NCBI GenBank assembly: GCA_001792535.1
Contig: MGGS01000002.1
Span: 7,155 to 71,154 of the forward strand
Source of the DNA: Candidatus Woesebacteria bacterium RIFCSPHIGHO2_02_FULL_42_20
GTDB taxonomy: Bacteria > Patescibacteriota > Microgenomatia > UBA8517
Direction: 5' to 3'
DNA: 64,000 nucleotides
Shown: positions 1 through 64,000 of the stretch, in pieces
Layout of the letters: each line of letters opens with the position of its first letter
Numbering within the stretch: the stretch's first letter is position 1
Made by a program: the position numbers and the translations under genes
The notes under the pieces: model-generated
What the model saw: only the letters and a program-made list of their open reading frames with translations
What the model was told of the DNA's origin: nothing
Databases searched by the model: none

Positions 1-23
1 AACGGTTAGCCTCACAGTATTAT

Positions 24-1631
24 TTGGCGGCTATACTCTTTGTTGCAAATTTTTTGTTTTTTAGTCGTATTCATGAACGCCACTTGTTGCCCTCTCTGGC
101 GTTTGTATCGATTGTCGCAGTCCTGGACTGGAAAATAATGGCTACCTACGTGGTTTTGTCTGCTACTTACGTTTTAAATACACTATATTCCTATACCTGG
201 ATAGTCGACGATTTTAAAAAGATTTTTTCGGATAACCTTATTAAGATATTTATTCTTGGTAACTTGGTATTTTTCGGTGGCCTGCTTGCCCGAAGTTTTA
301 AAAAGAAGGCCGCTCCTTTGCCCAGCATCAGAATACCTGCTATTTTGAAACTGAAGGCTAAAGAAATTAAGTTTAGCGATGTTACTAAAAAGACAACTAC
401 AAAGCTTTTAGTCTTAATTCTTTTGTTGTCGGCAGTCTCGAGAATTTTCTATTTGGATAGCCCGAAGAAGGATTACTTTGACGAAGTCTATCATGCCTTT
501 ACGGCCCGCCAGATGCTGGAGGGAAATAGTTTTGCTTGGGAATGGTGGAACGCTCACCCCGAAGGATTTGCATACGAATGGACACATCCTCCCATGGCAA
601 AGCTCATCATGGCTGCCGGAATGAGTCTGTTTGGGGAAAATCAACTTGGGTGGAGACTTCCCGGAGCCTTATTTGGAGTTATAGCTACGTTATTGGTGTT
701 TTTAGTCACTTTGTCGCTGTTTAAGAATCGAAGCGTCGCTTTGGTTGCCTCGCTTGTTTTTTCACTCGAGGGGTTGCCGCTGACTCTAAGCAGGATAGGA
801 ATGAATGACATTTACTTTCTTACATTTATGTTGCTTTCGATTTATTTATATATAAACGATAACCATTTTGTTTCCAGTTTGTCTTTGGGGATGGCCGCCG
901 CAAGCAAATGGAGTACTTTGTACGCTTTGCCGATTTTTTTAGTGGCCCACTTTGTCTTGAAGAAAAAAATAAAGCCCTCCTATTTGTGGTTTGCGGTTGT
1001 TCCTCCTCTGGTTTATGTGCTGGCCTACTCGCCGCTATTTTTGAGCGCGAAAATCCAAAGAGAGTACGTGGAAAATACAGCTTATAAGAGTCACATAAAT
1101 GAAAAAACCGGTGTGGTTCCGTTTGATATGTTTGTCGATACTCAAAAGCAAATGTGGTGGTATCATACCAGACTTAAAGCAACACACCCTTTTACTTCTC
1201 CCTGGTGGAGTTGGCCAGTGATGAGTCGGCCTGTTTGGGTTTATGGCGGGGAAGTGAAAAACGGCATAGTCAGCAACATTTACATAATGGGAAATCCGAT
1301 TGTTTTTTGGTTTGGTTTAGCCTCGGTGGCAATTTGTGGATATTATGCTTTTTCCGAGCGGAATAAAAAGCTGGGGTTGGTTGTTTTTTCCTATGTAATA
1401 TTTTTTGCGCCGTGGGCTGCAAGTCCGCGAATTATGTTTTTGTATCATTATCTGCCGTCAATTCCGTTTATGGCGATTGCAATCGGTTACGTTCTAAGAC
1501 GAAACCAAAAATATTTAATTCCGATGTTGGCGTTGTTTATTTTGAGCTTCGTTTATTTTTACCCGCGCTTTTCGGGTTTACCGGTTCCTGTTCAATTAAA
1601 CGAATCTTATAGATGGTTTGAAGGATGGTAA
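24..1631 (+). CDS. GT-C glycosyltransferase, PMT/ArnT-like (putative protein O-mannosyltransferase); frame open to window start so true 5' end may lie upstream
   Basis: 535-aa polytopic membrane protein; first extracytoplasmic loop carries the PMT/ArnT DE motif (KKDYFDEVYHAFTARQ) followed by many TM helices; no in-frame stop between nt 3 and 24. Confidence 0.6.
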   Translation: MAAILFVANFLFFSRIHERHLLPSLAFVSIVAVLDWKIMATYVVLSATYVLNTLYSYTWIVDDFKKIFSDNLIKIFILGNLVFFGGLLARSFKKKAAPLPSIRIPAILKLKAKEIKFSDVTKKTTTKLLVLILLLSAVSRIFYLDSPKKDYFDEVYHAFTARQMLEGNSFAWEWWNAHPEGFAYEWTHPPMAKLIMAAGMSLFGENQLGWRLPGALFGVIATLLVFLVTLSLFKNRSVALVASLVFSLEGLPLTLSRIGMNDIYFLTFMLLSIYLYINDNHFVSSLSLGMAAASKWSTLYALPIFLVAHFVLKKKIKPSYLWFAVVPPLVYVLAYSPLFLSAKIQREYVENTAYKSHINEKTGVVPFDMFVDTQKQMWWYHTRLKATHPFTSPWWSWPVMSRPVWVYGGEVKNGIVSNIYIMGNPIVFWFGLASVAICGYYAFSERNKKLGLVVFSYVIFFAPWAASPRIMFLYHYLPSIPFMAIAIGYVLRRNQKYLIPMLALFILSFVYFYPRFSGLPVPVQLNESYRWFEGW

Positions 1632-1634
1632 AGT

Positions 1635-2105
1635 TTATAACACTAATGCTATTGCGAAGATAAGCAGCAGTCCTCCAAGGCCGATGCCGATTAATGTCGG
1701 TGCAGCTATTCCGGCTTCGGGAAGTTCCGGTTGGGGTGTGGAATCTATCCCTCCGATCGGCGGTTGTGTAGGCGAATTTGTAGGTGTGTTAGTCGGGTTC
1801 GGCGTACTGGTTGCATTAGAGGTCGGCGTTGGAGTTGGCGACGACGTTGGCGTGCTTGTTGGTGTACCTGTCGGCGTTGGGGTGGAAAGCGTGAATGCCA
1901 ACTTGGTACAAGATCCGTATTCACAGGGTGTAGGCTGCGGCGTTTCGCCGAAGGCTTCTGGTTGGCTTGTCGGGGCGGTCGGCGCTACGGGTTCGCCTCT
2001 TAAACTGTAAAGTCTTAATGCCGTAAAGATTGCAACTCCTGCCAAGACGATGGTGGCGACGACGATAGCAAAGGTTAATCCGTTTTTCTTCAAAAAGTCT
2101 TTCAT
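1635..2105 (-). CDS. small secreted/anchored protein: N-terminal signal/TM, Pro/Thr-rich linker, C-terminal LPEAG + hydrophobic segment (sortase-signal-like)
   Basis: 156 aa; TPTPTGTPTSTPTSSPTPTPTS low-complexity tract shared with the next two genes; C-terminus ELPEAG then IAAPTLIGIGLGGLLLIFAIALVL; the overlapping + strand ORFs 1618-2010 and 1731-2003 look like antisense shadows. Confidence 0.5.
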   Translation of the reverse strand: MKDFLKKNGLTFAIVVATIVLAGVAIFTALRLYSLRGEPVAPTAPTSQPEAFGETPQPTPCEYGSCTKLAFTLSTPTPTGTPTSTPTSSPTPTPTSNATSTPNPTNTPTNSPTQPPIGGIDSTPQPELPEAGIAAPTLIGIGLGGLLLIFAIALVL

Positions 2106-2106
2106 A

Positions 2107-3369
2107 TCACATCCAAATGTCTAATTCATTATGATGGACTTGGGCGTATATTTCAAAACTGTAAACTCCGCTAGGGACTTCGTATATATAATAGAATTCC
2201 TCAGACCCTGGCCTTTTATCGGTCACTTCACCGTCCCAGTCTGTTGAATTAACCCTAAATCTTGCTTTATCCACCAGCCCTTGTGAAGTTGTACCCAAAA
2301 CTGTAAAGTAGATCTTATCCCCGCTTTCAAGGTTTTCCAGGTTGTCGTTGGTCAAGGCTGTCCAATTTGTGGCAACCGTTACACTTCCTGTTACCGAGTA
2401 AGCTTGGACTTGGCTACACCCGACTTCAATACAGGCGTTCGGAGGTGTACTTGTGGGAGTAGGTGTGGGGGTCGGTGTCGGGGTACTTGTTGGGGTACCT
2501 GTCGGCGTGGCGGTCGGTGTGCTGCAGTTTGGCGGGTAGTGTTCACCGGCTATTCTTCCGGTGCCCGTGACGTCGACGTACATCAGGGTAATATCGGGAG
2601 TAAGGTCTCCCTGCCATTCTTGTGTCGTGCTTTCGCCTGGGGTGAGCGAAAATTCTTTTTTAAAGTACGGATCAAACTGTTCGAAAATACCTGAAACGTT
2701 TTGATTGGATGTATTTTTGATGTAGCCCCCGCTACAGTCTACTTTGGTTTCAAGCTCCGGCGGTGCGGGTGTCTCTTTTGGCCCGTAGTTGCCACTGTCA
2801 CTGCAATCTTTTGACCCTATTACCTGCCAACTAAAACCGTCATCGGGGACAGAAACATTGCCCAATGTTGCGGAGTCTCCGGCGTTAAGATTTGGAACGT
2901 CAAGAGTTGCTACCTCTACCGAATTTATATAAATTTTTGCCAGTTGTAGCGGCTCATTGCGGTTTGACTCGTTTTTGACGGTGACTACACCGTCTTGGTT
3001 GACTTCAAAGTTGTATTTATCACAATCCCAGGCGCTTGTGCGAAATTGTGCAGGCTGTCTTACAAGTACCACTCCGGCACCAACCCCAAGCACAAGAAGT
3101 GCTATCCCCAGAATTGTCGCTAAAATTTTTGCTTTTGGCCTACCGTGTTCCGAGGAAGACTGTGTGTTATCAGCGATCACTGTATGGTTGTCATCCGGAG
3201 CAATATTGCCTTCTGCGAGATCAGCTACAGAGAGGGAAGCCGGTCCCGGCTGGTCAGTTGTATCCTGCTGTTGCTGATCGCTCTGTGGCGCGGTCGGCGG
3301 AGGCGTCATGAAACCGGCATTGTCCTGGTTAGTCATTTGATCTGTTGGTGGGGTTGTTTTGGGATCCAT
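2107..3369 (-). CDS. membrane-anchored extracellular protein with Q/T/D-rich N-terminus and Pro/Thr-rich linker; function unknown
   Basis: 420 aa; single TM (ILATILGIALLVLGVGAGVVLV); TATPTGTPTSTPTPTPTPTPTSTPP linker; start ATG overlaps upstream stop (TAATG). Confidence 0.55.
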   Translation of the reverse strand: MDPKTTPPTDQMTNQDNAGFMTPPPTAPQSDQQQQDTTDQPGPASLSVADLAEGNIAPDDNHTVIADNTQSSSEHGRPKAKILATILGIALLVLGVGAGVVLVRQPAQFRTSAWDCDKYNFEVNQDGVVTVKNESNRNEPLQLAKIYINSVEVATLDVPNLNAGDSATLGNVSVPDDGFSWQVIGSKDCSDSGNYGPKETPAPPELETKVDCSGGYIKNTSNQNVSGIFEQFDPYFKKEFSLTPGESTTQEWQGDLTPDITLMYVDVTGTGRIAGEHYPPNCSTPTATPTGTPTSTPTPTPTPTPTSTPPNACIEVGCSQVQAYSVTGSVTVATNWTALTNDNLENLESGDKIYFTVLGTTSQGLVDKARFRVNSTDWDGEVTDKRPGSEEFYYIYEVPSGVYSFEIYAQVHHNELDIWM

Positions 3370-4415
3370 TAATCTTTTATTTTTCTACCTACATAAACGC
3401 CTACCAAAAATAGGCTTACTCCCATGATAGGTGCGATAAAAACTGGTGTCAAGTCGCGAGATGGACCGTTTGCTTGTACTTGTTGCGTCTTTGATGGTGT
3501 AATTACCGAAAAAGAGCCGCTGCTGTCTTTATCGAGTTTCTCGAACATCGGCTCGGGAGTCGGTGTGCCAGTTGGGGTCGGGGCGACGGTTTCCTCTACC
3601 TGCTCACTTTCTTCAGTCGAAAACCCTGAAGGTTGGAACGTGTTTGCTGAAAGGTTGATCTTTGCTCTGGTTATTTCAGGCGGTGCGACAATTGATTTGT
3701 CTCTAAAGTCTTGAGCTTTTCCGATCACAATAGGCGGGATTGGGTTTATATTGTCGGCATCAACGTTAGCGGAAGCAATTCCTTCTAATCCGGCATGGAC
3801 AAAAATAGTAAGCTCGGGCTGCTCGCTGACCGTAAAGTAAGAAAGCAAATTTTCAGTTCTCGATATTGACAGGGGTACAAACCAGTTACCGCTTTCCGAA
3901 GTGGTTGTTGCAAGCGGACTCAGGTGATCCCCGGTTACAAGTACCAGCGCCTTTGCAACAGGCAGGCCGCTTTCGGTGGTAACCAAGCCCGAAATTATTT
4001 GAGAATGTTTGGGTGGTGGTTGCACCGGTGCCGTTTTAGTCAGCCAAAGATTGCCGGCATTGTCAAACTCTATTCCTCCCGAGATTATTTTAAATGAATA
4101 AGCCGTTTCCGGATGAAGGTTGGTGATGGTAATATAGTGGATCATCTCAAAACTTTGAGGGTTGTTACCTGTTACGTTTTCAAGTTGATTTGCTTTACCC
4201 CAGACTAAAAAATCACTTGTTTTTGTATTAGTAAGCCATGAAACAGTAAATGAGTTTTCGGTTATATTTGTAATCCTGACATCTTGTGGTGTAACTCCTT
4301 CCGGGACTTGCACCGAGTAGTCTCGAAAATAATTTATAAAGTAAAGTGCGCCGATGAAAACTACAAAAATGAGCGGTAGTGCCAAGACTGTAGGTATCTT
4401 GAAAGGTTTCCTCAT
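3369..4415 (-). CDS. membrane protein with fibronectin type III-like domain, PT linker and C-terminal TM + basic tail
   Basis: 348 aa; N-terminal TM; Fn3-like segment (TNITENSFTVSWLT...TAYSFKI); APTPTGTPTPEP linker; C-terminal IAPIMGVSLFLVGVYVGRKIKD. Confidence 0.55.
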   Translation of the reverse strand: MRKPFKIPTVLALPLIFVVFIGALYFINYFRDYSVQVPEGVTPQDVRITNITENSFTVSWLTNTKTSDFLVWGKANQLENVTGNNPQSFEMIHYITITNLHPETAYSFKIISGGIEFDNAGNLWLTKTAPVQPPPKHSQIISGLVTTESGLPVAKALVLVTGDHLSPLATTTSESGNWFVPLSISRTENLLSYFTVSEQPELTIFVHAGLEGIASANVDADNINPIPPIVIGKAQDFRDKSIVAPPEITRAKINLSANTFQPSGFSTEESEQVEETVAPTPTGTPTPEPMFEKLDKDSSGSFSVITPSKTQQVQANGPSRDLTPVFIAPIMGVSLFLVGVYVGRKIKD

Positions 4416-4418
4416 TTG

Positions 4419-4724
4419 TCAAACTTTTGACTCTTCGCTTACTTCTTCAGGTTCAACTGTTGCTGGCGGCGGTGCTTGAATTGGGACTGGCTCTATCTCA
4501 AATTTGTCTATTTCCTCTTCACTTAAATAAACTCTTCCCTGAAGTTTGTCCAATTGGGCCGCGTCCAGAGTGGGGTTAAGTTCTTTAAGAACCTCCGCGG
4601 GTACATCTGGATTTGGTTTGGCTATGACAATTCGTATAACTTCGAATCCGACCCATAAAATTGCCGTAATCAATGTCAAGGCCATAATTGTGACTAGTCC
4701 GGGTACTTTAATTCTTTTTCTCAT
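4419..4724 (-). CDS. small single-pass membrane protein (pilus-assembly accessory?)
   Basis: 101 aa; TM helix then acidic Pro-rich tail; translationally coupled to flanking genes (overlapping stop/start). Confidence 0.45.
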   Translation of the reverse strand: MRKRIKVPGLVTIMALTLITAILWVGFEVIRIVIAKPNPDVPAEVLKELNPTLDAAQLDKLQGRVYLSEEEIDKFEIEPVPIQAPPPATVEPEEVSEESKV

Positions 4725-5392
4725 TGTTGGGTGTCATCTCCTTCGTAGACGACTCTTCCTTTAATAGACAAAGATATCAAGTTGCCCTCAGCAGTTTCCC
4801 GTAAGCTAAAGTTTGTTTCGTCTAACCAGATAGGGCGTCTTAAACCCTCGACATTTTGAAGGAAGGTTACTAAGTCAGAGTAACTACCGTTGGCGGACAT
4901 GGTTACAGAAAAGCCTTTTGATCCGGCAGGAAGTGGGGCGAGTTCTTCGTTTCTGGATTTTTGTACCGACCCCTCGCTTCCCTTGAGAACTGTGCCTTCT
5001 ATTTTCAGATTTGTTAGCGTGACAGAATATTTGCTGGAAATCGAACTAATTTGCCGTATATAGTCTTCGACCTGTGCATTTTCGGGAACGGCAGTAGACA
5101 AAAGCAAAATCCGGTCCACTTCTTGGTTATAGAGGTCCTGGGCGAGACCTAAGTCCTCAGTTTTTTGTTTTAATGTAGTTAAAATAGTTTGTTTGGAATC
5201 TATGTCCTTTAGTATTTGTGTAATAGTAACAATCGTCGGCTTTAACGCGAAAATAACAAAGAATGTAACAGTTGCAAGAGACATGATTATCTCCAAAAAC
5301 GCTTTTACGTCGTCTCTGTTTTTGTAAACAGCAAAAAGATTCAAAAAGTACCGCTGATACCTTAAATAGTCTTTTCTCCAGCCCACTGCCAT
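4721..5392 (-). CDS. PilO-like type IV pilus inner-membrane assembly protein (tentative)
   Basis: 223 aa; short cytoplasmic N-terminus, one TM, coiled-coil segment, C-terminal ferredoxin-like region; directly follows the PilN-like gene with adjacent stop/start. Confidence 0.45.
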   Translation of the reverse strand: MAVGWRKDYLRYQRYFLNLFAVYKNRDDVKAFLEIIMSLATVTFFVIFALKPTIVTITQILKDIDSKQTILTTLKQKTEDLGLAQDLYNQEVDRILLLSTAVPENAQVEDYIRQISSISSKYSVTLTNLKIEGTVLKGSEGSVQKSRNEELAPLPAGSKGFSVTMSANGSYSDLVTFLQNVEGLRRPIWLDETNFSLRETAEGNLISLSIKGRVVYEGDDTQQ

Positions 5393-5983
5393 TTAGATAG
5401 TTCCTCCTTCATTTAATATTGAACTTATCGAAAATTCAATAAACGGCGACTCGTTTTTAGATGATACTTGGGTAAGTTTTACATCCTTTAGTTTGCCAGC
5501 CGAGTTTAAATTTGAAATTAGCTGGGCAATAGACTGCTCTGTAAAACTTGACCCTTGGATTCGCACTTCACTGTAGGTGAGGGTGATACTTTTAAGAAAA
5601 ACATCAGACGGAAGGTAGGGTGTGATATAGTTTTTTACTAAGTCAAATTGCGCAGGATTTGCGCTAAATTGCGAAAATACCCCGAGTTTTTTCTGTGTTT
5701 GTCTGAAGACTTTTTCAAAATTGCTATACGACTCCACAATTTCTTTTTGATTTTCAACCTCGTCAGTCAAGTCGCTAGAACGGATATCTAGCCAGAATCT
5801 GGATAGAAAGGCAATTATTACTACCATTTCCGTCAAGATGACAATCAATCTGAAAGTAGAGAGCACCCAGGCTAAGACACGGCCTGTGGTTGTCGTAGCA
5901 AATTGTTCTTGGGGCAGCAGATTTATTTCTTTAGTTTTTTTCTTTTGAGCAGCCATAATAGTATCCAATTTCCAATATAGCAC
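5393..5983 (-). CDS. PilN-like type IV pilus assembly protein
   Basis: 196 aa; N-terminal KEINLLPQEQ motif typical of the PilN cytoplasmic peptide, then one TM and a periplasmic-type domain; start may be GTG 5983 or internal ATG ~5956. Confidence 0.55.
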   Translation of the reverse strand: MLYWKLDTIMAAQKKKTKEINLLPQEQFATTTTGRVLAWVLSTFRLIVILTEMVVIIAFLSRFWLDIRSSDLTDEVENQKEIVESYSNFEKVFRQTQKKLGVFSQFSANPAQFDLVKNYITPYLPSDVFLKSITLTYSEVRIQGSSFTEQSIAQLISNLNSAGKLKDVKLTQVSSKNESPFIEFSISSILNEGGTI

Positions 5984-6010
5984 ATTAAAAGAGGTGAAAT
6001 AAATGAAGAA

Positions 6011-6286
6011 CTACCTCTTTTTGGGAGATTTGGATTTTTTGGCTGTGGGTCTTTTAGGCAACAACCTTGACAGCAAAGATTTTATATGCGCTGCCTTGTT
6101 TTTGTGGATTATTTTTTTCTTGGCCACACGGTCTACCATGGAAAAAGCTGCAATCAGATCCTTTTCTTTTTTACTTTTTCTGGCAGTTCTAAGCAATACT
6201 TCCAGTTTGGTGATGGACACTTTGTTATTGCTTTCCTTGCGTTTACTTGACCTCAGAGCTCTTTTTGCGGTTTTGGTTACCGGCAT
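6011..6286 (-). CDS. lysine-rich basic protein (histone H1-like / nucleoid-associated?), candidate first gene of the pil/surface operon
   Basis: 91 aa from ATG 6286; 30% Lys/Arg; purine-rich first codon positions (RNY); preceded by TTGAAA-17nt-TATACT-7nt-ATG (leaderless-type promoter); the longer track ORF to 6613 runs antisense into murJ and is rejected; the competing + ORF 6003-6293 is its antisense. Confidence 0.35.
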   Translation of the reverse strand: MPVTKTAKRALRSSKRKESNNKVSITKLEVLLRTARKSKKEKDLIAAFSMVDRVAKKKIIHKNKAAHIKSLLSRLLPKRPTAKKSKSPKKR

Positions 6287-6323
6287 GGCGTAAAGTATAA
6301 TTGACAATGTATCATATTTCAAC

Positions 6324-8027
6324 ATGGATAAGATAATAAAAAAAGGTAAGCAAATATTTTTCTCTCCGCAATCAAGTGTCATCTCTGCGGCAACGACAAT
6401 AATGCTGATGATAGTTGCTTCGAGAATTTTAGGGCTGGTAAGGCAGCGGGTACTCGCACATTTTTTTGTGCCCGAGGACTTATCGCTTTTTTTTGCTGCA
6501 TTTCGGCTTCCCGACCTGATTTTTGAAGTTCTTGTTTTTGGTACGTTTTCGTCGGCTTTTATTCCCGTTTTCACAAAATCGCTTAAAAAAGGTGAATCGG
6601 AAGCCTGGGACACGGCCGCAAGAGTGGTTAATATTGGTCTGATTATTTTTATACCCCTAGCTCTTATCTTTTCTTTTAAGGCAGATTTGGTTTATTCTTA
6701 TATGGCCCCAGGGTTTACGCTAGAGCAGACTCACACAATTGCCGCTATCGCGCGAGTTTTATTTGCTGCCCAGGCATTTTTTGTGGTTAGCTACGTGCTG
6801 ACGGGTGTTTTGGAATCGCTGAGGATTTTTCTTGTTCCGGCGCTCGCGCCGGTTTTTTATAACTTGGGGATAATTGCCGGAACAGTTGCTTTTTCGAATA
6901 GCCTTGGGCTTATGGCACCTGCTGTTGGTGTTCTTATTGGTGCGGCATTCCACTTTTTGATTCAGTTGCCTGCTTCAATTAAGTTGGGTTTTAGATTTGG
7001 CAGTCAGGTAAAGCCCAACGCTGACGTCAAGAAGATAGGCCGTCTTGCCCTACCAAGAGTTGTCGATTTGTCTTTCCAGCAAATTGCCAAGACGGTCGAG
7101 CTTTACTTTGCTTCGTTGCTGTCTGTGTCGAGTTACACGTATTTTACTTTTGCCAACACTTTACAGCTTTTGCCTGTTGGCCTTTTTGGTACTTCGGTTG
7201 CCAAAGCTGCGCTTCCGACTCTTGCAAGGATGGATAATGACTTGGAGAAATTTAGAAAAACCTTGTTTTCGGTATTCGCACAAATGGTGTTTTTAATTAC
7301 TCCACTTGCGGTTATGCTGATCGTTTTGCGTATCCCTTTTGTCCGTTTGGTCTACGGAACAGATATTTTTGGTTGGGAAGCAACGGTACAGACGGGAATG
7401 GTTTTGTCGGCCTTTGGTGTAGGGATTGTTTTTCAGGCTGCAACGGCTCTTTTTTCGCGTGCATTTTATGCGCTTCACGACACCAAAACTCCCGTTTTTG
7501 TGTCTATCGGTAGCATCTTTATTAACGTCGTTGCAAGTTTTTATTTCATCCGAGTTCTTGGTCTTGATATCTGGTCGCTTGCAGCGGCTTTTTCTCTGTC
7601 CACGACTGTTCAGTCGATTGTGCTTTTTTATATGCTGATTAAGAAGATTAATCACGCAAACACAAGGAGTCTTTTTCTACCCTTATTAAAGGTTTTAACT
7701 TCGGCTTCGGTTTCCGGGTTTGTGATGTATTTTTTGCTTAAGTTTTTTGATCGTTACACCTGGGTTAAACGCCTTTCGTTTTTGGGTAAGCTGGACGCCG
7801 AGCAAATCGCGTTTGAAAAATTTGTTCTTGACACACGCTATACTTTAAATCTGTTATTTCTGACTGTGGGCGTGAGCGTAATTGGCTTAGTGGTCTACGT
7901 TTTTGTGGCATGGTTACTAAGGTCTTACGAACTCAAAATTTTTGTGGGCTTAGTTAAAAGGTTTTTGTCGAAAAGTACCGCTCTGCGGGAGCCAATTACT
8001 GGCCCGGATGCTGATTCAATTTCTTGA
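6324..8027 (+). CDS. murJ: lipid II flippase MurJ (MviN)
   Basis: 567 aa, 14-TM profile; N-terminal ASRILGLVRQRVLAHFFV and FGTFSSAFIPVF signatures of MurJ/MviN. Confidence 0.9.
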   Translation: MDKIIKKGKQIFFSPQSSVISAATTIMLMIVASRILGLVRQRVLAHFFVPEDLSLFFAAFRLPDLIFEVLVFGTFSSAFIPVFTKSLKKGESEAWDTAARVVNIGLIIFIPLALIFSFKADLVYSYMAPGFTLEQTHTIAAIARVLFAAQAFFVVSYVLTGVLESLRIFLVPALAPVFYNLGIIAGTVAFSNSLGLMAPAVGVLIGAAFHFLIQLPASIKLGFRFGSQVKPNADVKKIGRLALPRVVDLSFQQIAKTVELYFASLLSVSSYTYFTFANTLQLLPVGLFGTSVAKAALPTLARMDNDLEKFRKTLFSVFAQMVFLITPLAVMLIVLRIPFVRLVYGTDIFGWEATVQTGMVLSAFGVGIVFQAATALFSRAFYALHDTKTPVFVSIGSIFINVVASFYFIRVLGLDIWSLAAAFSLSTTVQSIVLFYMLIKKINHANTRSLFLPLLKVLTSASVSGFVMYFLLKFFDRYTWVKRLSFLGKLDAEQIAFEKFVLDTRYTLNLLFLTVGVSVIGLVVYVFVAWLLRSYELKIFVGLVKRFLSKSTALREPITGPDADSIS

Positions 8028-8074
8028 CACTAAGACTTGACAACTTGTTAGCACTCGTGGTATATAAGTGCTAA
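8024..8074 (+). promoter_or_regulatory. sigma70-type promoter overlapped by a CIRCE operator (HrcA binding site) for hrcA-grpE-dnaK-dnaJ
   Basis: TTGACA (8037-8042), 17-18 nt, TATATA (8061-8066); inverted repeat TTAGCACTC-N9-AAGTGCTAA at 8048-8074 = CIRCE consensus TTAGCACTC-N9-GAGTGCTAA with one mismatch; lies 39 nt upstream of hrcA. Confidence 0.8.
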
Positions 8075-8112
8075 CCCTTCGACTAATGCTCAGGGTAAAT
8101 TAATATAATTAT

Positions 8113-8844
8113 ATGAAGGATAATTTGACGGCAAGACAGCTGCAATTACTTAAAGTTATTGTCGACGAGTATATCGAATCGGCCGAGCCCGTCGGGTCCC
8201 AAGTTATTGAAAAGAAATACTCACTTGGAATCTCATCGGCAACTATCAGAAACGAGATGGGCGAGCTGGTCGACAAAGGCTTTTTAAAACAACCTCACAC
8301 GTCAGCCGGTCGGGTTCCCACTCCAAAAGCGATGAAGTTTTATATAAGCCAGCTAATGGAAGAAAAACACCTTAGCTTGACCGACGAAGTTCGTGCAAAA
8401 GAAGAGGTATCTTCTTATAAAGGAAACGTCGACAGGATTATTAATGAGGCTACTCACGGACTGGCACGGAGAACTGGGGCATTGGCCGTTTCGGCACTGG
8501 ATGACGGAAGCACTTGGCACGCTGGCTATGCGAGCCTTTTCGGTAATCCCGGATTTTCGGATATGGCTGTGTGCCGAAGTGTATTCGGGTTAATTGAAGA
8601 AAGTAAAAGAATACACGAACTTTTTTTTGAAAGGCTTGAGTCTGGGTCACCGGTTGAGGTTTTGTTTGGCGAGGAGCTCGGCTGGAGATTTTTTGAACCA
8701 GTCGGGGTGGTCGCGAGGCAATTTACTGCGGGCGGGAAAACCGGTGCGATTGGTGTCATTGGCCCGTTGGGATTTGATTATCCGTATATAATACCTACTG
8801 TCAGATATTTCGGTGATCTTATCGAGGAGCTGTCCCTTCAATGA
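8113..8844 (+). CDS. hrcA: heat-inducible transcription repressor HrcA (short form)
   Basis: 243 aa; N-terminal winged-helix LTARQLQLLKVIVDEYIESAEPVGS; C-terminal IGPLGFDYPYIIP motif; stop overlaps grpE start (ATGA). Confidence 0.85.
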   Translation: MKDNLTARQLQLLKVIVDEYIESAEPVGSQVIEKKYSLGISSATIRNEMGELVDKGFLKQPHTSAGRVPTPKAMKFYISQLMEEKHLSLTDEVRAKEEVSSYKGNVDRIINEATHGLARRTGALAVSALDDGSTWHAGYASLFGNPGFSDMAVCRSVFGLIEESKRIHELFFERLESGSPVEVLFGEELGWRFFEPVGVVARQFTAGGKTGAIGVIGPLGFDYPYIIPTVRYFGDLIEELSLQ

Positions 8845-9317
8845 AGAAAGACAAAAAAAGTAAAGATTCGGTGAGCGAGCTCAAGGGACAGCTGGCAAGG
8901 GCTTTGGCTGATTACGATAATTTAAGGAAAAGGGCCGACGAGGAAAAAGATGCACTTTTCAAGTATTCGAGTCAGCGGATAATAGCCGGGCTTTTGCCGA
9001 TTTTGGATATGCTGGAGGCTGCCCAAAAGCATATTAACGATCAAGGTTTGGCGATAGCGATCAAGGAATTTAAAGATTTACTGAGAGAGGAGGGCGTCGA
9101 AGTCATTCCGGCGGGACAAGGTGAGGCTTTTGACGAAGACACACAAGACGTCATAGAAGTTGTCGAAGGTGGAGAGCACGGAAAGATTAAAGAGGCTGTG
9201 CTGGCTGGTTATCGATTTGCCGACGGCCACGTAATAAGGCATGCTAAAGTGAAAGTATACGGTGGATTGACAGAAAGTAAAAAAGGCGAGAATATGAAAA
9301 AGGAGAATAAGGATTAA
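8841..9317 (+). CDS. grpE: nucleotide exchange factor GrpE
   Basis: 158 aa; [19 protein letters not shown] coiled-coil and [16 protein letters not shown]-terminal beta domain. Confidence 0.9.
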
Positions 9318-11242
9318 TGGGCAAGATAATTGGAATTGACTTGGGTACCACAAATAGTGTCGTTGCCGTTATGGAGGGTGGCCGGCCAAAAGTTATCCCC
9401 GCAGCCGATACTGGGCGGAATATTACACCGTCTGTGGTGGAGCCTGTCAAGAACTTGGTCGGGGACGTTGCCAAAAGGCAAATGATCCTAAACTCCAAAA
9501 ATACGATCTACTCTATTAAAAGGTTGATGGGAAGGCGCAAAACCGACGATGAAGTCAAGCGGACCGAAAAAATGGTTCCCTACTCGATTACTTCGGGTAA
9601 AGACAAGTCTGCGCAGGCAGGCAATATGGCAGCTGTGGAGGTTGAGGGAAAAACGTATACGCCGCAGGAAATCTCGGCGATGATCCTGGGTAAGCTCAAA
9701 AAAGACGCCGAAGCTTATCTTGGTGAAAAAGTGGAGCAGGCTGTGATTACAGTTCCGGCATATTTTGACGACAGCCAGCGTCAGGCGACTAAGCAAGCAG
9801 GAGAAATTGCGGGGCTAAAAGTTGAGCGGATAATAAACGAGCCGACTGCCGCGGCCCTGGCTTACGGCTTGGACAAAGGTAAATCTGAAAAAATTGCGGT
9901 CTATGACCTCGGTGGAGGGACATTTGATATCTCGATTTTGGAGCTTGGTGACGGCGTTTTTGAAGTCAAAGCAACAAATGGTGATACTCACCTGGGCGGT
10001 GACGACTTCGACGCGGTAGTTGTTGACTACATTGTGAGTGAATTTAAGAAAGAAAACTCAATGGACCTAACAGCTGATAAGCAGGCGTTGCAGCGAGTCC
10101 GGGACGCCGCCGAGAAGGCAAAAATAGAGCTTTCTGCGGCTTCGGAAGTCGAAATAAATCAGCCATATATTACCCAAAAAGACGGCAATCCACTTCATTT
10201 GACTATGAAGCTTACCCGGGCAAAACTTGAAAGTCTGGTCGAAGAGCTTGTAGAGAAAACTTTTAAGCCGGTCGAGGCGTGCCTTAAAGACGCCAAGCTC
10301 GACCCGCACGATGTTGACGAAGTGATCATGGTGGGGGGAATGACAAGGATGCCCAAGGTAATAGATAAGGTCAGGGAATATTTTGGCCGTGAAGCAAATA
10401 AGTCCGTCAATCCTGATGAGGTTGTGGCGGTGGGCGCGGCTATTCAAGCCGGGGTTTTGGCCGGTGACGTCAAAGACATTCTTCTGCTTGATGTTACTCC
10501 GTTGACTTTGGGTATAGAAACTCTGGGCGGTGTGGCTACACCGATGATAACAAGAAATACGACAATTCCGGCCTCAAAGACCGAGACCTTCTCAACGGCT
10601 GCAGATAATCAGACCCAAGTCGAGATTCACGTAACCCAGGGCGAGCGGCCGATGAGCGCCGACAATAAATCTTTGGGAAGGTTTATTCTTGATGGTATTC
10701 CGCCTGCTCCTCGTGGCGTGCCTCAAGTAGAAGTTGCTTTCGACATTGATGCTTCAGGGATACTCAAGGTTACAGCCAAAGACAAAGCAACAGGTAAAAG
10801 CCAGAATATAACTATCTCCGGCGCAGTTGGCCTTTCTGACGACGAGGTCAAAAGAATGCAGGAGGAAGCCGAGAAGCACAAAGAAGAGGACACTAAAAAG
10901 TCAGAATTGATAACTGCTCGAAATCAAGCCGATGCGATGGTTGCAACCGCCGAGAAAGCTCTCAAAGATGCCGGTGACAAAGTTGCCAAGGACATTAAAG
11001 AAAAAGTCGAGGAAAAGATAAAGGCAGTTAAGGAAGTAAAAGATTCCGATAAAAAAGACGAAATAGAAGCCAAAACTAAAGAGTTGTCCGAGACTTTGAG
11101 CCAAGTGGGGCAGGCAATGTATCAAAAACAAGATGACAAGAAACAGGAAACCAGTGAACAGTCAGGCGGTGATGAAGGGAAAAAGAAATCTCCAAAAGCC
11201 GGTGACAAAGCCGAAGCGGAAGAAGGCGAGGTTGTAGAATAG
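9317..11242 (+). CDS. dnaK: chaperone DnaK (Hsp70)
   Basis: 641 aa; [22 protein letters not shown], Hsp70 signatures throughout. Confidence 0.97.
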
Positions 11243-11243
11243 T

Positions 11244-12119
11244 GTGGCTGCGGCAAAGGCAGATTACTACAATATTCTGGGAGTTTCAAAAGGCGCGAGC
11301 GCTGACGAACTCAAAAAAGCTTACCGAAAGCAAGCTTTAGAGTGGCACCCTGACCGGCATAAAGACGATAAGGAAGCAGCAGAAAAGCGATTCAAAGAGA
11401 TAAACGAAGCTTACCAAGTGCTGTCTGATCCTAAAAAGAAACAGGCTTATGACCAGTTTGGTCACCAGGCTTTTACTCAGGGTGGGGGTTTTGGCGGAGG
11501 AAGCCCTTTTGGCCAAGCGGGCCAATACGGGCCGTTTACTTATACTTACACGACAAACGGCGGCGGGGGAAATCCGTTTGCCAGTTTTGATTTTGGCGAC
11601 CCTTTTGACATTTTCGAACAGTTTTTTGGGGGCGGCTCACCATTCCGCCGGGCTAGAGCCAAGCCACGTTACAGTATCTCGGTTGATTTTGAGGATGCCG
11701 TGAAGGGAGTCGCCAAAGAGGTTCAGATAGAGGGTAAAAAAAGAAAGATAAAAATTCCAGCCGGAGTCGATGACGGGTCCAGAATAGAATTTGACGACTT
11801 TATTCTGTCGATTAATGTACGGCCAGATCCCAGGTTTGAGCGCGATGGCGCGGATATTTATTTTAGAGAAAGTATTGGGTTTACAACCGCGGCTCTGGGC
11901 GGGGAGATAGAGGTGCCAACTGTTGACGATACCGTGAAGTTGCGAATCCGCCCCGGGACAAATTCGGGGACGATGATTCGGCTTCGCGGCAAAGGCATGC
12001 CACATCTTCGCGGAGGCGGCCGCGGCGACCAATATGTCAGGATTTCGGTTACGGTTCCCGAAAAACTTTCCCGAGAACAAAAAAATCTTTTGGAAGAACT
12101 TCGAGAAGAAGGGTTATAA
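11244..12119 (+). CDS. dnaJ: J-domain co-chaperone, DnaJ/CbpA-like (type II: J domain + G/F region + C-terminal domains, no CxxCxGxG zinc finger)
   Basis: 291 aa; GTG start overlapping dnaK TAG; [32 protein letters not shown] with HPD motif; Gly/Phe-rich region; no cysteine-repeat zinc finger. Confidence 0.85.
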
Positions 12120-12128
12120 TTTGACTCA

Positions 12129-12770
12129 ATGGACTATTCAAAAATAGGAAATTCTAAAGATTTTTTGAATTTTCTTAAATATCAATACACTCCAAAACCG
12201 GGAAAAGTTCAGATACTTAAATTACCAGAGAGACATTATTTAACTTTCGACGGCAAAGGTGAATCGAAAGCCCCGCCCTTTCAAGAAGCAATTCAATGTC
12301 TCTATGCAACTGCTTACACCTTAAAAATGGGTATGAAGTTCGGAAAATTGACAAAACCTGACGGCTATTTTGATTATAAAGTTCCGGCTCTGGAAGGACT
12401 ATGGTGGTTTAAAAAAGGGAAGTTTGTCATGGGTGCAAACCTCAAAAACATCTTTTGGAAACTTATCATAATGACTCCGGCTTTTATTACCAAAGACCTA
12501 GTTGATGCTGCCAAGAAACAGGCCAAAGAAAAAAAGCAAGAGTTACCGATAGAAAAAGTTAATTTTGAAACCTTTGACGCCAAAAAGGTTATTCAGACTT
12601 TACACATCGGTCCTTACAATAAAGAAGAGGCTGCCGTCAATTTACTTCATGAGTTCGCAAAAGAAAAAGGCTTTAAAATTGCAGGACGTCACCACGAAAT
12701 TTATATGTCCGATCCTCACAAGACTCCTGAATCAAAATTAAAAACGATAATCAGATATCAAGCAATTTAA
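12129..12770 (+). CDS. GyrI-like small-molecule-binding (AraC effector-domain-like) protein
   Basis: 213 aa; C-terminal pattern HIGPYNKEEAAVNLLHEFAKEKGFKIAGRHHEIYMSDPHKTPESKLKTII matches GyrI-like fold consensus (EIYlsDP...T pE.LkT). Confidence 0.6.
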   Translation: MDYSKIGNSKDFLNFLKYQYTPKPGKVQILKLPERHYLTFDGKGESKAPPFQEAIQCLYATAYTLKMGMKFGKLTKPDGYFDYKVPALEGLWWFKKGKFVMGANLKNIFWKLIIMTPAFITKDLVDAAKKQAKEKKQELPIEKVNFETFDAKKVIQTLHIGPYNKEEAAVNLLHEFAKEKGFKIAGRHHEIYMSDPHKTPESKLKTIIRYQAI

Positions 12771-12876
12771 TTTCCATTTTTTGAGGGTAATTACTATTAA
12801 TGGCATTTTTTGAAATAATGTAAGAAATAAAGATCATATTGATTTAATCCTAACTCAGGATAATCTAACTTTTGAT

Positions 12877-13713
12877 TTACACTACTCTCCAGTTTATTAT
12901 GCCTTTAATTGATCTTAACCAATCTTCAAGTTTACCCAAATCCGGTTTGTCAAAACTTTTGTTGTCGTTAATAAATTTAACTAATTTGTCATTTACTTTA
13001 CCTTCACGGTTGATTAGCAATTCCCCGGAATCTAATTGAGATAGCAAAGCCTCTGGTAAATCAAAAGTATCAGCAACATCTACTAAAGAAAATTTTCCTG
13101 TTTTAGGGTCATAAAAAATATTATCTGTGGAAAGAACTCCATAATTTAAGTCGGGTAAAAAATGATCTCTATTAAGTAAGTCAATGAGATCTTTTGCAAG
13201 AAGCTTCAGGTTGTTAATCGAACTAGGATTGTTATCCGAAAGTTGACTTAGAATTGACAATTCGTATTCCTGTTCTCCTAAAGCACTATTTGAATTTGGA
13301 AAAACTCTGCGAATTAGATCACCATCTGCTTCTTTTTGTATAAAAAAATGTTTATATGATCCATTATCTAAACTCACCGTACACACTTGCGTTGGAGGAA
13401 TATTAAAATGTTTGTACTGTTTCATATGTTGAAAACGATCCGAAATATATAAACCATATTCTTTAGTCGACTTTTCAGGAGGACGTTGATACCACGGTGC
13501 TGTTTCGGTAGGAAGAATTTTAAATCTGGGGTTATCTGGGTGAGATGTTGTCAGTTCTTGGGTATCTACAACCACCTTAACAAAATAGTTTCCTTCCAAT
13601 TTGGCATCATGTATTTTATATGTTTCACTGCGAGTTCCTGTATTAAATACCGGTTCAAGTTGACGAATATTTTGTATGATTATGTCGCCATACATTTGAA
13701 CGTGAGGTTCCAA
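12877..13713 (-). CDS. hypothetical protein (possible kinase-like fold), in an AT-rich segment
   Basis: 278-aa ORF; weak resemblance to APH/kinase C-lobe (FSLVDVADTFDLPEA); flanked by AT-rich intergenic DNA. Confidence 0.45.
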   Translation of the reverse strand: MEPHVQMYGDIIIQNIRQLEPVFNTGTRSETYKIHDAKLEGNYFVKVVVDTQELTTSHPDNPRFKILPTETAPWYQRPPEKSTKEYGLYISDRFQHMKQYKHFNIPPTQVCTVSLDNGSYKHFFIQKEADGDLIRRVFPNSNSALGEQEYELSILSQLSDNNPSSINNLKLLAKDLIDLLNRDHFLPDLNYGVLSTDNIFYDPKTGKFSLVDVADTFDLPEALLSQLDSGELLINREGKVNDKLVKFINDNKSFDKPDLGKLEDWLRSIKGIINWRVV

Positions 13714-13816
13714 AGTCGTTTAATCTGACAAGTCATCAATTGTCATAATCTAAACAATAAGTAATCGTTAATAGTTACAGATTTTTCCTTAAGTTAAATT
13801 GAAACATTAACAATTC

Positions 13817-16552
13817 TCACCCCATTTGCGGATAGTGGCACTTCTTCCATTTTTTGCCACTGCCGCACCAACAGGGGTTGTTGCGGCCAAGTTTGTGTTT
13901 AGTGATTGGTGGTTGGTGACTGGTGACAGGCGCTACTCTCTCAAATGCTGGTTCTCCGGCGGCTGCGGTGACGTCTGCTCCTCCAGCCAAACCCATCATG
14001 TCGCTTCGGTCGACATTTTCCCTTGCCTGCTCAAGCGGAATTTCCTGCTGGGGAGCGGCGACAAAAAGTCTGAAAACCCGCCTGGATAGTTCGTCATCAA
14101 TTCGGCCTAGCAACCCTTCGAAAAGTTCGTAAGCTTCATTTTTAAACTCTACCAACGGATCACGCTGACCATAAGCACGAAGATTAATACCTTCTCTAAG
14201 GTCATCTATCCTGTCTATATGCTCTATCCACATGTGGTCAATCGCACCCAAGTAAGCATATTTCTCTATTTGTCTCATGGCGGTATCGCCAACCTGTTTT
14301 TCGCGGGCTTCGTGGACGTCGTCAATCACCTTGAGCATAAACTCTCTGATCTGGTTGTGACTGCCTTGTTTTTGAATATTACTTTCAATTCTTTTTCGCG
14401 ACTCGTCGTCAAACGGCACAATTTCGGTGAGCATGATAACGGCTTTTTCATGATCAAAATTTCCACCCGTGTCACTTGAGGTTGCCGAAAGTATTTTCTC
14501 AACCTGGACACTAAGTTTATCCATGACTTCCTCGCCTACATTGTTTGTCTCTAATATTTTCCTGCGGAGTTTATAAATAATGTCCCGTTGCTGATTGGCA
14601 ACATCATCAAATTCTACCAAGCGCTTTCTGATGTCAAAGTGAAAACCTTCCACCTTTACCTGTGCCTGTTCAATGGCGCGACTGATTAGCCGATTTTCAA
14701 TCGGTTGATTTTCAGGGAGGTTTAGTCTATCCATGATCCCTTTGATCGCTTCACCACCGAATATTCTCATCAGGTCGTCCTCAAGAGACAGGTAAAAAAG
14801 TGACGATCCCGGGTCACCCTGTCGGCCGGAGCGGCCCCGAAGCTGATTATCAATTCTTCTCGATTCGTGCCGCTCGGTGCCAATTACATGCAGACCTCCT
14901 GCATTAATTACTTTCTCATGATCACTTTTCCACTTTTTATAGTCGCCAGTCGCCAGATAATCTTTTTGGTCAATTCCGCTTTCGCGCACAGGCATTGCTC
15001 CTCCCAAAACAATATCGACACCGCGCCCCGCCATATTTGTAGCTACAGTTACTGCCCCCGGATTGCCTGCCTGGGCAATTATTGACGCCTCCCTCTCGTG
15101 ATTTTTGGCATTAAGCATATTATGGGGAATCTTTTTCTTTTTTAAGTAACTGGCAATAATTTCATTTTTTTCAATCGAAGTTGTTCCGACCAACACGGGC
15201 TGACCTTCGTTGTGACGTTTCTGAATTTCTGCTACGATGGCTCCGTACTTCGCTCGAAGTGTTTTGTAAATAGTATCCTGCAAGTCAGAACGGACCATGG
15301 GTTTATTCGTCGGCAAAACAACTACATCCAGGTTGTAAATCTTTTTGAATTCATCTGCCTCTGTTGCTGCCGTTCCCGTCATCCCGGAAAGGTGGTCATA
15401 CATGCGAAAGTAATTCTGAAAAGAAATCGTCGCCAGGGTTTTACTCTCTCTTTGTATCGCAACCTCTTCTTTGGCCTCAACTGCCTGGTGGAGCCCGTCG
15501 CTCCAGCGGCGGCCAAACATCAATCTTCCTGTAAATTCGTCAACAATAGTAACTTGACCTTCTTTAACGATATAGTCTTTATCTCTAATATAGAGTGACC
15601 TTGCCCGAAGCGCGTTTTCAATATGATGAATCGACTCATAATCTTTTTCGTACAAATTATCCACGCCCAGCAACTTCTCCACCTTTGTTATGCCGTGCTC
15701 GGTCAAAGTCGCCGATCTGGATTTCTCGTCCACTTCATAATCGGTGTCTGAATTAAGCCCCTTTACAATATTGGCGAACTTAAAATATTTGTCCGTAGGA
15801 TCCGTATCCGGAGCCGAAATAATCAAAGGTGTTCTCGCCTCGTCAATTAATACCGAGTCCACTTCGTCGACAATTGCAAAATAGTGACTGCGTTGGACCA
15901 TTTGGTCAATCGAGGTCACCATGTTATCGCGAAGATAATCAAACCCAAATTCATTGTTTGTCCCATAGGTAACGTCTGCAGAGTACACTTGCTTCCTTTC
16001 GGCCGGCACTAGGTGTGCAAGCCGCTCATCGCCATGGCCCGGATCGTTGAACTTAGGATCGTATAGATAAGATTTGTTTTCCTGAATAATGACACCTGTG
16101 GTCAGCCCCAGGAGGTCAAATATCGGCGCATTCCACCCGGCGCCGATTCTTGCCAAGTAGTCGTTGACCGTCACCAAATGAACCCCTTTTCCGGTCAGGG
16201 CCCGTAGGTATAATGCGGGGACAGCCGATAATGTTTTCCCCTCACCGGTTTTCTGCTCGGCGACTTTCCCTTCGAACAAAGCAATTGAGGCCATTAGCTG
16301 AACGTCAAAAGGTCGTTGACCTAGAGTTCTTACCGCGGCCTCGCGGACTAAAGCAAAGCTATGGGCAAGAAGTGACTCAAGAGGTTCCCCGTCCTCGATT
16401 CTCTTTTTGAGCTCCTGGGTTTTCCGGGGAAAGTCCTTAACTCTAAATTTTTTATATTCAGGCTCGAGACCGTTGATTTGCTCAACAAGTTTGGAGAGCC
16501 TGCTTATTTCTTTCTGGTTTGTGTCCAGCAGCTTCGAAAAGAATTTGAGCAT
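13817..16552 (-). CDS. secA: preprotein translocase ATPase SecA
   Basis: 911 aa; DEAD-like motor signatures, LMASIALFEGKVAEQKTGEGKTL; C-terminal zinc-binding CWCGSGKKWKKCH; TGA stop. Confidence 0.95.
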   Translation of the reverse strand: MLKFFSKLLDTNQKEISRLSKLVEQINGLEPEYKKFRVKDFPRKTQELKKRIEDGEPLESLLAHSFALVREAAVRTLGQRPFDVQLMASIALFEGKVAEQKTGEGKTLSAVPALYLRALTGKGVHLVTVNDYLARIGAGWNAPIFDLLGLTTGVIIQENKSYLYDPKFNDPGHGDERLAHLVPAERKQVYSADVTYGTNNEFGFDYLRDNMVTSIDQMVQRSHYFAIVDEVDSVLIDEARTPLIISAPDTDPTDKYFKFANIVKGLNSDTDYEVDEKSRSATLTEHGITKVEKLLGVDNLYEKDYESIHHIENALRARSLYIRDKDYIVKEGQVTIVDEFTGRLMFGRRWSDGLHQAVEAKEEVAIQRESKTLATISFQNYFRMYDHLSGMTGTAATEADEFKKIYNLDVVVLPTNKPMVRSDLQDTIYKTLRAKYGAIVAEIQKRHNEGQPVLVGTTSIEKNEIIASYLKKKKIPHNMLNAKNHEREASIIAQAGNPGAVTVATNMAGRGVDIVLGGAMPVRESGIDQKDYLATGDYKKWKSDHEKVINAGGLHVIGTERHESRRIDNQLRGRSGRQGDPGSSLFYLSLEDDLMRIFGGEAIKGIMDRLNLPENQPIENRLISRAIEQAQVKVEGFHFDIRKRLVEFDDVANQQRDIIYKLRRKILETNNVGEEVMDKLSVQVEKILSATSSDTGGNFDHEKAVIMLTEIVPFDDESRKRIESNIQKQGSHNQIREFMLKVIDDVHEAREKQVGDTAMRQIEKYAYLGAIDHMWIEHIDRIDDLREGINLRAYGQRDPLVEFKNEAYELFEGLLGRIDDELSRRVFRLFVAAPQQEIPLEQARENVDRSDMMGLAGGADVTAAAGEPAFERVAPVTSHQPPITKHKLGRNNPCWCGSGKKWKKCHYPQMG

Positions 16553-16615
16553 CTTTATATATTACCTCAAATTGACTGTGAAGTCCCAATATATTACTAT
16601 TAATGAGATTAAAGG

Positions 16616-16855
16616 ATGCAGATTAAGTCAAAATTGGCTGCGTTTGCTGTGGTTATCTTCTGGTTATCGGTATTTGGGTTCTTAGCCTTTCACGATAGCC
16701 TTGAAAATTCCTGTCTGGAGGGAGAAACCAAAGCTTGCCTGCCGCCGGAATTTTTGCCAATTGTGATGGTCCTCATTTTTATTTCTTTCTTCTTTGTATT
16801 TTGGCTGTTTTTTTGGAAAGCGCGTGGGAATGCCTACCGACAAACATTATATTAG
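16616..16855 (+). CDS. possible small membrane protein (low confidence; overlaps 3' end of opposite-strand gene)
   Basis: 79 aa, two predicted TM helices; AAAGG abuts ATG. Confidence 0.25.
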   Translation: MQIKSKLAAFAVVIFWLSVFGFLAFHDSLENSCLEGETKACLPPEFLPIVMVLIFISFFFVFWLFFWKARGNAYRQTLY

Positions 16856-17486
16856 CTTCGGGATGAACAACTTGAACACTATCAAAAACCTTTTCAAGTT
16901 TTGTTAAAAATTTCATGGCTAAAGGTTTTTTTTCGCCATAATAAAGTCGATTAAAAATAGCGGTTCCTTTTGCTGACAAAACCTTTTTCACCAAGTTTAT
17001 AAACTTTGTAGTTTCAAATTTTTGAGGATAGTGGTCGCCGGTGTATAGATCAGTACAAACAAGGTCATAGTGACGGGTGACAGGTGACTGGTGACTCGTG
17101 AGAAATTCAAAAGCGTCATCAACAATTATATTTACGGCACAGTCTTCAAGTTTCAAATACTTCTTCCCAAGTCCTATCATAATCGGGTCGATATCTACCC
17201 CTGTGATTTTGGCGCGGGGAAAGTTTTTTCTGACCAATTTCGCAATTGTCCCCCCTCCCAATCCGAGGATCAGAACACTTTGGAAGTTTGGAAGTTTGGA
17301 AGTTTGGAGTTTTTTAAATGTGCTTTTCCACACCGCCTCTACAACTCCGCCGGACTGGGTGAGCCCCCCGGCTTGAATATGGGTTTTCCAGGCAAAGTCG
17401 TACTTAACTACAATATGCCCGTTAATCGGCGAGTCCGCCTCTTCCAAAATCCTCACCCCAGCCAAAAAATTCTGCAATTTCTCCAT
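16779..17486 (-). CDS. spermidine synthase-like class I SAM-dependent transferase (SpeE family-like)
   Basis: 235 aa; VLILGLGGGTIA (nucleotide-binding loop), KITGVDIDP, IIVDDAFEFL; contains in-frame 9-bp x3 tandem repeat. Confidence 0.6.
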   Translation of the reverse strand: MEKLQNFLAGVRILEEADSPINGHIVVKYDFAWKTHIQAGGLTQSGGVVEAVWKSTFKKLQTSKLPNFQSVLILGLGGGTIAKLVRKNFPRAKITGVDIDPIMIGLGKKYLKLEDCAVNIIVDDAFEFLTSHQSPVTRHYDLVCTDLYTGDHYPQKFETTKFINLVKKVLSAKGTAIFNRLYYGEKKPLAMKFLTKLEKVFDSVQVVHPEANIMFVGRHSHALSKKTAKIQRRKK

Positions 17487-17489
17487 CTA

Positions 17490-17927
17490 CTAATAATTAC
17501 CACCCTGAAAATACATTTTAGGAGTAATGACTTTTATCGGCTTAATAAATTTCTCAACTTTTTCATTCAAAAAGTGTTTTCTGTCCAATGTAAATAGACA
17601 ACCTGACTTTGATACTTTCGCTTGAGACAAAATAACTGCATCCTTTTTAACAATAACCATTTTTGCCTTTGAAATGTCTCTAACATTTGGTTCGATATCC
17701 AATATTATTAGTTTTTCAACTAGCCTGAAAAATCTACCAAGATGATAGCTTTCAAGTTTGTGTCTTACGTTTCTTTCAACTTCCGCCAGGACAACCTTCG
17801 AGGTGACTAACTTTAGTCCGCGGATTGTAAAAAGCTTCGATCACCCACCTGTTGGGGAATAGACAGCGGAAAATAGAACACTTGAATCAAGAAAAGCGAT
17901 TTTTAAAGCTCGTCTTCTTTTAGCCAT
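17490..17927 (-). pseudogene. PIN-domain (VapC-like) toxin gene interrupted by an in-frame TGA at codon 29
   Basis: ATG at 17927 overlaps antitoxin 3' end; MAKRRRALKIAFLDSSVLFSAVYSPTGG-TGA(17843-17841)-SKLF...CLFTLDRKHF; both halves are PIN-like (N-terminal FLDSSVL, C-terminal TLDRKHF) in the same frame. Confidence 0.55.
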
Positions 17928-18166
17928 TCTTTAATCTCGGAATTGGGAAAAATACGGGTATATTTGGAAAGCCTTGGGTCGATATAAGTTTTACCAAAAA
18001 CTTTTGCCACAGCCTTTCGCAGTCTGTCCAAATAATTTATGTCAACAATGGCAGCTTTAGCATTGCCTCCCTTTGTCAATATAAAATATTTCTCGCCCGA
18101 GACTTTCTCTGCTAATTCCCCCAGTATGCTTCTTGCCTTGGTGACAGGAATGATATTCATAACCAA
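17903..18166 (-). CDS. Phd/YefM-family antitoxin
   Basis: 87 aa; IPVTKARSILGELAEKVSGEKYFILTKGGNAKAAIVD matches Phd/YefM N-terminal fold; a PIN ORF follows with overlap. Confidence 0.7.
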   Translation of the reverse strand: MVMNIIPVTKARSILGELAEKVSGEKYFILTKGGNAKAAIVDINYLDRLRKAVAKVFGKTYIDPRLSKYTRIFPNSEIKEWLKEDEL

Positions 18167-18246
18167 ACTTTAACAATATAAATGTACAATGTCAATAATA
18201 GCGTAACAAAAAATGTACATGTTATAATACCACCCATAAATCAAAA

Positions 18247-19284
18247 ATGTCAGTTACCGAAACCGAACAGCAAATTTGGGGCAGATTACTTACTGTTAGT
18301 CCACGAGGATTTCTACAATGGAAAGAAGACATTTATCCAGGATTTGATGCGAGAAACGTCCCGGAAAGATTTGTTTATTTGACTGGTGGTCTAGCTGCAT
18401 TTGATGAGTACGAATTTGACTTTGCGCCTGCAAAATTAAAGCATGAAGGCCAAAACGAATTCACCACTAAAGAAAAAGAAACAGATATTAGAGGACTTTT
18501 TAGAACTTTGGATTTGTTTCAAATAGAATTTACAGAACCTAGAGAAATTTTATTAGTCGGGTCGTACAACCAGGACGGGTTGTTTTTGACTATCGGATTG
18601 TGCAAAAAAAAAGGGTGGAACGGGTCCCACATAACGCTAGTTGATCAATCAGATACTGTTTTGTCGCTACTAAGTGTAATGGGGGAAAATGGTTACTACG
18701 ACTGGCAAGCTGGAGTAACCCTCATAAAATCGGATATTACTGATTACAAACCTAAAGTTCAACCCGATATTGTTTTCGGAGATATATTGAATACCTGGAT
18801 GACTAGAGAATATAGCTGTCCAAGTTCAGCATCGGCAAAGTCACCATATAATGATTTCGAAGCATACCTAAGATATACAGCAACTAACATCAAACCCAAC
18901 GGATGGTTTTTCTCCAGATGTATGATTTTTCCAGACGATCAACAAAGTTTTGCTGCAAATAGACGGTCAACTTCTAATGTTGGTAATAGAGTCGACACTG
19001 TTTTAAATCGAATCGGAACACATTTTGAAGAGGTCGACAAACAGGCTCTCTCTGAAAACCTTGATGAGTTGTTTATTAACACACACACCACATCTTATTG
19101 TGGATTATCTTTGCTTCGACCACTTTATAAACCTTTTTCGACTCTAACCGGCCCGCATGCTGAGGAGGTATTTATCAGATTACATAATCGCAATTTCAAC
19201 GTAGTTCACAGAATAAAAGTTACACATCCCGAATCCGGCTTTGTTTTTCTAAACTTTGCTTGCCAGGGGAGAAAAACCCCTTAA
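18247..19284 (+). CDS. hypothetical protein (possible Rossmann-fold methyltransferase-like)
   Basis: 345-aa ORF; TATAAT ~18224-18229 upstream; no family recognised with confidence. Confidence 0.5.
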   Translation: MSVTETEQQIWGRLLTVSPRGFLQWKEDIYPGFDARNVPERFVYLTGGLAAFDEYEFDFAPAKLKHEGQNEFTTKEKETDIRGLFRTLDLFQIEFTEPREILLVGSYNQDGLFLTIGLCKKKGWNGSHITLVDQSDTVLSLLSVMGENGYYDWQAGVTLIKSDITDYKPKVQPDIVFGDILNTWMTREYSCPSSASAKSPYNDFEAYLRYTATNIKPNGWFFSRCMIFPDDQQSFAANRRSTSNVGNRVDTVLNRIGTHFEEVDKQALSENLDELFINTHTTSYCGLSLLRPLYKPFSTLTGPHAEEVFIRLHNRNFNVVHRIKVTHPESGFVFLNFACQGRKTP

Positions 19285-19350
19285 TACAAAAATTGTCCCT
19301 TTACTTCGCATTTTGTTCGCCTACTGTGCAGGTAAAGTTTATAATAAAGT

Positions 19351-20541
19351 ATGGCACAGCCACTGGCGGAAAAGTTAAGGCCCAACACTTTGGCTGATTT
19401 TGTCGGCCAAGAGCATTTGGTTGGTAAAAATGGGATTGTTAGAAAATTACTAACTAACCAACTGACCAATAACTATTTTCCGTCTCTGATTTTCTGGGGA
19501 CCGCCGGGGTCGGGCAAAACTACACTGGCCAGAATCGTCGCCAGTAAACTCAAGCGCGAGTTCTTCGAATTTTCCGCGGTAAACACCTCGGCTCGCGATA
19601 TAGAGAAAATAATCAAAAGCAACAGTCCAAAAACTATGAACTATGAACTAATAACCAAGAACTCTCCTATTGTCTTTATCGACGAAATCCACAGGTTCAA
19701 TAAAGCCCAGCAGGATAAACTCCTTCCTCATGTTGAACGTGGGAACATAATTCTAATCGGCGCGACAACCGAAAACCCGTCGTTTGAAGTCATCGGCCCA
19801 CTTTTATCTCGCACTAGAGTACTCGTTCTTAAAAGGTTGGAAGACAAGGAACTTGAAATTATTTTTAAGAAAGCGGTCAAATATTTAAAAATCAAAGTAG
19901 AGCCAAAGGCAAAAAGATTCTTAACCGACTCCTCAAACGGCGACGCGCGAGTTTTACTCAACGTCCTTGAAATTGCCAGCAACATCACTAAACACCATAC
20001 ACTAGTCACTAAACACGTCGAGGTTGCTTTGCAACGAAGACAACTAACTTTCGACCGCCGAGGCGAAGAATTCTACAATACGATAAGCGCATTTATTAAA
20101 AGTATGCGCGCTTCAAATGTTGATGCTGCACTTTATTACTTAGCCCGAATGGTTGAAGCCGGCCAAGACCCACTCTATATCGCCCGGCGAATGGTAGTAT
20201 TTGCCTCCGAAGATGTAGCCTCTCCTACCGCTTTGGTTGTTGCCAATGCAGTATTCCAAGCATGTCAGCAAATTGGTTACCCAGAGTGTCAGGAAAATTT
20301 AGCCGCAGGGGCAATCTATTTGGCAACAGCAAAAAAGGACAGGTCGGCTTATGACGCGTATATGAAAGCTTTGGGAGACGTCAAGAAAAATGGTAACCTG
20401 CCCATCCCGATGCAAATTTTGAATGCACCAACAAAGCTGATGAAAGTATTGGGCTATGGCAAAAGTTACGATAAATACACCAAAGAATCGTTACTACCAG
20501 AGAAGCTTAAAAACAAGAGATATTACCAAAAATCACTATGA
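19351..20541 (+). CDS. rarA: replication-associated recombination protein A (AAA+ RarA/MgsA)
   Basis: 396 aa; LAEKLRPNTLADFVGQEHL, Walker A GPPGSGKTTLA, Walker B VFIDEIHRFNKAQQD. Confidence 0.9.
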   Translation: MAQPLAEKLRPNTLADFVGQEHLVGKNGIVRKLLTNQLTNNYFPSLIFWGPPGSGKTTLARIVASKLKREFFEFSAVNTSARDIEKIIKSNSPKTMNYELITKNSPIVFIDEIHRFNKAQQDKLLPHVERGNIILIGATTENPSFEVIGPLLSRTRVLVLKRLEDKELEIIFKKAVKYLKIKVEPKAKRFLTDSSNGDARVLLNVLEIASNITKHHTLVTKHVEVALQRRQLTFDRRGEEFYNTISAFIKSMRASNVDAALYYLARMVEAGQDPLYIARRMVVFASEDVASPTALVVANAVFQACQQIGYPECQENLAAGAIYLATAKKDRSAYDAYMKALGDVKKNGNLPIPMQILNAPTKLMKVLGYGKSYDKYTKESLLPEKLKNKRYYQKSL

Positions 20542-21506
20542 AACTTAAAAAGCAAGCTACCATTGAAGTTAAGCCTACTTCTCCATTTAATTTTGATGCT
20601 ACATTCCATAAACCAGACCACTTTACCAGCGGGGATAACTACTGGGAAAAAGGAATAAGGTGGCAAACTTGGTTGTGGCAGAAAAAACCTCTAGGTTTAA
20701 AATTCAAAAATAACGGAAGTGTAAACAAACCACGTATCGATGTATCAATACATTACAACAAGATACTTTCTCAAAAATTTATAGACTTTTTAGTTGATGA
20801 AATAAAATACAGATACAATTTAGAACTTGAATTATCAGATTTCTACAAAAAATTTGAGGAAGATAAGGTTTTTAAACCAATTATTGAGAAATTATACGGA
20901 ATGAGACCAGGACACCCAAGTTCACTGTATGAATACCTAATAATCGGAATTGTTTTACAAAATGCAACAGTAAAAAGGTCGGTTCAAATGTTTAGAGCCT
21001 TACTTGAAAACTATGGTACAAAACTAGAGTATGACGGAAAGAGGCTTTGGTGTTTCTGGAAAGAGGGTGGGTTGTCAAAAACAACTGAACCGGAACTTAG
21101 AGATTTGAAAGTGGGTTATAGAGCCAAATCAATCAAAAAGACTGACGATTATTTTGCCCAGGGCGCGATTAACGAAATGGATTTAAGAAAAAAAGACAGA
21201 GAAACACAAATGACTGAGCTTTTAAAACTTTATGGAGTCGGACCTGCAACGGTGTGGTATTTACTTTTTGACGTCTTTCACCATTGGGACTTTTTCAATC
21301 ATGTTTCCCCTTGGGAGCAAAAAATCTACTCCAAAGTTTTCTTTAACAAAGATCCGGAAAACCCTGTGTCGGTTAAAAAACTACTCAAGCATTTTGGAAA
21401 ATTCGGCAAGTATAAACAACTAGCAGTTCACTACGTCTGGGAAGATCTATGGTGGACCCGTAAAAACAAACAAATCCCTTGGCTTGAGAAACTTATTCGA
21501 ACATAA
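20538..21506 (+). CDS. HhH-GPD superfamily DNA glycosylase-like protein (AlkA/Ogg-like), tentative
   Basis: 322 aa; helix-hairpin-helix LKLYGVGPATVWYLL; start overlaps rarA stop (ATGA). Confidence 0.45.
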   Translation: MKLKKQATIEVKPTSPFNFDATFHKPDHFTSGDNYWEKGIRWQTWLWQKKPLGLKFKNNGSVNKPRIDVSIHYNKILSQKFIDFLVDEIKYRYNLELELSDFYKKFEEDKVFKPIIEKLYGMRPGHPSSLYEYLIIGIVLQNATVKRSVQMFRALLENYGTKLEYDGKRLWCFWKEGGLSKTTEPELRDLKVGYRAKSIKKTDDYFAQGAINEMDLRKKDRETQMTELLKLYGVGPATVWYLLFDVFHHWDFFNHVSPWEQKIYSKVFFNKDPENPVSVKKLLKHFGKFGKYKQLAVHYVWEDLWWTRKNKQIPWLEKLIRT

Positions 21507-21603
21507 GACAATTCAAATATATTTATAAAAAGTGTTGAAATCTGTGGGAGCAGAAGATATAAAAAGACTTAAAATTATTTGGTCGTATCCTCCGAAGTCT
21601 TGT

Positions 21604-21849
21604 TTACTGGTACAAGATGCATCGCACTCCTGACTTTCTGGTGCCGTTGGCTTTCATTCCGGTACATCTTTTGGCAAACTCTCCAATTTCGGTTCCTTCA
21701 TCTTTGTCCGGCCCGAGTGGGTCGGTTACCACAGCCGAACAAGTCGGGCAGACCCGACAAACATTTATTGTGTTAAACCTTGTACTTGCAAAAAGTTCTT
21801 GGATCCTCTCCATTCTCGTGCCTTGATTCATTTCTTTAGCCCTAGTCAT
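21604..21849 (-). CDS. small Cys-rich (zinc-ribbon-like) protein of unknown function
   Basis: 81 aa; CRVCPTC ... C ... C; strong SD GAGGGGG 1-2 nt before ATG. Confidence 0.45.
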   Translation of the reverse strand: MTRAKEMNQGTRMERIQELFASTRFNTINVCRVCPTCSAVVTDPLGPDKDEGTEIGEFAKRCTGMKANGTRKSGVRCILYQ

Positions 21850-21894
21850 ACCCCCTCGTTTATACTATATGGATATAATACTACATTTTCCACT

Positions 21895-23721
21895 CTATTG
21901 ATATCCCTTTGCCTGGATTGTAAAGAGCTCGTGGTAAAGCCCCCCGAGTTTCATAAGCTCGTCATGCGTTCCGCTCTCGGTGATTCTGCCTTTGTCCAAC
22001 ACAAAAATCCTGTCCGCGTATCGGACAGTAGAAAACCTTTGCGACACGAAAATAAGTATTTTGTCTTTAGTTTTCTTGAGAAGCTCTCTAAATATCTGTT
22101 CCTCAGCCTTAGGATCGACGTTACTTGTCGGTTCATCCATTATCAAAATATCGGCATTTTTACGAAATAACATTCTGGATATCCCAACTCTTTGCCATTG
22201 GCCGATTGAAAGATCCACTCCTTTGTCAAACTCCGGTGCCAGAGGGTGTTTATATTTAAGTGGCAGTGTTTCAATAAACTTATCAATCGTGGTTTTATGC
22301 GCCGCTTCTTTTATCTGACCTAACTTATTTACCCTTGAGATATCCCCATAACCGATTGACTCCTGGGCAGTAAAAGGATAACTTTCAAACTTCTGAAAAA
22401 GAATTGCAAGACGTCTGCGGTATGAACCAAGATTAAAATCTTTAAGATCGCTCCCAGCGACAACTATTTTCCCTTTTTCAGGATCATAGAACCTGGCTAA
22501 AAGTTTAATTAAAGTCGATTTACCCGCGCCGTTTTCGCCGACCAAAGCAATTTTTTCTCCGGGATTAACGTGCATATTAACTCCCTTTAAAATCCAATTT
22601 TTGCTTTTCGGATAGCGAAACCAGACATTTTTGGCCTCAAGAGAAAGCCGTTTATACGAGTAGGCGTTTTTGCCGGTTTTGGCTTTTTCATTTATCACAG
22701 GCTTAAGATTTAGAAACCAAATCAGATCAACGACATAAATATAATTTTCATAAATTTCCAAAACTGAATTGACCAGTCCTGTCAAGTTGCTTTCAGCTGA
22801 CCTGAGGGAACGGAGGTAAAGCTCGAAAGAGCCTATTGTAATTTTTTCTGTAATTACCAAAAAAATCAGCCAGACCGAAACAGCAAATTCATAGAAAGTA
22901 AGAGGCAGGAAAGTACCAAAATTAGACAACTCCCGTTTTTTGGACAGCTCCATTTGTTTATCTATGGTCTCGCTTTGAATACTTTTAAGCTTTTTAGTTA
23001 AATAGCCGGATATGCCAAGAATTTTAAGTTCCAAAAAATTTTTGTTACGGACCAAGTAATAGGTAAGCCAGCCCCACATACGGTATTTTGCCGAGAGTGC
23101 GGTTTCAAGCTCATACTCTTTTTTGATATACTTGCCGCTAACGAAAAATTGGGGAAGCGAAAAAACAAGCACACCCAAGGCAATTAATGGGTGAAGTAAA
23201 ATTAAAATGCCGACTACAGAAATAAAACCGATTAAATAATTTGAAATATCACTTAAAGGCATCATTAAGCCCCATGCGCGCCTCCCTGATTCTCTTTCGA
23301 TTTTTGTATATTTATTTTTGAAATCCGGGTCATCAATAGTTGCAATATCCAACTCGGTCATCTTTTTTGCCATCATAATCTCGAGCTCGGAGGCAAAGGT
23401 TTGGGACATTTTGCGACTTAGGAAGCCGTTTACCCGGCTTAAGACATTTCGAAAAAGTTCCAAAAGAAGCCTTAGAAAGATAATTCCGCCGATAAGATAC
23501 ATGGCTTGCCTCCAATTTGGGTCGCCAATTGAGGCAATTAGGTTATCAAGAATAAGCTTTTCCAGATAAAACCCGGGGGCGGTGGAAAATCCCCAAATGG
23601 CGTTTAAAATAAGAACTAGTACCAGAAATTTTCTGTTGGTTTTTGCAGCCAAGCGCACCACTTCACGAAAAACAAAAAACACCTGTCCAAAACGATCGAA
23701 GGTAATTCTTGGCTTCTGCAC
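21895..23721 (-). CDS. ABC exporter, fused permease + ATPase (MsbA/multidrug type)
   Basis: 608 aa; six TM region then NBD with Walker A GENGAGKST, signature LSIGQWQRV, Walker B ILIMDEPTS. Confidence 0.9.
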   Translation of the reverse strand: MQKPRITFDRFGQVFFVFREVVRLAAKTNRKFLVLVLILNAIWGFSTAPGFYLEKLILDNLIASIGDPNWRQAMYLIGGIIFLRLLLELFRNVLSRVNGFLSRKMSQTFASELEIMMAKKMTELDIATIDDPDFKNKYTKIERESGRRAWGLMMPLSDISNYLIGFISVVGILILLHPLIALGVLVFSLPQFFVSGKYIKKEYELETALSAKYRMWGWLTYYLVRNKNFLELKILGISGYLTKKLKSIQSETIDKQMELSKKRELSNFGTFLPLTFYEFAVSVWLIFLVITEKITIGSFELYLRSLRSAESNLTGLVNSVLEIYENYIYVVDLIWFLNLKPVINEKAKTGKNAYSYKRLSLEAKNVWFRYPKSKNWILKGVNMHVNPGEKIALVGENGAGKSTLIKLLARFYDPEKGKIVVAGSDLKDFNLGSYRRRLAILFQKFESYPFTAQESIGYGDISRVNKLGQIKEAAHKTTIDKFIETLPLKYKHPLAPEFDKGVDLSIGQWQRVGISRMLFRKNADILIMDEPTSNVDPKAEEQIFRELLKKTKDKILIFVSQRFSTVRYADRIFVLDKGRITESGTHDELMKLGGLYHELFTIQAKGYQ

Positions 23722-23763
23722 TTTCTTATTATAAACTTAATGAAGCTAAATAGTCAGTTACTA

Positions 23764-24159
23764 TTTAGTTGTGGTCAAAAGCAAGAGGTGGAATTTCTTT
23801 CAAATCAAACCATTTTATCTCTGAAACATCATCACTTGGGTGAGGGACACCATTAACCTCAACTCTATAAACAACAGTTATCACCTGTTTCTCGTGTCTT
23901 TTGGGGTCTCAATATACATTAAAAAGCTGGAGAGCTTTCACACTAAGACCTGTTTCCTCTTTTAGTTCTCTTCTTACAGCGTCTTCAGGCGACTCACCCC
24001 ACTCGACATAGCCACCAAAAATTCCCCAGTACGCGCCGAAGGGGTCATATTTTCTTTTCCCAAGAAGTATTTTCCGCCCTTGATAATTAGACAGTCTATG
24101 GAAATGCCACGATTGTTAAATCTGCCACAATGTGGGCAGGGCTCACTTCTTGATAACAT
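23764..24159 (-). pseudogene. Nudix hydrolase gene disrupted by a -1 frameshift in a poly-A run (~24055-24058) and an in-frame TGA (~23909-23911)
   Basis: frame 1: MLSRSEPCPHCGRF..CLIIKGGKYFLGK; frame -1: RKYDPFGAYWGIFGGYVEWGESPEDAVRRELKEETGL (perfect Nudix box GX5EX7REUXEEXGU) ...LFNVY-TGA-DPKRHEKQVITVVYRV...EIKWFDLKEIPPLAFDHN; a fifth A in gggaaaag restores ...FLGKRKYDPF. Confidence 0.6.
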
Positions 24160-25378
24160 CTTTTCCAATCCACTTTCTCAACACTTCCGGGACAACGACC
24201 GATCCGTCTTTTTGCTGGTAGTTTTCGAGAATTGCCAAGGGCGTTCTGGAAGTAGCGATAGCCGTCCCATTGAGCATGTGGACATAATCAGTTTTTCCGT
24301 CTTTGGTCCGATATTTAATATTTAAGTTTCTGGCCTGATAGTCTGTGCAATTTGACGTTGAAGTTACTTCGCCATAATCATCCCGGCTCGGCATCCAAGC
24401 CTCAATGTCAAATTTCCTGGCAGCCATTGCGCCCAAATCCCCCGTGCACATCTCCAAAACCCGGTAAGGCAGCCCCAGCTCTTGATAAATTTCCTCTTCC
24501 ATCTTTAGTAAATACTCATGCATTTTATTGGATTCTTCAGGGATGCAGTAAATAAACATTTCGGCTTTTGTAAATTGGTGGACTCGGTAAATTCCTTTTG
24601 AGTATTTGCCATACGCCCCCGCTTCTTTCCTAAAACAATGAGAGTAGCCGATATATTTTAATGGTAATTTGTCTTCGGGGATAACTTCGTCAGCGTGCTT
24701 GCCAGCCAGGGTCACTTCTGCCGTGGCAATAAGCCCCAAGTCCTCATCTTTAATTTCATATGTTTGGGCCTCGTCACCTTTGGGCATATAGCCTGTGCCA
24801 AGGTAATACCTTGATTTAGCCAAATCGGGCGTGATTACTGGCAAAAAACCTTCTTTGGTAAGTTTATCAAAGGCGTAGTGAATTAATGCAAGTTCCATTA
24901 AAGCCCCGTCGCCGTATAAATAATAAAACTGCGAGCCAGCGACCTTCGCACCTGTTTCAAAGTCCAAAATTCCTAAAGCTTTTCCGAGTTCCAAGTGATC
25001 TTTAGGTGCAAAGTTAAATTTTTTTGGTTCTCCCCATTTTCTGACTTCAACGTTGTCTTTTTCGTCTTTGCCAACAGGAACCATGTCCAAAGCTGGATTG
25101 GGAATTAAGTTTAAAGCATTAAAATAGTTCTTTTCGGCTTTATCGAGTTCTGGTTCCTTTTTTTTAAGCTCCTCTTTAACTTGCTTACCGGCTACAATGT
25201 TTTTTGATTTTGCAATTTCATTCCTCTCTGCTCTCAAAGTTTCAATTTCGCCAATAAGTTTTCTGCGCCTTTCATCGATCTCAAGGAGTTTGTCTACCAA
25301 CGAAGGATCCATTTGTTTATCTTTAACTGCCTTTTTAAACTTTCCTGGATCTTCTCTAAGTAATTGAATATTAATCAC
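24143..25378 (-). CDS. serS: seryl-tRNA synthetase
   Basis: 411 aa; N-terminal coiled-coil arm, class II motifs; GTG start with TATAAT 6 nt upstream; TGA stop. Confidence 0.93.
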   Translation of the reverse strand: MINIQLLREDPGKFKKAVKDKQMDPSLVDKLLEIDERRRKLIGEIETLRAERNEIAKSKNIVAGKQVKEELKKKEPELDKAEKNYFNALNLIPNPALDMVPVGKDEKDNVEVRKWGEPKKFNFAPKDHLELGKALGILDFETGAKVAGSQFYYLYGDGALMELALIHYAFDKLTKEGFLPVITPDLAKSRYYLGTGYMPKGDEAQTYEIKDEDLGLIATAEVTLAGKHADEVIPEDKLPLKYIGYSHCFRKEAGAYGKYSKGIYRVHQFTKAEMFIYCIPEESNKMHEYLLKMEEEIYQELGLPYRVLEMCTGDLGAMAARKFDIEAWMPSRDDYGEVTSTSNCTDYQARNLNIKYRTKDGKTDYVHMLNGTAIATSRTPLAILENYQQKDGSVVVPEVLRKWIGKDVIKK

Positions 25379-25576
25379 GTTTTGATTATACCTTACAATG
25401 CATGCTTATTAATATTCTCTCGTAAACTTTCCAATTTGAAGGGGGTTCTTAATATTTACTGTTATGCAAGTACAAGTTCAGATTGCTACTTCGGGATCAG
25501 CGCTTTTTCCTATTTCCTATTGTGCGATTTAACAATATTGAAGATAAAAATGTATAATAATACCCATACCGGAATT

Positions 25577-26128
25577 ATGAGTAAAGATTTATTCGCACTT
25601 TTTCGTGAGGTAGGGAGATTAAAAAGGATTAAAAGAACAGGTTGGGTGTTAAAAGGTATCAAAGATTCAGAAAGCGTCGCCGACCATGTCTTTAGAACCG
25701 CATTTATGTGTATGGTACTGGGAAGAAAACGAAAGCTTGATTTAATCAAGTTGGTCAATATGGCTTTGATACACGATCTTGGTGAGACAGCGACCTCCGA
25801 TATCAGATACGAAGAAGGCAAAAGAATTTTCGCATCGAAAGATGCTAAAGAAAAAATTGAGGAGGACGTTTTACAGATGGTCCTTCCTTCAACCGGTGAA
25901 AAAGATTATTACCTTTCCTTATTTTATGAATTTCGTGATCAGACATCTGATGAGGCACGATTCTTGAAGGAAGTCGAAAAGCTTGAAATGGCACTTCAAG
26001 CTTTGGAGTATCAAGAATTTGGCGTAAAGCCAAAACTCATGGATGAATTTTTTGAAAATGCCGCAAAATATATAAAAGATAAAGAAATTAAAAAGATGTT
26101 TGAAAAAGTTCGCTCATTCAGAAGTTAA
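25577..26128 (+). CDS. HD-domain 5'-deoxynucleotidase (YfbR-like)
   Basis: MSKDLFALFREVGRLKRIKRTGW..SESVADHVFRTA..LIHDLGE; the track ORF start 25364 overlaps serS and is rejected; ATG 25550 is an alternative. Confidence 0.7.
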   Translation: MSKDLFALFREVGRLKRIKRTGWVLKGIKDSESVADHVFRTAFMCMVLGRKRKLDLIKLVNMALIHDLGETATSDIRYEEGKRIFASKDAKEKIEEDVLQMVLPSTGEKDYYLSLFYEFRDQTSDEARFLKEVEKLEMALQALEYQEFGVKPKLMDEFFENAAKYIKDKEIKKMFEKVRSFRS

Positions 26129-26133
26129 GGTCT

Positions 26134-26712
26134 TTATAATCCCAAATCATTTGCAATTTCCTGCATTGCTTTTAGAGCTATCCCGATAAAGTCGGGAAGT
26201 TTTATCCCAAGCTTCTCCTCACACATCTCAATTTGTTTTCTGTCCACCCCTTTTGCAAACTCTTTGTGGGACCACTTTTTGATAACTGATTCAACAGTAA
26301 CCGACGACAGTTTTTTATCAGGCCGAACAAGTGCGACAGCGATGATAAAGCCGGTCAATTCGTCACAACAATAAAGTGCCCACTGCATGGTGGTCTTGGG
26401 AAGTTTACCTTGATGAAACCAGCCGTGGGACTCTATCCCAGTCAAAACTTCCTCATTTGTCTCCCCTGCCTCGGCCGCCCATTGCGCCATGAGTTTTGCA
26501 TGCTTTTCAGGATGCTCCTTGGTGAATTCATAGTCTCCGTCATGGAGTAGGCCTACTATTCCCCATGCTTCGACAAGCTCAGCACTTGCAGTTTTGCCTT
26601 CCAGTTTTTTTGCCAAAGCCCGCATTACAGTTTCCACAGCATAACAATGCTTGCGCAAGTTCGGTGATTGCATTTTGGAATGCAGTAAATCTAAAGCTTT
26701 TTCTCTTGTCAT
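26134..26712 (-). CDS. HD-domain phosphohydrolase
   Basis: 192 aa; H...HD motif (VGLLHDGDYEF) and downstream conserved His/Asp. Confidence 0.65.
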   Translation of the reverse strand: MTREKALDLLHSKMQSPNLRKHCYAVETVMRALAKKLEGKTASAELVEAWGIVGLLHDGDYEFTKEHPEKHAKLMAQWAAEAGETNEEVLTGIESHGWFHQGKLPKTTMQWALYCCDELTGFIIAVALVRPDKKLSSVTVESVIKKWSHKEFAKGVDRKQIEMCEEKLGIKLPDFIGIALKAMQEIANDLGL

Positions 26713-28277
26713 TTTTGGTTTGATGTCAGGCGCCCTATTATATCTTTTTTAGGAAATTTTTTAAGTAACCAACCGGCCCTTGGACCATGGTCTTTATCAA
26801 GAACCACGGTATACAAAGCCTTGAAAGCATCTTTTGTATTGATATCAATTTTTTTGATTAACCTAAAAATTTCGCTTTGAAGATTTTCGGGCTCCGAAAC
26901 TTTTTGCCAAATATTTCCCAGATCGTTCAAAAAACGCCATTGTATTTCCGACAAATTTAAATCATCCACAGATTTAATCGATATCTGATATTTATATTCA
27001 TCAGGTGCATATTTACTAAGCCAAATAAAAACATAAGTCAATCTATCATATAAGTCTTTTATTTCAATATCTGTTAACTTAGATCCTTTTATCTCCTCGA
27101 AACGTTTCTCAAGTTTTATATTTGGAAGTTGAGAGTAATTAGCAATATCGCGAAAACGCGGAAGAAAATGCATTTTGGGCTGCTTACTACTCACTTGAGA
27201 CACTTCAAAAATTCGCGCGTTAACTGTACCTTTATTATCCCAGTATTCCCCGGCACATTTATCATACTCGTCAAAAAGATTTGGAATCGTCATACCGAAA
27301 GGGTCAAAGTCTATTTGTTTGCTGAATTTGACCCGGGAGATCATAAAGCGAACAAGGTATGGTGGAATAATTTCGGATACCTCTAGCGCTGAGCTTCCGA
27401 AACCTTTAGATGAACTCATTTTGCGGCCGCCGACTAAGAAGAATTCATGGGAAAACGCGTAGGGGACAGGGTAATTCAATACATTTTTGCACATCAGCTT
27501 TGCAAAGTCGTGGCTGCTGCCGGCACTCATATGGTCTTTGCCCGCGCCTTCAATAGTTACACCGATTACGTTCCATTTACACGGCCACTCTACCTTCCAG
27601 GGAAGTTTTCCTGCAAAATAATTATTAGAACTAAAAGGTGAAGCTTTGCCTTTATTGCCGCATCCTTTCGTCCATTCAAGGCCGTCAATTTTGCACTCGT
27701 AAGTTACTTTTTCTCCATCCCACGCGGTTACTGTAGTCGTTGAGATTTTGTTGCACTTCCCGCAACGCGGACTAAACGGGTACCAGTCTTTGGGACGCTC
27801 CTTTTTATAAAATTTTTTATATATTTTTCGAATCTCGCTCGCTTTATCTAAACACAATTGGACAGCATTGTTCATTTTCCCCGACATGTATAGCTCGCTT
27901 CCCCAAATAATTTTTGGGTGGACACCGATTTTATTGAATATTTCGATATATTCTTCTCCCCAACGCCTGCCGTAAGACTTATAACCCGGCTCAGGGGAAG
28001 GGATCATAAACAAAGGTTTACCCATTTCCTGACGATATTTCTCCTGATCTACATAAATAGGGAGCCCGTCCATCGGATCATGATCTTCCAAAACATAAGT
28101 AAAAGTTACTTTTTTACCCAGATCAAAAAGGGCACGCCGAATAAGGTCATGAGTGACAACTGCGCGAACAGAGCCGATATGCACTCTGCCCGACGGCGTT
28201 TTCATGTCGTCAACCCAATAGGGTAGATGTTGTTTGGAGTCAATTATTTCATTTGCTATTTTATCCGCCCAATACAT
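26709..28277 (-). CDS. lysK: class I lysyl-tRNA synthetase (archaeal-type LysRS)
   Basis: 522 aa; HIGS (HIGH-type) motif region TPSGRVHIGSVRAVV; KMSSSKG (KMSKS) motif; TATAAT 6 nt upstream of ATG. Confidence 0.85.
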   Translation of the reverse strand: MYWADKIANEIIDSKQHLPYWVDDMKTPSGRVHIGSVRAVVTHDLIRRALFDLGKKVTFTYVLEDHDPMDGLPIYVDQEKYRQEMGKPLFMIPSPEPGYKSYGRRWGEEYIEIFNKIGVHPKIIWGSELYMSGKMNNAVQLCLDKASEIRKIYKKFYKKERPKDWYPFSPRCGKCNKISTTTVTAWDGEKVTYECKIDGLEWTKGCGNKGKASPFSSNNYFAGKLPWKVEWPCKWNVIGVTIEGAGKDHMSAGSSHDFAKLMCKNVLNYPVPYAFSHEFFLVGGRKMSSSKGFGSSALEVSEIIPPYLVRFMISRVKFSKQIDFDPFGMTIPNLFDEYDKCAGEYWDNKGTVNARIFEVSQVSSKQPKMHFLPRFRDIANYSQLPNIKLEKRFEEIKGSKLTDIEIKDLYDRLTYVFIWLSKYAPDEYKYQISIKSVDDLNLSEIQWRFLNDLGNIWQKVSEPENLQSEIFRLIKKIDINTKDAFKALYTVVLDKDHGPRAGWLLKKFPKKDIIGRLTSNQK

Positions 28278-28290
28278 AACTTGATTATAC

Positions 28291-28313
28291 TAAAAAACCC
28301 CGCTTTTGCGGGG
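28291..28313 (-). terminator. intrinsic terminator downstream of greA
   Basis: minus strand CCCCGC-AAAA-GCGGGG followed by TTTTTT; 20 nt after greA stop. Confidence 0.6.
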
Positions 28314-28332
28314 TTAAAGTTTTTTAAACTTA

Positions 28333-28794
28333 TTAGTTAATCGACAATATCTCATATACTACCTTGCCTGCCGGTGCTTCGACTTCCACCTTATCCCCCT
28401 TCTTTTTATTCAATAATGCTTGCCCCAAAGGCGACTCGATTGAAATCTTGCTTTTTACAGGGTCTGCTTCCCACTCGCCAACCAAATGGTATATCGTTTG
28501 GTTGCTGTCGTATTTGACACTTACTTTTGCCCCCAGACCGACCTTTCCATGACCGTTTGAAGCCTTTGCAACAACCGCGTTTTTAAGGACAGTCTCGACC
28601 TCTGCGATTCTACCGTCCAAAAACTCGAGCTCGTCTTTTGCATTATAGTAATCGCTGTTTTCTGCAAGATCTCCTTCACTTCGGGCACGCGAAAGCCGCT
28701 CGACTAATTTAGGACGCTTAATGTTCACTAATTCGTCGAGTTCTTGTTTTAAAGACTCAAAACCTTCTTTTGTTACTTGTATTTGTTTGTCCAT
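28333..28794 (-). CDS. greA: transcription elongation factor GreA
   Basis: 153 aa; N-terminal coiled coil with DLAENSDYYNAKDELEFLDGRI, C-terminal FKBP-like domain; GGAG SD. Confidence 0.9.
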   Translation of the reverse strand: MDKQIQVTKEGFESLKQELDELVNIKRPKLVERLSRARSEGDLAENSDYYNAKDELEFLDGRIAEVETVLKNAVVAKASNGHGKVGLGAKVSVKYDSNQTIYHLVGEWEADPVKSKISIESPLGQALLNKKKGDKVEVEAPAGKVVYEILSIN

Positions 28795-28971
28795 ATTTAC
28801 TCCAAAAAATTATCCCTCATCGTTTCGGCTTGTGGAAATATACACGTGGGAATATTTCCAACAGCTAAATGACCTTATTGCAAAAGGTTTGAAAAGCCAA
28901 AACGTATGAAGGAGTCCCAACCATGTTAATTACTGGAATATGCTATACCCGGCGGTAACTTTTGTCAATGA

Positions 28972-29079
28972 CCCGTTGTATTTTCCGTTACTCGGGAATT
29001 GTTTGAATCAAATGTCCCCGAAAGACTTTCCCGGGAACAGAAGAATCTTCTTGAGGAATTTAAAGGAGTGGGGTTATAA
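28972..29079 (+). pseudogene. remnant of a dnaJ 3' end (diverged partial duplicate of nt ~12040-12119)
   Basis: translates [35 protein letters not shown] vs DnaJ C-terminus [28 protein letters not shown]; ~80% nucleotide identity over ~70 bp including the GGGTTATAAT stop-proximal tract. Confidence 0.5.
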
Positions 29080-29086
29080 TAGCAAT

Positions 29087-30055
29087 ATGCCGGATTATGA
29101 ACCGGGTGCACAACAGATAGAAGTTGACCTTTCGGGCAAAAGCGAATTTGCTCGTCTGTTGCATGAGAAAGCAAACACCCCCCCCGAAACTCCGTTGAAT
29201 GAAATTGCCGCCAATGGATATGAAGTTTGGTATTCTTTACTTGAGAGCACTAGAGCTTCGCCTCGTGATTTACGGGACTTTTTGGTTTGGAATGTGGACT
29301 GGTTGCAGAGAGAATCTGATGATGGAGCAAAAAATCTTGTGGAAGTGCAGCTTAAGGCGATAGCCGGACTTGACGGCGATGACACGTATGTTACTGATGT
29401 TGTATCCATGCTGGATAGCTCAGTTAGAACTAATGAAAGAGCAGCGGCATATGATCAGGAAATGATAGATGCGCAGGATGCCTCACTTTTGAAAAGATTG
29501 GCAAATAAACTTGGCATTTCGACAGAAAAGGATCGCTTGATGCAGGTTAAAGGAAAAAACTCAAAGAGGGCAGTGGGTCATAAAGTTTTATTGAGGCAAT
29601 ATTTGGATGACGAACTAACTAAAAGAATTGTTACTCATCAGCCTGGTTACGACGAGGTTGCCCGGCCGTGGAATGAGCTACCCAGAGCTGAACCAGTAGT
29701 TCAACCCACCGATGTTGTGGATATTCAAGTGCTAATGCTTAGCGGACCTGATAAAAGACTGGGCCATCTTGAATTTTATCTCGAGAAAGCAGCTGAAGCT
29801 TTTTCACAACTGGGTATTGATGTGGATGAGGTGCCTTATCAAGTAGCCTTGCTTGACCTTAGAGTCTCTGGTGGCAAAAAGGGGTTCGCAAGACAGTTTG
29901 TCGAGGCTCAAGTCGGGGAGAGAATAAACGGTTCATTGCGAGCAAAAGATCAAAAGGGTCGTGAAAGTCAATATAATCAAGCTTCAAACTGGCAGCAGTT
30001 TGCAGATCTGCTTCCTCCAGCTCCAACAAGCGACTTCGGCACTGCGTTTAGTTGA
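29087..30055 (+). CDS. hypothetical protein
   Basis: ~322 aa from ATG 29087 (MPDYEPGAQQ); the track ORF from 28940 includes the dnaJ-remnant region in another frame; GC visibly higher than flanks. Confidence 0.5.
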   Translation: MPDYEPGAQQIEVDLSGKSEFARLLHEKANTPPETPLNEIAANGYEVWYSLLESTRASPRDLRDFLVWNVDWLQRESDDGAKNLVEVQLKAIAGLDGDDTYVTDVVSMLDSSVRTNERAAAYDQEMIDAQDASLLKRLANKLGISTEKDRLMQVKGKNSKRAVGHKVLLRQYLDDELTKRIVTHQPGYDEVARPWNELPRAEPVVQPTDVVDIQVLMLSGPDKRLGHLEFYLEKAAEAFSQLGIDVDEVPYQVALLDLRVSGGKKGFARQFVEAQVGERINGSLRAKDQKGRESQYNQASNWQQFADLLPPAPTSDFGTAFS

Positions 30056-30316
30056 TTAAAACTTGTATATTCCGCCTCTGTAGCCAACTTTTCGGATCCA
30101 AATTTCATTTTTAGTTTTGTCGGCTTCAAATAATGCTCTAATTCTGCCCGATCTCAATCTGAAGAAGCTATTTACGCCGGAAATTGGCTTTATATCCAAA
30201 TTATTTGGGAAAGGGTAAGTCAGTTTAGAAACTTTTTGGAGTGTGTTTTTAACGTCTTTTTTTGCAATTTTTTCTAAATCTTTTTCTGCTTTTGAAGTAA
30301 AGAAGACGCTATACAT
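30056..30316 (-). CDS. RelE/ParE-family toxin
   Basis: 86 aa; FRLRSGRIRALFEADKTKNEIWIRKVGYR matches RelE/ParE C-terminal core; overlaps upstream antitoxin by 8 nt. Confidence 0.75.
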   Translation of the reverse strand: MYSVFFTSKAEKDLEKIAKKDVKNTLQKVSKLTYPFPNNLDIKPISGVNSFFRLRSGRIRALFEADKTKNEIWIRKVGYRGGIYKF

Positions 30317-30575
30317 ACTTTTTGAGTATCTTCTCTAGTGGAATTCCCTTTCCTCTTTTCACTTTAAACAACTTTTCTGCCTCACTCTGATCTCTACGGT
30401 CCTCGAGCAGCTCCTGTAGGAGTATAAACTCGTTGAGATTAAGAATAACAGCTTTTGGTTTAGATCTGTGGAAAATATAAGCCAAGCCTTCATTTTCGAC
30501 CTGCTTTAAGAGTCCAAGCGCGTTCTCGCGCATATCGGTTATAGTTTTGACATTCTTTAATGTTGGTATTAACAT
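30309..30575 (-). CDS. Phd/YefM-family antitoxin
   Basis: 88 aa; TITDMRENALGLLKQVENEGLAYIFHRSKPKAVIL. Confidence 0.75.
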   Translation of the reverse strand: MLIPTLKNVKTITDMRENALGLLKQVENEGLAYIFHRSKPKAVILNLNEFILLQELLEDRRDQSEAEKLFKVKRGKGIPLEKILKKYV

Positions 30576-30671
30576 AAGATTAATATAGAGAAATATCTAA
30601 GGTTTGTCAAGACATTGACTTAAGATAAATTTAGACCTAAACTATAGCAGGTTAAAAAGGTTGTTGTGATT

Positions 30672-30700
30672 GGTGGGGTGACCCACCATTTTTAATAAAT
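30672..30700 (+). promoter_or_regulatory. leader hairpin + U-tract (terminator/attenuator-like) upstream of nusA
   Basis: GGTGGG-GTGA-CCCACC perfect 6-bp stem followed by ATTTTTAAT, 13-41 nt upstream of nusA ATG. Confidence 0.4.
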
Positions 30701-30712
30701 AAGCTAAAAATT

Positions 30713-31744
30713 ATGGTAGCGCAGACGGCCAGAACAGAATTTGCACAAGCTCTCAAAGCAGTTGCTACGGAGCGGGGGCTTGATGTGGACGTTATTCTCG
30801 ACACTATCAAGCAGGCAATTATAGCAGCGTATAAAAGAGACGCCCGTGACCGCGGTGAGGAGGTTGAAGAACTTGTTTATGAAGTGGAACTTGATCCGGT
30901 TTCCGGCGAAGCCAAAATTTTTTCGTTTGAAGAAGGCAAGGAAAAGAAGAAAAAAGACATTACCCCTCCCGGTTTTGGCCGAATAGCTGCCCAGACTGCG
31001 AAACAGGTTATTCACCAAAAAATTCGCGAGGCGGAAAAGGACGCTGTCTTAGGGGAATTTTCCGATAGGATGGGGTCACTCGTGTCGGGTATGATACTTC
31101 GCTTTGACGGGCCAAATGTGCGGATCGACTTGGGTAGAACAGAAGCTTTAATGCCCGCCGAGGAGAGGATCCCTAATGAGCGGCTTTCATTGAGCCAAAG
31201 GCTTACATTCCTTCTGAAAAATATTGTCGAAGGCCCGAGAGGAAAAGACGTGATATTGTCTCGATCCGACCCTGAGTTTGTTAAACGGCTTTTTAGCCGT
31301 GAGGTCCCGGAACTTTCAAATGGAAGCATTGAAGTGAAAGAGATTGTTAGAGAGGCTGGGGTGAGGACAAAAATTGCCGTTGTGTCGAGTCAGTCGGGAG
31401 TAGATCCGGTGGGTTCGTGTGTCGGCCAAAAAGGTGTCCGCGTGCAGGCCGTAACAAATGAGCTGGGAGGAGAAAGGGTAGATATCATTCCTTGGACTGA
31501 CAACATAAAAGACTTGATTAAATCGGCGCTGGCTCCCGCCGAGATAGATTCAATTACGATTACAAAAACGACAGCTACCGCAAAAGTGACTGTCCCCGAA
31601 GACCAGTTGTCAATTGCTATCGGTAAAGACGGTCAAAATGTGCGTCTTGCAAGTAAGCTTGTCGGGGTTAAAATCGATGTTGTATCCTCTGGTAAAAGTT
31701 CAGATAAGCTTGACCAAGGGAAAAAAGAAGTAAAGAAGTCCTAG
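30713..31744 (+). CDS. nusA: transcription termination/antitermination factor NusA
   Basis: 343 aa; N-terminal domain, S1 (GSLVSGMILRF), two KH domains. Confidence 0.92.
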   Translation: MVAQTARTEFAQALKAVATERGLDVDVILDTIKQAIIAAYKRDARDRGEEVEELVYEVELDPVSGEAKIFSFEEGKEKKKKDITPPGFGRIAAQTAKQVIHQKIREAEKDAVLGEFSDRMGSLVSGMILRFDGPNVRIDLGRTEALMPAEERIPNERLSLSQRLTFLLKNIVEGPRGKDVILSRSDPEFVKRLFSREVPELSNGSIEVKEIVREAGVRTKIAVVSSQSGVDPVGSCVGQKGVRVQAVTNELGGERVDIIPWTDNIKDLIKSALAPAEIDSITITKTTATAKVTVPEDQLSIAIGKDGQNVRLASKLVGVKIDVVSSGKSSDKLDQGKKEVKKS

Positions 31745-31779
31745 ATCAAAAATGTATCTAGATAACGTCTTTTATTATT

Positions 31780-33153
31780 ATGAAGAAACCAAGGCCGCCA
31801 GTTGTGACTGTTCTGGGCCATGTGGATCACGGCAAGACAACCCTTCTTGATTATATCAGGAAATCTTCTGTGGCTAAAAAGGAGGCAGGTGGGATTACCC
31901 AGACCATCGGTGCTTCGGTAATTAAAACGGATGGTAAGGAAATTACTTTTATAGACACGCCCGGTCACGCAGCATTTTCGCAGATGAGAGCCCGAGGGGC
32001 GCGTCTTGCCGATCTTGTTGTCCTTGTCGTTGCTGCCGACGACGGAGTTAAGCCTCAAACTATAGAAGCCCTGAAATACATGATGGAGGTAAATTCACCA
32101 TTTGTAGTGGCTTTTACAAAGGTAGACTTGCCGTCGGCAGACGTGGAGAAGGCCAAAGGCGAACTTGAAAAACTTGGAGTGCTTTTTGAAGGTCGCGGTG
32201 GAAACACTCCTTTTGTGGCAGTTTCGGCGAAAGCGGGAACCGGTGTGGGGGACCTTTTGGAAACAATTGTCCTCATGGCGCAGGTTATAGGGATCTCCGG
32301 GGATCTAGATGCTAATCTGGAAGCTTTTGTTATCGAAACACAAAGAGGTAAGTCGGGAGTGCTGGTTTCGGTAATTGTTAAAAATGGGAAGGTAAAAGTA
32401 GCGGATACTGTTTACTGTGGTACGCTTGCAGCCAAAGTGCGGGGCTTGTTTGATTTTCAAGGTAAAAGTATCAAAGAAAGCTTTCCCGGCTACCCCTGCC
32501 AGATATTAGGTTTTTCTGCTCTTGCGGGTGTGGGAAGCAAGATTAGTGATCAGCCAAGCTTTGTTGTAGAGCAAAAGATTGCTGTTGATGAATACGGTGG
32601 GGGAGGTTTACCGGTTGTACTCAAGGCAAGTAACAGCGGCTCACTGGAGGCTGTTTCAGCCAGTATACCCGAAGGCGTGAATATTGTGGCTAAAAGTGTT
32701 GGCAATGTGACTCAAAGTGATGTTTTTCTTGCCAAAAATTCGAATGCGAACATTTATGCTTTTGAATCGAAAGCAAATTCGGACGTAAAAAGGCTGTCCG
32801 AGACAGAAGGGGTTAAAATTTTTGAATTCAAGATCATCTATGAGCTTTTTGATGCACTGACCAAAATTATCGAAGAAGGGGTCGAGAAGATTTTGGGTAA
32901 AGCACAGGTTTTGGCGAGTTTCCCGTATGAAAAAAGGAAAGTCGCTGGTTGCAAGATGATTGAGGGCATGATAAATAGGTCGAGTAAATTAAAACTCGTT
33001 CGGGGGGAAGACTCTGTCGGCAGCGTGAAACCAATTTCCCTTAAGAAAGGCAAATCGGACGTGAATGAAGTTAGGCAGGGTGAGGAATTTGGGATAATTT
33101 TTGAGCCACAACTTGAATTTAAAAGTGGCGATGTGTTACTATCGGTGCAATAA
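31780..33153 (+). CDS. infB: translation initiation factor IF-2 (compact form: G domain + C-terminal domains)
   Basis: 457 aa; G1 GHVDHGKTTLLD, DTPGH, NKVD-equivalent TKVD; lacks long N-terminal region. Confidence 0.92.
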   Translation: MKKPRPPVVTVLGHVDHGKTTLLDYIRKSSVAKKEAGGITQTIGASVIKTDGKEITFIDTPGHAAFSQMRARGARLADLVVLVVAADDGVKPQTIEALKYMMEVNSPFVVAFTKVDLPSADVEKAKGELEKLGVLFEGRGGNTPFVAVSAKAGTGVGDLLETIVLMAQVIGISGDLDANLEAFVIETQRGKSGVLVSVIVKNGKVKVADTVYCGTLAAKVRGLFDFQGKSIKESFPGYPCQILGFSALAGVGSKISDQPSFVVEQKIAVDEYGGGGLPVVLKASNSGSLEAVSASIPEGVNIVAKSVGNVTQSDVFLAKNSNANIYAFESKANSDVKRLSETEGVKIFEFKIIYELFDALTKIIEEGVEKILGKAQVLASFPYEKRKVAGCKMIEGMINRSSKLKLVRGEDSVGSVKPISLKKGKSDVNEVRQGEEFGIIFEPQLEFKSGDVLLSVQ

Positions 33154-33155
33154 CT

Positions 33156-34010
33156 ATGGGTGACCAGCTTAAACCTATAATTGATGACAGCAGATCTATT
33201 TTGTTGCTACTGCCGGTAAATCCCACATTTGATCAGGTGGCCGGAGGGCTCGGGATGTACCTTTCGCTGAAGGGTTCAAAGGAAGTAAGTATTGCCTGCG
33301 AGTCGCCAATGACAGTTGAACACAACCGTCTGGTGGGAGTCAATAAGATATCGTCCGAAATTGGCGACAAAAACTTGGTAATCAGATTCAAAAATTATCA
33401 TGCAAATAATATAGAGCGGGTTAGTTATGATATTGAAAACGGTGAATTTCGTTTGACAGTGATCCCGAAGCCTAAAAACGCCGCGCCCATGCGGGAGCAC
33501 GTGCATTTGAATTACTCCGGAGTAGCTGCATCGACTATGCTTTTGGTTGGTGGCAGCCACGAAGATCAATTTCCGATGCTTAAAGCTTCTGAAGTAACAG
33601 GATTGAAAAAAGTTCACATAGGTGTGCGAAGCATTAGTCTGACTGGGAGCCAAAATATACTGTCTTTGGCGAGGGTTGCCTCAAGTGTTTCGGAACTCAT
33701 TGCTCGCTTACTTCGAGAGTCGGGCTTTAGCATCGACGCCGATGTCGCGACAAACTTGCTTATGGGAATTGAAGAGGAGACCAGAAACTTTACCACTCCC
33801 GAGGTTAGCGCGGAGACATTTGAAGTTGTTTCCGTGTTAATGAGATCGGGTGGCGCGAGGAAACCTAAAAATCTTCCGGATGCGAGATTCTTCCCACCGG
33901 GTGCAATTCCGGGCGAAAAACTTCACCCGGTTGAAGAAGTGGAAAAAAATGAGATCCCCAAAGCTTGGATGGAAAAACCGCCGGTTTATAAAGGTACAAG
34001 TATTAGTTGA
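33156..34010 (+). CDS. DHH-family phosphoesterase-like protein (NrnA-like position downstream of infB; DHH motif degenerate)
   Basis: 284 aa; N-terminal ILLLLPVNPTFDQVAGGLGMYLSL resembles DHH motif I/II region; no intact DHH triad. Confidence 0.4.
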   Translation: MGDQLKPIIDDSRSILLLLPVNPTFDQVAGGLGMYLSLKGSKEVSIACESPMTVEHNRLVGVNKISSEIGDKNLVIRFKNYHANNIERVSYDIENGEFRLTVIPKPKNAAPMREHVHLNYSGVAASTMLLVGGSHEDQFPMLKASEVTGLKKVHIGVRSISLTGSQNILSLARVASSVSELIARLLRESGFSIDADVATNLLMGIEEETRNFTTPEVSAETFEVVSVLMRSGGARKPKNLPDARFFPPGAIPGEKLHPVEEVEKNEIPKAWMEKPPVYKGTSIS

Positions 34011-34028
34011 GTCAGTTAAAGTAGAAAT

Positions 34029-34361
34029 TTATAAAAGAGCCGATAATTTTCTTGGGTCTTTCAAATTGTCACAGTAACTTTCATAACGCTTTCTTGTTTC
34101 GTCGCTTTTTTCAATAATCTTGCTAGCCATGTCAGCAACCTTGTCTCTTCTTTGTTTTAAAGCATGTATTTCTTGAACATTGAAAACTTTATATTCGGTT
34201 TTATTTGAGACTTGATCCAGTAAGAAATTGAAAGAGCGCTCTGCAGTACGAAGTTGGGCAACGAATTTTGGGTCTGTCGAACCCTCGGCCCTGCTTACCA
34301 ACTCTTCGAGAAGAGATATGTAACTTTCTAAAAATTTGCGATGGGTTTCTAACTTGTCCAT
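34029..34361 (-). CDS. hypothetical helical protein
   Basis: 110 aa, predicted all-alpha, charged; in frame with and 4 codons downstream of the NTPase gene stop. Confidence 0.45.
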   Translation of the reverse strand: MDKLETHRKFLESYISLLEELVSRAEGSTDPKFVAQLRTAERSFNFLLDQVSNKTEYKVFNVQEIHALKQRRDKVADMASKIIEKSDETRKRYESYCDNLKDPRKLSALL

Positions 34362-34373
34362 GTATCAATATTA

Positions 34374-35504
34374 TTATACTACATTTACTCTTTGCTTTAT
34401 TTCCTTGCCTGGCAATCGTGATACCAGTATTGCTTGACCCTTTTTCAACTTTGGAAGCTGTTTTGCCAATCCTTTGTAATTGAAATATCCTTCAAGGAAA
34501 TCAGCATCATAGTCATTGGTCTTAAAAAGGATCAATGCTGCAGTATTGCCCAGAATAGCATCAATTTCATCTCTGTTGATCTGCTGGAGGTATTCAAGAG
34601 TTGGAATAATTGTAATCTTTAATGGTCTGGATTCCATCATCAAGGAAGAGAAAGTTCTTGATGATATGTTCTGAAGCCCGTTTATGTATATGACATAGTT
34701 TTTGCCGGGTTGCCTGGTTCGCAGTGTTAGAAGAACAGCCAGCATAAACAAGTTTCCTAAAATAATTGATACCTCTTCATCGGTTTTTTGTTTCGAAAAA
34801 TCCAAAATCAGAGACCTCCCTTTTTTGAAAGTGTCTCGAACTGATTTTTTATAAGGATATGTCAATAATTTTTTGATATATGGGCTGTCGACTTTTTTGA
34901 ACATCTTTTCCTCCACGTAGTTTAGGTAGTCAATATGGAACTCCCCGCCAGTTCTTTCCTGCAGTAGTTTCTCAAGCGCTTCCTTATAATGTTTTAATTT
35001 AGGACTGTCTAGGTATTTTCTGACTTCCTTACCACCATTATCCAAGTCATAAAGTAGCCAAAAGGCTTTATAAAGATCAAACTTGCCCACCTCCACCAAT
35101 GTGCGCGTTATCACGTCAATGCCTTTTTCGCACTTCGGACCAACCAACCCTTTCTTCTCCGGATCCAGCAGTTTGTTGACCAACTCAATAATCCCCAAAA
35201 CCAGATCGTATACATTGCCTTCCAAGACGTTTTTATCTAAGTAAAATGAAACACTTTTTTCTAAATCTTCTGCGTAATACTTGTCGTAATTGGAGAGTTT
35301 CATTGAATGCTCTGTTTTTTCGGAAAGGTTTCCGTCAAAGTCAAAGAGTATAAAAGGCTCTTTGACTTTAATGTTGGAGTTTATTAATTTACCCAGAAGA
35401 TTTGATTTACCCGTTCCCGAAATTCCAAGGAGAAGTACATTTCTTTCCTGGACATTTCTAATTTGATCAAGGTACTTGCTCACCTTAGTTGTTTTATAAC
35501 GCAA
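34374..35504 (-). CDS. P-loop NTPase of unknown family
   Basis: 376 aa; Walker A LLLGISGTGKSNLLGKL at residues ~23-38; candidate Walker B SLILDFSK; TTG start. Confidence 0.6.
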   Translation of the reverse strand: MRYKTTKVSKYLDQIRNVQERNVLLLGISGTGKSNLLGKLINSNIKVKEPFILFDFDGNLSEKTEHSMKLSNYDKYYAEDLEKSVSFYLDKNVLEGNVYDLVLGIIELVNKLLDPEKKGLVGPKCEKGIDVITRTLVEVGKFDLYKAFWLLYDLDNGGKEVRKYLDSPKLKHYKEALEKLLQERTGGEFHIDYLNYVEEKMFKKVDSPYIKKLLTYPYKKSVRDTFKKGRSLILDFSKQKTDEEVSIILGNLFMLAVLLTLRTRQPGKNYVIYINGLQNISSRTFSSLMMESRPLKITIIPTLEYLQQINRDEIDAILGNTAALILFKTNDYDADFLEGYFNYKGLAKQLPKLKKGQAILVSRLPGKEIKQRVNVV

Positions 35505-35538
35505 CCAGTGAAATAATTCAATGAGGAGGTGAAAGTCG

Positions 35539-35802
35539 ATGGAAGGAGGAGACGCAGGCGTTAAGGAAGGTTTGGGAGAGGGTCAAGAAACTGGTAGTGA
35601 AGCTCAAGCGACGGCCGATGCTGGAGCGAGATTGAGAAATGCCACGGATTTTGACCCTAGTCATGCACCAGCGCAGCCAGTTAAACCGGATCTCGATGCC
35701 ACTATTAGAGCTGGCAGAACACCTGCTGAAACTAGCAGGCTACAACAACTTTCTCAAACTCTTAAAAGTTTGGTTCAGGGAAATAGGAGTCAGAATTTAT
35801 AA
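35539..35802 (+). CDS. small low-complexity acidic protein, divergent from the NTPase gene
   Basis: 87 aa; strong SD GAGGAGGTG 8 nt before ATG; GC-rich relative to window. Confidence 0.4.
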   Translation: MEGGDAGVKEGLGEGQETGSEAQATADAGARLRNATDFDPSHAPAQPVKPDLDATIRAGRTPAETSRLQQLSQTLKSLVQGNRSQNL

Positions 35803-36266
35803 ACAACTCGCATTTGGTGGGCTGGAGCGTCTTCGGCTTGTGAACCGACAATATTTCTTAAGCCCTTCCTAGCCGGATTCGGCCCGGGTTCTCGGTCGCT
35901 GTTTTCAGCTTCAATTGTCCCGTGATTTTGTAGTGCAAGCGTGGTTATTTCACCCGAAGCTTCCGTAATCAGATTAGAATCATCTCCATGAAGCCGCGTT
36001 TCCCTGCGTGCTATTCCCGCCATCTTATCTCTTAGAACACCTTTAAGTATTTCTTCGCTTGCCCTTGCACCGGCAATGTCACCTTCTTTGAATTCGTCTT
36101 CTTGGATATCTAGGTGTAATTGGTAGTCATCAGGGTCGATAACTAGTATGTCAACTCCTTGCTCTTGCCACTTTGGTTTGATTGCGAACACGGCATTTTC
36201 AAAGGTTTCTGCATTTTGTTCACCTTCGACATGAGGCAGGCTGAATTCTCCCGAGACTAGATTCAT
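35790..36266 (-). CDS. hypothetical acidic protein
   Basis: 158 aa; start overlaps upstream gene stop (ATGA-type coupling). Confidence 0.5.
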   Translation of the reverse strand: MNLVSGEFSLPHVEGEQNAETFENAVFAIKPKWQEQGVDILVIDPDDYQLHLDIQEDEFKEGDIAGARASEEILKGVLRDKMAGIARRETRLHGDDSNLITEASGEITTLALQNHGTIEAENSDREPGPNPARKGLRNIVGSQAEDAPAHQMRVVYKF

Positions 36267-37075
36267 TTCAATGTGGATTTTAAATTATTGAGTCCTTGAA
36301 TTCTGCCGTCAAGAGTCGCCACTTTTTGCAAAATTACACCCCTTTCTGTTTTTGCCAGATCAGATTTTGCATGGAGAAGATCCATATTAATTTGTTGCAA
36401 TTGAAGCGGGTCAGTAGTAACTTGTCTGGAGCCTTGAAGTGTTCTAATGTCAGATTTAAGTTTTTGATATTCATCGTCTCCGGGTAATTGACCTATCGGC
36501 TTTAACTTGGCTTTGGTACCCGCGAGACTTTGACCTTCTTCGGCAATATCTCTATCAATCTCTTGCCTTACTTGTGCAGCATTTCCCATATTATAATTTG
36601 CTATCAAATTAGTAATTCGCGTGAGTTCATTTGGATTCGTATCCATTTCTGAAATAGCGGCGAGACGTTTTCCTTCAAGATAACTAGCGGCAGTAGAAAT
36701 GTCACCTATGCGTTTAAGTTCTGCTGGTGCAGACCGAGTAACGCCCGGCGTTGCTGCTTGTTTGATTTCAACTGTTACCCTATTTCCTTGTTCATCATAG
36801 TAATACCCTTGCCCTTTTCTTTCATTGTCTTGGAAAGGAACAACACTTATTTGTTTACCGTCAATGTTCATTGTTACTTTTTCGGAAGGAGGCTGGGCTG
36901 TTGGCGAATGCAAAACACCTGTTTCAGGTATTGAGCTTGGAGCGTTTACTACCCTTATTTGACCGCCTCCGGCCTCGACAGTTGTCGGTTGAGGTGGGGT
37001 TTGTGTAGGATCCCAGTCCTGACCAGTGTCTAGCGGCATACTTGTCACTAAAAGTATAGCTGTTTTGTATTTCAA
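36263..37075 (-). CDS. secreted/lipoprotein-like coiled-coil protein
   Basis: 270 aa; N-terminal signal peptide MKYKTAILLVTSMPLD; Pro/Thr/Gln-rich segment then long predicted coiled coil. Confidence 0.5.
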   Translation of the reverse strand: MKYKTAILLVTSMPLDTGQDWDPTQTPPQPTTVEAGGGQIRVVNAPSSIPETGVLHSPTAQPPSEKVTMNIDGKQISVVPFQDNERKGQGYYYDEQGNRVTVEIKQAATPGVTRSAPAELKRIGDISTAASYLEGKRLAAISEMDTNPNELTRITNLIANYNMGNAAQVRQEIDRDIAEEGQSLAGTKAKLKPIGQLPGDDEYQKLKSDIRTLQGSRQVTTDPLQLQQINMDLLHAKSDLAKTERGVILQKVATLDGRIQGLNNLKSTLK

Positions 37076-37158
37076 AGTAAAGTGTGTTATTATTCCTAAC
37101 TAAGTACTACTAGGTTTACTGACTGTCCGGCTGTTTACTTGGTAGAAACACTTTAAAC

Positions 37159-37425
37159 ATGGCATTATCGAAGGACGAAAAGCTTGATATAATCAAAAAG
37201 TTCGCTATTGAAAAAGGCGACACCGGTTCTCCTGAGGTTCAGGTGGCGCTACTGTCCGCTTCGATAGACAAACTAGCGAAGCATTTGAAAGATCACTCAA
37301 AAGATGTACACTCTAGGAGAGGATTGTTGTCGATGGTTGCCAAAAGAAGGAGGCTTCTAAACTACCTTCTAAAAAAAGACGAAGCTCGCTACAAAGAGCT
37401 TACACGGAAGCTTAGCTTAAAATAA
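37159..37425 (+). CDS. rpsO: 30S ribosomal protein S15
   Basis: 88 aa; [38 protein letters not shown]. Confidence 0.95.
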
Positions 37426-37434
37426 AAGTTAGTA

Positions 37435-39738
37435 ATGAAAGAATTTAAAGAAAGTATTATTGTAGGAGGTAAAACTCTGACCATTTCAAGCGGTAAGTTT
37501 GCGGCCCAAGCAAATGGATCGGTAATGGTAACACTAGGAGACACCGTGGTTTTTGCTGCGGCAACCTCGTCAAGTTTTGACACCGATCGTGATTACTTTC
37601 CCTTAACGGTTGACTATATGGAGCGCCTTTATGCCGGTGGACGGATTAAAGGGAGCCGCTGGGTAAAGCGCGAAGGTAGGCCGACGGACGAGGAGATATT
37701 AACCTGCCGGCTTATCGACCGCTCGATTAGGCCCTTATTTCCCGAATCTTACAAAAAGGAAGTCCAAGTGATTGCGATGGTTTTGTCGGTTGATTTGGTC
37801 AATAGACCGGACATTGTAGGTTGCATCGCAGCCTCAAGCGCTATCTGTATTTCAGACATTCCATTCAAAGAGCCTGTGGTGACGGTCAGCATCGGTAGTA
37901 AAAACGGTAAGTTAATTGTATATCCCTCGGTCGATGAAGTTGCAACCGGGGATCTAGACCTGACGGTCAGTGTAACCAAAGACTCTGTTGTTATGATCGA
38001 GGCCGGGGCAAAGGAAGTCAGCGAAGCCACAATCGTTGAAGCGATTGATCTGGCCCAAAAAGAGGGTAAGAAAGTAATCAAGCTTGTCGCTAAGTTTGCC
38101 CGGAAGGTGGGAATCAAAAAGCAAACCTTTGTAGATGAAAATTTGGACGCCGGGACCAAAAAGAGAATCGAAAAATTGGCGGGTGACAAGCTTGATTCCT
38201 TGATTGTTGCTATGGCCACTACAGAGGGCAGCTACGGAGATTACAACGAACTCAAGTCGGCGGTTGCAGGAGAATTCGAAGACGAAGTAAAAGGTAGAGT
38301 GGCAGCTGGATTTGACTATTTATTTAAAGAAAAGGTGCGTAAAATGATCCTTTCAGGCAAGCGGCCCGATGGTCGAAAACACGAGGCGATTAGGGATTTG
38401 TCCGCTGAAGTTGGGATTTTGCCAAGGACCCACGGGTCAGGGCTTTTTGCCCGCGGCCAGACTCAGGTGCTAAGCGTTACGACTCTTGGCTCGCACACTT
38501 TTGAACAGTTACTCGAAAGCGCCGAAGGAGACGAGTCCAAGCGGTATATGCACCATTATTCTATGCCTCCGTATTCGACAGGTGAAGTCGGGAGAATTGG
38601 GTCGCCGAATAGGCGCGAAATAGGTCACGGGGCGTTGGCCGAGAGAGCTTTGATGCCGGTAATTCCCAGTGAGGAAGTTTTTCCTTACACAATCCGGGTG
38701 GTTTCCGAAGTTATGAGTTCCAACGGCTCGACTTCGATGGCATCTGTCTGCGGCTCGACACTGTCGCTTATGGATGCCGGTGTTCCATTGACTAATCCGG
38801 TAGCAGGGATTGCTATGGGTTTGGTGGTGGACAATGACCCGACTGCGCTTGCAGGCAAAAAGTACGCTGTTTTGACCGACATTGCGGGGTTAGAAGACGG
38901 CAATGGCGATATGGACTTTAAAGTTGCCGGTACCAAAAAAGGAATAACGGCTTTGCAACTTGACGTCAAGACATTGAAACTGACCAGGTCGATACTTGAA
39001 GCGGCGTTAAAGCAAGCCAAAGAGGCTCGTGAAGAAATCATGTCCGTAATTGTCAAAACACTAAGTACCCCTCGTGAGCGAGTCTCGCAGTATGCCCCGA
39101 AGATTAGAACTACAAAAATCGATCCGTTCAAAATTGGTGAGTTGATTGGCCCGGGAGGAAAGACGATTAAAGGAATAATAGCTAAAACAGGTGCCGATGT
39201 TGATGTTGAAGACGACGGGACGGTTTACGTAAGTGCGATTGACGAGGCAGCAGTAAGTGCCGCGATTGATGAAATTACTAAACTTACAAAGGAAATTTTA
39301 CCGAACGAGATCTACGAAGGCGAAGTGAAAAGGGTGGAAAACTACGGTGCCTTTGTCGAAATTCTACCTAAAAAGGAGGGATTGGTACATGTTTCCGATA
39401 TGTCTCAGGAGTTTGTCAAGGATGTTTCAAGCCTGGTCAAATTAGGAGACAAAGTGAAAGTTCGGGTAAAAGAAATAGACAGCCTTGGAAGGTTAAACCT
39501 TTCAATGGTAATGGACCCGGCTTTTGACAAGCAGAAGGAGGAAAGAGACAGGGAGCGTAACCGTGGCGGTAGAGATTTCGGCCGTGACAGGCGGGATCAA
39601 GGCCGTGGCCGCGGCAGCATCAGCAGATTTGGCGGTAGAAGAAGAGACAGTAATTTCAGGGACCGAGGTGGCTTTGGCGGTCCTCATTTTCCTGCGAGCA
39701 GTTTGATGGACCAGTCATCAAAGGATTTCCGCGAATAA
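37435..39738 (+). CDS. pnp: polynucleotide phosphorylase with Arg/Gly-rich C-terminal tail
   Basis: 767 aa; two RNase PH domains, KH, S1; C-terminal ~70 aa RGG/RD-repeat low-complexity extension. Confidence 0.95.
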   Translation: MKEFKESIIVGGKTLTISSGKFAAQANGSVMVTLGDTVVFAAATSSSFDTDRDYFPLTVDYMERLYAGGRIKGSRWVKREGRPTDEEILTCRLIDRSIRPLFPESYKKEVQVIAMVLSVDLVNRPDIVGCIAASSAICISDIPFKEPVVTVSIGSKNGKLIVYPSVDEVATGDLDLTVSVTKDSVVMIEAGAKEVSEATIVEAIDLAQKEGKKVIKLVAKFARKVGIKKQTFVDENLDAGTKKRIEKLAGDKLDSLIVAMATTEGSYGDYNELKSAVAGEFEDEVKGRVAAGFDYLFKEKVRKMILSGKRPDGRKHEAIRDLSAEVGILPRTHGSGLFARGQTQVLSVTTLGSHTFEQLLESAEGDESKRYMHHYSMPPYSTGEVGRIGSPNRREIGHGALAERALMPVIPSEEVFPYTIRVVSEVMSSNGSTSMASVCGSTLSLMDAGVPLTNPVAGIAMGLVVDNDPTALAGKKYAVLTDIAGLEDGNGDMDFKVAGTKKGITALQLDVKTLKLTRSILEAALKQAKEAREEIMSVIVKTLSTPRERVSQYAPKIRTTKIDPFKIGELIGPGGKTIKGIIAKTGADVDVEDDGTVYVSAIDEAAVSAAIDEITKLTKEILPNEIYEGEVKRVENYGAFVEILPKKEGLVHVSDMSQEFVKDVSSLVKLGDKVKVRVKEIDSLGRLNLSMVMDPAFDKQKEERDRERNRGGRDFGRDRRDQGRGRGSISRFGGRRRDSNFRDRGGFGGPHFPASSLMDQSSKDFRE

Positions 39739-39773
39739 GCATAATGCTTCTTTTTCTGTTAATATAATTTAAA

Positions 39774-40820
39774 GTGACGGCAAACGTATTAGATCAGCTA
39801 ACCAAAATCGGGGAGCGTGTGAAGTCAGCGGATATTCCTCAAGGACTTCGCGAAGATATTTTAAACAGGGTAAGTCAACTTGGAAATTTGGTTGAGTCTT
39901 CTACCTTTTTACCTGAATTTGACCGTATGAATAGTTATGTTGACTGGGTGGTTGGCCTCCCGTGGGATAAAAAGAGCCAGGACACACTTGATCTTGTCAA
40001 GTCAAAAGAAATATTAGACCGGAATCATTACGGTTTAGACGAGATCAAAGAGCGGATTTTGGAATATATGTCGGTTGTGAAACTTAATGAGGAAGACAAA
40101 GAGAATATTGCTCATGCACCGATACTTTGCTTTGTTGGATTGGTTGGTACCGGGAAGACAACTATTGCAAAGTCGATTGCCCAGGCTATGGGAAAGCAAT
40201 TTGTGCGTATTCCTTTTGGTGGTATGGGGGATCCATTGGATTTAAGAGGGCTGTCTAGGATGCATCCGGAGGCCGAGCCGGGCAAAGTAATTAAAGCAGT
40301 CAAATTGGCGGGGACAAGAAACCCTGTGATACTTTTGGATGAGATCGATAGGGTTACAGACGAAGGCCGATCGTCTATTATGGGAGTACTGGTGGAGTTG
40401 CTTGATCCCCAACAGAACAACGCTTTTGTGGATCACTACATTGACTATCCGTTTGATCTTTCGGAAGCGCTCTTTATTGCCACAGCCAATAATACGATAA
40501 AGATTTCTACCGCAGTTCTCGACAGATTGGAACCACTTATGATGCCGTCATATACCGACAATGAAAAAATAGTAATCGGTCAAAAATATATTTTCCCCAG
40601 AGTAATGCAAGAGTCCGGACTACCCGAAAACAGTCTTACTATTCAAGAAGACGTTTGGCCGAATATTGTGCGACCGTTAGGATTTGACGCCGGAATCAGG
40701 ACGCTGCAGAGGACAATTGAAGGTGTTGTTAGAAAATCCGTCCGGGAAATAGTCGAAGGTAAGGTTGACCGGGTTGAGGTGAACAAGGATAATGTCAAAA
40801 AGTACTTGCCGCAGCTCTAG
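39774..40820 (+). CDS. Lon-type AAA+ ATPase module lacking the N-terminal substrate domain and the serine-peptidase domain
   Basis: 348 aa; aligns to Lon residues ~270-590: HYGLDEIKERILEYMSV, Walker A GLVGTGKTT, Walker B VILLDEIDRV, sensor regions; ORF ends where the Lon P domain would begin and the next gene starts 6 nt later. Confidence 0.75.
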   Translation: MTANVLDQLTKIGERVKSADIPQGLREDILNRVSQLGNLVESSTFLPEFDRMNSYVDWVVGLPWDKKSQDTLDLVKSKEILDRNHYGLDEIKERILEYMSVVKLNEEDKENIAHAPILCFVGLVGTGKTTIAKSIAQAMGKQFVRIPFGGMGDPLDLRGLSRMHPEAEPGKVIKAVKLAGTRNPVILLDEIDRVTDEGRSSIMGVLVELLDPQQNNAFVDHYIDYPFDLSEALFIATANNTIKISTAVLDRLEPLMMPSYTDNEKIVIGQKYIFPRVMQESGLPENSLTIQEDVWPNIVRPLGFDAGIRTLQRTIEGVVRKSVREIVEGKVDRVEVNKDNVKKYLPQL

Positions 40821-40825
40821 CTAAT

Positions 40826-41335
40826 ATGTTAATTGCAATTTTGTCAGACATTCACGACCATATTTGGAACCTTGAAAAGGCAAAAAAGGTTATTAAGAAA
40901 GAAAAATGTGAAGCTGTTGTATTTTGTGGTGATATGTGTGCTCCTTTTACTACCCAGATACTTACCGCGACAGGCCTTCCCACTTATGCAGTTTGGGGAA
41001 ATGTGGATGAAGACCACTGGGCGATGGTTAAAAAGGGCGGGGATAACTTTTTTGCAGCAACTTTGTCTCAGGAGTTTAATGAGGTGGTGCTTGGAGGTAA
41101 AAAAATCGCCTTTTGTCACTATCCCAAACTTGGTTCCCTCTTGGCCGAAACCGGTTATTACGATGCGGTTTTCCATGGCCATACACACGTTACCTATTCC
41201 AAAAAAACGGGTAAGACGCTTTTGGCTAACCCCGGCGCTGTTTGCGGCATTGTGAAGGGCCGCGCCGGCCTAGCCAGTTTTATGGTTTTCGATACCGATA
41301 AAAACAGTCTTAGACTCGTGAAAATTAGCAAATGA
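40826..41335 (+). CDS. metallophosphoesterase (YfcE/MJ0936 family)
   Basis: 169 aa; LSDIHDH, GDMCAPF, GNVD, GHTH motifs. Confidence 0.8.
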   Translation: MLIAILSDIHDHIWNLEKAKKVIKKEKCEAVVFCGDMCAPFTTQILTATGLPTYAVWGNVDEDHWAMVKKGGDNFFAATLSQEFNEVVLGGKKIAFCHYPKLGSLLAETGYYDAVFHGHTHVTYSKKTGKTLLANPGAVCGIVKGRAGLASFMVFDTDKNSLRLVKISK

Positions 41336-41955
41336 CCAAAAAAGAAAAATTGGCCGAGATCAAAAAAAGGATGGAAGCGGACAAAAGTCTTCCCCTGGCA
41401 AGCGGTGCTTCGCGGCTTGTGTTTGGCGATGGCAACCCGGACGCGCAAATATTAATGATCGGTGAAGGCCCGGGGTACTGGGAAGATCAGCAAGGTTTGC
41501 CTTTTGTCGGTAATGCCGGAAAACTATTGGACCAGCTTTTGGCAACAGCTCACCTTTCCAGGAATGATACTGTGTATATTACAAACGTGGTTCATCACAG
41601 ACCGCCCGGGAATCGCGACCCCGAGCCTAGCGAAATTGCCGCATATGGCAGATATTTGGACGAGATGATTGAGGTAATTGCGCCAGCAGCGATTGTAACT
41701 CTGGGCAGATTTTCAATGGCCAAGTTTCTGCCCGGTGCCAAAATTAGTCGTGATCACGGCAGACCCGTGACAATGCCTTGGAGGGGGCGAGAAATTGTGG
41801 TTGTTCCCATGTATCACCCAGCAGCTGCGCTTCGTAGTGGAGAAGTGATGCTTGCGGAAAGAGAAGATTTTGCTAGTCTTGAAAGTGGCCTTAAATCATT
41901 AGTGGACAAAAGAAGTGAAACTACAAAGGAAAGTGAGCAAATGCACTTAGTATGA
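41332..41955 (+). CDS. uracil-DNA glycosylase, family 4
   Basis: 207 aa; GEGPGYWEDQQGLPFVGNAGKLL signature. Confidence 0.88.
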   Translation: MTKKEKLAEIKKRMEADKSLPLASGASRLVFGDGNPDAQILMIGEGPGYWEDQQGLPFVGNAGKLLDQLLATAHLSRNDTVYITNVVHHRPPGNRDPEPSEIAAYGRYLDEMIEVIAPAAIVTLGRFSMAKFLPGAKISRDHGRPVTMPWRGREIVVVPMYHPAAALRSGEVMLAEREDFASLESGLKSLVDKRSETTKESEQMHLV

Positions 41956-43607
41956 GTGAGCTTAAATTTATCGTAATTTCGGGAACAACCGGAGTTACCG
42001 AAAATTGCTATATATATCAGTGGCAAGAGGAAATGATGGTTGTTGATTGCGGTGTGGGCTTCCCCGACCCGGAGATGTTGGGTGTCGACCTTGTGATTCC
42101 CGACTTTACCTATATTAAGAAAAACAAAGACAAGCTTAGAGGAATACTTATTTCTCATGGCCACGAAGACCACCTTGGTGCTCTGCCCTTTCTTTTTCGC
42201 GATGTTGACGTGCCCATATATGCAACAAAGCTTGTGGCAGGATTTATCGAAGACAAGTTTGCAGACTACGGACTCAAGCCGCCAAGAATTACTGTTTTTA
42301 ATCCGGAGCGTGATGCTTTTGCAGTCGGGGTCTTTAAAATAAATCCTTTTCGGGTTTCCCACTCGGTTCCGGACGGGGTCGGCTACGCGATTGACACCCC
42401 GGCAGGCCGTGTTTTCCATGTGCCCGATTACAAATTTGATTGGACGCCGGTTGATGGCAGGCCGTTTGATATTGCCCGTGCGGCAATGCTTGCAAGTGGT
42501 GGAGTTTTGGCGCTGGCTTCGGATTCACTTGGCTCGACAACTGAAGGTTACACAAAGTCCGAAAAAGAGATTGAAACGAAGGTGGAGACTATAGCCCGTG
42601 ACGCGAAGAAAAAAATTCTTTTTACGACAATTTCGTCCAACATATCGAGAATTAAGCAAGCTTTAAATGTTGCAGCTAAACTTAGGCGCAAGGTTGTTAT
42701 TGTCGGCCGGTCTATTGAAAAGAAGGTGGAAATTGCACAAAGACTGGGCTACCTTGATTTTGACAAGCATCTGTTGATTTTACCCAAAGAAGCAAAACGG
42801 TTTAGGGACAGTCAGTTATTCTTTATAATATCCGGAAGTTACGGCCAAATAGGAAGTGCTTTGTACCGGGTCGCCATTTCCGACCACCAATTTATTCGCG
42901 TCAGCGAAGACGATGTGGTGATTTTTTCGGGCGATCCCGCGCCTCCGGGGTCTAAAGACAATGTGGATTTTGTGGTAGACAGATTGATTGAGCTTGGCGT
43001 AGACGTGCATTACTACGACACCCAAGAAGATTTGCATGTATCGGGTCACGGCTCCCGAGAGGACATAAACACTCTTTTTGGACTGGTGCGGCCAAAGTAT
43101 TTTATCCCGATTGGCGGCACAATTAGACACAACAAAGCTTATAAAAGAATGGCAATGGATTTTGGGGCGAATGAGCATAGTGTCTTTGAACTAAAAGGTG
43201 GCAACATATTAGAACTTGGCGAAAACGGGGCCTTCGTGCTGCCGGAGAAGATTCCTTCAAGAAGCGTCATGGTCGATGGCCTTGGTGTTGGCGACGTTGG
43301 CAATATAGTATTAAGGGATAGAAGCGTTTTGGCGACAGACGGAGTAGCGATTGCTGTCATTGAACTCAATAAAGACACTAAAAAGCTTAGTAATACTCCG
43401 GACATTATAAGCCGCGGATTTGTCTATAAAGGAGCTAAAGAGTCTTTATTAAAAGACGCCGGGTTTGCCCTGAAGGCAGAACTTGAAAGGATGAAGGAAT
43501 TAGACCAGAAACTGGCAAGAAACGTGGCGGCTGATTTTTTGGAAAGGTACTTCAATAAAAAAATTGCCCGCCGCCCCATGATTTTACCCGTGATTGTAGA
43601 AGTTTAA
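41952..43607 (+). CDS. rnj: ribonuclease J (beta-CASP metallo-beta-lactamase)
   Basis: 551 aa; HGHEDHLGALP motif, beta-CASP region, C-terminal domain. Confidence 0.9.
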   Translation: MSELKFIVISGTTGVTENCYIYQWQEEMMVVDCGVGFPDPEMLGVDLVIPDFTYIKKNKDKLRGILISHGHEDHLGALPFLFRDVDVPIYATKLVAGFIEDKFADYGLKPPRITVFNPERDAFAVGVFKINPFRVSHSVPDGVGYAIDTPAGRVFHVPDYKFDWTPVDGRPFDIARAAMLASGGVLALASDSLGSTTEGYTKSEKEIETKVETIARDAKKKILFTTISSNISRIKQALNVAAKLRRKVVIVGRSIEKKVEIAQRLGYLDFDKHLLILPKEAKRFRDSQLFFIISGSYGQIGSALYRVAISDHQFIRVSEDDVVIFSGDPAPPGSKDNVDFVVDRLIELGVDVHYYDTQEDLHVSGHGSREDINTLFGLVRPKYFIPIGGTIRHNKAYKRMAMDFGANEHSVFELKGGNILELGENGAFVLPEKIPSRSVMVDGLGVGDVGNIVLRDRSVLATDGVAIAVIELNKDTKKLSNTPDIISRGFVYKGAKESLLKDAGFALKAELERMKELDQKLARNVAADFLERYFNKKIARRPMILPVIVEV

Positions 43608-43612
43608 GAGAA

Positions 43613-43659
43613 CACTTTACTTATTGACAAGAGTAAAGCTTACTGATATAAGTAAAGTG
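43613..43659 (+). promoter_or_regulatory. promoter with flanking 11-bp inverted repeat (operator-like) for the AbrB/VapC module
   Basis: CACTTTACTTA (43613-43623) ... TAAGTAAAGTG (43649-43659); TTGACA (43624-43629)-17 nt-TATAAG (43647-43652); ATG at 43662. Confidence 0.5.
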
Positions 43660-43661
43660 AT

Positions 43662-43940
43662 ATGAAAATAGTAACGATATCTTCAAAAAGACAAATGACT
43701 ATTCCAAGGAGCTATTTGGAAGTGCTGGGTCTGGAGTCTTATGGAAAGGCAATTTTGGAAAAAGAAAAGGACAAAGTGGTAATTAGGCCCATGAAAGGGT
43801 CGGTAGTAGATCAGGTTGCCGGGAGCCTTCGAGGATACGTTAGACCATCTTTACTGGGTAAAAGCGTAGAAGAAATAAACAAGGAGGCTGGGGAGGCTTA
43901 TACAAAATACCTGGCGAAAAAATTTAAGCTTATCAAATGA
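43662..43940 (+). CDS. AbrB/MazE (SpoVT-AbrB) family antitoxin
   Basis: 92 aa; MKIVTISSKRQMTIPRSYLEVLGLE swapped-hairpin signature. Confidence 0.75.
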   Translation: MKIVTISSKRQMTIPRSYLEVLGLESYGKAILEKEKDKVVIRPMKGSVVDQVAGSLRGYVRPSLLGKSVEEINKEAGEAYTKYLAKKFKLIK

Positions 43941-44323
43941 TAACTTGCGTATTTGATACAAATGTACTGCTTCGTCTTTTTCTGAGAGACATTGAAAGTC
44001 AGTTTTTAGAAACGACTAGAGTATTAAAAGAGATTGAAGATGAAAAATCTACAGGAAAACTTTCAGCATTGGTTGTTGCAGAAACAATTTGGACATTTGA
44101 AAGTGTTTATAAATTAAACAGAAAGATAGTTATTGAGAAACTCCTTAGTTTAGTTGCATTAAAAAATATTAAGATCATTGAAGTAAAAAAAGACGTTCTT
44201 GTGGAAATCCTAAAAAGAATGATTGGAAACAAATTAGATTTTGTGGATGTTTATCTTTCCAAGATTGCCACCAAAAAAGAGATTTTTTCTTTTGACCGTG
44301 ACTTCAAAAAACTGTACAGATAA
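43937..44323 (+). CDS. vapC: PIN-domain toxin VapC
   Basis: 128 aa; N-terminal CVFDTNVLL; ATGA overlap with antitoxin gene. Confidence 0.8.
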   Translation: MITCVFDTNVLLRLFLRDIESQFLETTRVLKEIEDEKSTGKLSALVVAETIWTFESVYKLNRKIVIEKLLSLVALKNIKIIEVKKDVLVEILKRMIGNKLDFVDVYLSKIATKKEIFSFDRDFKKLYR

Positions 44324-44325
44324 CT

Positions 44326-44790
44326 TCACACTACTCCATTCATTCTGAGTTTGGCGAAGAGTGATTTTGCCTGTGATTGTGGAAGTTTAACTGAGGGTAT
44401 TAGCCCCAGCTTTTCAAGGCTGGCTTTAAGCCCAACGGAATTTTTTACAATAGGATCACCAGTTTTTATCCATTTGTACGCTTGAGACTCCCCTTCATCA
44501 ATTTTTAGTTTTGATTCATTAGCTATTTTTATAAGTGAAGTAATGACGACCCATCTAATTTTCCCGCTGTCCACCCAGAAAGGTTCTGTAGTTTTTATTA
44601 TTTTTCCCACCAAATTGGTTTCTTCTTTTAATTCTCTAAGTGCAGCTTCTTCCGCTGACTCTCTATCTTGGATGTAACCTGTAACGCAATTCCATTTATC
44701 AGGGCTTGAGCGGTGTTTTGCGCGCTGGAGAACTAATGCTTCACCCTTTTTGTTAATTGCAATTGCGTGAACTGTCACATAAGTTTTCAT
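44326..44790 (-). CDS. Nudix hydrolase
   Basis: 154 aa; Nudix box GYIQDRESAEEAALRELKEETNL. Confidence 0.85.
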   Translation of the reverse strand: MKTYVTVHAIAINKKGEALVLQRAKHRSSPDKWNCVTGYIQDRESAEEAALRELKEETNLVGKIIKTTEPFWVDSGKIRWVVITSLIKIANESKLKIDEGESQAYKWIKTGDPIVKNSVGLKASLEKLGLIPSVKLPQSQAKSLFAKLRMNGVV

Positions 44791-44854
44791 ATCTGGATTA
44801 TATCAGCTGGTAGATTATTTCCAAATTAAGACACAAGTTGGGTATAATGGGTGT

Positions 44855-46975
44855 ATGGCCAGATTTAGAAAGAAAAAGAGGGGCGGGTTTCCAAAGAAAA
44901 GTTTTAAGATAAAGCTAAAGCGCGCTACCGTTTATTCGATTGCCCAAGTAGTCTTTTTCTCAATTGCGGTTTTACTTGTCGTTTCTTTTTCCAGACAAGG
45001 GCTTATTTTAGTGCGAATAAATGACTTGCTGGTTCAGCTTTTTTCCTGGACAGCAATATTTTTGCCGTTTGTGTTTTTGTCTTTCGGCTTCATGATATCA
45101 AAGTTTAAGATTCCTTTGTCCCAACCCAATGTCGTTGTCGGCGCTATTTTGTTTCTGCTCTCGGTGGCGAGTGCGAGTAAAGCGGGAGTCGTTGGCCGCT
45201 ATATTTGGGACGGAATCGAGGCTTTGGTGACGCCCGCAGGTGCTTATATGATGTTTTTTGGCGCTGCCTTTGTAGGGCTGGTTGTTTTCTTTAATACTTC
45301 GGTTGATCGGGTCCTTTCGTTGGTTGCGGTATTTTTGGTCCAAGTCAGGAAATATCTGGTGGGCGAGGCGCCACAACTACTTAATATTAGAAAGACTCTT
45401 TCCAAAGACAATCTGCTTCCCAGGCGCGAAATAAAAGTTACAGGAGCAGGTGGTCAGAATATGCAGGCCGTGGTCAAAAAGGTTGAGCATGGTACTAAGG
45501 GAAACATTTTAACCTCGCAGCTTGTGAGTAACGTCCCGGGCCAGGACAAGCTGTGGGAGTATCCTCCTGTTGATTTATTACAGGGCGATGGAGCCGGTAA
45601 AGCTGATCGGGGTGACATCAAAAACAATGCCGACATTATTGAAAAAACACTTGAATCATTTGGCATTACTGCCCGTGTGGTTGAAGTAAACCTTGGCCCG
45701 GCAGTTACTCAGTATGCATTGGAAGTGGCGCTTGGTACCAAGCTTTCCAAAATTACGGCTTTAGAGCGCGATTTGGCACTGGCTTTGGCTGCTCCTACCG
45801 GGACAATCAGGATAGAGGCACCAATTCCGGGCCGGTCGTTGGTCGGAATCGAACTACCAAATAGAGTGCCCGAATTTGTTCCCCTAAAAAAGATGCTCGA
45901 GTCCGACGTCATGAACAGCGCCAAATCCAAACTCACTTTGGCACTGGGTCTTGATGTTTCCGGTAAACCCATTGTTGCCGATCTTGCACGGATGCCGCAC
46001 GTGCTTATTGCCGGCCAAACCGGTTCCGGCAAAAGTGTTTGTATAAACGCGTTTTTGACGTCTATGCTCTTTCGTGCGTCGCCAAGCGAAGTTAAGTTCA
46101 TACTTGTTGACCCCAAACGAGTCGAGCTGACGACTTATAATGGAATTCCCCACCTTTTGTCTCCTGTTATTGTAGAGCCGGAAAAAGTTTTATCGGCACT
46201 TAGGTGGATATTAAGTGAGATGGACAGGCGCTATAAACTTTTTGCCCAGGCCGGTGCCAGAAATATCGAAAGTTATAATGACATGAGCGGTTTTCAGGCT
46301 CTGCCTTACATAGTGCTGATTATCGATGAATTGGCGGACATTATGCTTTTTTCGCCAACGGAGGTGGAGGACTCAATTACCAGGATTGCTCAAATGAGCC
46401 GGGCGACTGGTATTCATATGATTTTGGCGACACAGCGGCCTTCGGTAGATGTGATTACCGGGCTCATTAAAGCCAATGTGCCTTCCCGAATTGCCTTTGC
46501 GGTCAGTTCCTTGGTTGACTCGCGTGTCATACTTGACACCCAAGGGGCAGAAAAGTTATTAGGGCGAGGAGATATGTTGTTTTTGCCGCCGGAACAGGCA
46601 AAGCCGATGAGGATCCAGGGTGCGTTTTTGGCTGATAGGGAAATTAGTTTATTGATTTCGTATTTGAAGGGTCGTGGTGTGAACCCGCAATATACCGAAG
46701 AGGTTACCGAGATGCCCAAGTCCTCGTTTGCCGGTGGAGCTGTTGATAATGCCGATGAGTTTTTTGCCGATGCGGTGCGTTTGGTTTGCCAATTTGGCAA
46801 AGCATCGGCGTCCCTTTTGCAAAGGAGACTTTCGGTTGGTTATGCTCGCGCTGCAAGGATTATTGACCAGCTTGAAGCTGCAGGAGTGGTTGGACCATCT
46901 GATGGCAGTTCCAAACCTCGGGAGGTTTTAATTAAAGACGCCGAGAGTTTTTTATCTTCCCAGAAGTCCGGATAG
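44855..46975 (+). CDS. ftsK: DNA translocase FtsK/SpoIIIE
   Basis: 706 aa; N-terminal TM helices, Walker A IAGQTGSGKSV, C-terminal winged-helix gamma domain; extended -10 TGGGTATAAT upstream. Confidence 0.93.
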   Translation: MARFRKKKRGGFPKKSFKIKLKRATVYSIAQVVFFSIAVLLVVSFSRQGLILVRINDLLVQLFSWTAIFLPFVFLSFGFMISKFKIPLSQPNVVVGAILFLLSVASASKAGVVGRYIWDGIEALVTPAGAYMMFFGAAFVGLVVFFNTSVDRVLSLVAVFLVQVRKYLVGEAPQLLNIRKTLSKDNLLPRREIKVTGAGGQNMQAVVKKVEHGTKGNILTSQLVSNVPGQDKLWEYPPVDLLQGDGAGKADRGDIKNNADIIEKTLESFGITARVVEVNLGPAVTQYALEVALGTKLSKITALERDLALALAAPTGTIRIEAPIPGRSLVGIELPNRVPEFVPLKKMLESDVMNSAKSKLTLALGLDVSGKPIVADLARMPHVLIAGQTGSGKSVCINAFLTSMLFRASPSEVKFILVDPKRVELTTYNGIPHLLSPVIVEPEKVLSALRWILSEMDRRYKLFAQAGARNIESYNDMSGFQALPYIVLIIDELADIMLFSPTEVEDSITRIAQMSRATGIHMILATQRPSVDVITGLIKANVPSRIAFAVSSLVDSRVILDTQGAEKLLGRGDMLFLPPEQAKPMRIQGAFLADREISLLISYLKGRGVNPQYTEEVTEMPKSSFAGGAVDNADEFFADAVRLVCQFGKASASLLQRRLSVGYARAARIIDQLEAAGVVGPSDGSSKPREVLIKDAESFLSSQKSG

Positions 46976-46987
46976 GAATATACAAAA

Positions 46988-47611
46988 ATGAGAACAATAG
47001 GCCAAGTATTAAAAGATGCGAGGATTATAAAAGGGCTTGATCTAGCTAGCCTGGCTAAAACTACGAAGATTAAAACAACTTTTCTTGTTTCTATTGAAAA
47101 AGAAAACTGGAACAAGCTTCCCGAGTATCCCGTGGTGGTCGGTTTCGTCAAGACCTTGGGGAAGTTTTTGGAAGTAGGCGAAGGTCAGGCGGTCGCGCTC
47201 CTGCGACGGGATTATCCTCCGAAGGTTTTGTCGGTTAACCCCAAACCGGATGTGGAAAACAAATTTATTTGGAATCCCAAAAAATCTTTTTTGACAGGAA
47301 TTTTGGTGGTTTTTGTTTTCGTTGCAGGCTATTTGTTGTTTCAATACACGAGGTTTGCCAATCCGCCTGTTTTGCGAATTACGGATCCGATCGAAAATTT
47401 TGTTACCAGTGGAGCGACCATTACCGTTTCTGGTGTGACAAATCCCACAAGTGCTGTTAGAGTGAATAATCAACCCGTGATAGTAGGTGATGACGGCCAA
47501 TTCGAAACGCAACTGGATGTTTTGCCAGGCGAATTTAAAATCACAATAAGGTCTGTTTCCCGGTCGGGAAAAGAGACAGTTGTCGAGCGGGTTATCAAAG
47601 TAGAAGACTAA
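46988..47611 (+). CDS. RodZ-like protein (HTH + TM + DUF4115-like C-terminus)
   Basis: 207 aa; XRE-type HTH (IGQVLKDARIIKGLDLASLAKTT), one TM, C-terminal beta-rich domain. Confidence 0.55.
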   Translation: MRTIGQVLKDARIIKGLDLASLAKTTKIKTTFLVSIEKENWNKLPEYPVVVGFVKTLGKFLEVGEGQAVALLRRDYPPKVLSVNPKPDVENKFIWNPKKSFLTGILVVFVFVAGYLLFQYTRFANPPVLRITDPIENFVTSGATITVSGVTNPTSAVRVNNQPVIVGDDGQFETQLDVLPGEFKITIRSVSRSGKETVVERVIKVED

Positions 47612-47856
47612 TGGAAAGCGTACAAGTAATACTGGTGATAGTTGTGGTTTCGCTGACAATTCTTTTCCTTGCCGTGGGTTTTCAGGTTTTTTTAATCATG
47701 CTTGACCTTCGCCGAGCAGTTAAGCGCTTAAATTCGCTTTTGGAAGATTCAATACTCGGGGGTGGGTTACTTCGTCCCGAGAAACTAACAAGTATTTTAG
47801 AAGTGTTTAGACGAAAAAAGAGCCCTTCCGACACCCGCGAGAAAGGCGAGAGTTAG
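47611..47856 (+). CDS. small membrane protein (hypothetical)
   Basis: 81 aa; one TM; TAATG overlap with rodZ-like stop. Confidence 0.35.
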   Translation: MESVQVILVIVVVSLTILFLAVGFQVFLIMLDLRRAVKRLNSLLEDSILGGGLLRPEKLTSILEVFRRKKSPSDTREKGES

Positions 47857-47890
47857 TTTACTCGCAAAGTGGTTTGATCCTTGATTCTTG

Positions 47891-47918
47891 CGTATCGATG
47901 TATCAATTCATCGATACG
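47891..47918. terminator. perfect 10-bp inverted repeat between convergent genes (possible bidirectional terminator or protein-binding palindrome)
   Basis: CGTATCGATG-TATCAATT-CATCGATACG; weak U-tracts. Confidence 0.35.
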
Positions 47919-47935
47919 AATAAGATGGACTCGAT

Positions 47936-48307
47936 TTATTTGTACTTGGAATGAGTTTTTAGAAGCTTCTTGTCAAAGCTTTTAAGCTGAGATTTTGAGT
48001 TAAGGACCTCGGCTAGTAATAACGAGTCGTAAAAACTTACCCTTTCATTTTTATAAATATTGAGAGACAAAGGCACGAAAGATGAAGTTGAAACGTTGGG
48101 CTGCTTTATCAAGGAAATTAAAACATTACACAACTCTTTTTTGTTTGCCTTGTAGTGTGTCTCAAGAATATAAACTACTTCAGCCAGTACAATATTGGCA
48201 ATATAAATTTTGTCATTTTCAATAATTTTCTTTGCGGTTTCTGCTTGGACTTTTATATCTTTGGTTAGAAAGCGGACGAGGTAGTTTGTGTCCAGGTATG
48301 TAGCCAT
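47936..48307 (-). CDS. PIN-domain toxin (VapC-like)
   Basis: 123 aa; MATYLDTNYLVRFL N-terminal acidic-residue strand; C-terminal SFYDSLLLAEV. Confidence 0.75.
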   Translation of the reverse strand: MATYLDTNYLVRFLTKDIKVQAETAKKIIENDKIYIANIVLAEVVYILETHYKANKKELCNVLISLIKQPNVSTSSFVPLSLNIYKNERVSFYDSLLLAEVLNSKSQLKSFDKKLLKTHSKYK

Positions 48308-48308
48308 T

Positions 48309-48548
48309 TTATCTGTCTGAAAATAGACCCTTTTTTATCAAATCGTTCATTTTCTTAAAAGAAAGTGGTTTGACTTTGGAGCTTTTTAGTGATCCATAAA
48401 GTTGGTCTATCGATAGTAGTTTTTCGATAACGAATTTACCTCCGATTTTATTAAAAATGATCTTGTCGGAGGGTTTAACGTTTAGTTCCCTCCTGATATT
48501 AACAGGAAGGGTAACCTGGCCTTTAACAGTTAAGGTGGATGTTAACAT
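48309..48548 (-). CDS. AbrB/MazE-family antitoxin
   Basis: 79 aa; LTVKGQVTLPVNIRRELNVKPSDKIIF. Confidence 0.7.
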   Translation of the reverse strand: MLTSTLTVKGQVTLPVNIRRELNVKPSDKIIFNKIGGKFVIEKLLSIDQLYGSLKSSKVKPLSFKKMNDLIKKGLFSDR

Positions 48549-48566
48549 ATACTTACATACTAAAAC

Positions 48567-48596
48567 AAGTATTACTTTTTGTCAATAGTAATACTT
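48567..48596. promoter_or_regulatory. 10-bp perfect inverted repeat just upstream of the antitoxin gene (candidate operator)
   Basis: AAGTATTACT-TTTTGTCAAT-AGTAATACTT, 19 nt upstream of antitoxin ATG. Confidence 0.45.
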
Positions 48597-48658
48597 TACT
48601 ATTAATTAGGAGTAAAAACTTCTGTATGTTTTGACGAGTAGAATGATACTTTATTTGA

Positions 48659-50497
48659 TTGTATAATAGCTTCACGGTGACGAGTAACGAAGTTAGGAAA
48701 AAATATATTGATTTTTTTGTTAAAAGGGGACATGTGGAAATTCCGCCGGCTCCGCTTGTTTTAGAAAATGATCCAACTACTCTTTTTACTTCAAGCGGTA
48801 TGCAGCCACTTGTTCCCTATTTGATGGGTGAGCCTCATCCAAAGGGCAAGCGATTAGTTAATTCCCAGCCGTCTGTTCGAGCCCATGGAAAGAATGACGA
48901 TATGTTGGAGGTTGGTGACAACAGACATTTAACTGTTTTTGAAATGCTTGGGAATTGGAGTTTGGGTGATTACTTTAAGGAGGAACAGCTCCCTTGGTTT
49001 TTGGAATATCTGACAAAACAACTTGGCCTCTCTAGGGCTAGTCTTTGGGTATCGATTTTTGAAGGTTATAAAAATATTCCAAAAGATATCGTTTCATTTG
49101 AGATATGGAAAAAGTTGGGTATAGCGGAGAATAGAATTTTATATTACGACGTTAAGAAGAATTGGTGGAGCCGCTCTGGAACTCCCGACGAAATGCCAAC
49201 AAATGAAATCGGCGGCCCGACATCTGAAGTGTTTTTTGACTTTGGTGAGAATTTGGGAATTCATGAAAAATCTCCTTTTAAGGTTGATAAATGCCATCCA
49301 AATTGCGATTGTGGCAGATTTTTGGAAATTGGAAACTCGGTTTTCATGCAATATATCAAAACGAAAGACGGCTCGCTAAAGGAGTTGCCTCAGAAGAACG
49401 TTGACTTCGGCGGCGGGCTGGAAAGACAGGCGGCTGCTGTAAATAATGACCCAGATACTTTTAAAACAGATTTATTTTTTAGCCTGATATCAATCATTGC
49501 TAAAAATGTTGGTGAGGATTACGACAAGTCAGGAAACAAGAATGCTTATCGAATAATCGCTGACCATCTTAAGGCTTCAACTTTTCTAGCAGTTAACGGC
49601 GTGGTTCCATCCAACAAGGAGCATGGCTATATACTTCGCCGATTGCTAAGAAGAGCGATAGTTAAGACACATTTGCTAAATAGCGAGATTGATCCCGTAC
49701 CAATGTTTTGGCAACTTGCACAAGAGACTACTGAGATTTATGACGACGTTTACATGGATTCAAAGAAAGATGGGAAAATTGTAGGCGAAATATTTAAAGA
49801 TGAAGTTGAAAAATTCAATAGGAGTCTTGATCGAGGGCTAAAGATAATTAACACTAAAGAAAAAATTGGCGCGAAGGAAGCCTTTGATTTATATCAGTCA
49901 CAAGGCTTTCCTCTGGAACTAATTGAAGAACTTATGGCTGAGAAAGGCCAAAAAATAGACAAAGAGGAATTTAAAAAAGAATTTGAAAAACACCAAGAAA
50001 AGTCCAGAACTGCCGGTCGTGGCATGTTCAAAGGCGGGCTTGGGGGACATTCGGAAACGGAAATTAAATATCACACTGCGACTCATTTATTACATCAGGC
50101 CTTGCGGGATGTCTTGGGTGATCATGTTCACCAAGCAGGAAGCAACATTAATTCCGACCGCTTGAGATTTGATTTCACTCACCCAACAAAGCTTACAGAA
50201 GAAGAAATCAAAAAAGTAGAGAACGAAATTAATTCAAAAGTCGACGAGGATTTGAAAGTGATTAGAGAGGAAATGCCAAAAGAGGAAGCCCTCAAAAAAG
50301 GCGCTTTGGCATTTTTCCCCGAGCGCTATCCCGACATGACATCCGTTTATACAATCGGGGAAGTCGATAAGCCTTACAGCATGGAACTTTGCGGCGGGTC
50401 GCATGTAACTTCGACTGGCGTAATCGGGCGTGTTAGAATAAAAAAGCAGGAATCCGTAAGCTCCGGCGTTAGGCGGATTTATGCGCTTTTAGAATAA
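48659..50497 (+). CDS. alaS: alanyl-tRNA synthetase (compact form with editing-domain zinc motifs, no C-Ala domain)
   Basis: FEMLGNWSLGDYFK class II motif region; HTATHLLHQAL and CGGSHV editing-site motifs; likely start GTG 48677 (TATAAT 48662-48667 9 nt upstream). Confidence 0.88.
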   Translation: MYNSFTVTSNEVRKKYIDFFVKRGHVEIPPAPLVLENDPTTLFTSSGMQPLVPYLMGEPHPKGKRLVNSQPSVRAHGKNDDMLEVGDNRHLTVFEMLGNWSLGDYFKEEQLPWFLEYLTKQLGLSRASLWVSIFEGYKNIPKDIVSFEIWKKLGIAENRILYYDVKKNWWSRSGTPDEMPTNEIGGPTSEVFFDFGENLGIHEKSPFKVDKCHPNCDCGRFLEIGNSVFMQYIKTKDGSLKELPQKNVDFGGGLERQAAAVNNDPDTFKTDLFFSLISIIAKNVGEDYDKSGNKNAYRIIADHLKASTFLAVNGVVPSNKEHGYILRRLLRRAIVKTHLLNSEIDPVPMFWQLAQETTEIYDDVYMDSKKDGKIVGEIFKDEVEKFNRSLDRGLKIINTKEKIGAKEAFDLYQSQGFPLELIEELMAEKGQKIDKEEFKKEFEKHQEKSRTAGRGMFKGGLGGHSETEIKYHTATHLLHQALRDVLGDHVHQAGSNINSDRLRFDFTHPTKLTEEEIKKVENEINSKVDEDLKVIREEMPKEEALKKGALAFFPERYPDMTSVYTIGEVDKPYSMELCGGSHVTSTGVIGRVRIKKQESVSSGVRRIYALLE

Positions 50498-50506
50498 AAT
50501 CTGTCC

Positions 50507-52642
50507 ATGAGTTTGATTAAATTTGGCTTAAAAGAAGCCGACAAAGAGCATTACTGGACCTTAATAATTGAAGAAGGCTGGGTCCAGAGTGCCATTTGGA
50601 AAATTGACGAAAAAGACGAGGAGGCACAGGTTGTTTCATTTAGCTCTCCTGTTCGCTTCGAAAGCGATGATGACTTGGTTGAAACCGTTGATACTTCTCT
50701 TTCGGCTACAATTCAAAGCTTACCCAAGGAATTCCCTGAGCCGTCAAAAACTGTTTTTGGGGTACCTTCCTCATGGGTGAACAATGGTCAAATAGTGCCG
50801 GAGCACTTGGAGAAAATAAGGCACATCTGCTCAAAGCTTTCCTTAGCACCTACCGGATTCGTCGTACTGTCTGAAGCTATTGCGTTTTTAACTAAGACAC
50901 AAGAAGGTTCTCCGCTAAGTGCCGTGGTAATTGGCCTGACAGCTACAAGCCTTGAACTAAGCATTTTTAAGCTTGGCAAGTTGATTGGCAATACCAAGGT
51001 GGCTCGAAGTGTATCTTTATTTGACGACGCGGTTGAAGGTGTTTCGCGCTTTACTGACGGGATGCCTTTGCCTTCGCGGTTTTTAGTTTATGACGGTAAA
51101 GAGGGCGAAATGGATGAGGCCAAAGAAGCGCTTATTTCTGCTGACTGGTCAGCTAATACTTCTGATAAGGTTAAATTTATTCACTCTCCCAAAGTTGAAA
51201 CAGTGAGTGTTAATGATAAGATTCTGGCAGTTTCGTTGGCTGGTTCTTCTGAGATCGGAAAAGTGAAAAGTGTCATAATGACGGGCATAAAAAGCGAAGA
51301 TGCGGAGGAAAAGGTTGAAGTAACCGATGTGGTAAGTAATATCCGTGAAAACGAAATTACAGCAGGCGACTTGGGATTTGTAAATGATGAAGATGTTGTT
51401 ATCGAGGAAAAAATTCCCGTCTCTGAAACCAAAGTCCATAAAGTAACACCGAAATTTAAAAATCCGTTCGCTTTTCCGAAGTTTAAGGTGAGCTCGGGCG
51501 GATCGTCCGGTAAAAAAATGCTAATCGTCGGGTTTTTACTGTTTTCTGTGATTATTATAGGTCTTACTTTGGCTTGGTGGTTTTTACCTAAGGCAACAGT
51601 CACCATTTTTGTCTCCCCCAAAACCTTGCAGGAAAAAGACACCATCTCAATAGATATAAATGCAACGGGGGCCAATCTGGAGGCGAAAGTTATTCCCGGC
51701 AGAATAGAAAAAGTCAAGGTAGATGGTAGTAAAACAAAGTCGGTAACAGGTACCAAAGTTGTTGGTGATAAAGCTAAAGGAACCGTCAAAGTCAGAAACG
51801 GCACGCCGACCGACGTCAGTTTTGCCGCCGGTACCGTTATGGAAGGGCCGAATGGGTTAAAGTTCGGCCTAGATGAGTCGGTGTCGGTTTCAAGCGCAAT
51901 TTCGCCGACTTTACCGGGGACAGAAAATGTTTCGGTTACTGCCGAAGCCATTGGTTCGGAATATAACTTGGCTAAGGACGAAACGTTTAAAATGAGTAAT
52001 TATCCGAAAAGTGAGATTGACGCGGTTGGTGAGGCCGATTTTTCTGGAGGTAGTAGCCGTGAAATTTCGGCTGTTTCGCAAGATGATGTTGAGCAGCTTG
52101 AGAAGAGTTTAACGGATGAACTTGAAGATCAGGCCGAAGAAAAAATGATGGCTACGCTTGCTGCGGACGAAAGTTTTATCGAAGGCACTGTGACTTCGAG
52201 TGTTGCCGAGAGGGAGTTTGATCATAAAGTCGGGGACGAGGCTGCAAGTGTCGAACTGTCTTTGTCATTGGAAGTAAGCGCTTTAGTCGTGGACAGCATC
52301 GACTTAGATGGCCTTGCATCAAAGCTTTTGGAAGACCAGACCCCTCAAGGATTTTTGTTCAGAAATGAACAAGTGGATAAGACTTTTAAATTAGAAGGTC
52401 AGAGCAATGGTGTTTATAAGGTTACGATTAGCTTTGTGGCCAATCTTTTGCCCAATCTTAAAGTAGACGAAATTGCGAGTAAAATTTCGGGTAAGTATAC
52501 GGACGTGGCAAGCAATTATTTGCAAACGATACCAGGATTTAAAAAAGCCCAAATCAGTATTAACCCGAGGTTCCCTGGTAAGCTTGGTACTTTACCAAAT
52601 GTAAAAAATAATATATCAATAGAGATCTCTGCGAGTAAGTAA
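50507..52642 (+). CDS. membrane protein: N-terminal actin-like (PilM/FtsA-like) cytoplasmic domain, one TM, ~370-aa extracellular domain
   Basis: 711 aa; TVFGVPSSWVNNGQIVPEHLEKIRHICSKLSLAPTGFVVLSEAIAFL resembles actin/Hsp70-fold connect motif; TM MLIVGFLLFSVIIIGLTLAWWF at ~aa 335. Confidence 0.45.
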   Translation: MSLIKFGLKEADKEHYWTLIIEEGWVQSAIWKIDEKDEEAQVVSFSSPVRFESDDDLVETVDTSLSATIQSLPKEFPEPSKTVFGVPSSWVNNGQIVPEHLEKIRHICSKLSLAPTGFVVLSEAIAFLTKTQEGSPLSAVVIGLTATSLELSIFKLGKLIGNTKVARSVSLFDDAVEGVSRFTDGMPLPSRFLVYDGKEGEMDEAKEALISADWSANTSDKVKFIHSPKVETVSVNDKILAVSLAGSSEIGKVKSVIMTGIKSEDAEEKVEVTDVVSNIRENEITAGDLGFVNDEDVVIEEKIPVSETKVHKVTPKFKNPFAFPKFKVSSGGSSGKKMLIVGFLLFSVIIIGLTLAWWFLPKATVTIFVSPKTLQEKDTISIDINATGANLEAKVIPGRIEKVKVDGSKTKSVTGTKVVGDKAKGTVKVRNGTPTDVSFAAGTVMEGPNGLKFGLDESVSVSSAISPTLPGTENVSVTAEAIGSEYNLAKDETFKMSNYPKSEIDAVGEADFSGGSSREISAVSQDDVEQLEKSLTDELEDQAEEKMMATLAADESFIEGTVTSSVAEREFDHKVGDEAASVELSLSLEVSALVVDSIDLDGLASKLLEDQTPQGFLFRNEQVDKTFKLEGQSNGVYKVTISFVANLLPNLKVDEIASKISGKYTDVASNYLQTIPGFKKAQISINPRFPGKLGTLPNVKNNISIEISASK

Positions 52643-52644
52643 AT

Positions 52645-53316
52645 ATGCGAAGAACTCTGTCAAAAATTGCATCGGTTATTTTGGGTTTGGTGGGGATTTT
52701 TATGCTTGCCTCTACTCTCTTTCCGATTTTTTCGTACGAAATCTCAACACGCGATACCTTTTCCAATTATTTGTCTCCTGTTCCCGAAGGCGATATGGTA
52801 ATATTTGAAGCGTCGGGGGATGATCTGACTTTGGCGAGCAACTGGTTTGAAGGTGGGGCTGCGAGAGAAGATTTTGCCAATGTCGGTAACATTGACTATT
52901 ATACACTTTCTATCCCAAAGTTTGGAATTGAAAACGCGACTGTGTCCGTCGGCGGGGAAGACTTAGCCGAAAGCTTAATCCAGTATCCGGGTACTGCTCT
53001 TCCCGGGAAAATGGGGAATACTGTAATTTTTGGCCACTCGATTCTGCCTCAATTTTTTAACCCCAAAAGCTATCTATCAATTTTCTCCAGGCTGCCCGAG
53101 CTTAAAAAAAATGACGAGATAGAGGTTTATTATGATGGCATAGCTTATCTTTATAGAGTTGTAGATTTGGTGGAAGTAGATCCGGATAATTTAAATGTGT
53201 TGGAACAGCGATGGGGAGATGCATTTTTGAGTCTTGTCACTTGTGTCCCCCCGGGAGACCCCAGAAAACCCAGAAGACTAGTTGTTAGGGCAAAAGTAGT
53301 TCCTCCAGAAAAATGA
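52645..53316 (+). CDS. sortase (transpeptidase)
   Basis: 223 aa; N-terminal TM anchor; TLSIPKFGI, VIFGHS (catalytic His), SLVTCVPPG (TLxTC catalytic Cys), RLVVRA (conserved Arg). Confidence 0.75.
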   Translation: MRRTLSKIASVILGLVGIFMLASTLFPIFSYEISTRDTFSNYLSPVPEGDMVIFEASGDDLTLASNWFEGGAAREDFANVGNIDYYTLSIPKFGIENATVSVGGEDLAESLIQYPGTALPGKMGNTVIFGHSILPQFFNPKSYLSIFSRLPELKKNDEIEVYYDGIAYLYRVVDLVEVDPDNLNVLEQRWGDAFLSLVTCVPPGDPRKPRRLVVRAKVVPPEK

Positions 53317-53690
53317 GGTTTATTGGAATAGACTATGGCGCAAGCAAAATTGGGCTAGCCTCTTCGGAGACTAAAATCGCTGAGCCGTTAACTGTGCTGC
53401 GAGGAAATCGCCTTTTTGAAAGAACTGTCGATTTGATTAAAAAATATTCTCCGGAAATGGTTGTCGTAGGTATATCAGAAAATGAGTCGGGCAAGCAGTC
53501 CAGGGAATTTGCAAGACGGCTTTCCAAAACTACCGGTATTAAGACCGTTTTGGAAGACGAAACTCTTAGCACCTACGAGGCGCAAAATCTGGCGAGACTG
53601 CAAAACATAGGTAGACGTCGTCGGAGTAAGTTGGAGGATGCATTCGCTGCAACTATTGTGTTACAATCTTATCTAGACAAAAATGTTTAA
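53313..53690 (+). CDS. ruvX: Holliday junction resolvase-like RuvX/YqgF
   Basis: 125 aa; MRFIGIDYGASKIGLA RNase H-fold start. Confidence 0.85.
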   Translation: MRFIGIDYGASKIGLASSETKIAEPLTVLRGNRLFERTVDLIKKYSPEMVVVGISENESGKQSREFARRLSKTTGIKTVLEDETLSTYEAQNLARLQNIGRRRRSKLEDAFAATIVLQSYLDKNV

Positions 53691-53883
53691 AAATGTAATT
53701 GCTCCCATTCAAGCTTGGCTCTTGTCGCAAGGCAAGTGTGTTGGCTGTTCAACACTTTTGGCTAAGGGTAAAAAAGAGAAGCATCCCAATGGTGAAAAAG
53801 TTACTTGTGTAAAATGCGGTAGGATCTATATTTACGACTCTAAAACCAAAAAATACCGCCGCGCGCTTCTTGACGAAGTTTAG
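53683..53883 (+). CDS. small zinc-ribbon protein (CxxC...CxxC)
   Basis: 66 aa; CVGC ... CVKC; overlaps neighbours by a few nt. Confidence 0.35.
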   Translation: MFKNVIAPIQAWLLSQGKCVGCSTLLAKGKKEKHPNGEKVTCVKCGRIYIYDSKTKKYRRALLDEV

Positions 53884-54841
53884 ATTAATGAAAAAAAGCT
53901 TTTTGGTTTTCGTGGTTTTGTTGCTATTTGCTGTATCAACGGCTATTAGTGTGGTGGTTTGGTGGAATAGCGCGATGAAGGCACCGTCCAGCGATTCTTC
54001 AAAAACAAGATTTTTAATAACCAAGGGAATGAGTGCGGGAGAGATAGCCAAGAAACTTGAAGGTGAGGGGCTAATTAAAAGCGAACTAGCATTTAGGATT
54101 TATGTTCAGATTAACGACTTAAGCAAAAATATTCCCGCTGGTGAATATGACATTTCGAAAAATCTGGATTTAAAGGGAGTGATAAGTGCGCTTCTTGGCG
54201 GACCGTCGGAAGTTTGGGTGACTATTCCGGAAGGGCTGCGGCGCGAGGAAATTGCTAAAAAACTGGTCTTGGCGCTGGGTTTGACTTTAGACGAAGCTAA
54301 GTTGTTTGAAGGCGAGTTTTTGAGGTATTCTGCCGGCCTTGAGGGTTATCTTTTTCCGGATACTTATTTGTTTCCCAAAGACGTTGCCGCGGAAAAGGTT
54401 GTGGCCAGATTAAATGAAGTCTTTGGGACTAGGGCAGGCGAAATTTCCTCAAACCAAGTGATACTGGCTTCATTGATTGAGCGGGAAACCAAAGGTAACC
54501 AGGAAAAACCCGTCGTCGCGGGGATTATTTTAAAAAGACTCTCCGCCGATTGGCCTTTGCAGATTGACGCGACGGTTCAGTATGCTGTTGGTTCAGTTGA
54601 CGATTGGTGGCCGATATTAACACGGGAAGATTTGGAGATAAACTCTCCTTATAATTCGTACAAAAATCAAGGATTCCCTCCCACTCCGATTGCAAATCCG
54701 GGGCTTGCGTCAATTAATGCGGCTAAAAAACCCGAAGAGTCTGACTATTGGTTTTACCTTCATGACTCCTCGGGACAAATTCACTATGCTGCCACTCTTG
54801 AGGAACATAACGAAAATATAAGCAAGTATTTGGGAAAGTAG
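53870..54841 (+). CDS. mltG: endolytic murein transglycosylase MltG (YceG-like)
   Basis: 323 aa; N-terminal TM, YceG-like domain. Confidence 0.85.
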   Translation: MTKFRLMKKSFLVFVVLLLFAVSTAISVVVWWNSAMKAPSSDSSKTRFLITKGMSAGEIAKKLEGEGLIKSELAFRIYVQINDLSKNIPAGEYDISKNLDLKGVISALLGGPSEVWVTIPEGLRREEIAKKLVLALGLTLDEAKLFEGEFLRYSAGLEGYLFPDTYLFPKDVAAEKVVARLNEVFGTRAGEISSNQVILASLIERETKGNQEKPVVAGIILKRLSADWPLQIDATVQYAVGSVDDWWPILTREDLEINSPYNSYKNQGFPPTPIANPGLASINAAKKPEESDYWFYLHDSSGQIHYAATLEEHNENISKYLGK

Positions 54842-54848
54842 AGACCTC

Positions 54849-54932
54849 TTGACAAAGTAGATATCCTATATATAATTACCTTCAAGCCTACTGTTGTAGG
54901 TTGGTCCCGCGTCTGGTGTGCGGGCATTTTTA
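54849..54932 (+). promoter_or_regulatory. consensus sigma70 promoter plus leader hairpin/U-tract upstream of rpoB
   Basis: TTGACA (54849-54854)-16 nt-TATAAT (54871-54876); CCCGC-GTCTGGTGT-GCGGG + CATTTTTA at 54906-54932, 18 nt before rpoB ATG. Confidence 0.5.
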
Positions 54933-54949
54933 AGTTAAAAAAACTTGCG

Positions 54950-57900
54950 ATGAGCCGGCAGTCAAGAGTAAACTTTGGCAAAGCTGAAAAGAATTTACCC
55001 AAACTGGATTTGTTGTTGGTCCAAAAGCAGTCATGGGACTGGTTTTTGACGGAAGGTATTGAAAAAGAAATTGCGGAAGTTTCACCAATAAATGACTTTA
55101 CCGGAAAAAACTGGCGGTTAATTCTCTCTAATCACTCATTAGGCGCGTCTATAATTACGCCGCGGCTAGCCCGAGAAAAAGGACTCACATTTTCTTCTCC
55201 CTTCAAAGTTACTGCAACTCTCATTAATAAGCACACCGAAAAAGAAGTTTCCCAGGAAGTATTTTTAGGAGACATCCCCCAAATGACAAAATGGGGAACT
55301 TTTATTGTAAACGGCATCGAGCGGGCTGTAATTAATCAGATTGTCAGATCTCCCGGAGCATATTTCAGCGGGAACTTAGATGCTTTGTCAGGACGGATGC
55401 TTTATATATCCGAAATTAGACCTCTTCATGGTTCATGGCTGGAGTTTGAAGTAGGTAAATCCGATGTGATTGTTGCCAGAATAGATAGGCGGAAAAGGGT
55501 CCCGGTAACTGTTTTTTTGAGGGCCATGGGGTTATCCAGCGATGAAGAAATTAAAAAAACATTTGCTCAAGCAGATATTGACAAAAATCACCAGTATATC
55601 CAGAAAACTTTGGAAAAAGATTCTACAAAGTCTTCCGAAGAAGCTTTGATCGAAATCTATCGCAAAATGAGGCCGGGTGAGCCTTCGGTACTCGAGAACG
55701 CTCAAGAACTTTTTGAAGGACTGTTTTTAGATCCCCGAAGGTATGACTTGGGCAAAGTAGGTAGATACAAAATTAACAAGAAACTTGGGCTTAATGTCGA
55801 AAACGAAAAGAAAAATTGGGTTTTGACAAAAAACGACGTAGTTGGCGCATTAAACTATCTGATCGGACTGCAAAATAATCAGGGCAAAGTCGACGATATT
55901 GACCACCTTGCAAACCGAAGGCTTCGAAGGGTTGGAGAGCTCGTAGCGACTCATGCGTTCAGGGTTGGTTTTCTTAGACTTGAAAGGTCAATTAAAGAAA
56001 AAATGAGCCTCGTTTCAACCGCCGACAGACCGCTTCCTTCGCAATTAATTAATGCAAGGCCACTGATTGCTGCGATTAATGAATTCTTCAGGTCAAACCA
56101 ACTATCGACTATTCTGGACGACACCAATCCTCTGAGTGAAATAGATAACTTAAGGCGTGTTTCCGTACTTGGGCCGGGCGGGATAAATCGCGAGCGGGCG
56201 TCGTTTTCGATTCGGGACGTTAATTCTTCGCAGTATGGCAGGATTGACCCAGTGCGCTCTCCCGAAGGTCCTAACATTGGCTTAGTTACGTACTTGGCTC
56301 TTTATGCTCGCGTCAATGAATATGGATTTGTCGAGGCTCCTTACAGAAAGGTAGTAAAGGTAAAAAAAGAGGGCAGGGAGTTTTCTAAAATTACGGAGGA
56401 GATTATGTATTTGCAAGCCGATGATGAACAGGAAAGCAGAATTACCCATTGCGGTGTAAACGTCGACAAAGACGGACTAATAACAGATGACCGTGTGGCC
56501 TTTCGTTATAACGGACTTTTTACCGAAGGACCGAGTAATCTGGTCGATTATATAGATGTAACTCCACGACAGGTTTTTGGAACTTCCGCTTCACTTATTC
56601 CCTTTCTTGCCCACGATGAAGGCAACAGGGCTTTGATGGGGTCGAATATGCAATGTCAAGCCGTGCCTCTCATAACTCCGAGTGCCCCGGTTATCGGTAC
56701 CGGAATGGAAAGTTTTGTCGCGGACTCCATGGGTAAGGTGGTCCAGGTGGCTTATCCGGGAAAAGTGGTTTATGCGGATGCGGAAAGGGTGGAAGTAGCA
56801 CTGGACAAGAAAGTGAATGGCCAACCGGACGATTATGACATCGAAATAACGGACGCTGGCAAGAAGGCCGTTTACCACATCACAAAATTTAGGCGGACAT
56901 CTCATTCTACTTGTTATAACCAGAAGGTAAAAGTAAATGTTGGTGATAGGGTAAAAACAGGAGATTTATTGGCGGATGGCCCGGCAGTCGATGGCGGGGA
57001 GCTCTCGTTAGGGCAAAACCTGGTCATAGCCTACGCCTCGTTTGAGGGTTATGGATTTGAGGACGCGGTTTTGGTTTCCAGTAGGCTTGTAAAGGATGAT
57101 TTACTAACATCAATCCATATCGAGGAATATTCAGCTGATGTGGTAGAGACAAAACTTGGACCGGAGGAGCTCACCAGAGACATCCCTAATGTTGCCGAAG
57201 CCGAACTTGCCAACCTCGCCGAAGATGGAATAATTGTCGTCGGCGCCGAAGTCGGCCCCAATGACATTTTGGTAGGCAAAATTGCCCCGAAGGGAGAGAC
57301 CGAGTTAACCAGCGAAGAAAGATTGCTTCGTGCTATTTTCGGTGAAAAGGCGAGGGAGGTAAGGGATACTTCACTTCGCGTACCTCACGGCGAGAAAGGG
57401 ATGGTTGTGGATGTCTCGGTTTTAGACAAGGACAAAGGTGACGAACTTGGTCCGGGAGTAATCAAATCGGTGATTGTAAAAGTTGCCCAGATGAGAAAAG
57501 TCACAGTAGGGGATAAGCTTGCAGGAAGGCATGGTAACAAAGGGGTTATCGCAAAAATAATGCCGGTTTCGGATATGCCCTATCTGCCCGATGGTACTCC
57601 TGTTGATATTGTCATTTCACCGTTGTCGGTTCTTGCCCGTATGAACTTGGGGCAGTTATTGGAGGCTCATCTGGGGTTGGCGCTTACTAAAACAGGTCAG
57701 AAGGCAAGCTTGCCGGTTTTTGATAGGGTTTCCGAGGATATTTTGGTTAACGAACTTAAAAAAGCGAATTTGTCGGTCAGTGGTAAAACCAAATTGGTTG
57801 ATGGCCGGACAGGGGAGAGTTTTAAAGAGGATACGGTCGTGGGTGTAGGCTACATTATGAAGCTCACCCACATGGTCGAAGACAAGACACATGCTCGCTC

Positions 57901-58261
57901 GACTGGTCCGTACTCGCTTGTTACCCAACAACCCTTGGGAGGTAAAGCTCAAATGGGAGGCCAGAGGCTCGGGGAGATGGAGGTTTGGGCTTTGGAGGCA
58001 CACCGTGCTACCTATACACTCCAGGAGATGTTGACAATAAAATCCGATGATATTGTGGGCAGGGCCAGGGCTTTTGAAGCAATTGTCAAGGGTGACCCCA
58101 TTCCCGAGGCTAATGTACCAGAGAGTTTTAAAGTCTTGGTCCGCGAACTTAACTCCTTAGGTATGGCACTGGAAACAATTGGGGCGGTAATTGCTGATGA
58201 AGCCCAAAAAGAGGAAAACGAAGCGGTACAAAGTAAGGAAGTTGTGGAAAAAAAATTGTAA
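54950..58261 (+). CDS. rpoB: DNA-directed RNA polymerase beta subunit
   Basis: 1103 aa with RpoB signatures throughout. Confidence 0.97.
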   Translation: MSRQSRVNFGKAEKNLPKLDLLLVQKQSWDWFLTEGIEKEIAEVSPINDFTGKNWRLILSNHSLGASIITPRLAREKGLTFSSPFKVTATLINKHTEKEVSQEVFLGDIPQMTKWGTFIVNGIERAVINQIVRSPGAYFSGNLDALSGRMLYISEIRPLHGSWLEFEVGKSDVIVARIDRRKRVPVTVFLRAMGLSSDEEIKKTFAQADIDKNHQYIQKTLEKDSTKSSEEALIEIYRKMRPGEPSVLENAQELFEGLFLDPRRYDLGKVGRYKINKKLGLNVENEKKNWVLTKNDVVGALNYLIGLQNNQGKVDDIDHLANRRLRRVGELVATHAFRVGFLRLERSIKEKMSLVSTADRPLPSQLINARPLIAAINEFFRSNQLSTILDDTNPLSEIDNLRRVSVLGPGGINRERASFSIRDVNSSQYGRIDPVRSPEGPNIGLVTYLALYARVNEYGFVEAPYRKVVKVKKEGREFSKITEEIMYLQADDEQESRITHCGVNVDKDGLITDDRVAFRYNGLFTEGPSNLVDYIDVTPRQVFGTSASLIPFLAHDEGNRALMGSNMQCQAVPLITPSAPVIGTGMESFVADSMGKVVQVAYPGKVVYADAERVEVALDKKVNGQPDDYDIEITDAGKKAVYHITKFRRTSHSTCYNQKVKVNVGDRVKTGDLLADGPAVDGGELSLGQNLVIAYASFEGYGFEDAVLVSSRLVKDDLLTSIHIEEYSADVVETKLGPEELTRDIPNVAEAELANLAEDGIIVVGAEVGPNDILVGKIAPKGETELTSEERLLRAIFGEKAREVRDTSLRVPHGEKGMVVDVSVLDKDKGDELGPGVIKSVIVKVAQMRKVTVGDKLAGRHGNKGVIAKIMPVSDMPYLPDGTPVDIVISPLSVLARMNLGQLLEAHLGLALTKTGQKASLPVFDRVSEDILVNELKKANLSVSGKTKLVDGRTGESFKEDTVVGVGYIMKLTHMVEDKTHARSTGPYSLVTQQPLGGKAQMGGQRLGEMEVWALEAHRATYTLQEMLTIKSDDIVGRARAFEAIVKGDPIPEANVPESFKVLVRELNSLGMALETIGAVIADEAQKEENEAVQSKEVVEKKL

Positions 58262-58266
58262 AACCA

Positions 58267-61200
58267 TGGCTGAGTACAAACAGAATGACGTCGTAAGCGA
58301 ACTTAAAAATTTAGCCGATTTTAAGGCTTTGAGGATTAAACTCGCTTCGGTAGATGATATTAAAAATTGGTCTAGGGGGGAAGTAACTAAGCCAGAGACG
58401 ATCAATTACCGAACATTAAAGCCTGAAAAAGACGGCCTTTTTGACGAGCGCATTTTCGGCCCGACCAAAGATTGGGAATGCTATTGTGGAAAATATAAGA
58501 GGATCAGGTACAAAGGTGTCGTTTGCGATAAGTGCGGTGTTGAGGTAACACAATCCAGGGTCAGAAGAGAAAGGATGGGGCATATAACACTCGCTGCTCC
58601 TGTGGCTAATGTTTGGTTTTTCAAAGGCGCACCGTCGAGAATTTCTTTATTGCTTGACCTTCCGCCACGCTCGGTTGAGCAAGTGATCTATTTTGCCAAA
58701 TACTTAGTGATAGGTATTGACGAGGAAAAAAGAAAGAAGGCCATTTTGGAGGTTGGTCTATCTCTCAAAGTTAAGCTTGAAGAAATAAAGGAGAGTTATG
58801 ATGAGCGAAAGGAGCTTGTCGAAAAAGAAGCGGAAGCAGAAAGGGAAAAGATTAGTTCAAAGATCAAAAACAATGAACAGGCTCAGTTGGCAATATCCGA
58901 AGTCGAGCTTAATTTTCGTAAGAAAGATACCGCTTTGGCGGAAGAGGAGAAGCAATCCATTGAGAGGACAACCCAACTTTTTGACAGGTTGATGAATTTG
59001 GCCAAAAATATTGTACAGTTAGGTTTTTTGTCTGAAGATGAGTACGACGAACTTGATAGTTACGGAGCAGCTTCGTTTCTCGAAGTCAAAATGGGGGCGG
59101 AAGCCATACTTGATGCCATACAAACTGTTAATTTAGATAAGGAATCGGCAGATCTCAAAAAGCAGATTTTTGAAGTTAAGAATAAAAATAGCAAATATGT
59201 AAAGCTAACCAAGCGGCTAAAACTGATAGACGGCCTGCGCAGTGCTAAGGTTGACCCTTCCTGGATGATATTTAGAGTCCTTCCGGTGCTTCCGCCGGAT
59301 TTGCGGCCGATGGTTCAGTTGTCAGGCGGAAGATTTGCCACAAGCGACCTAAATGATCTTTATCGAAGGGTAATAAATAGAAATAACAGGCTAAAGCATT
59401 TGATGAGTTTGGGTGCGCCCGAAATTATACTTCGCAACGAGAAAAGGATGTTGCAGGAAGCTGTCGACTCCTTGATCGACGCTTCCCAGAGGAAGGCAAC
59501 CCGGCGTGGGCGGGGCAAACAAGCCTTAAGATCACTGTCAGACATGTTGCGAGGCAAGCAGGGCAGGTTTAGGCAGAATTTGCTGGGTAAAAGAGTCGAT
59601 TACTCCGGCCGTTCCGTGATTGTGGTGGGTCCTGAGTTGAATCTCAATCAGTGTGGTTTGCCTAAGGAAATGGCTCTGGAGATGTTCAAACCTTTTGTGC
59701 TTCATGAAATGATCATCCGTGGGATAGCCCCGAATGTTAAAAGTGCTAAAAACATGATTGAGCGAAGGCCTCCGGAAGTTTTTGATATTTTGGAGGAGAT
59801 TACCCGCGACCACCCGGTTTTGCTAAATCGCGCTCCCACACTGCACAAGCTGGGAATTCAGGCGTTTTACCCGGTGCTTATTGAGGGAAGCGCTATCAGG
59901 CTTCACCCCGCAGTTTGTTCCGGCTATAATGCCGACTTTGACGGCGACCAAATGGCGGTGCACGTGCCTTTATCCAAAAAGGCCATAGAAGAGGCGAAGT
60001 CCCTGATGCTTCCGAAATTCAATTTATTGCGTCCTGCCGATGGTACTCCGATTACCACCCCGTCGTCTAAGGAGATGGCTTTAGGGGTTTACTACTTTAC
60101 CAGCGATGATAGTAGGATAGGACCTTTTGGCAGTATTTTTGCTGACAGCCGGGAGGCGATTACTGCCTATCAATCTGGGAAAGTTGCTCTTAGACAAAAA
60201 ATTAATGCCCGGGTCAACGGCAAGATCATTGAGACAACTGTTGGTAGACTTATCTTTAATCAGATACTGCCGCCCGGTTTTGGGTTTGTCAATGAGAGTG
60301 TTAATTCCTCACTCATTAAAGAAATATTTACAAGGGCCTTTAACGAGGTGGACTTAGACTCGCTTGTTAGTTTGGTGGATGCCATTAAAGACTTGGGGTT
60401 TGCAGGTGGAACACTTTCAGGCCTTTCATTTGGAATATTCGATGCGGCCATGCTTGAGGAAAAGAAAGACATTATTTTAGCTTCAAACAAAAAGGTTGAA
60501 GTGATTGAGGAGAACTTTAACCAAGGGTTAATTACCGCCGATGAGAAGAAACGGCTGTCACACGAGGTTTGGATAGAAACGACAGAGGAGATTGCTGACA
60601 AAACTTGGGAGAAAATTGATCCGAACGGATCGATTAAATTGGTAATTGACGCAAAGGTCGGGCGTACTTCAAGAGATCAAATAAAGCAAATTTCGGGTAT
60701 GCGGGGGTTGGTTGTTGATCCTTTGGGTAAAATTGTGGACCTGCCTATTAAAAGCAACTTCCGCGAAGGCTTGTCTGTTTTCGAATATGTTACTTCCGGA
60801 AGAGGGTCCAGAAAAGGGTTGACAGATACTGCCATCAAGACGGCTGACGCGGGCTACTTGACCAGAAGGCTTGTCGACGTGGCGCACGATGTGTTGGTCA
60901 GATCCGAGGATTGTGGTGCTAAAGAAGGGTTTTTAATTGATCACAAGACCCGTCCGGCTACTTTTGCAAAGCGCATTTTGGGTAGGTTTGCTGCCGAGGT
61001 AGTTAAAGACAAGAAGGGGAAAGTTGTTGTTGAGAAAAACGGAATGATAGATGAAGCCAAAGTTGACCAAATTGAAGAAGCCCAAATAGATGCGGTCAGT
61101 GTTCGTTCTCCCTTGACCTGTGTCGCCCGCTACGGGGTTTGTACAAAGTGTTATGGTTGGGATCTATCCAACCGAAAGATAATCAATTTGGGAGTGCCGG

Positions 61201-62009
61201 TTGGAGTGGTAGCTGCGCAGTCGATTGGTGAGCCTGGTACGCAGCTTACTCTAAAAACGAAACATTCCGGTGGAGTTGTGGGAGTGGATGTTACCCAAGG
61301 TCTGCCTCGGGTGGAGGAGCTGTTTGAATCACGAGTTCCCAAAGTGCTTTCTCCTCTTTCGGAGATTCCGGGCAAAGTAACTTTGGCTGAAACGGACGAG
61401 GGCTGGGTTGTAAAAGTGGCAACTATTAATACCAAACCTAAAGAGGAGAGGGAATATTTGATTCCAAGGACCAGTAAAGTAATTGTCGAAGATGGCCAGT
61501 TGATTGATGCCGGAACACAGTTGGCTTCGGGTTCGTTGGACATTAAAGAAGTTTTGGCCGTTCGAGGGCTAAGGGAAGCGCAGATCTATTTGGTGAACGA
61601 ACTTCAAAAAGTTTACGAATCCCAGGGAATTCCGATTAATGACCGACATTTTGAGGTAATTACCAAAAAGATGAGTGATGAAGTTAAAATTGTGACTTCG
61701 GGGGATACTATGCTTTTGCCGGGTGAGTTGGTTGAGAAGGTTCGGTTTGAGGAGGAGAACGAAAAAGTTTTGGCTGCGGGGGGCGAGCCGGCCAGCGCCC
61801 AGCAGGTGATACTTGGAGTAACTAAAAGAGCCCTTTTTACTGAAAGTTGGCTATCTGCGGCAAGTTTTGAACAGACCACAGATATATTAACTACAGCAGC
61901 CCTTATGGGTAGAGTGGACAAACTTATTGGTTTAAAGGAAAACGTAATTATCGGAAGGCGGATTCCAGTAGACACGGAGCGGGCGGTCTTGATAGAAACT
62001 GCTTCTTAA
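58267..62009 (+). CDS. rpoC: DNA-directed RNA polymerase beta' subunit
   Basis: starts MAEYKQNDVV 6 nt after rpoB stop; zinc-binding CYCGKYKRIRYKGVVCDKCGVEV; NADFDGD active site; the track start 58191 overlaps rpoB and is rejected. Confidence 0.96.
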
Positions 62010-62028
62010 GATACAATTGTAACTTGCT

Positions 62029-62475
62029 ATGCCTACATTTTCACAACTAGTTCGAAGGCCACGAAAGAAGGTTGTTAAAAAGACTCGAAGCGCGGCATTA
62101 AAAAGGTGGTTTAACGCTAAAGACAGGGTTTATAAAGAAACGCCTTCGCCGTTTAAGCGCGGCGTGGTTTTGGCTGTTCGGACAATGACTCCTAGAAAGC
62201 CGAATTCGGCTCTTCGCAAAGTTGCGCGTGTAAGGCTTTCTAACAAGCAGGAAGTAACAGCCTATATTCCCGGTGAGGGCCATGAATTGGCAGAACACGC
62301 GATTGTTTTGGTCAGAGCAGGTAGAGTGAAGGACTTGGCTGGGGTGAAATATCAAGTGGTGCGAGGAAAGTTTGATACTACGGGTGTTGTTGGGAGGAAG
62401 ACGTCAAGAAGCAGATACGGGACAAAAAATGAAGGTGGGGGAGTAAGACCGGCTACGCAAGCGACCGCACAATAG
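62029..62475 (+). CDS. rpsL: 30S ribosomal protein S12 (with internal insertion and C-terminal extension)
   Basis: 148 aa; [15 protein letters not shown]...[27 protein letters not shown]. Confidence 0.95.
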
Positions 62476-62485
62476 TTATAATCAT

Positions 62486-62965
62486 ATGCCAAGACGAAAA
62501 TTGAGAATTAAGAAAATGACGAGTCCGGATCCGGTTCATGGCAGTGTTTTGGTGGAAAGGCTAATTAATCGGTCTATGCGGGATGGCAAAAAAAGTATCG
62601 CACAAGCCCAGGTTTATAGGGCGCTTGATATCGTGGCCCAAAAGGTTAAAGAAAATGGTGTGAAGGTGTTGGAGAAGGCCTTAGATAATATTAGACCCGT
62701 TATGGAAGTCCGTCCGCGAAGAATCGGAGGAGCAGCTTATCAGGTGCCCATGCAGGTTCGTGGTCCAAGGCGTGAATCTCTTGGAGTCAGATGGCTGATA
62801 ACTTCGGCCAGGTTGCGATCAAATAGCGACTATCACACATACGCCGAGAAACTTGCGGCAGAGATTATGGAAGCCGCAAATGGTGAGGGGCCGGCGGTTA
62901 AGAAAAAACAGGACATGGAAAGAATGGCCGAGGCAAACCGTGCCTTCGCCCACTTCAATTGGTAA
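62486..62965 (+). CDS. rpsG: 30S ribosomal protein S7
   Basis: 159 aa; S7 signature throughout. Confidence 0.95.
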   Translation: MPRRKLRIKKMTSPDPVHGSVLVERLINRSMRDGKKSIAQAQVYRALDIVAQKVKENGVKVLEKALDNIRPVMEVRPRRIGGAAYQVPMQVRGPRRESLGVRWLITSARLRSNSDYHTYAEKLAAEIMEAANGEGPAVKKKQDMERMAEANRAFAHFNW

Positions 62966-62979
62966 GTCTCTTTTATTTG

Positions 62980-63008
62980 TTGACACCCGTTTTCGTGTAT
63001 TGTATGAT
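62980..63008 (+). promoter_or_regulatory. promoter for brnT-brnA
   Basis: TTGACA (62980-62985)-17 nt-TATGAT (63003-63008); ATG at 63021. Confidence 0.4.
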
Positions 63009-63020
63009 TAAATACATGAT

Positions 63021-63335
63021 ATGAGTTTGGATTTAGGATTTTCAAAAATAGAAGGTTTTGAATGGGACGAGGGAAACCTTGAACACATTAATAAACACGG
63101 GGTCAACTTTAAAGAATGTGAGCAAGTTTTTGTTAATCGGCTAATATTAATAAAAAAGGATAAAAAGCATTCCGTAAATGAAAGTAGGTTTCGGGCTTTG
63201 GGATACACAAATAACGGTAGAAATTTATTTATAGCCTTTACTGTGAGAGCAAAGAAAATTCGGGTAATTTCGGCTAGGGATCAAAATAGGAAAGAAAAGT
63301 TTGTTTTAAAGAAAATTGGAGGTGAACGAGGATGA
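63021..63335 (+). CDS. brnT: BrnT-family toxin (DUF497 ribonuclease)
   Basis: 104 aa; FEWDEGNLEHINKHGVNFKECEQVF signature. Confidence 0.8.
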   Translation: MSLDLGFSKIEGFEWDEGNLEHINKHGVNFKECEQVFVNRLILIKKDKKHSVNESRFRALGYTNNGRNLFIAFTVRAKKIRVISARDQNRKEKFVLKKIGGERG

Positions 63336-63616
63336 AGAAGTTAAAACCAATTCCAGTATTCAAAAATGAAGACGAAGAAGCTGAATTTTGGGCTACTCAC
63401 GATAGTACAGAATATATTGATTGGAGCAAGGCGATTAAGAACCCAGTTTTTCCCAATTTAAAGTTATCGACAAAGACGATTACGATAAGGGTTACAGAAA
63501 CCCTTCTTAGCGACTTAAAGATGATAGCTAACAAAAAAGATGTACCTTACCAGTCTTTAGTTAAAATATTTCTCGATGAAAAAGTTAAAGAGGAAATTGC
63601 ACCGAAATTCAAATAA
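63332..63616 (+). CDS. brnA: BrnA-family antitoxin
   Basis: 94 aa; EDEEAEFWATHDSTEYIDW signature; ATGA overlap with brnT. Confidence 0.8.
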   Translation: MKKLKPIPVFKNEDEEAEFWATHDSTEYIDWSKAIKNPVFPNLKLSTKTITIRVTETLLSDLKMIANKKDVPYQSLVKIFLDEKVKEEIAPKFK

Positions 63617-63699
63617 ACGTAGACGTGTGCTCGTAGCTTCAAAATCTTTTTTGGAGTTTTTGTGTTTTCCGGGTGTGTTTTGTCTTTTTTCCAATTTTT

Positions 63700-64000
63700 A
63701 AATGCGTTTATTTGTGATTGGTTTTGTGCCCCGCCTTGCTGGCGAGACTAGACTCGACACACCCGGTGTCGAAAGAAAACTTCCCCTTGCGGGGGGAGTC
63801 CACTCGTTTCCGAGTGGACTCCCAATAAGTCCGGCCCCCAAGGCCGCATAAAGCGCCTCAAGGGCATTAGGGAGAAAGTTTACGGAAGGTTTCTCGCGGT
63901 GTATAACGTCGCGAGAAGGAGGAGATCAGCAAGAGCGAATATGAGGAGAAATAGTCTTCCTGACCACGATCTCCAAATTGCTGACCCGTCCGTTAGGAGC
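63700..64000. ncRNA. GC-rich hairpin-dense non-coding region; candidate structured RNA truncated by window end (identity unresolved; weak RNase P RNA-like AAGUCCGG / AGGGCA elements)
   Basis: no ORF >60 aa after 63616; GC well above window mean; stems TCGACAC/GTGTCGA, CCCC/GGGG, 12-bp GGAGTCCACTCG/CGAGTGGACTCC, TTCTCGCG/CGCGAGAA. Confidence 0.3.

Follow-up and report, generated by a model that had tools for sequence, protein, structure and literature searches.

Type IV coupling proteins, among them TrwB of R388, VirD4, DotL and Cag-beta, resemble the P-loop NTPase described here through profile matches and an intact Walker A motif. Patescibacteria encode 5,713 VirD4-type homologues, just 148 of which lie close to virB4, and exaptation has been raised for the orphan proteins of this type (PMC12102498). 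The VirB4 C-terminal domain, the C-domain of DptH (DndH) and the HerA-type ATPases (Nezha SIR2-HerA, DUF4297-HerA, TdpA) come with extra N-terminal domains or partner effectors, and in MADS the mad8-like ATPase is encoded in an operon with a methyltransferase, a specificity subunit, a kinase and others. The MADS hotspot of Pseudomonas (bioRxiv 10.1101/2023.03.30.534895) shares with the present locus a fixed core-gene junction and lineage-varying cargo that includes toxin-antitoxin pairs.

The locus lies in a 64-kb stretch of DNA from a Woesebacteria genome (the window), where an islet of lineage-restricted genes is inserted between housekeeping genes that are normally adjacent. The opposite-strand island of ~3.1 kb described in the original prediction, with four minus-strand ORFs and one plus-strand ORF between a DHH-like gene and rpsO, was recovered with the following layout.

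33156-34010, plus strand: DHH-like (NrnA-like) gene, 284 aa, the left flank, following infB.
34029-34361, minus strand: h110, a core island gene encoding a 110-aa basic orphan with no credible family match.
34374-35483, minus strand: NTPase, the cargo cassette, 369 aa from a GTG; a solitary soluble TrwB/VirD4-like (FtsK-HerA superfamily) P-loop protein.
35484-35538, plus strand: conserved upstream region of p87, which aligns in three lineages and contains the Shine-Dalgarno sequence.
35539-35802, plus strand: p87, a core island gene encoding an 87-aa low-complexity acidic orphan.
35790-36266, minus strand: a158, encoding a 158-aa acidic orphan, part of the hypervariable segment.
36263-37039, minus strand: cc270, probably 258 aa from Met13; the ORF is open to a TTG at 37075.
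37040-37158, no strand assigned: divergent intergenic region from cc270 to rpsO.
37159-37425, plus strand: rpsO, the right flank, followed by pnp.

Synteny comparison with relatives showed that the insertion is genuine and lineage-specific, within an otherwise contiguous nusA-infB-DHH-rpsO-pnp array. The DHH-like gene follows infB in 80 of the 80 related loci kept from the scan. The claim that the flanking genes are normally contiguous was borne out, the gap from the DHH-like gene to rpsO being below 190 nt in 41 of the 65 related loci that have both genes. Unrelated cargo of 0.4 to 2.3 kb was found at the same junction in approximately 18 of the 65 (VapBC-like [PIN/antitoxin] pairs, a zinc-ribbon protein and orphan genes), which indicates that the junction is a recurrent hotspot. 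None of the hotspot orphans in these other lineages is related to an island protein. The combination of h110, p87, a158 and cc270 occurs only in the lineage of the window and in two sister lineages, one comprising L008, L018 and L019 and the other L098 to L102. The possibility that relatives carry the same genes in the same place, which had been named as evidence against an insertion, therefore held for the two closest lineages and failed for the wider clade.

For the left flank, NCBIfam gave weak matches over residues 173 to 232, where only a DHHA1-like region was weakly detectable, and a Pfam search returned no match. On the right, a block ~80% identical to L008 begins at ~37060 and extends into rpsO. 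Rfam and tRNA scans of the 64-kb window found nothing.

The content of the island differs between the three lineages. Searches with tblastn found h110, p87, a158 and cc270 in L008 and no NTPase, which is likewise absent from L098. In both, unrelated genes encoding 251 and 114 aa stand in its place, with an extra 227-aa gene in L098. No remnants of these three genes were found in the window, and the cassette breakpoints coincide with gene borders. The 251-aa gene of L008 was considered as a decayed or inverted NTPase and rejected, given that the two have no similarity in either direction. The island copies available for the species of the window are all 100% identical.

With moderate confidence, we interpret the region as a lineage-restricted accessory islet of two layers at a recurrent hotspot, with the NTPase as a stand-alone domain of the TrwB/VirD4 type. 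The first layer would be the four orphans h110, p87, a158 and cc270, common to three close lineages and under purifying selection. The second would be slots between these core genes that take differing cassettes, namely the NTPase here and the 251- and 114-aa genes, in one case with the 227-aa gene, in the sisters.

The five ORFs are genuine genes, with support from dN/dS for the four core genes. Values against the two sister lineages range from 0.11 to 0.36, which shows that selection acts on these four genes across the three lineages. The h110 protein is 73% identical to its L008 orthologue (dN/dS of 0.11 to 0.13) and p87 71% identical (0.16 to 0.23), with p87 differences distributed as 14/16/31 over the codon positions (chi-square p = 0.014). 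The Shine-Dalgarno sequence reported for p87, GAGGAGGTG, is present at 35523-35531, 7 nt ahead of the ATG. The GC content of p87, said to be clearly above the window mean, is 0.481, the same as that of nusA and pnp and not exceptional. Searches of h110, p87, a158 and cc270 against Pfam, NCBIfam, PHROGs, PADLOC and PDB sequences returned nothing credible.

The start of a158 overlaps the stop of cc270 by 4 nt, and the a158 protein is acidic, as described (pI of 4.66). The signal peptide ascribed to the 270-aa ORF was not recovered, its maximum 19-residue hydropathy being just 0.45. The start is also misplaced: the alignment with the sister orthologue begins at Met13 (MPLDTGQDWDPT), and GenBank lists the protein with 258 aa for the same species. 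The apparent signal peptide arose from an over-long TTG start call. A hydrophobic N-terminal segment was sought in all island proteins and found in none. The cc270 protein has a Pro-rich N terminus, contains a conserved GYYY segment and resembles a coiled coil in its C-terminal half; its match to the DC-SIGNR neck among PDB sequences was set aside as a coiled-coil artefact. When cc270 and a158 were searched in 5.8 billion proteins, only their own lineage was returned.

This pair is also the most variable part of the island. With 41 to 43% identity to its orthologues, cc270 is the fastest-evolving island gene, and it reaches a dN of 0.25 between strains whose DHH-like gene has a dN of 0.009. 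Between L008 and L098, the flanks are 93 to 100% identical and the a158-cc270 segment 59 to 84%. At four-fold degenerate sites, the window and L008 have an identity of 0.56 within the island against 0.34 for the flanks (Fisher p = 1.6e-6), in a comparison of small genes with 143 four-fold sites where the silent divergence of neighboring rpsO is low too. Pointing to lateral exchange, the silent-site divergence of the island does not follow that of the core genome. Both this pattern and the hypervariability of a158-cc270 between near-identical strains are new here. The history of a158-cc270 appears decoupled from that of the core genome, which implies that divergent alleles are swapped by recombination among related lineages. 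The hypervariability suggests an antagonistic or self/non-self interaction within the cell, and in cc270-a158 this unculturable organism offers a concrete candidate for an antagonistically selected interaction.

A further proposal, which we offer tentatively and hold to be improbable, is that the four conserved orphans, especially the translationally coupled cc270-a158, constitute an undescribed cytoplasmic, Woesebacteria-specific polymorphic system under diversifying or frequency-dependent selection, with laterally exchanged alleles and with cargo slots that capture mobile-element genes. New immunity, addiction or host-interaction modules are examples of what such a system could be, and in it the Walker-B-degenerate NTPase might be a nucleotide-gated sensor and not a motor.

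The NTPase had been given as 376 aa with no recognisable family. Homology with the sister lineage stops exactly at an internal GTG, which leads to a protein of 369 aa that matches the annotation; the ORF itself continues open to a TTG at 35504. Walker A is where it had been placed (GISGTGKS, residues 27 to 34). The protein passes the Pfam DUF87 cut-off (27.5 bits versus 23.2), with a match to this HerA central domain that spans only residues 5 to 61, and its precomputed annotation is PF01935. The AlphaFold2 model obtained from a 26-sequence alignment (pLDDT of 82.6; a 3-sequence alignment gave an unusable model, with pLDDT of 43) revealed a RecA-like nucleotide-binding domain with an inserted all-alpha domain. 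This model, which served for the remote-homology check proposed for the NTPase, matches TrwB, VirB4, DptH and HerA, and a profile of the NTPase family matches TrwB at 1.6e-12 and DotL at 3e-9. Searching PDB sequences with phmmer gave only noise, such as FliS, and a profile search was needed. The match to TrwB_AAD_bind (14.9 bits) is under the Pfam cut-off of 20.5, that to NCBIfam conju_CD1115 (17.7) is below the cut-off of 250, and Pfam T4SS-DNA_transf was sought without a match. The NTPase is not an ordinary housekeeping kinase, an outcome that had been named as a refutation; its fold is that of conjugation and defence ATPases.

Walker B is degenerate (VIYING), with N275-G276 (376-aa numbering) in place of the D-E that is at least 90% conserved in the 25 homologues of the 26-sequence alignment. 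An N-terminal transmembrane anchor was not found, Walker A already starting at residue 27, and the only strongly hydrophobic stretch (19-residue mean of 1.90 at approximately residue 245) belongs to a helix inside the ATPase core. The HMMER scan returned 1278 matches, only one of them non-self and below 1e-30: P0005, with 31% identity, the sole closer homologue among 1.84 billion cluster representatives. The others are TrwB_AAD_bind, T4SS-DNA_transf or TraG-D_C proteins. The neighbors of P0005 are unrelated to the island genes and none is h110-like, and distant soluble relatives adjoin relaxase, primase and methylase genes, or Rad52, PDDEXK and transposase genes.

These features are consistent with a cytoplasmic domain that stands alone and is of the TrwB/VirD4 coupling-protein type; more distant soluble relatives lie in mobile elements. 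Nucleotide binding may be retained via the intact Walker A, perhaps with TrwB-like oligomerisation, and hydrolysis would be poor or absent: because N-G replaces D-E in the alignment, the NTPase is probably hydrolysis-impaired. As a pseudo-ATPase, it might be an exapted or decaying remnant of a mobile-element coupling protein that acts alone and not as the motor of a machine formed by its neighbors. Speaking against simple decay, all 369 codons of the ORF are intact although the genome is AT-rich. The 12 nt between the NTPase stop and the h110 start, on the same strand, are operon-like and could reflect a recently formed functional pairing. A conserved NTPase-h110 pair was rejected, an unrelated 111-aa gene lying downstream of the homologue in L017.

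The five genes had been proposed to form a single secretion, conjugation or defence module. This proposal found no support: the two sister lineages have the other four genes but no NTPase, the closest homologue of the NTPase is flanked by unrelated genes, and signal peptides are absent from all island proteins. The 64-kb window contains no VirB4, relaxase, pilin or effector domain. The island is best read as a patchwork of swappable orphans and a lone coupling-ATPase relative, not as a secretion or defence machine, although the four core genes may conceivably share a function.

An integrated mobile element or prophage in an eroded state, its genes persisting by inertia without a current cellular role, would account for the orphan content, for the low GC3 of cc270 and p87, for an ATPase of mobile-element type whose catalytic motif is damaged and for a silent-site pattern suggestive of lateral movement. 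We nevertheless regard this origin as unlikely, since the dN/dS values in three lineages place the four core genes under selection. As originally noted, Pfam, NCBIfam and PHROGs revealed no integrase domain and the flanking repeats are only short, chance ones; att-like repeats and tRNA genes are lacking too. Relatives of cc270, a158 and h110 are absent from 2.9 million viral contigs, and none of the four core genes has a credible PHROG match. The composition check that had been suggested gave an unremarkable tetranucleotide deviation (z of ~1.3), so that compositional evidence for foreign origin is weak.

It is similarly doubtful that the island, or at least the NTPase with h110, is a novel defence module against phages or mobile elements, in which a HerA/DptH-like ATPase senses or translocates foreign DNA and the small partner is the effector. 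PADLOC matched mad8 to the full length of the NTPase (1.4e-12) and, weakly, HEC-01B to h110 (0.0017); relatives hold toxin-antitoxin pairs at the same junction, and cassette turnover next to hypervariable genes is typical of defence hotspots. However, the mad8 match is probably at the superfamily level and not specific to mad8, because HHpred alignments against PDB sequences underlie the mad profiles. The island has no other MADS component and lacks nuclease, Sir2, TIR and methylase domains, and the alternative cassettes and other hotspot orphans have no PADLOC match. Moreover, h110 is kept without the NTPase in the sister lineages, P0005 has no h110-like neighbor, and Walker B is degenerate.

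A secretion or conjugation-like module, with the NTPase as a coupling protein that supplies a type IV apparatus with substrates such as the coiled-coil protein, is already largely refuted where the whole island is concerned and very improbable overall, for although the best match by structure and by profile is TrwB and chromosomal T4SS are widely encoded in Patescibacteria (PMC12102498), the NTPase lacks a membrane anchor, has a degenerate Walker B and scores under the Pfam TrwB_AAD_bind cut-off, the island proteins have neither signal peptide nor predicted membrane segment, the 64-kb window has no VirB4, VirB6, pilin or relaxase, and the sister lineages keep the supposed substrates yet lack the NTPase.

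The islet is a small, clean example of how compact genomes of the candidate phyla radiation retain defined hotspots with gene turnover, in which orphan genes, toxin-antitoxin pairs and mobile-element fragments take part. In contrast with the Pseudomonas MADS hotspot (bioRxiv 10.1101/2023.03.30.534895), the cargo here is tiny (0.4 to 3.4 kb) and mostly orphan, with no recognised defence system and no integrase found. The island also has its mad8 match alone, and neither the extra N-terminal domains nor the partner effectors (Sir2, DUF4297, NurA, DndFG) of the VirB4, DptH and HerA-type defence ATPases.

Compared with type IV coupling proteins, the NTPase is only 12 to 14% identical, is devoid of the N-terminal transmembrane anchor, has N-G instead of D-E in Walker B, falls under the coupling-protein cut-offs of Pfam and NCBIfam, and has no relaxase or VirB4 nearby in the 64-kb window. 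Like the orphan VirD4-type homologues of Patescibacteria (PMC12102498), it is chromosomal, away from virB4 and without relaxase in a CPR genome, but it is far more divergent, is confined to one species and carries a degenerate Walker B. Current views are not overturned by these findings; being anchorless and degenerate in Walker B, the NTPase is an extreme case among the orphan VirD4-type proteins of Patescibacteria and bears on the question of their exaptation.

The window is a chromosomal stretch from an uncultured Woesebacteria (candidate phyla radiation, OP11) of the Rifle aquifer. The same locus is also present in GCA_001792415.1 and in many metagenome assemblies, and its NTPase is identical to ACD_52C00026G0006. 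An ORF scan recovered the gene order and strands of the original prediction:

30713-31744, plus strand, nusA
31780-33153, plus strand, infB
33156-34010, plus strand, DHH-like gene, 284 aa
34029-34361, minus strand, h110, orphan gene
34374-35504, minus strand, NTPase ORF
35539-35802, plus strand, p87, orphan gene
35790-36266, minus strand, a158, orphan gene
36263-37075, minus strand, cc270 ORF, orphan gene
37159-37425, plus strand, rpsO
37435-39738, plus strand, pnp

The observation of an unusual island at this position was largely right. The Shine-Dalgarno GAGGAGGTG lies 7 nt 5' of p87, a158 is acidic (pI 4.66), the NTPase carries the Walker A motif GISGTGKS at residues 27-34, and neither integrase genes nor non-trivial flanking repeats occur at the island; the window scan also found no tRNAs or Rfam matches. 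Some details changed. The cc270 protein, predicted to be secreted, has no signal peptide: its highest 19-residue hydropathy is 0.45, the orthologue alignment begins at Met13 (MPLDTGQDWDPT...), and GenBank annotates 258 aa in the same species, which together show that the "signal peptide" was the product of an upstream TTG start call. The NTPase has 369 aa and not 376, with sister-lineage homology stopping exactly at an internal GTG (35483). The GC content of p87, thought to be raised, is 0.481, the same as that of nusA and pnp. GC3 is low by about two standard deviations in cc270 and p87, and the island shows no remarkable tetranucleotide deviation (z ~1.3).

Several neighbouring features were also recorded. 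IF2 has just 457 aa, comprising the G domain and C-terminal domains without a long N-terminal region. For the DHH-like gene, no Pfam model reached its threshold, and only a weak DHHA1-type resemblance was seen, at residues 173-232; its product looks like a degenerate, possibly noncatalytic, NrnA-like protein, yet all 80 related loci retained from the scan described below have this gene after infB. The greA-nusA interval (28940-30575) holds a 371-aa orphan gene, a ParE-like toxin (30056-30316) and an 88-aa putative antitoxin. Since the 10 kb upstream of nusA contain neither greA nor the 371-aa orphan in the sister species or any related locus, this interval may be a second variable spot. Two more PIN-domain toxin genes within 12 kb (43937-44323 and 47936-48307) show how common genes of toxin-antitoxin type are in this small part of the genome. 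Farther downstream, a 711-aa protein (50507-52642) with a weak Baseplate_J-like match (6.8e-5) is directly followed by a sortase gene (52645-53316).

A genome-collection scan with IF2 identified the sister species Woesebacteria RIFCSPHIGHO2_01_FULL_39_23 (L008; IF2 68% identical), and querying metagenomes with the DHH-like protein gave 80 related loci (41-81% identity), 65 of which have both the DHH-like gene and rpsO and underlie the junction counts. The gap between these two genes is <190 nt in 41 of the 65, within the array nusA-infB-DHH-rpsO-pnp-lonAAA, and h110, p87, a158 and cc270 are confined to the window species, the L008/L018/L019 lineage and the L098-L102 lineage. This confirms that the island was inserted into a conserved array. 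About 18 of the 65 loci carry junction inserts of 0.4-2.3 kb with content unrelated to the window island, which is the largest occupant. VapBC-like PIN/antitoxin pairs occupy four of these loci and a 66-aa protein three; the cargo also includes a zinc-ribbon protein, a PsbP_2-like membrane protein and various orphans that matched nothing in Pfam or PADLOC. These unrelated inserts, together with the restriction of the core genes to three lineages, identify the DHH-like/rpsO junction as a recurrent hotspot. In more distant relatives (IF2 42% identical), rpsO was not found within 10 kb. The VapBC-like pairs of L048, L057, L066 and L067 are homologous (130-aa PIN toxin, ~80-90-aa antitoxin) and sit directly upstream of rpsO; the L066 and L067 copies are identical.

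The four core orphans are real genes. Pairwise dN/dS among the three lineages is 0.11-0.13 for h110, 0.16-0.23 for p87, 0.11-0.23 for a158 and 0.22-0.36 for cc270, compared with 0.05-0.07 for the DHH-like flank, and p87 differences fall 14/16/31 across codon positions (p = 0.014). None has a credible family or PDB-sequence match, scans of viral contigs for cc270, a158 and h110 found no relatives, and profile searches of 5.8 billion proteins retrieved cc270 and a158 only from this narrow lineage.

L008 keeps orthologues of all four in the same places (h110, 73%; p87, 71%; a158, 68%; cc270, 41% identical) and lacks the NTPase. The h110-p87 interval is instead occupied by an unrelated gene, and another gene follows p87; L098, 88% identical to L008 in nucleotides, has an extra gene between cc270 and rpsO:

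L098 317-1000, 227-aa cassette gene
L008 12717-13472, plus strand, 251-aa cassette gene
L008 13835-14179, 114-aa cassette gene

These three are orphans by Pfam and PADLOC and left no remnants in the window. Between L008 and L098, dN/dS of the 251- and 114-aa genes is 0.24-0.29. The window/L008 breakpoints coincide exactly with the NTPase start and fall within a few bases of the h110 start codon, and 55 nt upstream of p87 are kept in all three lineages. The only closer NTPase homologue (P0005, 31% identical) lies on a different contig among neighbors that share nothing with the island. The idea that the five genes form one coherent module is thus unsupported.

The NTPase is a very divergent, new member of the coupling-protein-like group. 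It passes Pfam DUF87 at residues 5-61 only, with TrwB_AAD_bind and FtsK below threshold. PADLOC mad8 matches at 1.4e-12, probably at the superfamily level rather than specifically, because HHpred alignments against PDB sequences were used to build the mad profiles. HMMER, run exhaustively on 1.84 billion cluster representatives, gave 1278 matches, with a single non-self match <1e-30; the remainder (22-26% identical) have TrwB_AAD_bind, T4SS-DNA_transf or TraG-D_C, in soluble ~420-aa proteins or in the C-terminal part of proteins of 700-1500 aa. For TrwB, the family profile gave 1.6e-12, the AlphaFold2 model (26-sequence alignment) has a pLDDT of 82.6 and a pTM of 0.85, and the protein has no membrane anchor. 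In the alignment, Walker B, near-invariant as hhhhDE, has become VIYING in the NTPase (N275, G276), EARKY is changed to ESRPL, and HQY to LEY; its motifs suggest a protein that binds nucleotide with impaired hydrolysis. In the distant soluble coupling-protein-like homologues P0041 and P0088 (one from a Bathyarchaeia archaeon), the Walker A lysine is gone (GTGVST and GVGVAT), and catalytic degeneration thus recurs in this group. Two distant soluble relatives lie in contexts of mobile-element type, one with a relaxase, primase, methylase and second TraG-like gene, the other with Rad52, PDDEXK, DUF932 and a transposase, which points to a probable mobile-element origin. For Patescibacteria, 5,713 VirD4-type homologues have been reported, only 148 of them near virB4, and exaptation has been raised for them (PMC12102498).

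We consider it fairly probable that a lineage-restricted accessory islet occupies a hotspot here, in which four selected orphans are joined by exchangeable cassettes, one being a solitary soluble coupling-protein-like NTPase. A new defence pair and an inert mobile-element remnant are both unlikely, to a similar degree: each is weakened chiefly because sister islands lack the NTPase, because effectors, membrane segments, signal peptides and T4SS genes are missing, and because the core genes are under purifying selection. The same points make the predicted secretion or conjugation module highly improbable, and no VirB4, relaxase or pilin genes were found in the 64-kb window.

Within the island, sequence divergence is uneven. 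L008 and L098 share 92-100% identity in the flanks and the 251/p87/114 block, whereas the a158-cc270 segment falls to 59-84%, with dS of 0.67-1.0 versus 0.10-0.18. From the window to L008 the relation is reversed: silent sites of the flanking core genes are saturated (four-fold-site identity 296/859 = 0.34), whereas divergence is lower in the four island genes (80/143 = 0.56; Fisher p = 1.6e-6), with rpsO, island-adjacent and also low in silent divergence, excluded from both groups. For rpsO (window 37159-37425, L008 15684-15950), the protein is 96% identical and pS is 0.48, unlike its saturated neighbors pnp and lonAAA; this could reflect codon bias or co-transfer with the island. Alleles of roughly constant depth (dS ~1) thus occur across cores ranging from nearly identical to saturated, so that island history is decoupled from that of the core genome, which is new here. 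The most interesting lead is the hypervariable cc270-a158 pair. The constant allele depth indicates lateral exchange and long-lived polymorphism, a pattern typical for loci under antagonistic selection.

Follow-up and report, generated by a model that had tools for sequence, protein, structure and literature searches.

The window, which is the whole stretch of 64,000 nt that was analyzed here, corresponds to positions 7,155 to 71,154 on the forward strand of contig MGGS01000002.1 from Candidatus Woesebacteria bacterium RIFCSPHIGHO2_02_FULL_42_20 (GCA_001792535.1). It contains a gene for an AAA+ ATPase related to Lon proteases that has neither the N-terminal substrate recognition domain (N domain) nor the peptidase domain (P domain); the protein is referred to below as the P-less ATPase. 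The coordinates of the gene, its domains and motifs, and its neighbors are listed in Table 1. A previous reading of the sequence alone (the sequence-only reading) had noticed this open reading frame (ORF), and it proved to be real, with a GTG start codon, 348 codons, and closed 5' and 3' ends. The stop codon, TAG, is at positions 40818-40820. Because an in-frame TAA (positions 39765-39767) is found 6 nt upstream of the start codon, an N-terminal extension is impossible. On the 3' side, 5 nt separate the stop codon from the ATG of the next gene at position 40826. The flanking genes are intact, and the identical ATPase protein was present on 12 contigs from several samples.

Table 1. Features of the P-less ATPase gene and of its neighborhood (positions are those of the window)
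Feature	Positions	Strand	Evidence or remark
rpsO	37159-37425	+	Upstream syntenic gene
pnp	37435-39738	+	PNPase with Arg/Gly-rich C-terminal tail
Spacer, pnp stop to GTG start	39739-39773		35 nt; holds in-frame TAA
Complete gene, Lon-derived AAA+ ATPase without P and N domains	39774-40820	+	Encodes 348 aa; stop codon TAG
N-terminal three-helix bundle, residues 1-62	39774-39959	+	AF2 helices 2-18, 23-37, and 45-61; TIGR00763 alignment
AAA+ large alpha/beta subdomain, residues 74-257	39993-40544	+	Pfam AAA; AF2 model; Foldseek
Walker A, GLVGTGKT (K128, T129)	40137-40160	+	K and T kept in 78/78 loci
Remodeled pore-loop 1, SRMHPEAEPG	40254-40283	+	Alignment with LonA
Walker B, ILLDEIDR (D189, E190)	40329-40352	+	D and E kept in 78/78 loci
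Remodeled pore-loop 2, TDEGRSSIMG	40356-40385	+	Alignment with LonA
Sensor-1 Asn239	40488-40490	+	Kept in 78/78 loci
Trans-acting arginine finger Arg251	40524-40526	+	Kept in 78/78 loci
Alpha-helical lid (small subdomain), residues 258-348	40545-40817	+	Pfam Lon_lid; sensor-2 Arg309 inside
Sensor-2 Arg309	40698-40700	+	R in 77/78 loci
YfcE-type metallophosphoesterase	40826-41335	+	Profile matched end to end
UDG-family protein	41332-41955	+	Co-directional, downstream
RNase J (rnj)	41952-43607	+	Co-directional, downstream

The domain composition of the protein was examined with profile searches and a structural model. Pfam placed an AAA domain (PF00004) at residues 118-253 and a Lon_lid domain (PF22667) at residues 280-330, and matched neither LON_substr_bdg (PF02190) nor Lon_C (PF05362). 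The NCBIfam profile TIGR00763 (lon) was matched with an E value of 8e-97, only over positions 253-576 of its 795 positions, and the three-helix bundle at the start of the ATPase corresponds to the helical region located N-terminal to the AAA+ core in LonA, from profile position 253 onward. The bit scores stayed below the equivalog cutoffs of both TIGR00763 (325.5 against 608) and PRK10787 (249.6 against 891). By sequence, the closest solved structure was B. subtilis Lon (3m6a, E = 8e-76, ATPase residues 11-345). The ATPase terminates at the end of the Lon lid, and its C terminus, ...YLPQL, takes the place of the linker between the AAA+ module and the P domain in LonA. According to these results, the alignment to the Lon helical linker plus AAA+ core, the stop where a peptidase domain should begin, and the absence of both the N and the P domains, all claimed in the sequence-only reading, are correct. 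The AF2 model (pLDDT of 90.3) showed a continuous soluble AAA+ fold, whose best PDB matches in Foldseek were the AAA+ modules of LonA and LONP1, with TM scores up to 0.86.

The Walker A, Walker B, and sensor motifs reported earlier were recovered at K128, D189/E190, N239, and R309. All the diagnostic residues are in place, and the sequence thus identifies the protein as a Lon-type module of the AAA+ superfamily. The retention of these residues, including the arginine finger, suggests that the protein would form Lon-like rings and hydrolyze ATP. LonA hexamers are stabilized by the ring of P domains, which counts against ring formation by the P-less ATPase.

We then searched for the missing domains. 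When 3 kb on each side of the gene was scanned in six frames with a filter-free HMM search (E <= 100), no remnant of either the P or the N domain of Lon reached a positive score, and the GPSAG motif was absent from all six frames of the 64-kb window. Frameshifted P-domain remnants, which the sequence-only reading had proposed to look for 3' of the gene, were seen in neither scan. Six-frame HMM searches of the window and of about 1.3 Mb from 81 loci of Patescibacteria (CPR) also gave no Lon P or N domain; the P-domain HMM detected 6/6 canonical Lon loci included as positive controls, at 270-310 bits, and the N-domain HMM was built from 58 LonA sequences. A tblastn match at positions 4325-4194 on the minus strand (E = 0.003), obtained with an E. 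coli Lon P-domain sequence as the query, was discarded as spurious because the ORF there encodes an fn3/CarboxypepD_reg surface protein.

These searches bear on the possibility of a split Lon, in which the ATPase would dock on a separately encoded S16 peptidase, or on another self-compartmentalized peptidase, to make up an ATP-dependent protease. Two-component AAA+ proteases such as ClpXP and HslUV are common, the protein is cut off precisely at the linker between the domains, and a C-terminal (F/Y)(L/I)PQ sequence is well conserved in the P-less family. However, no Lon_C or Lon N domain was encoded within 10 kb of the ATPase gene in 74 species, no peptidase gene recurred among the neighbors of the P-less ATPase loci (M23 and M10 peptidases adjoin two deep-branching members, once each), and the pore aromatics that feed a degradation chamber are lost in most members, as described below. 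We therefore consider a split Lon unlikely.

To see how widespread this architecture is, we examined related proteins. The P-less form (344-353 aa) was found in more than 100 protein clusters; among the best 120 clusters, 87 were exactly 348 aa long, and identity ranged from 64 to 85%. P-less ORFs ending 0-8 residues past the family model were carried by 74 GTDB species representatives of Patescibacteria, covering Woese-, Shapiro-, Ames-, Levy-, Davies-, Roizman-, and Pacebacteria, WWE3, Dojkabacteria, and others. We defined the family by a three-helix bundle, AAA+ core, and lid only, a stop no more than 8 residues past the lid, the motif [DE]-[AS]-E-P-G, and monophyly, and ORF 39774-40820 has every one of these characters. 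Purifying selection was strong, with pN at 0.21-0.30 and pS at 0.77-0.88, the synonymous sites being saturated. In the phylogeny, the P-less proteins formed one clade apart from 75 canonical LonA sequences in 100/100 bootstraps, and the family HMM scored them above every canonical LonA. The P-less ATPase is a core gene of many lineages of the Patescibacteria and is vertically inherited. Two members from one metagenome-assembled genome (L049 and L064) share 41% identity and lie in different contexts, which could reflect either a pair of paralogues in each genome or a chimeric bin. Full-text literature searches for Lon in Patescibacteria, CPR, or Saccharibacteria, or for a stand-alone Lon or one without a protease domain, retrieved no description of such a protein.

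The spread of the family decides against a truncated lon pseudogene, an option raised in the sequence-only reading, as well as against an assembly or frameshift artifact. Although the ORF spans only the middle third of LonA, the same architecture recurs across the clusters and species counted above under purifying selection and with invariant catalytic residues, the identical protein comes from 12 contigs, and the locus has intact flanking genes, spacers of just 35 and 5 nt, and no domain remnants. Degeneration or artifact is thus extremely improbable, and the gene almost certainly encodes a functional P-less ATPase derived from Lon. The same data bear on a regulatory or structural paralogue that would enter mixed rings with full-length Lon, or with another AAA+ protease encoded elsewhere. 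The arginine finger and the interface-forming AAA+ elements are conserved, and inactive subunits in AAA+ protease rings have precedents in chloroplast FtsHi. However, none of the CPR loci fetched contained a full-length Lon, and the P-less proteins are deeply monophyletic and have diverged from LonA, with about 40% identity, making mixed rings highly unlikely.

Within the retained module, the pore loops have changed. The LonA consensus of pore-loop 1, RRTY[VI]GA[ML]PG, is replaced by S[RK]xxx[DE][AS]EPG in P-less proteins, and [FYW]RGDP of pore-loop 2 is replaced by GR[AS]SIM. In the Woesebacteria protein, His164 stands for Tyr, Pro165 for Val/Ile, and E166-A-E168 for G-A-M/L in pore-loop 1; in pore-loop 2, Gly198 occupies the aromatic site, which is F/Y in the majority of canonical representatives, and RGDP, the canonical motif, is gone. 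H164 and G198 align with Tyr397 and Trp431 of MtaLonA, so that both pore aromatics are replaced; in MtaLonA, these two residues contact the substrate and are required (PMC8503904). The pore-loop 1 Tyr is present in 57/58 canonical LonA representatives. At this site, His was found in 115/119 clusters of the Woesebacteria-type clade, and the distribution across 78 loci was F16, S14, H12, Y10, and others, indicating that the residue is not conserved family-wide. The pore-loop 2 site was Gly in 118/119 clusters. The acidic motif [DE]-[AS]-E-P-G of pore-loop 1 is near-invariant and new relative to LonA, with E168 kept in 75/78 loci. An aromatic residue (F or Y) was retained at or beside the Tyr site in about one-third of the species, and threading may therefore persist in some lineages; the His might also partly stand in for Tyr. 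Accordingly, of the earlier description "stand-alone Lon-like unfoldase," the stand-alone, Lon-like part is right, and the unfoldase part is doubtful because the substrate-contacting aromatics of LonA are His164 and Gly198 here.

We compared the P-less ATPase with known Lon proteins and other AAA+ protease derivatives. It shares the three-helix bundle, the AAA+ alpha/beta subdomain, and the lid with LonA (MEROPS S16; B. subtilis 3M6A, M. taiwanensis 7FD4, and human LONP1), at 35-44% identity and with identical Walker A and B, sensor 1, arginine finger, and sensor 2 residues. Unlike LonA, it lacks an N-terminal substrate-binding domain, a coiled coil, and the S16 peptidase domain with its Ser-Lys dyad. 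Judged as a LonA protease (TIGR00763/S16) on sequence features, the protein would qualify by its AAA+ module and lid and would fail by the N domain, peptidase domain, cutoff score, and pore aromatics. An AAA+ fragment of E. coli Lon (6N2I, 344 residues) aligns over chain residues 17-339 with ATPase residues 15-345 (E = 4e-71). Given these near-identical boundaries, the ATPase is a natural counterpart of the laboratory "A-domain" construct; 6N2I was made artificially by truncating a protease and keeps canonical pore loops, in contrast to the CPR protein, which is natural, selected, and free-standing. LonC, for example that of M. taiwanensis, is likewise a Lon-family protein whose ATPase and protease functions were uncoupled in evolution; it is reported to keep the peptidase, with an inactive ATPase module and no ATP-powered unfolding (PMC3391209 and PMC13069640). 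The outcome in CPR was the opposite, with the ATPase residues kept and the peptidase gone. The LonB, LonC, and LonBA subfamilies have a peptidase domain; in addition, LonB carries a membrane insertion in its AAA+ module, and the Walker motifs of LonC are degenerate. The P-less ATPase has no Lon_C, intact Walker motifs, and a continuous soluble fold in the AF2 model, and hence belongs to none of them. Derivatives of AAA+ proteases that are proteolytically inactive also serve as motors or chaperones, for instance, chloroplast FtsHi/Ycf2 and protease-dead yeast Pim1, which supports complex assembly. The concept is the same as for the CPR ATPase, that is, an AAA+ protease lineage with the ATPase kept for a nondegradative task. 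However, the protease domain is still present, in degenerate or mutated form, in FtsHi/Ycf2 and Pim1; in the CPR ATPase it is deleted and the pore loops are rebuilt.

The genomic neighborhood was analyzed next. The sequence-only reading had placed the gene in an operon with pnp, a phosphoesterase, UDG, and RNase J. The tight co-directional layout is present here, with 4-nt overlaps at both the metallophosphoesterase/UDG and the UDG/RNase J junctions, but the set as such is not conserved, since only pnp and rnj recur. The metallophosphoesterase followed the ATPase gene in only 2/58 loci and was rejected as a conserved partner. Between pnp and rnj, terminators and promoters were no more numerous than expected from shuffling. 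The P-less ATPase gene (X) was found recurrently in two contexts, rpsO-pnp-X-rnj-ftsK and divergent from groES-groEL, the commonest position being between pnp and rnj. pnp was directly 5' (within 400 nt) in 33/66 evaluable loci, and rnj was downstream within 4.5 kb in 40/58 loci and directly adjacent in 18/58. The slot between pnp and rnj also holds one member with only 39% identity and another with a disordered N-terminal extension of 350 aa. Most CPR PNPases in P-less loci bear basic R/G-rich tails, some of which have a short motif in common; GPHFPxS is a motif of the PNPase C-terminal tails.

This arrangement could be explained if the ATPase worked with PNPase and RNase J as an accessory of RNA decay, for example, by remodeling or recycling exonucleases or ribonucleoprotein substrates; the C-terminal tail of PNPase, which is rich in Arg and Gly, could be gripped by its acidic pore. 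The frequency of the pnp-rnj context, its occupation even by the divergent and the N-extended members, and the match between basic tails and an acidic pore are all in favor of such a role. However, 27 loci, among them those of the groESL-linked sub-clade, do not show the pnp/rnj association, and the R/G tails are also present where pnp is not adjacent to the ATPase gene. Moreover, rpsO-pnp...rnj...ftsK looks like an ancestral housekeeping gene order; in B. subtilis, pnpA...rnjB-tepA-spoIIIE follow the same order. RNA degradosomes are not known to contain an AAA+ component. Such an accessory function in RNA decay is improbable. In 10 species, groES-groEL adjoins the P-less ATPase gene divergently, about 90-210 nt apart; this adjacency is limited to one sub-clade and may be inherited synteny. 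No CIRCE/HrcA operator was found near the ATPase gene here or in the groES-X intergenic regions. The sole good CIRCE in the window (positions 8048-8074) is located 5' of hrcA-grpE-dnaK-dnaJ. PADLOC defense models gave only weak, generic P-loop matches (best, DolB at 31.6 bits), and an anti-phage role was rejected on the basis of these generic AAA matches and the housekeeping gene context.

Because the peptidase, the recognition domain, and the pore aromatics are all lost, the P-less ATPase is probably a nondegrading remodeling motor rather than a protease. We propose that a LonA ancestor cleanly lost its N-terminal substrate recognition domain and its C-terminal S16 peptidase domain, leaving a stand-alone AAA+ ATPase that would still form ATP-hydrolyzing, Lon-like rings. 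General processive unfolding into a degradation chamber would have been given up in favor of a nonproteolytic remodeling or chaperone-type activity with a narrowed client range, the glutamate-lined pore favoring basic segments. Such an ATPase may take part in proteostasis or help housekeeping complexes to assemble and disassemble. The link to proteostasis is the divergent groES-groEL adjacency, and the pnp-rnj context is as suggestive of RNA metabolism as of proteostasis. A stand-alone Lon-derived ATPase acting as a remodeler is, as a whole, a reasonably likely account; the remodeler or chaperone-type mechanism taken by itself is plausible, and we put it forward tentatively.

A recent review on the Lon family describes all Lons as single-chain proteins with both ATPase and protease domains (PMC9569914). 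Here, a large and ancient bacterial radiation maintains, under strong selection, a Lon AAA+ module without a protease and with rebuilt pore loops. This amounts to a natural separation-of-function experiment, which can show what a solitary Lon ATPase ring does, whether it assembles when the ring of P domains is missing, and how far the chemistry of the pore loops can drift in a motor that is retained. A more far-reaching and rather doubtful idea is that much of the CPR turned Lon into a nonproteolytic AAA+ core housekeeping machine of a new functional class, with a glutamate-lined, nonaromatic pore and often long, disordered Q/P-rich arms replacing the N domain; this machine would, for example, recognize basic tails rich in Arg and Gly, like the one on the adjacent PNPase, or act beside GroESL. 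If so, what metabolic reconstructions of CPR list as "Lon" would not be proteases. P-less proteins carry the JGI label "ATP-dependent Lon protease," and inventories of CPR proteolytic capacity are therefore probably too high. Should these very small CPR cells have no other Lon, they would live without any Lon-type quality control proteolysis.

The gene encoding the Lon-like protein is preceded by an in-frame TAA 6 nt 5' of its start and by the pnp stop 35 nt upstream, and the ATG of the next gene lies 5 nt after its stop; the two subsequent junctions are 4-nt overlaps. The Pfam content of the product is an AAA domain (residues 118 to 253) plus a Lon-specific lid (residues 280 to 330), with nothing else. 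The NCBIfam equivalog for endopeptidase La matched it (E=8e-97) over profile positions 253 to 576 of 795 only, with a score of 325 bits against a cutoff of 608, and NCBIfam holds no model dedicated to a peptidase-less Lon-derived family. The best solved structures by sequence were LonA proteases, with B. subtilis 3M6A at the top (E=8e-76) and those of T. thermophilus, human LONP1, Y. pestis and E. coli also matched; the alignments ran from query residues 6-15 to 333-345, ending at the start of the target's peptidase domain. An AlphaFold2 model from an alignment of 37 family sequences (pLDDT 90.3, pTM 0.84) showed a three-helix bundle (helices 2-18, 23-37 and 45-61), an alpha/beta AAA+ core and a helical lid, and Foldseek against the PDB returned the AAA+ modules of LonA and LONP1, with query TM-scores up to 0.86. 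Pfam, NCBIfam and the structure alignments thus agree with the sequence-only reading, which had described a Lon-type AAA+ module without N domain (the Lon substrate-recognition domain) or peptidase domain, and alignment to the LonA structures confirmed that the protein ends where the peptidase domain should begin. The co-directional neighbors were also as it had described them, and the metallophosphoesterase matches its profile end to end.

Features of the window discussed in the text
Feature	Position	Strand	Description
Lon-like gene	39774-40820	+	GTG start, 348 aa, TAG stop
ATPase residues of the Lon-like protein			K128/T129 Walker A, D189/E190 Walker B, N239 sensor-1, R251 Arg finger, R309 sensor-2
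Neighbors of the Lon-like gene			rpsO-pnp upstream, then YfcE-type metallophosphoesterase, UDG-family protein, RNase J; co-directional
pnp	37435-39738		PNPase
PNPase tail	39526-39735		Arg/Gly-rich, C-terminal ~70 residues
CIRCE operator	8048-8074		TTAGCACTC-N9-AAGTGCTAA, near-perfect, one mismatch
hrcA-grpE-dnaK-dnaJ	8113-12119		operon; HrcA short, 243 aa
PIN-domain pair, first	43662-44323		small, toxin-antitoxin-like
PIN-domain pair, second	47936-48307		small, toxin-antitoxin-like
ORF downstream of alaS	50507-52642		711 aa
Predicted surface protein	3369-4415	-	348 aa, fn3 and CarboxypepD_reg-like domains, beside PilN/PilO-like genes

HMMs of the Lon peptidase and N domains, built from 58 canonical LonA representatives, found no match in six frames of the 64-kb window or of ~1.3 Mb of CPR loci; the six canonical loci that served as positive controls were all recovered, at 246-311 bits. 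For either domain, an unfiltered search at E<=100 of the 3-kb flank on both sides of the gene yielded nothing but noise with negative scores, and the GPSAG motif was absent from all frames of the window. A frameshifted full-length lon, which the sequence-only reading had named as the outcome that would overturn it, is contradicted by this lack of a peptidase remnant. A weak tblastn match of the Lon peptidase domain to the surface protein ORF was spurious.

Contigs that encode the identical protein between the same flanks numbered 12 and came from several groundwater samples. Among the best 120 protein clusters (identity, 64-85%), 87 were exactly 348 aa long and nearly all were 344-353 aa; their names in the sources are "AAA family ATPase," "hypothetical protein" (Woesebacteria, Microgenomates, Patescibacteria) or, at JGI, "ATP-dependent Lon protease." When each GTDB species was represented by a single genome, scanning recovered 74 loci with the peptidase-less gene and six canonical Lon loci. 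The former came from Woese-, Shapiro-, Ames-, Levy-, Davies-, Roizman- and Pacebacteria, WWE3, Dojkabacteria, Nomurabacteria and unnamed Patescibacteria, and the reading frame ended 0-8 residues after the family model in every CPR locus, versus 194-220 residues in the six canonical Lons. Compared with seven orthologues, the gene differed at codon positions 1, 2 and 3 by 0.24-0.38, 0.16-0.24 and 0.59-0.66, respectively, with a pN of 0.21-0.30 and a saturated pS of 0.77-0.88; this pattern indicates strong purifying selection. The truncated pseudogene that had been offered as one option fails on conserved length, purifying selection and identity across contigs, and we give it practically no chance. 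Both the pseudogene and the frameshifted lon are thus rejected, and the gene almost certainly encodes a functional peptidase-less Lon-derived ATPase.

An exhaustive search, covering 1.84 billion protein representatives, retrieved 3,194 at E<=1e-30. When these were rescored with the family HMM, the best canonical LonA reached 332 bits, and every representative above that value lacked a peptidase domain (P0130, P0132, P0136, P0139/P0271, P0141, P0145, P0146, P0147, P0151, P0157, P0158 and P0162, as well as the short fragments P0152, P0154 and P0176). P0175, P0219 and several further fragments scored lower and are likewise peptidase-less. Several members have, in place of the Lon N domain, an apparently disordered Q/P/T-rich N-terminal extension of 40-350 residues, and two have disordered, S/N-rich C-terminal tails (P0132, P0136, P0139/P0271 [locus L089, 2471-4582], P0141, P0151 [locus L007, 10001-11524], P0157 and P0158); no further Pfam domain was found in any of the extended proteins. 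In a neighbor-joining tree over the shared 348 columns, 33 peptidase-less sequences were split from LonA among 75 others in all 100 bootstrap replicates. The sole exception was a fragment whose pore loops are canonical and which is evidently an ordinary Lon cut short. Judged from these sequences, the family is distinct and monophyletic, and the simplest history is that both flanking domains were lost once, long ago, and that the gene was inherited vertically thereafter.

The representative search also returned proteins of 900-3,865 aa with two to four tandem Lon-type AAA+ modules, an unusual architecture, many with one peptidase-sized C-terminal region (P0121-P0129, P0131, P0133-P0135, P0137, P0140, P0142, P0143 and others). 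Many of the GTDB MAG records with the CPR-type gene block were titled "uncultured Gammaproteobacteria," "Pseudomonadales" or, for L027, "Candidatus Methanoperedens" (loci L008, L010, L011, L013-L015, L025, L027 and L032-L055); it looks as if the record taxonomy is wrong or the bins are contaminated. One MAG, CAZBWW01, has two peptidase-less copies with 41% identity (L049 and L064), one in a groESL context and the other in a pnp-rnj context, reflecting either two paralogues per genome or a chimeric bin.

The ATPase machinery was retained. The Walker A Lys/Thr, Walker B Asp/Glu, sensor-1 Asn and trans-acting Arg finger were present in 78 of 78 loci, and the sensor-2 Arg was present in 77. Because an invariant Arg finger makes sense only with active sites between subunits, we infer that the protein forms rings and hydrolyzes ATP. 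That it does so as a subunit of mixed rings with full-length Lon is very improbable.

The pore loops, in contrast, were rebuilt. Pore-loop 1 of canonical LonA reads G-H-R-R-T-Y-[VI]-G-A-[ML]-P-G, with the Tyr in 57 of 58 representatives, versus G-L-S-R-M-H-P-E-A-E-P-G here. Of 119 Woesebacteria-type clusters, 115 have His in place of the Tyr; Pro or Ala comes next, and neither E166 nor E168 varies. Over the 78 loci, this position varies (F16, S14, H12, Y10, L5 and others), and the [DE]-[AS]-E-P-G motif is nearly fixed, with E168 in 75. The canonical pore-loop 2, [FY]-R-G-D-P, is replaced by G-R-[AS]-S-I-M, and Gly takes the place of the aromatic residue in 118 of 119 clusters. Tyr397 of pore-loop 1 and Trp431 of pore-loop 2 in M. 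taiwanensis LonA contact the translocating substrate and are both needed for degradation (PMC8503904); H164 and G198 lie the same 34 positions apart. Every P-domain protein examined had canonical loops and every peptidase-less one had changed loops, so that loss of the peptidase and remodeling of the threading apparatus go together. Of the "stand-alone Lon-like unfoldase" proposed earlier, "stand-alone" is supported by the conserved family, but "unfoldase" is doubtful, as the pore aromatics are replaced.

The window is ordinary CPR chromosome (murJ, hrcA-grpE-dnaK-dnaJ with the CIRCE operator 5' of it, secA, class I lysS, alaS, rpoB and rpoC). Both PIN-domain pairs are inserted among the housekeeping genes rnj, ftsK and alaS, the second being followed in locus L001 by a 79-aa antitoxin-like gene; the ORF downstream of alaS had no Pfam match at E<=1e-5. 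The window and about 50 loci share the order rpsO-pnp-Lon-like gene-(udg)-rnj-...-ftsK-HTH_25. pnp lay within 400 nt 5' in 33 of 66 evaluable loci, rnj at <=4.5 kb downstream in 40 of 58 (directly adjacent in 18) and ftsK within 9 kb in 38 of 58. The phosphodiesterase neighbor, found in 2 of 58 loci, is not conserved. The same region between rpsO-pnp and ftsK houses a member only 39% identical, and the pnp-rnj-ftsK slot also houses a 703-aa member with a long disordered N-terminal extension (P0271).

This arrangement raises the possibility of an accessory factor that acts in RNA decay together with PNPase and RNase J, and the acidic pore could engage the 70-residue Arg/Gly-rich tail of the adjacent PNPase. 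However, the order may be merely ancestral, 27 loci lack the pnp/rnj linkage, and Arg/Gly-rich tails are also present on PNPases whose gene does not adjoin the Lon-like gene, which makes this role unlikely. About as improbable is a split Lon working with a peptidase encoded elsewhere in the genome, since the threading residues are lost and no peptidase gene recurred beside the gene over the loci surveyed. CPR PNPases carry Arg/Gly-rich tails of 20-100 residues after the S1 domain (also in L004, L008-L011, L014-L048 and others), and many of these have a short motif in common, either GPHFP(T/A)S (the window, L004 and L008-L011) or HPL(A/S)xQFRRE (L014, L017, L019, L021, L024, L029, L034 and L043); the tail may be an RGG box that binds RNA and contains a docking motif.

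In 10 loci forming one sub-clade (mean identity, 65%; Roizmanbacteria included), the gene divergently adjoins groES-groEL across ~90-210 nt, a linkage that fits a proteostasis role. A conserved promoter-like element, TTGTCAAG(T/G)G...(16-18 nt)...TCTGCTAA, lies in the last ~45 nt of this intergenic region and ends 5-25 nt before the start codon (L026, L032, L037, L040, L041, L049, L051, L054, L057 and L068), which suggests leaderless or short-leader transcripts and possibly regulation shared with groESL. In seven loci, a VirB4-like type IV secretion ATPase is convergent downstream, probably without meaning.

The intact Lon-type ATPase module, the missing peptidase and N domains, the rebuilt pore with its fixed acidic motif, the deep conservation and the housekeeping contexts together point, tentatively, to a non-proteolytic remodeling or chaperone-type ATPase with a narrowed client range, as the most economical reading. 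Such a protein would assemble Lon-like rings, hydrolyze ATP and degrade nothing, and it would no longer thread arbitrary unfolded polypeptides by an aromatic paddle. The glutamate-lined pore suggests that its clients are basic. Protease-dead Lon (yeast Pim1) can support complex assembly, and hence the ATPase ring of Lon can perform a useful task even when nothing is degraded.

The protein descends from the ATPase portion of LonA and would work like it, but on four of five criteria it does not qualify as LonA: it lacks the N domain, the peptidase domain and the pore-loop aromatics and scores below the curated cutoff. It should not be called "Lon protease." Its closest formal equivalent is 6N2I, a laboratory-made E. 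coli Lon AAA+ fragment with nearly the same boundaries. LonC is its mirror image, retaining the peptidase with a dead ATPase. A recent review describes every Lon as having an ATPase domain together with a protease domain (PMC9569914), and full-text literature searches yielded no description of a peptidase-less family. As far as we found, the family and its rebuilt pore are undescribed, its members sitting in databases unnamed or misnamed. The function proposed here is inferred, but the protein is a conserved, CPR-wide, protease-less Lon descendant and not merely a truncated gene. Specialists in Lon and AAA+ proteins will find the family surprising, and it offers a clean system for studying the non-proteolytic activity of Lon.

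Follow-up and report, generated by a model that had tools for sequence, protein, structure and literature searches.

What does a large membrane protein do when its gene is wedged between those of a tRNA synthetase and a sortase? The question arises from a stretch of 64,000 nucleotides from a Woesebacteria genome (the whole of which is referred to here as the window), in which the sortase gene is preceded by a gene for a 711-aa protein, here called X. The original prediction proposed that X has an actin-fold-like N-terminal domain, that it may supply the PilM missing from a PilN/PilO operon in the same window, and that the sortase may serve a surface protein encoded in that distant operon. The Microgenomates, which are uncultured, make up a very large share of the candidate phyla radiation (CPR), and, to our knowledge, almost nothing is known of how they build their cell surface.

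X (positions 50507-52642) belongs to a run of four genes on the forward strand. The run opens with alaS (48659-50497), encoding a short, 612-aa alanyl-tRNA synthetase (Pfam tRNA-synt_2c, 3.8e-115, plus tRNA_SAD), continues with X and with the gene for the 223-aa sortase, srt (52645-53316), and is closed by ruvX (YqgF; 53313-53690; Pfam RuvX, 7.5e-26). The alaS stop and the X start are 9 nt apart, the 3' end of srt overlaps ruvX by 4 nt, and the only terminator-like hairpin in the run is found downstream of ruvX (53738-53755). X stops with TAA at 52640-52642, and srt begins with the ATG at 52645; the tight adjacency first described thus holds, but the spacer measures 2 nt and not 3 nt. Both ORFs, X with its 711 aa and the sortase downstream, are present in the ORF list where they had been placed. 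Judged from their sequences, they are genuine genes and not chance ORFs, because homologues of both run from hundreds to thousands. In neither the window nor the related loci that were examined was a second sortase found.

The sortase consists of a hydrophobic N-terminal segment at aa 8-30 (52666-52734), matching the membrane anchor expected there, and a catalytic domain at aa 87-220 (52903-53304; Pfam PF04203). It scores 81.4 bits against PF04203, well over the cutoff of 26.6 (E = 6e-23), so the HMM scan agrees with the first identification, and 45.5 bits against TIGR01076 (cutoff 39.35). In alignments with class C sortases of solved structure in the PDB, the catalytic positions are taken by His131 (in VIFGHS), Cys200 (in LVTCVP) and Arg211 (the leading R of RLVVRA), and all three are invariant among 32 family members; the triad had been read as intact, and these comparisons bear this out. 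Because the Pfam threshold is passed and the H/C/R triad is invariant, the protein is predicted to be a catalytically competent transpeptidase.

Assignment to classes A-F was tested with the class-specific NCBIfam models (NF0337xx) and their own cutoffs. The scores fall far below the cutoffs for class C (42.8 bits; cutoff 160), class E (39.3 bits; cutoff 160), class D (38.6 bits; cutoff 165) and class F (23 bits; cutoff 166), and by sequence the protein belongs to a CPR clade outside all curated classes A-F. With the class C, D and E sortases of Firmicutes and Actinobacteria it has in common the Pfam sortase fold, the His-Cys-Arg triad and the N-terminal membrane anchor. However, it scores only 39-43 bits where the cutoffs of these classes are 160-165, and it possesses a conserved pre-catalytic segment, NWF.GGA..EDF, in which W67 is invariant. 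The lid motif of class C is not obvious in it, and its candidate recognition motif is LP[EQ]AG in place of LPXTG. The sortase family has been reported to be near-ubiquitous in Microgenomates (PMC6744442).

X is divided by the membrane into two dissimilar halves. In the AlphaFold2 model (mean pLDDT 81.9 for the full-length protein, 88 for the ectodomain modelled separately), aa 10-258 (50534-51280) form a cytoplasmic minimal ASKHA (actin-fold) domain composed of lobes 1A and 2A only. Structure comparison identifies FtsA and PilM as the closest solved structures, and the actin-fold-like character ascribed to this domain is thereby upheld. In lobe 1, at most 10 residues lead from alpha1 to beta4 in the model, which leaves no space for a 1C subdomain. 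The phosphate-binding loops are degenerate (IIEEGW, VVIGLTAT and LAGSSE). The phosphate-1 equivalent, canonically DxG, reads I-E22-E-G24-W and retains an acidic residue and the Gly; the phosphate-2 equivalent, canonically DxGGG, reads V-I-G143-L-T-A-T, the Asp having been lost and a single Gly retained; and the adenosine-motif equivalent, canonically GG, reads L-A-G246-S-S-E, likewise with a single Gly.

A cytoplasmic linker of about 75 residues (aa 262-333; 51290-51505), disordered, acidic and variable in length (pLDDT <50), tethers this domain to a single transmembrane helix at aa 335-359 (51509-51583; SGKKMLIVGFLLFSVIIIGLTLAWWF), which has Lys-Lys on its N-side and is oriented N-in, C-out. 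On the far side, aa 362-520 (51590-52066) form a beta-rich module resembling the beta-barrel of baseplate wedge J/gp47 proteins, and aa 525-711 (52079-52639) an alpha/beta region with a long helix and two beta-alpha-beta units. The ectodomain comprises about 350 aa in the model, and the layout of one transmembrane segment with a large extracellular domain is as originally described. As modelled, the architecture is unusual in that a stripped-down actin fold of the FtsA/PilM type lies inside the cell and a phage-baseplate-like domain outside it. The match to Pfam Baseplate_J (PF04865) is above threshold and the fold agrees with it, but only about 120-140 residues align with Baseplate J, gp47 and T4 gp6 wedge proteins.

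The family to which X belongs is large, with 635+ close homologues and 2,332 clusters (50% identity) at E<=1e-30, and numerous residues are invariant across it. Its N-terminal domain evolves about as slowly as the catalytic core of AlaRS (mean distances 0.65 and 0.61). Mean column identity is 0.30 in the linker against 0.70 in the ASKHA domain, and the linker contains a conserved short linear motif, GDLGFVNDEDV (51365-51397; family consensus [ED][DE]LGFVxGxDV). Within it, G290 and F291 show no variation among 53 sequences, in which D296 is >90% conserved; a regular expression detects the motif in 98 of 138 full-length representatives at 50% identity, including members about 30% identical. Database entries are named 'hypothetical', 'Baseplate protein J-like domain-containing' or, in some cases, 'baseplate J/gp47 family'. 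The actin-fold half has no Pfam model, and the family profile has no match among PDB sequences at E<=1. No description of the family was found in the searchable literature under sortase with CPR, baseplate J with CPR, or sortase with PilM and Microgenomates.

X is set in a conserved block with division and cell-wall genes, which runs in the order ftsK, HTH_25 (rodZ-like), alaS, X, srt, ruvX, mltG and rpoB in about 75 species-level loci. The same order is found in representatives at 29-37% identity. The sortase gene comes immediately after X in all but two of these loci. In one outlier (L042) the two are separated by a gene for a 1,440-aa cytoplasmic-looking protein, in the other (L084) by one for a short-chain dehydrogenase; these identities rule out the inserted genes as substrates. 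The whole block, of about 15 kb, is syntenic across the clade. Because of this synteny, the adjacency of X and the sortase is inseparable from inherited gene order, and since tight spacing is common to alaS and ruvX as well, lying side by side says little in itself about whether the two function together. A mirror-tree test gave partial correlations of 0.24 between the X ectodomain and the sortase, 0.02 between the X N-terminal domain and the sortase, 0.22 between the sortase and MltG and 0.38 between the X ectodomain and the HTH_25 protein; there is no signal specific to X and the sortase, and the values, being weak and confounded by phylogeny, are treated as uninformative.

The reading that we favour, tentatively, is that X is a bitopic envelope scaffold present throughout the lineage (Microgenomates/Woesebacteria), neither an enzyme nor a PilM, which may organise envelope construction near the putatively co-expressed sortase. 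By analogy with FtsA, PilM-PilN and GspL, X would link an assembly outside the cytoplasm to a cytoplasmic partner, which might be bound by the actin-fold domain, by the linker motif or by both. Baseplate J modules form rings in the baseplates of contractile tails, and it is only from this behaviour in phage tails that the X ectodomain is suggested to oligomerise on the outer side of the membrane. An assembly of this kind could organise envelope construction close to the sortase, for example by determining where the sortase anchors Pro/Thr-rich surface proteins, such as the LPEAG protein described below.

It is also possible, if somewhat doubtful, that X is a scaffold of the envelope or of cell division that has nothing to do with the sortase, such as an FtsA-like adaptor that is anchored in the membrane and serves the divisome or elongasome, and that it has its neighbours through the inherited block. 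The succession of actin fold, flexible linker and membrane anchor mirrors FtsA, ftsK, mltG and the gene for the RodZ-like HTH_25 protein are close by, and it is the entire block, not the X-sortase pair alone, that is conserved. Among the residual distance correlations, X shows its strongest with MltG (0.38) and the HTH_25 protein (0.33-0.38) and not with the sortase (0.02-0.24), although these too are weak and confounded by phylogeny. In FtsA, however, subdomains 1C and 2B serve contacts with FtsN and with itself and the binding of FtsZ, and X has neither of them. X is also held by a true transmembrane helix where FtsA uses an amphipathic one, bears a 350-aa ectodomain and has no FtsA or SHS2 Pfam match. 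The near-invariable succession of X and the sortase likewise speaks against a role apart from the sortase.

The suggestion that X is the missing PilM starts from the second locus. On the reverse strand, pilN (5393-5983; Pfam PilN, 2.3e-10) and pilO (4721-5392; Pfam PilO, 3.1e-5) form an operon (4721-5983) that has rpsT, and not pilM, upstream of it. The order S20, PilN, PilO, small transmembrane protein and fn3 protein is identical in three related loci (L089, L091 and L094), and pilM is missing from the operon both in this genome and in relatives whose PilN identity is as low as 30%, in agreement with the first reading of the locus. PilN retains the INLLP motif in its N-terminal stretch (KEINLLPQEQF), which implies a need for an actin-fold partner. 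X could in principle be this partner, its actin-fold domain binding the N-terminus of PilN and joining the pilus platform to the sortase locus.

We regard this as unlikely. X has no match to Pfam PilM_2 (PF11104) at E<=0.1, among 53 family members there is none with a match at E<=1 to the Pfam models for PilM_2, FtsA or GspL, and no other ORF in the window matches PilM models either. X can be aligned with PilM over only about 205-210 residues, against the 333-355 of PilM itself. In PilM (PDB 2YCH), subdomains 1C and 1A together form the channel for the N-terminal peptide of PilN, 1C contributing half of it; X has no 1C and therefore lacks that half. X furthermore has a transmembrane helix of its own, and it lies about 45 kb from pilN, fixed between alaS and the sortase gene in every homologue examined, with no pilus genes adjoining. 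Taken together, these observations speak against the idea that X supplies PilM.

The resemblance to GspL or to a PilM-PilN pair is one of overall layout, from cytoplasm through membrane to periplasm. X has neither a sequence match to PilM_2 or GspL nor a 1C-like subdomain, its outer domain is baseplate-J-like where those of PilN, PilO and GspL have a ferredoxin-like fold, and in the loci examined it never occurs beside genes for pilus or secretion ATPases. In another Microgenomates genome, pilM is reported to be part of the main type IV pilus locus, the gene list of which names neither pilN nor pilO (PMC7143001). This arrangement is a further point against X as PilM, and because of it a canonical PilM is likely to be encoded elsewhere in the source genome.

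A candidate substrate of the sortase comes from this second locus as well. A gene on the reverse strand (1635-2105), 48 kb from X, encodes a 156-aa, Pro/Thr-rich surface protein with the C-terminus ...PELPEAG followed by a hydrophobic segment. A scan of the ORFs confirmed that this is the only one in the window with a sortase-motif-like C-terminus and a transmembrane segment. The LPEAG motif is preceded by a Pro/Thr-rich stalk and followed by a 23-residue hydrophobic segment; there is no basic tail, and Ala stands in place of Thr. The protein has no match to the LPXTG-anchor NCBIfam models at E<=1. One orthologue (in L089) ends in ...PELPQAG and a transmembrane segment. In about 1.2 Mb of related sequence, four ORFs combine [LI][PE]x[AS]G with a C-terminal transmembrane segment, and all four are in pilN-pilO operons, with the motif after a Pro/Thr-rich stalk. 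The motif is missing from the window's fn3 protein but present in more distant homologues of it. A search of 5.8 billion proteins with the last 48 residues of the LPEAG protein yielded three candidates that shared words with this tail, none of which scored, and the signal family is not delimited by it. Because of the Pro/Thr-rich stalk, the LPQAG of the one orthologue and the C-terminal transmembrane segment, it is plausible that the sortase acts on this candidate substrate; the want of a basic tail and of an LPXTG-anchor match speaks against it, and with Ala in place of Thr the candidate sorting signal is atypical.

The two loci can be combined into a single, more ambitious system. A cytoplasmic ring of minimal actin folds, regulated through the DLGFV peptide of the linker, would connect through the membrane with an extracellular ring of baseplate type. 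With this outer ring as a template, the sortase would polymerise the glycosylated, Pro/Thr-rich proteins encoded alongside PilN and PilO or anchor them in the wall. X and the sortase would then form an undescribed machine that defines the Microgenomates and mixes the principles of sortase pili, type IV platforms and phage baseplates, but we consider its existence improbable.

More improbable still is that X is itself a client of the neighbouring sortase, its ectodomain being cleaved by the enzyme or linked covalently to the wall or to other proteins. The two genes are putatively co-transcribed, the catalytic domain of the sortase and the ectodomain of X both lie on the outer side of the membrane, and Pro-containing stretches flank the ectodomain, WWFLPKATV just past the transmembrane helix and LPGKLGTLP near the C-terminus. 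However, the LPKAT-like stretch is variable at its first position (L/F/Y/I/V/G), and in the model it makes up the first beta-strand of the ectodomain, for which reasons it was rejected as a sortase motif. After the C-terminal stretch comes a structured strand and not a transmembrane segment with a basic tail. The topology of X is also the reverse of that of a sortase substrate, with the membrane anchor N-terminal to the motif.

That the region is a degraded prophage or the remnant of a contractile injection system, with X as its baseplate protein, is effectively refuted: the Baseplate_J match and the names of some database records point that way, but X has no PHROGs match at E<=0.01, neither the window nor related loci contain other genes for tails, baseplates or injection systems, X has alaS, ruvX, mltG and rpoB for neighbours, the position is conserved in every homologue examined, and a cytoplasmic actin fold with a transmembrane helix is ill-suited to a virion protein. 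Unlike the baseplate proteins of contractile tails, X is cellular, membrane-anchored and set in a housekeeping context.

A parallel to X and its sortase is SafA-SrtA of Actinobacteria, in which a membrane protein encoded beside a housekeeping sortase may modulate that sortase. SafA and X, compared here by description only, are both membrane proteins with an adjoining housekeeping sortase, but SafA is small and has neither an actin fold nor a large ectodomain. The Pam pilus operon of CPR was also considered as a counterpart of the X locus, and no link could be established; chaperone-like proteins are described for it, with no mention of a sortase role, of PilN/PilO or of an X-like protein (bioRxiv 10.64898/2026.03.03.709456).

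In its conservation and the fixity of its position, X ranks with housekeeping genes. Records that label it 'baseplate J/gp47 family protein' mislead, since it is no phage protein, and in inventories of CPR pili it should not be counted as a PilM. It is putatively co-transcribed with a housekeeping sortase, and its function is one that we infer. A role of X in organising surface assembly by the sortase would, if borne out, make it the first membrane partner known to be dedicated to a CPR sortase and offer a way into how CPR episymbionts build their attachment structures.

The 711-aa membrane protein X is encoded at 50507-52642 (+), directly ahead of a 223-aa sortase (52645-53316, +). In an AlphaFold2 model that draws on 53 homologues (mean pLDDT 81.9), residues 10-258 (the N-domain) form a confident fold of two beta-beta-beta-alpha-beta-alpha-beta-alpha lobes, and a Foldseek search of the PDB with this domain returns exclusively ASKHA (actin-fold superfamily) proteins, including Ppx/GppA (4e-8), PilM (2e-7), FtsA and ROK kinases. 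The actin-like N-terminal fold of the original prediction is thereby borne out. Because the modelled loops at the 1B, 1C and 2B subdomain insertion sites of actin-family proteins are 10 residues or shorter, the N-domain is predicted to be a bare 1A+2A core. Its phosphate-1 hairpin reads IIE22-E-G24-W, its phosphate-2 hairpin, VVIG143LTAT, lacks an Asp, and its adenosine motif is LAG246SSE; judging from these motifs, catalysis is unlikely. Residues 262-333 constitute a disordered, acidic linker of variable length, in which a conserved island, [ED][DE]LGFVxGxDV, includes invariant G290 and F291 (DLGFVxxxDV peptide, 51365-51397, +). A strict regular expression for this island matches 98 of 138 full-length 50%-identity representatives, some of them only about 30% identical to X; conservation of such a peptide within a disordered tether marks it as a putative docking motif. 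The transmembrane helix (residues 335-359) has a Lys-Lys pair on its N-terminal side and X is therefore oriented N-in, C-out, which, together with the separately modelled ectodomain (residues 360-711, pLDDT 88), agrees with the single helix and large extracellular domain first proposed.

The sortase scores 81 bits against Pfam PF04203 (cutoff 26.6) and exceeds the cutoff of the generic TIGR01076 model; it falls far under that of every class-specific NCBIfam model (C, D, E, F and GN). By phmmer, class C sortases are its best-aligned PDB entries, and the GH, TC and RLxVR residues line up. H131, C200 and R211 are invariant across 32 aligned family members, some just 37-43% identical, so the His/Cys/Arg triad is intact, as had been claimed; W67, in the conserved pre-catalytic segment, is likewise invariant. 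The N-terminus, MRRTLSK followed by 22 hydrophobic residues, is a signal-anchor. On sequence grounds, the protein is probably a competent enzyme from a CPR clade that the curated classes do not cover. A survey of CPR protein families includes a sortase family that is reported from 1,020 CPR genomes versus 12 non-CPR genomes and as near-ubiquitous in Microgenomates (PMC6744442).

The TAA stop codon of X (52640-52642) and the sortase ATG (52645) are separated by 2 nt, not the 3 nt originally given. Nine nucleotides lie between the end of alaS and the start of X, the sortase gene overlaps ruvX by 4 nt, and the sole terminator-like hairpin in the run is 3' of ruvX (53738-53755). Since the spacing is tight and the only hairpin follows ruvX, alaS, X, the sortase gene and ruvX look like a single transcription unit; a perfect sigma-70-like promoter occurs upstream of rpoB. 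Close spacing is not peculiar to the X-sortase pair. Identical copies of both proteins are recorded in Candidatus Woesebacteria bacterium RBG_16_41_13 and sibling Rifle MAGs (GCA_001792075.1), where the sortase is named "hypothetical" or "Sortase".

Several features of the surrounding genes were also observed. The alaS gene (48659-50497, +) encodes a short alanyl-tRNA synthetase of about 590-612 aa with catalytic and editing-associated SAD domains; the product ends after SAD, and the C-terminal (C-Ala-type) extension is apparently absent. Between ruvX and mltG, an ORF of about 66 aa (53683-53883, +), without a Pfam match, is annotated in the NCBI and JGI copies, as it is in three distant relatives (L005, L097 and L098). 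PIN-domain (VapC-like) toxin genes at 43937-44323 (+) and 47936-48307 (-) are located on either side of the ftsK/HTH_25 segment, the latter with a MazE/PrlF-like antitoxin upstream, as called in the JGI and NCBI copies. The rpoB gene is one 1,103-aa ORF in the window (54950-58261) and in the ENA and JGI copies; the NCBI copy (L003, 14444-17759) has genes of 992 aa and 77 aa, probably an assembly or consensus difference.

A profile search with X against 1.84 billion 50%-identity representatives yields 10,381 proteins at E<=1e-3, of which 2,332 reach E<=1e-30, and the best 150 matches are almost all full-length. In GTDB species genomes, 80 X loci were found, every one Woesebacteria-like. By tblastn, the order ftsK, HTH_25 (RodZ-like), alaS, X, sortase, ruvX, mltG, rpoB is present in essentially all loci, and the block is also kept in representatives just 29-37% identical to X and in three further look-ups. 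The sortase gene directly follows X save in L042 (4.4-kb insert) and L084 (0.8-kb insert). Neither insert is a surface protein: L084 has a short-chain dehydrogenase, and L042 (8204-12526), from one Woesebacteria species, has a cytoplasmic-looking 1,440-aa protein lacking a transmembrane segment or signal peptide. Among about 75 loci, this is the one place where a large insert separates the two genes. The X-sortase pair is ancient and stable. An alaS-ruvX-mltG cluster is widespread in other bacteria, in which light X and the sortase gene would look like an ancient insertion into it.

Adjacency alone says little about X and the sortase, because the whole block is stable too. Pairwise distances were compared for nine protein segments from 51 loci and the window, with rpoB, alaS and ftsK distances regressed out. 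The residual correlation of the sortase with the X ectodomain is 0.24, about the same as with mltG (0.22) or HTH_25 (0.22), and with the X N-domain it is 0.02. Higher values link the X ectodomain to HTH_25 (0.38) and the X N-domain to mltG (0.38). This test thus gives no signal specific to the X-sortase pair; at most, the envelope proteins drift together. By mean distance, the N-domain (0.65) is constrained like the AlaRS core (0.61) and more than the ectodomain (0.98). The main rival explanation, in which X serves as a scaffold for division or elongation and has no connection to the sortase encoded in the same apparent transcription unit, is unlikely, if far from negligible.

The original prediction also suggested that X may supply a missing PilM. 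The absence of pilM from the pilN-pilO operon (5983-4721, -) is real: the upstream gene is rpsT, and no window ORF matches a PilM model. A metagenome scan with PilN finds the window's order in relatives at 76%, 47% and 30% PilN identity, with murJ divergent, then S20, PilN, PilO, a small transmembrane protein and an fn3 protein; pilN-pilO directly follows rpsT (S20), without pilM, in L089 (7998-9230), L091 (2656-3859) and L094 (4940-6120). PilN retains an N-terminal INLLP motif and so should have an actin-fold partner. X is nevertheless a poor candidate. None of 53 family members matches PilM_2, FtsA, GspL or other ASKHA Pfam models at E<=1, and the family profile has no match among PDB sequences. 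In PDB 2YCH, 1A and 1C flank the channel that takes up the PilN peptide, and X has no 1C; it also has its own transmembrane helix, and its invariant position is never beside pilus genes. That X is the missing PilM is thus quite improbable. The gene order and the retained INLLP motif suggest that the PilN/PilO module has been separated from the principal pilus genes. For another Microgenomates genome, pilM is reported alongside pilB, pilT, pilC and pilD in the main pilus locus, whose gene list does not include pilN or pilO (PMC7143001). A divided arrangement of this kind, in which a canonical PilM is encoded elsewhere in the genome, is the simpler expectation.

A six-frame script detects just two real window ORFs with a C-terminal transmembrane segment. 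The only one with a sortase-like pentapeptide, as originally claimed, is the 156-aa Pro/Thr-rich surface protein at 1635-2105 (-), which ends in TPQPELPEAG and 23 hydrophobic residues; its tail has no basic end and matches no LPXTG-anchor model. That X is itself a client of the adjacent sortase is very improbable. The L089 orthologue of the LPEAG protein ends in SQPELPQAG and a transmembrane segment, and fn3 proteins of the operon in more distant relatives end in IPKSG or LEQSG followed by a transmembrane segment and a tail that contains Lys; no such motif occurs in the fn3 protein of the window. In about 1.2 Mb of related loci, [LIV][PAE]x[TAS]G with a C-terminal transmembrane segment occurs in four ORFs, all in pilN-pilO operons and after Pro/Thr-rich stalks, a tiny sample that would fit a sorting signal. 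A PMT-family protein O-mannosyltransferase-like gene (24-1631, +) adjoins the LPEAG protein, and L089 likewise has a PMT-family gene (12806-15304) beside its LPQAG protein (12280-12801), which suggests that the stalks are O-glycosylated. Two more surface proteins are encoded within the operon (2107-4415, -): a 348-aa fn3/CarboxypepD_reg protein that has a transmembrane segment at its C-terminus and a GRKIKD tail, and a 420-aa protein whose N-terminus is disordered and which also contains a transmembrane segment, a CARDB-like domain and a Pro/Thr linker. The CPR "Pam" pilus operon similarly has FnIII proteins with C-terminal transmembrane helices, a likeness by description only (bioRxiv 10.64898/2026.03.03.709456).

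Pfam Baseplate_J matches the ectodomain in all 53 members of the X family, but marginally, and databases name X "hypothetical protein" or "Baseplate protein J-like domain-containing protein"; a PHROGs search with X gives no match, and a phage remnant is extremely improbable. The searched literature contains no description of the X family and no link of "baseplate J" proteins to CPR biology, and "baseplate" has no match in the supplementary tables of the CPR protein-family survey (PMC6744442). A minimal actin fold joined to a motif-bearing linker, a transmembrane helix and a baseplate-J-like ectodomain appears to be an undescribed architecture, with a logic that resembles known bitopic actin-fold scaffolds. 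The architecture, topology and conservation of X and its packing within the operon are established here, and the sortase is probably competent. Tentatively, X may be a transmembrane coupling scaffold. It would couple across the membrane in the manner of FtsA, PilM-PilN or GspL, with its actin-fold core and linker peptide binding a cytoplasmic partner and its baseplate-wedge-like ectodomain self-associating on the cell exterior, and the sortase, produced from the same message, would act close by on stalked surface proteins.
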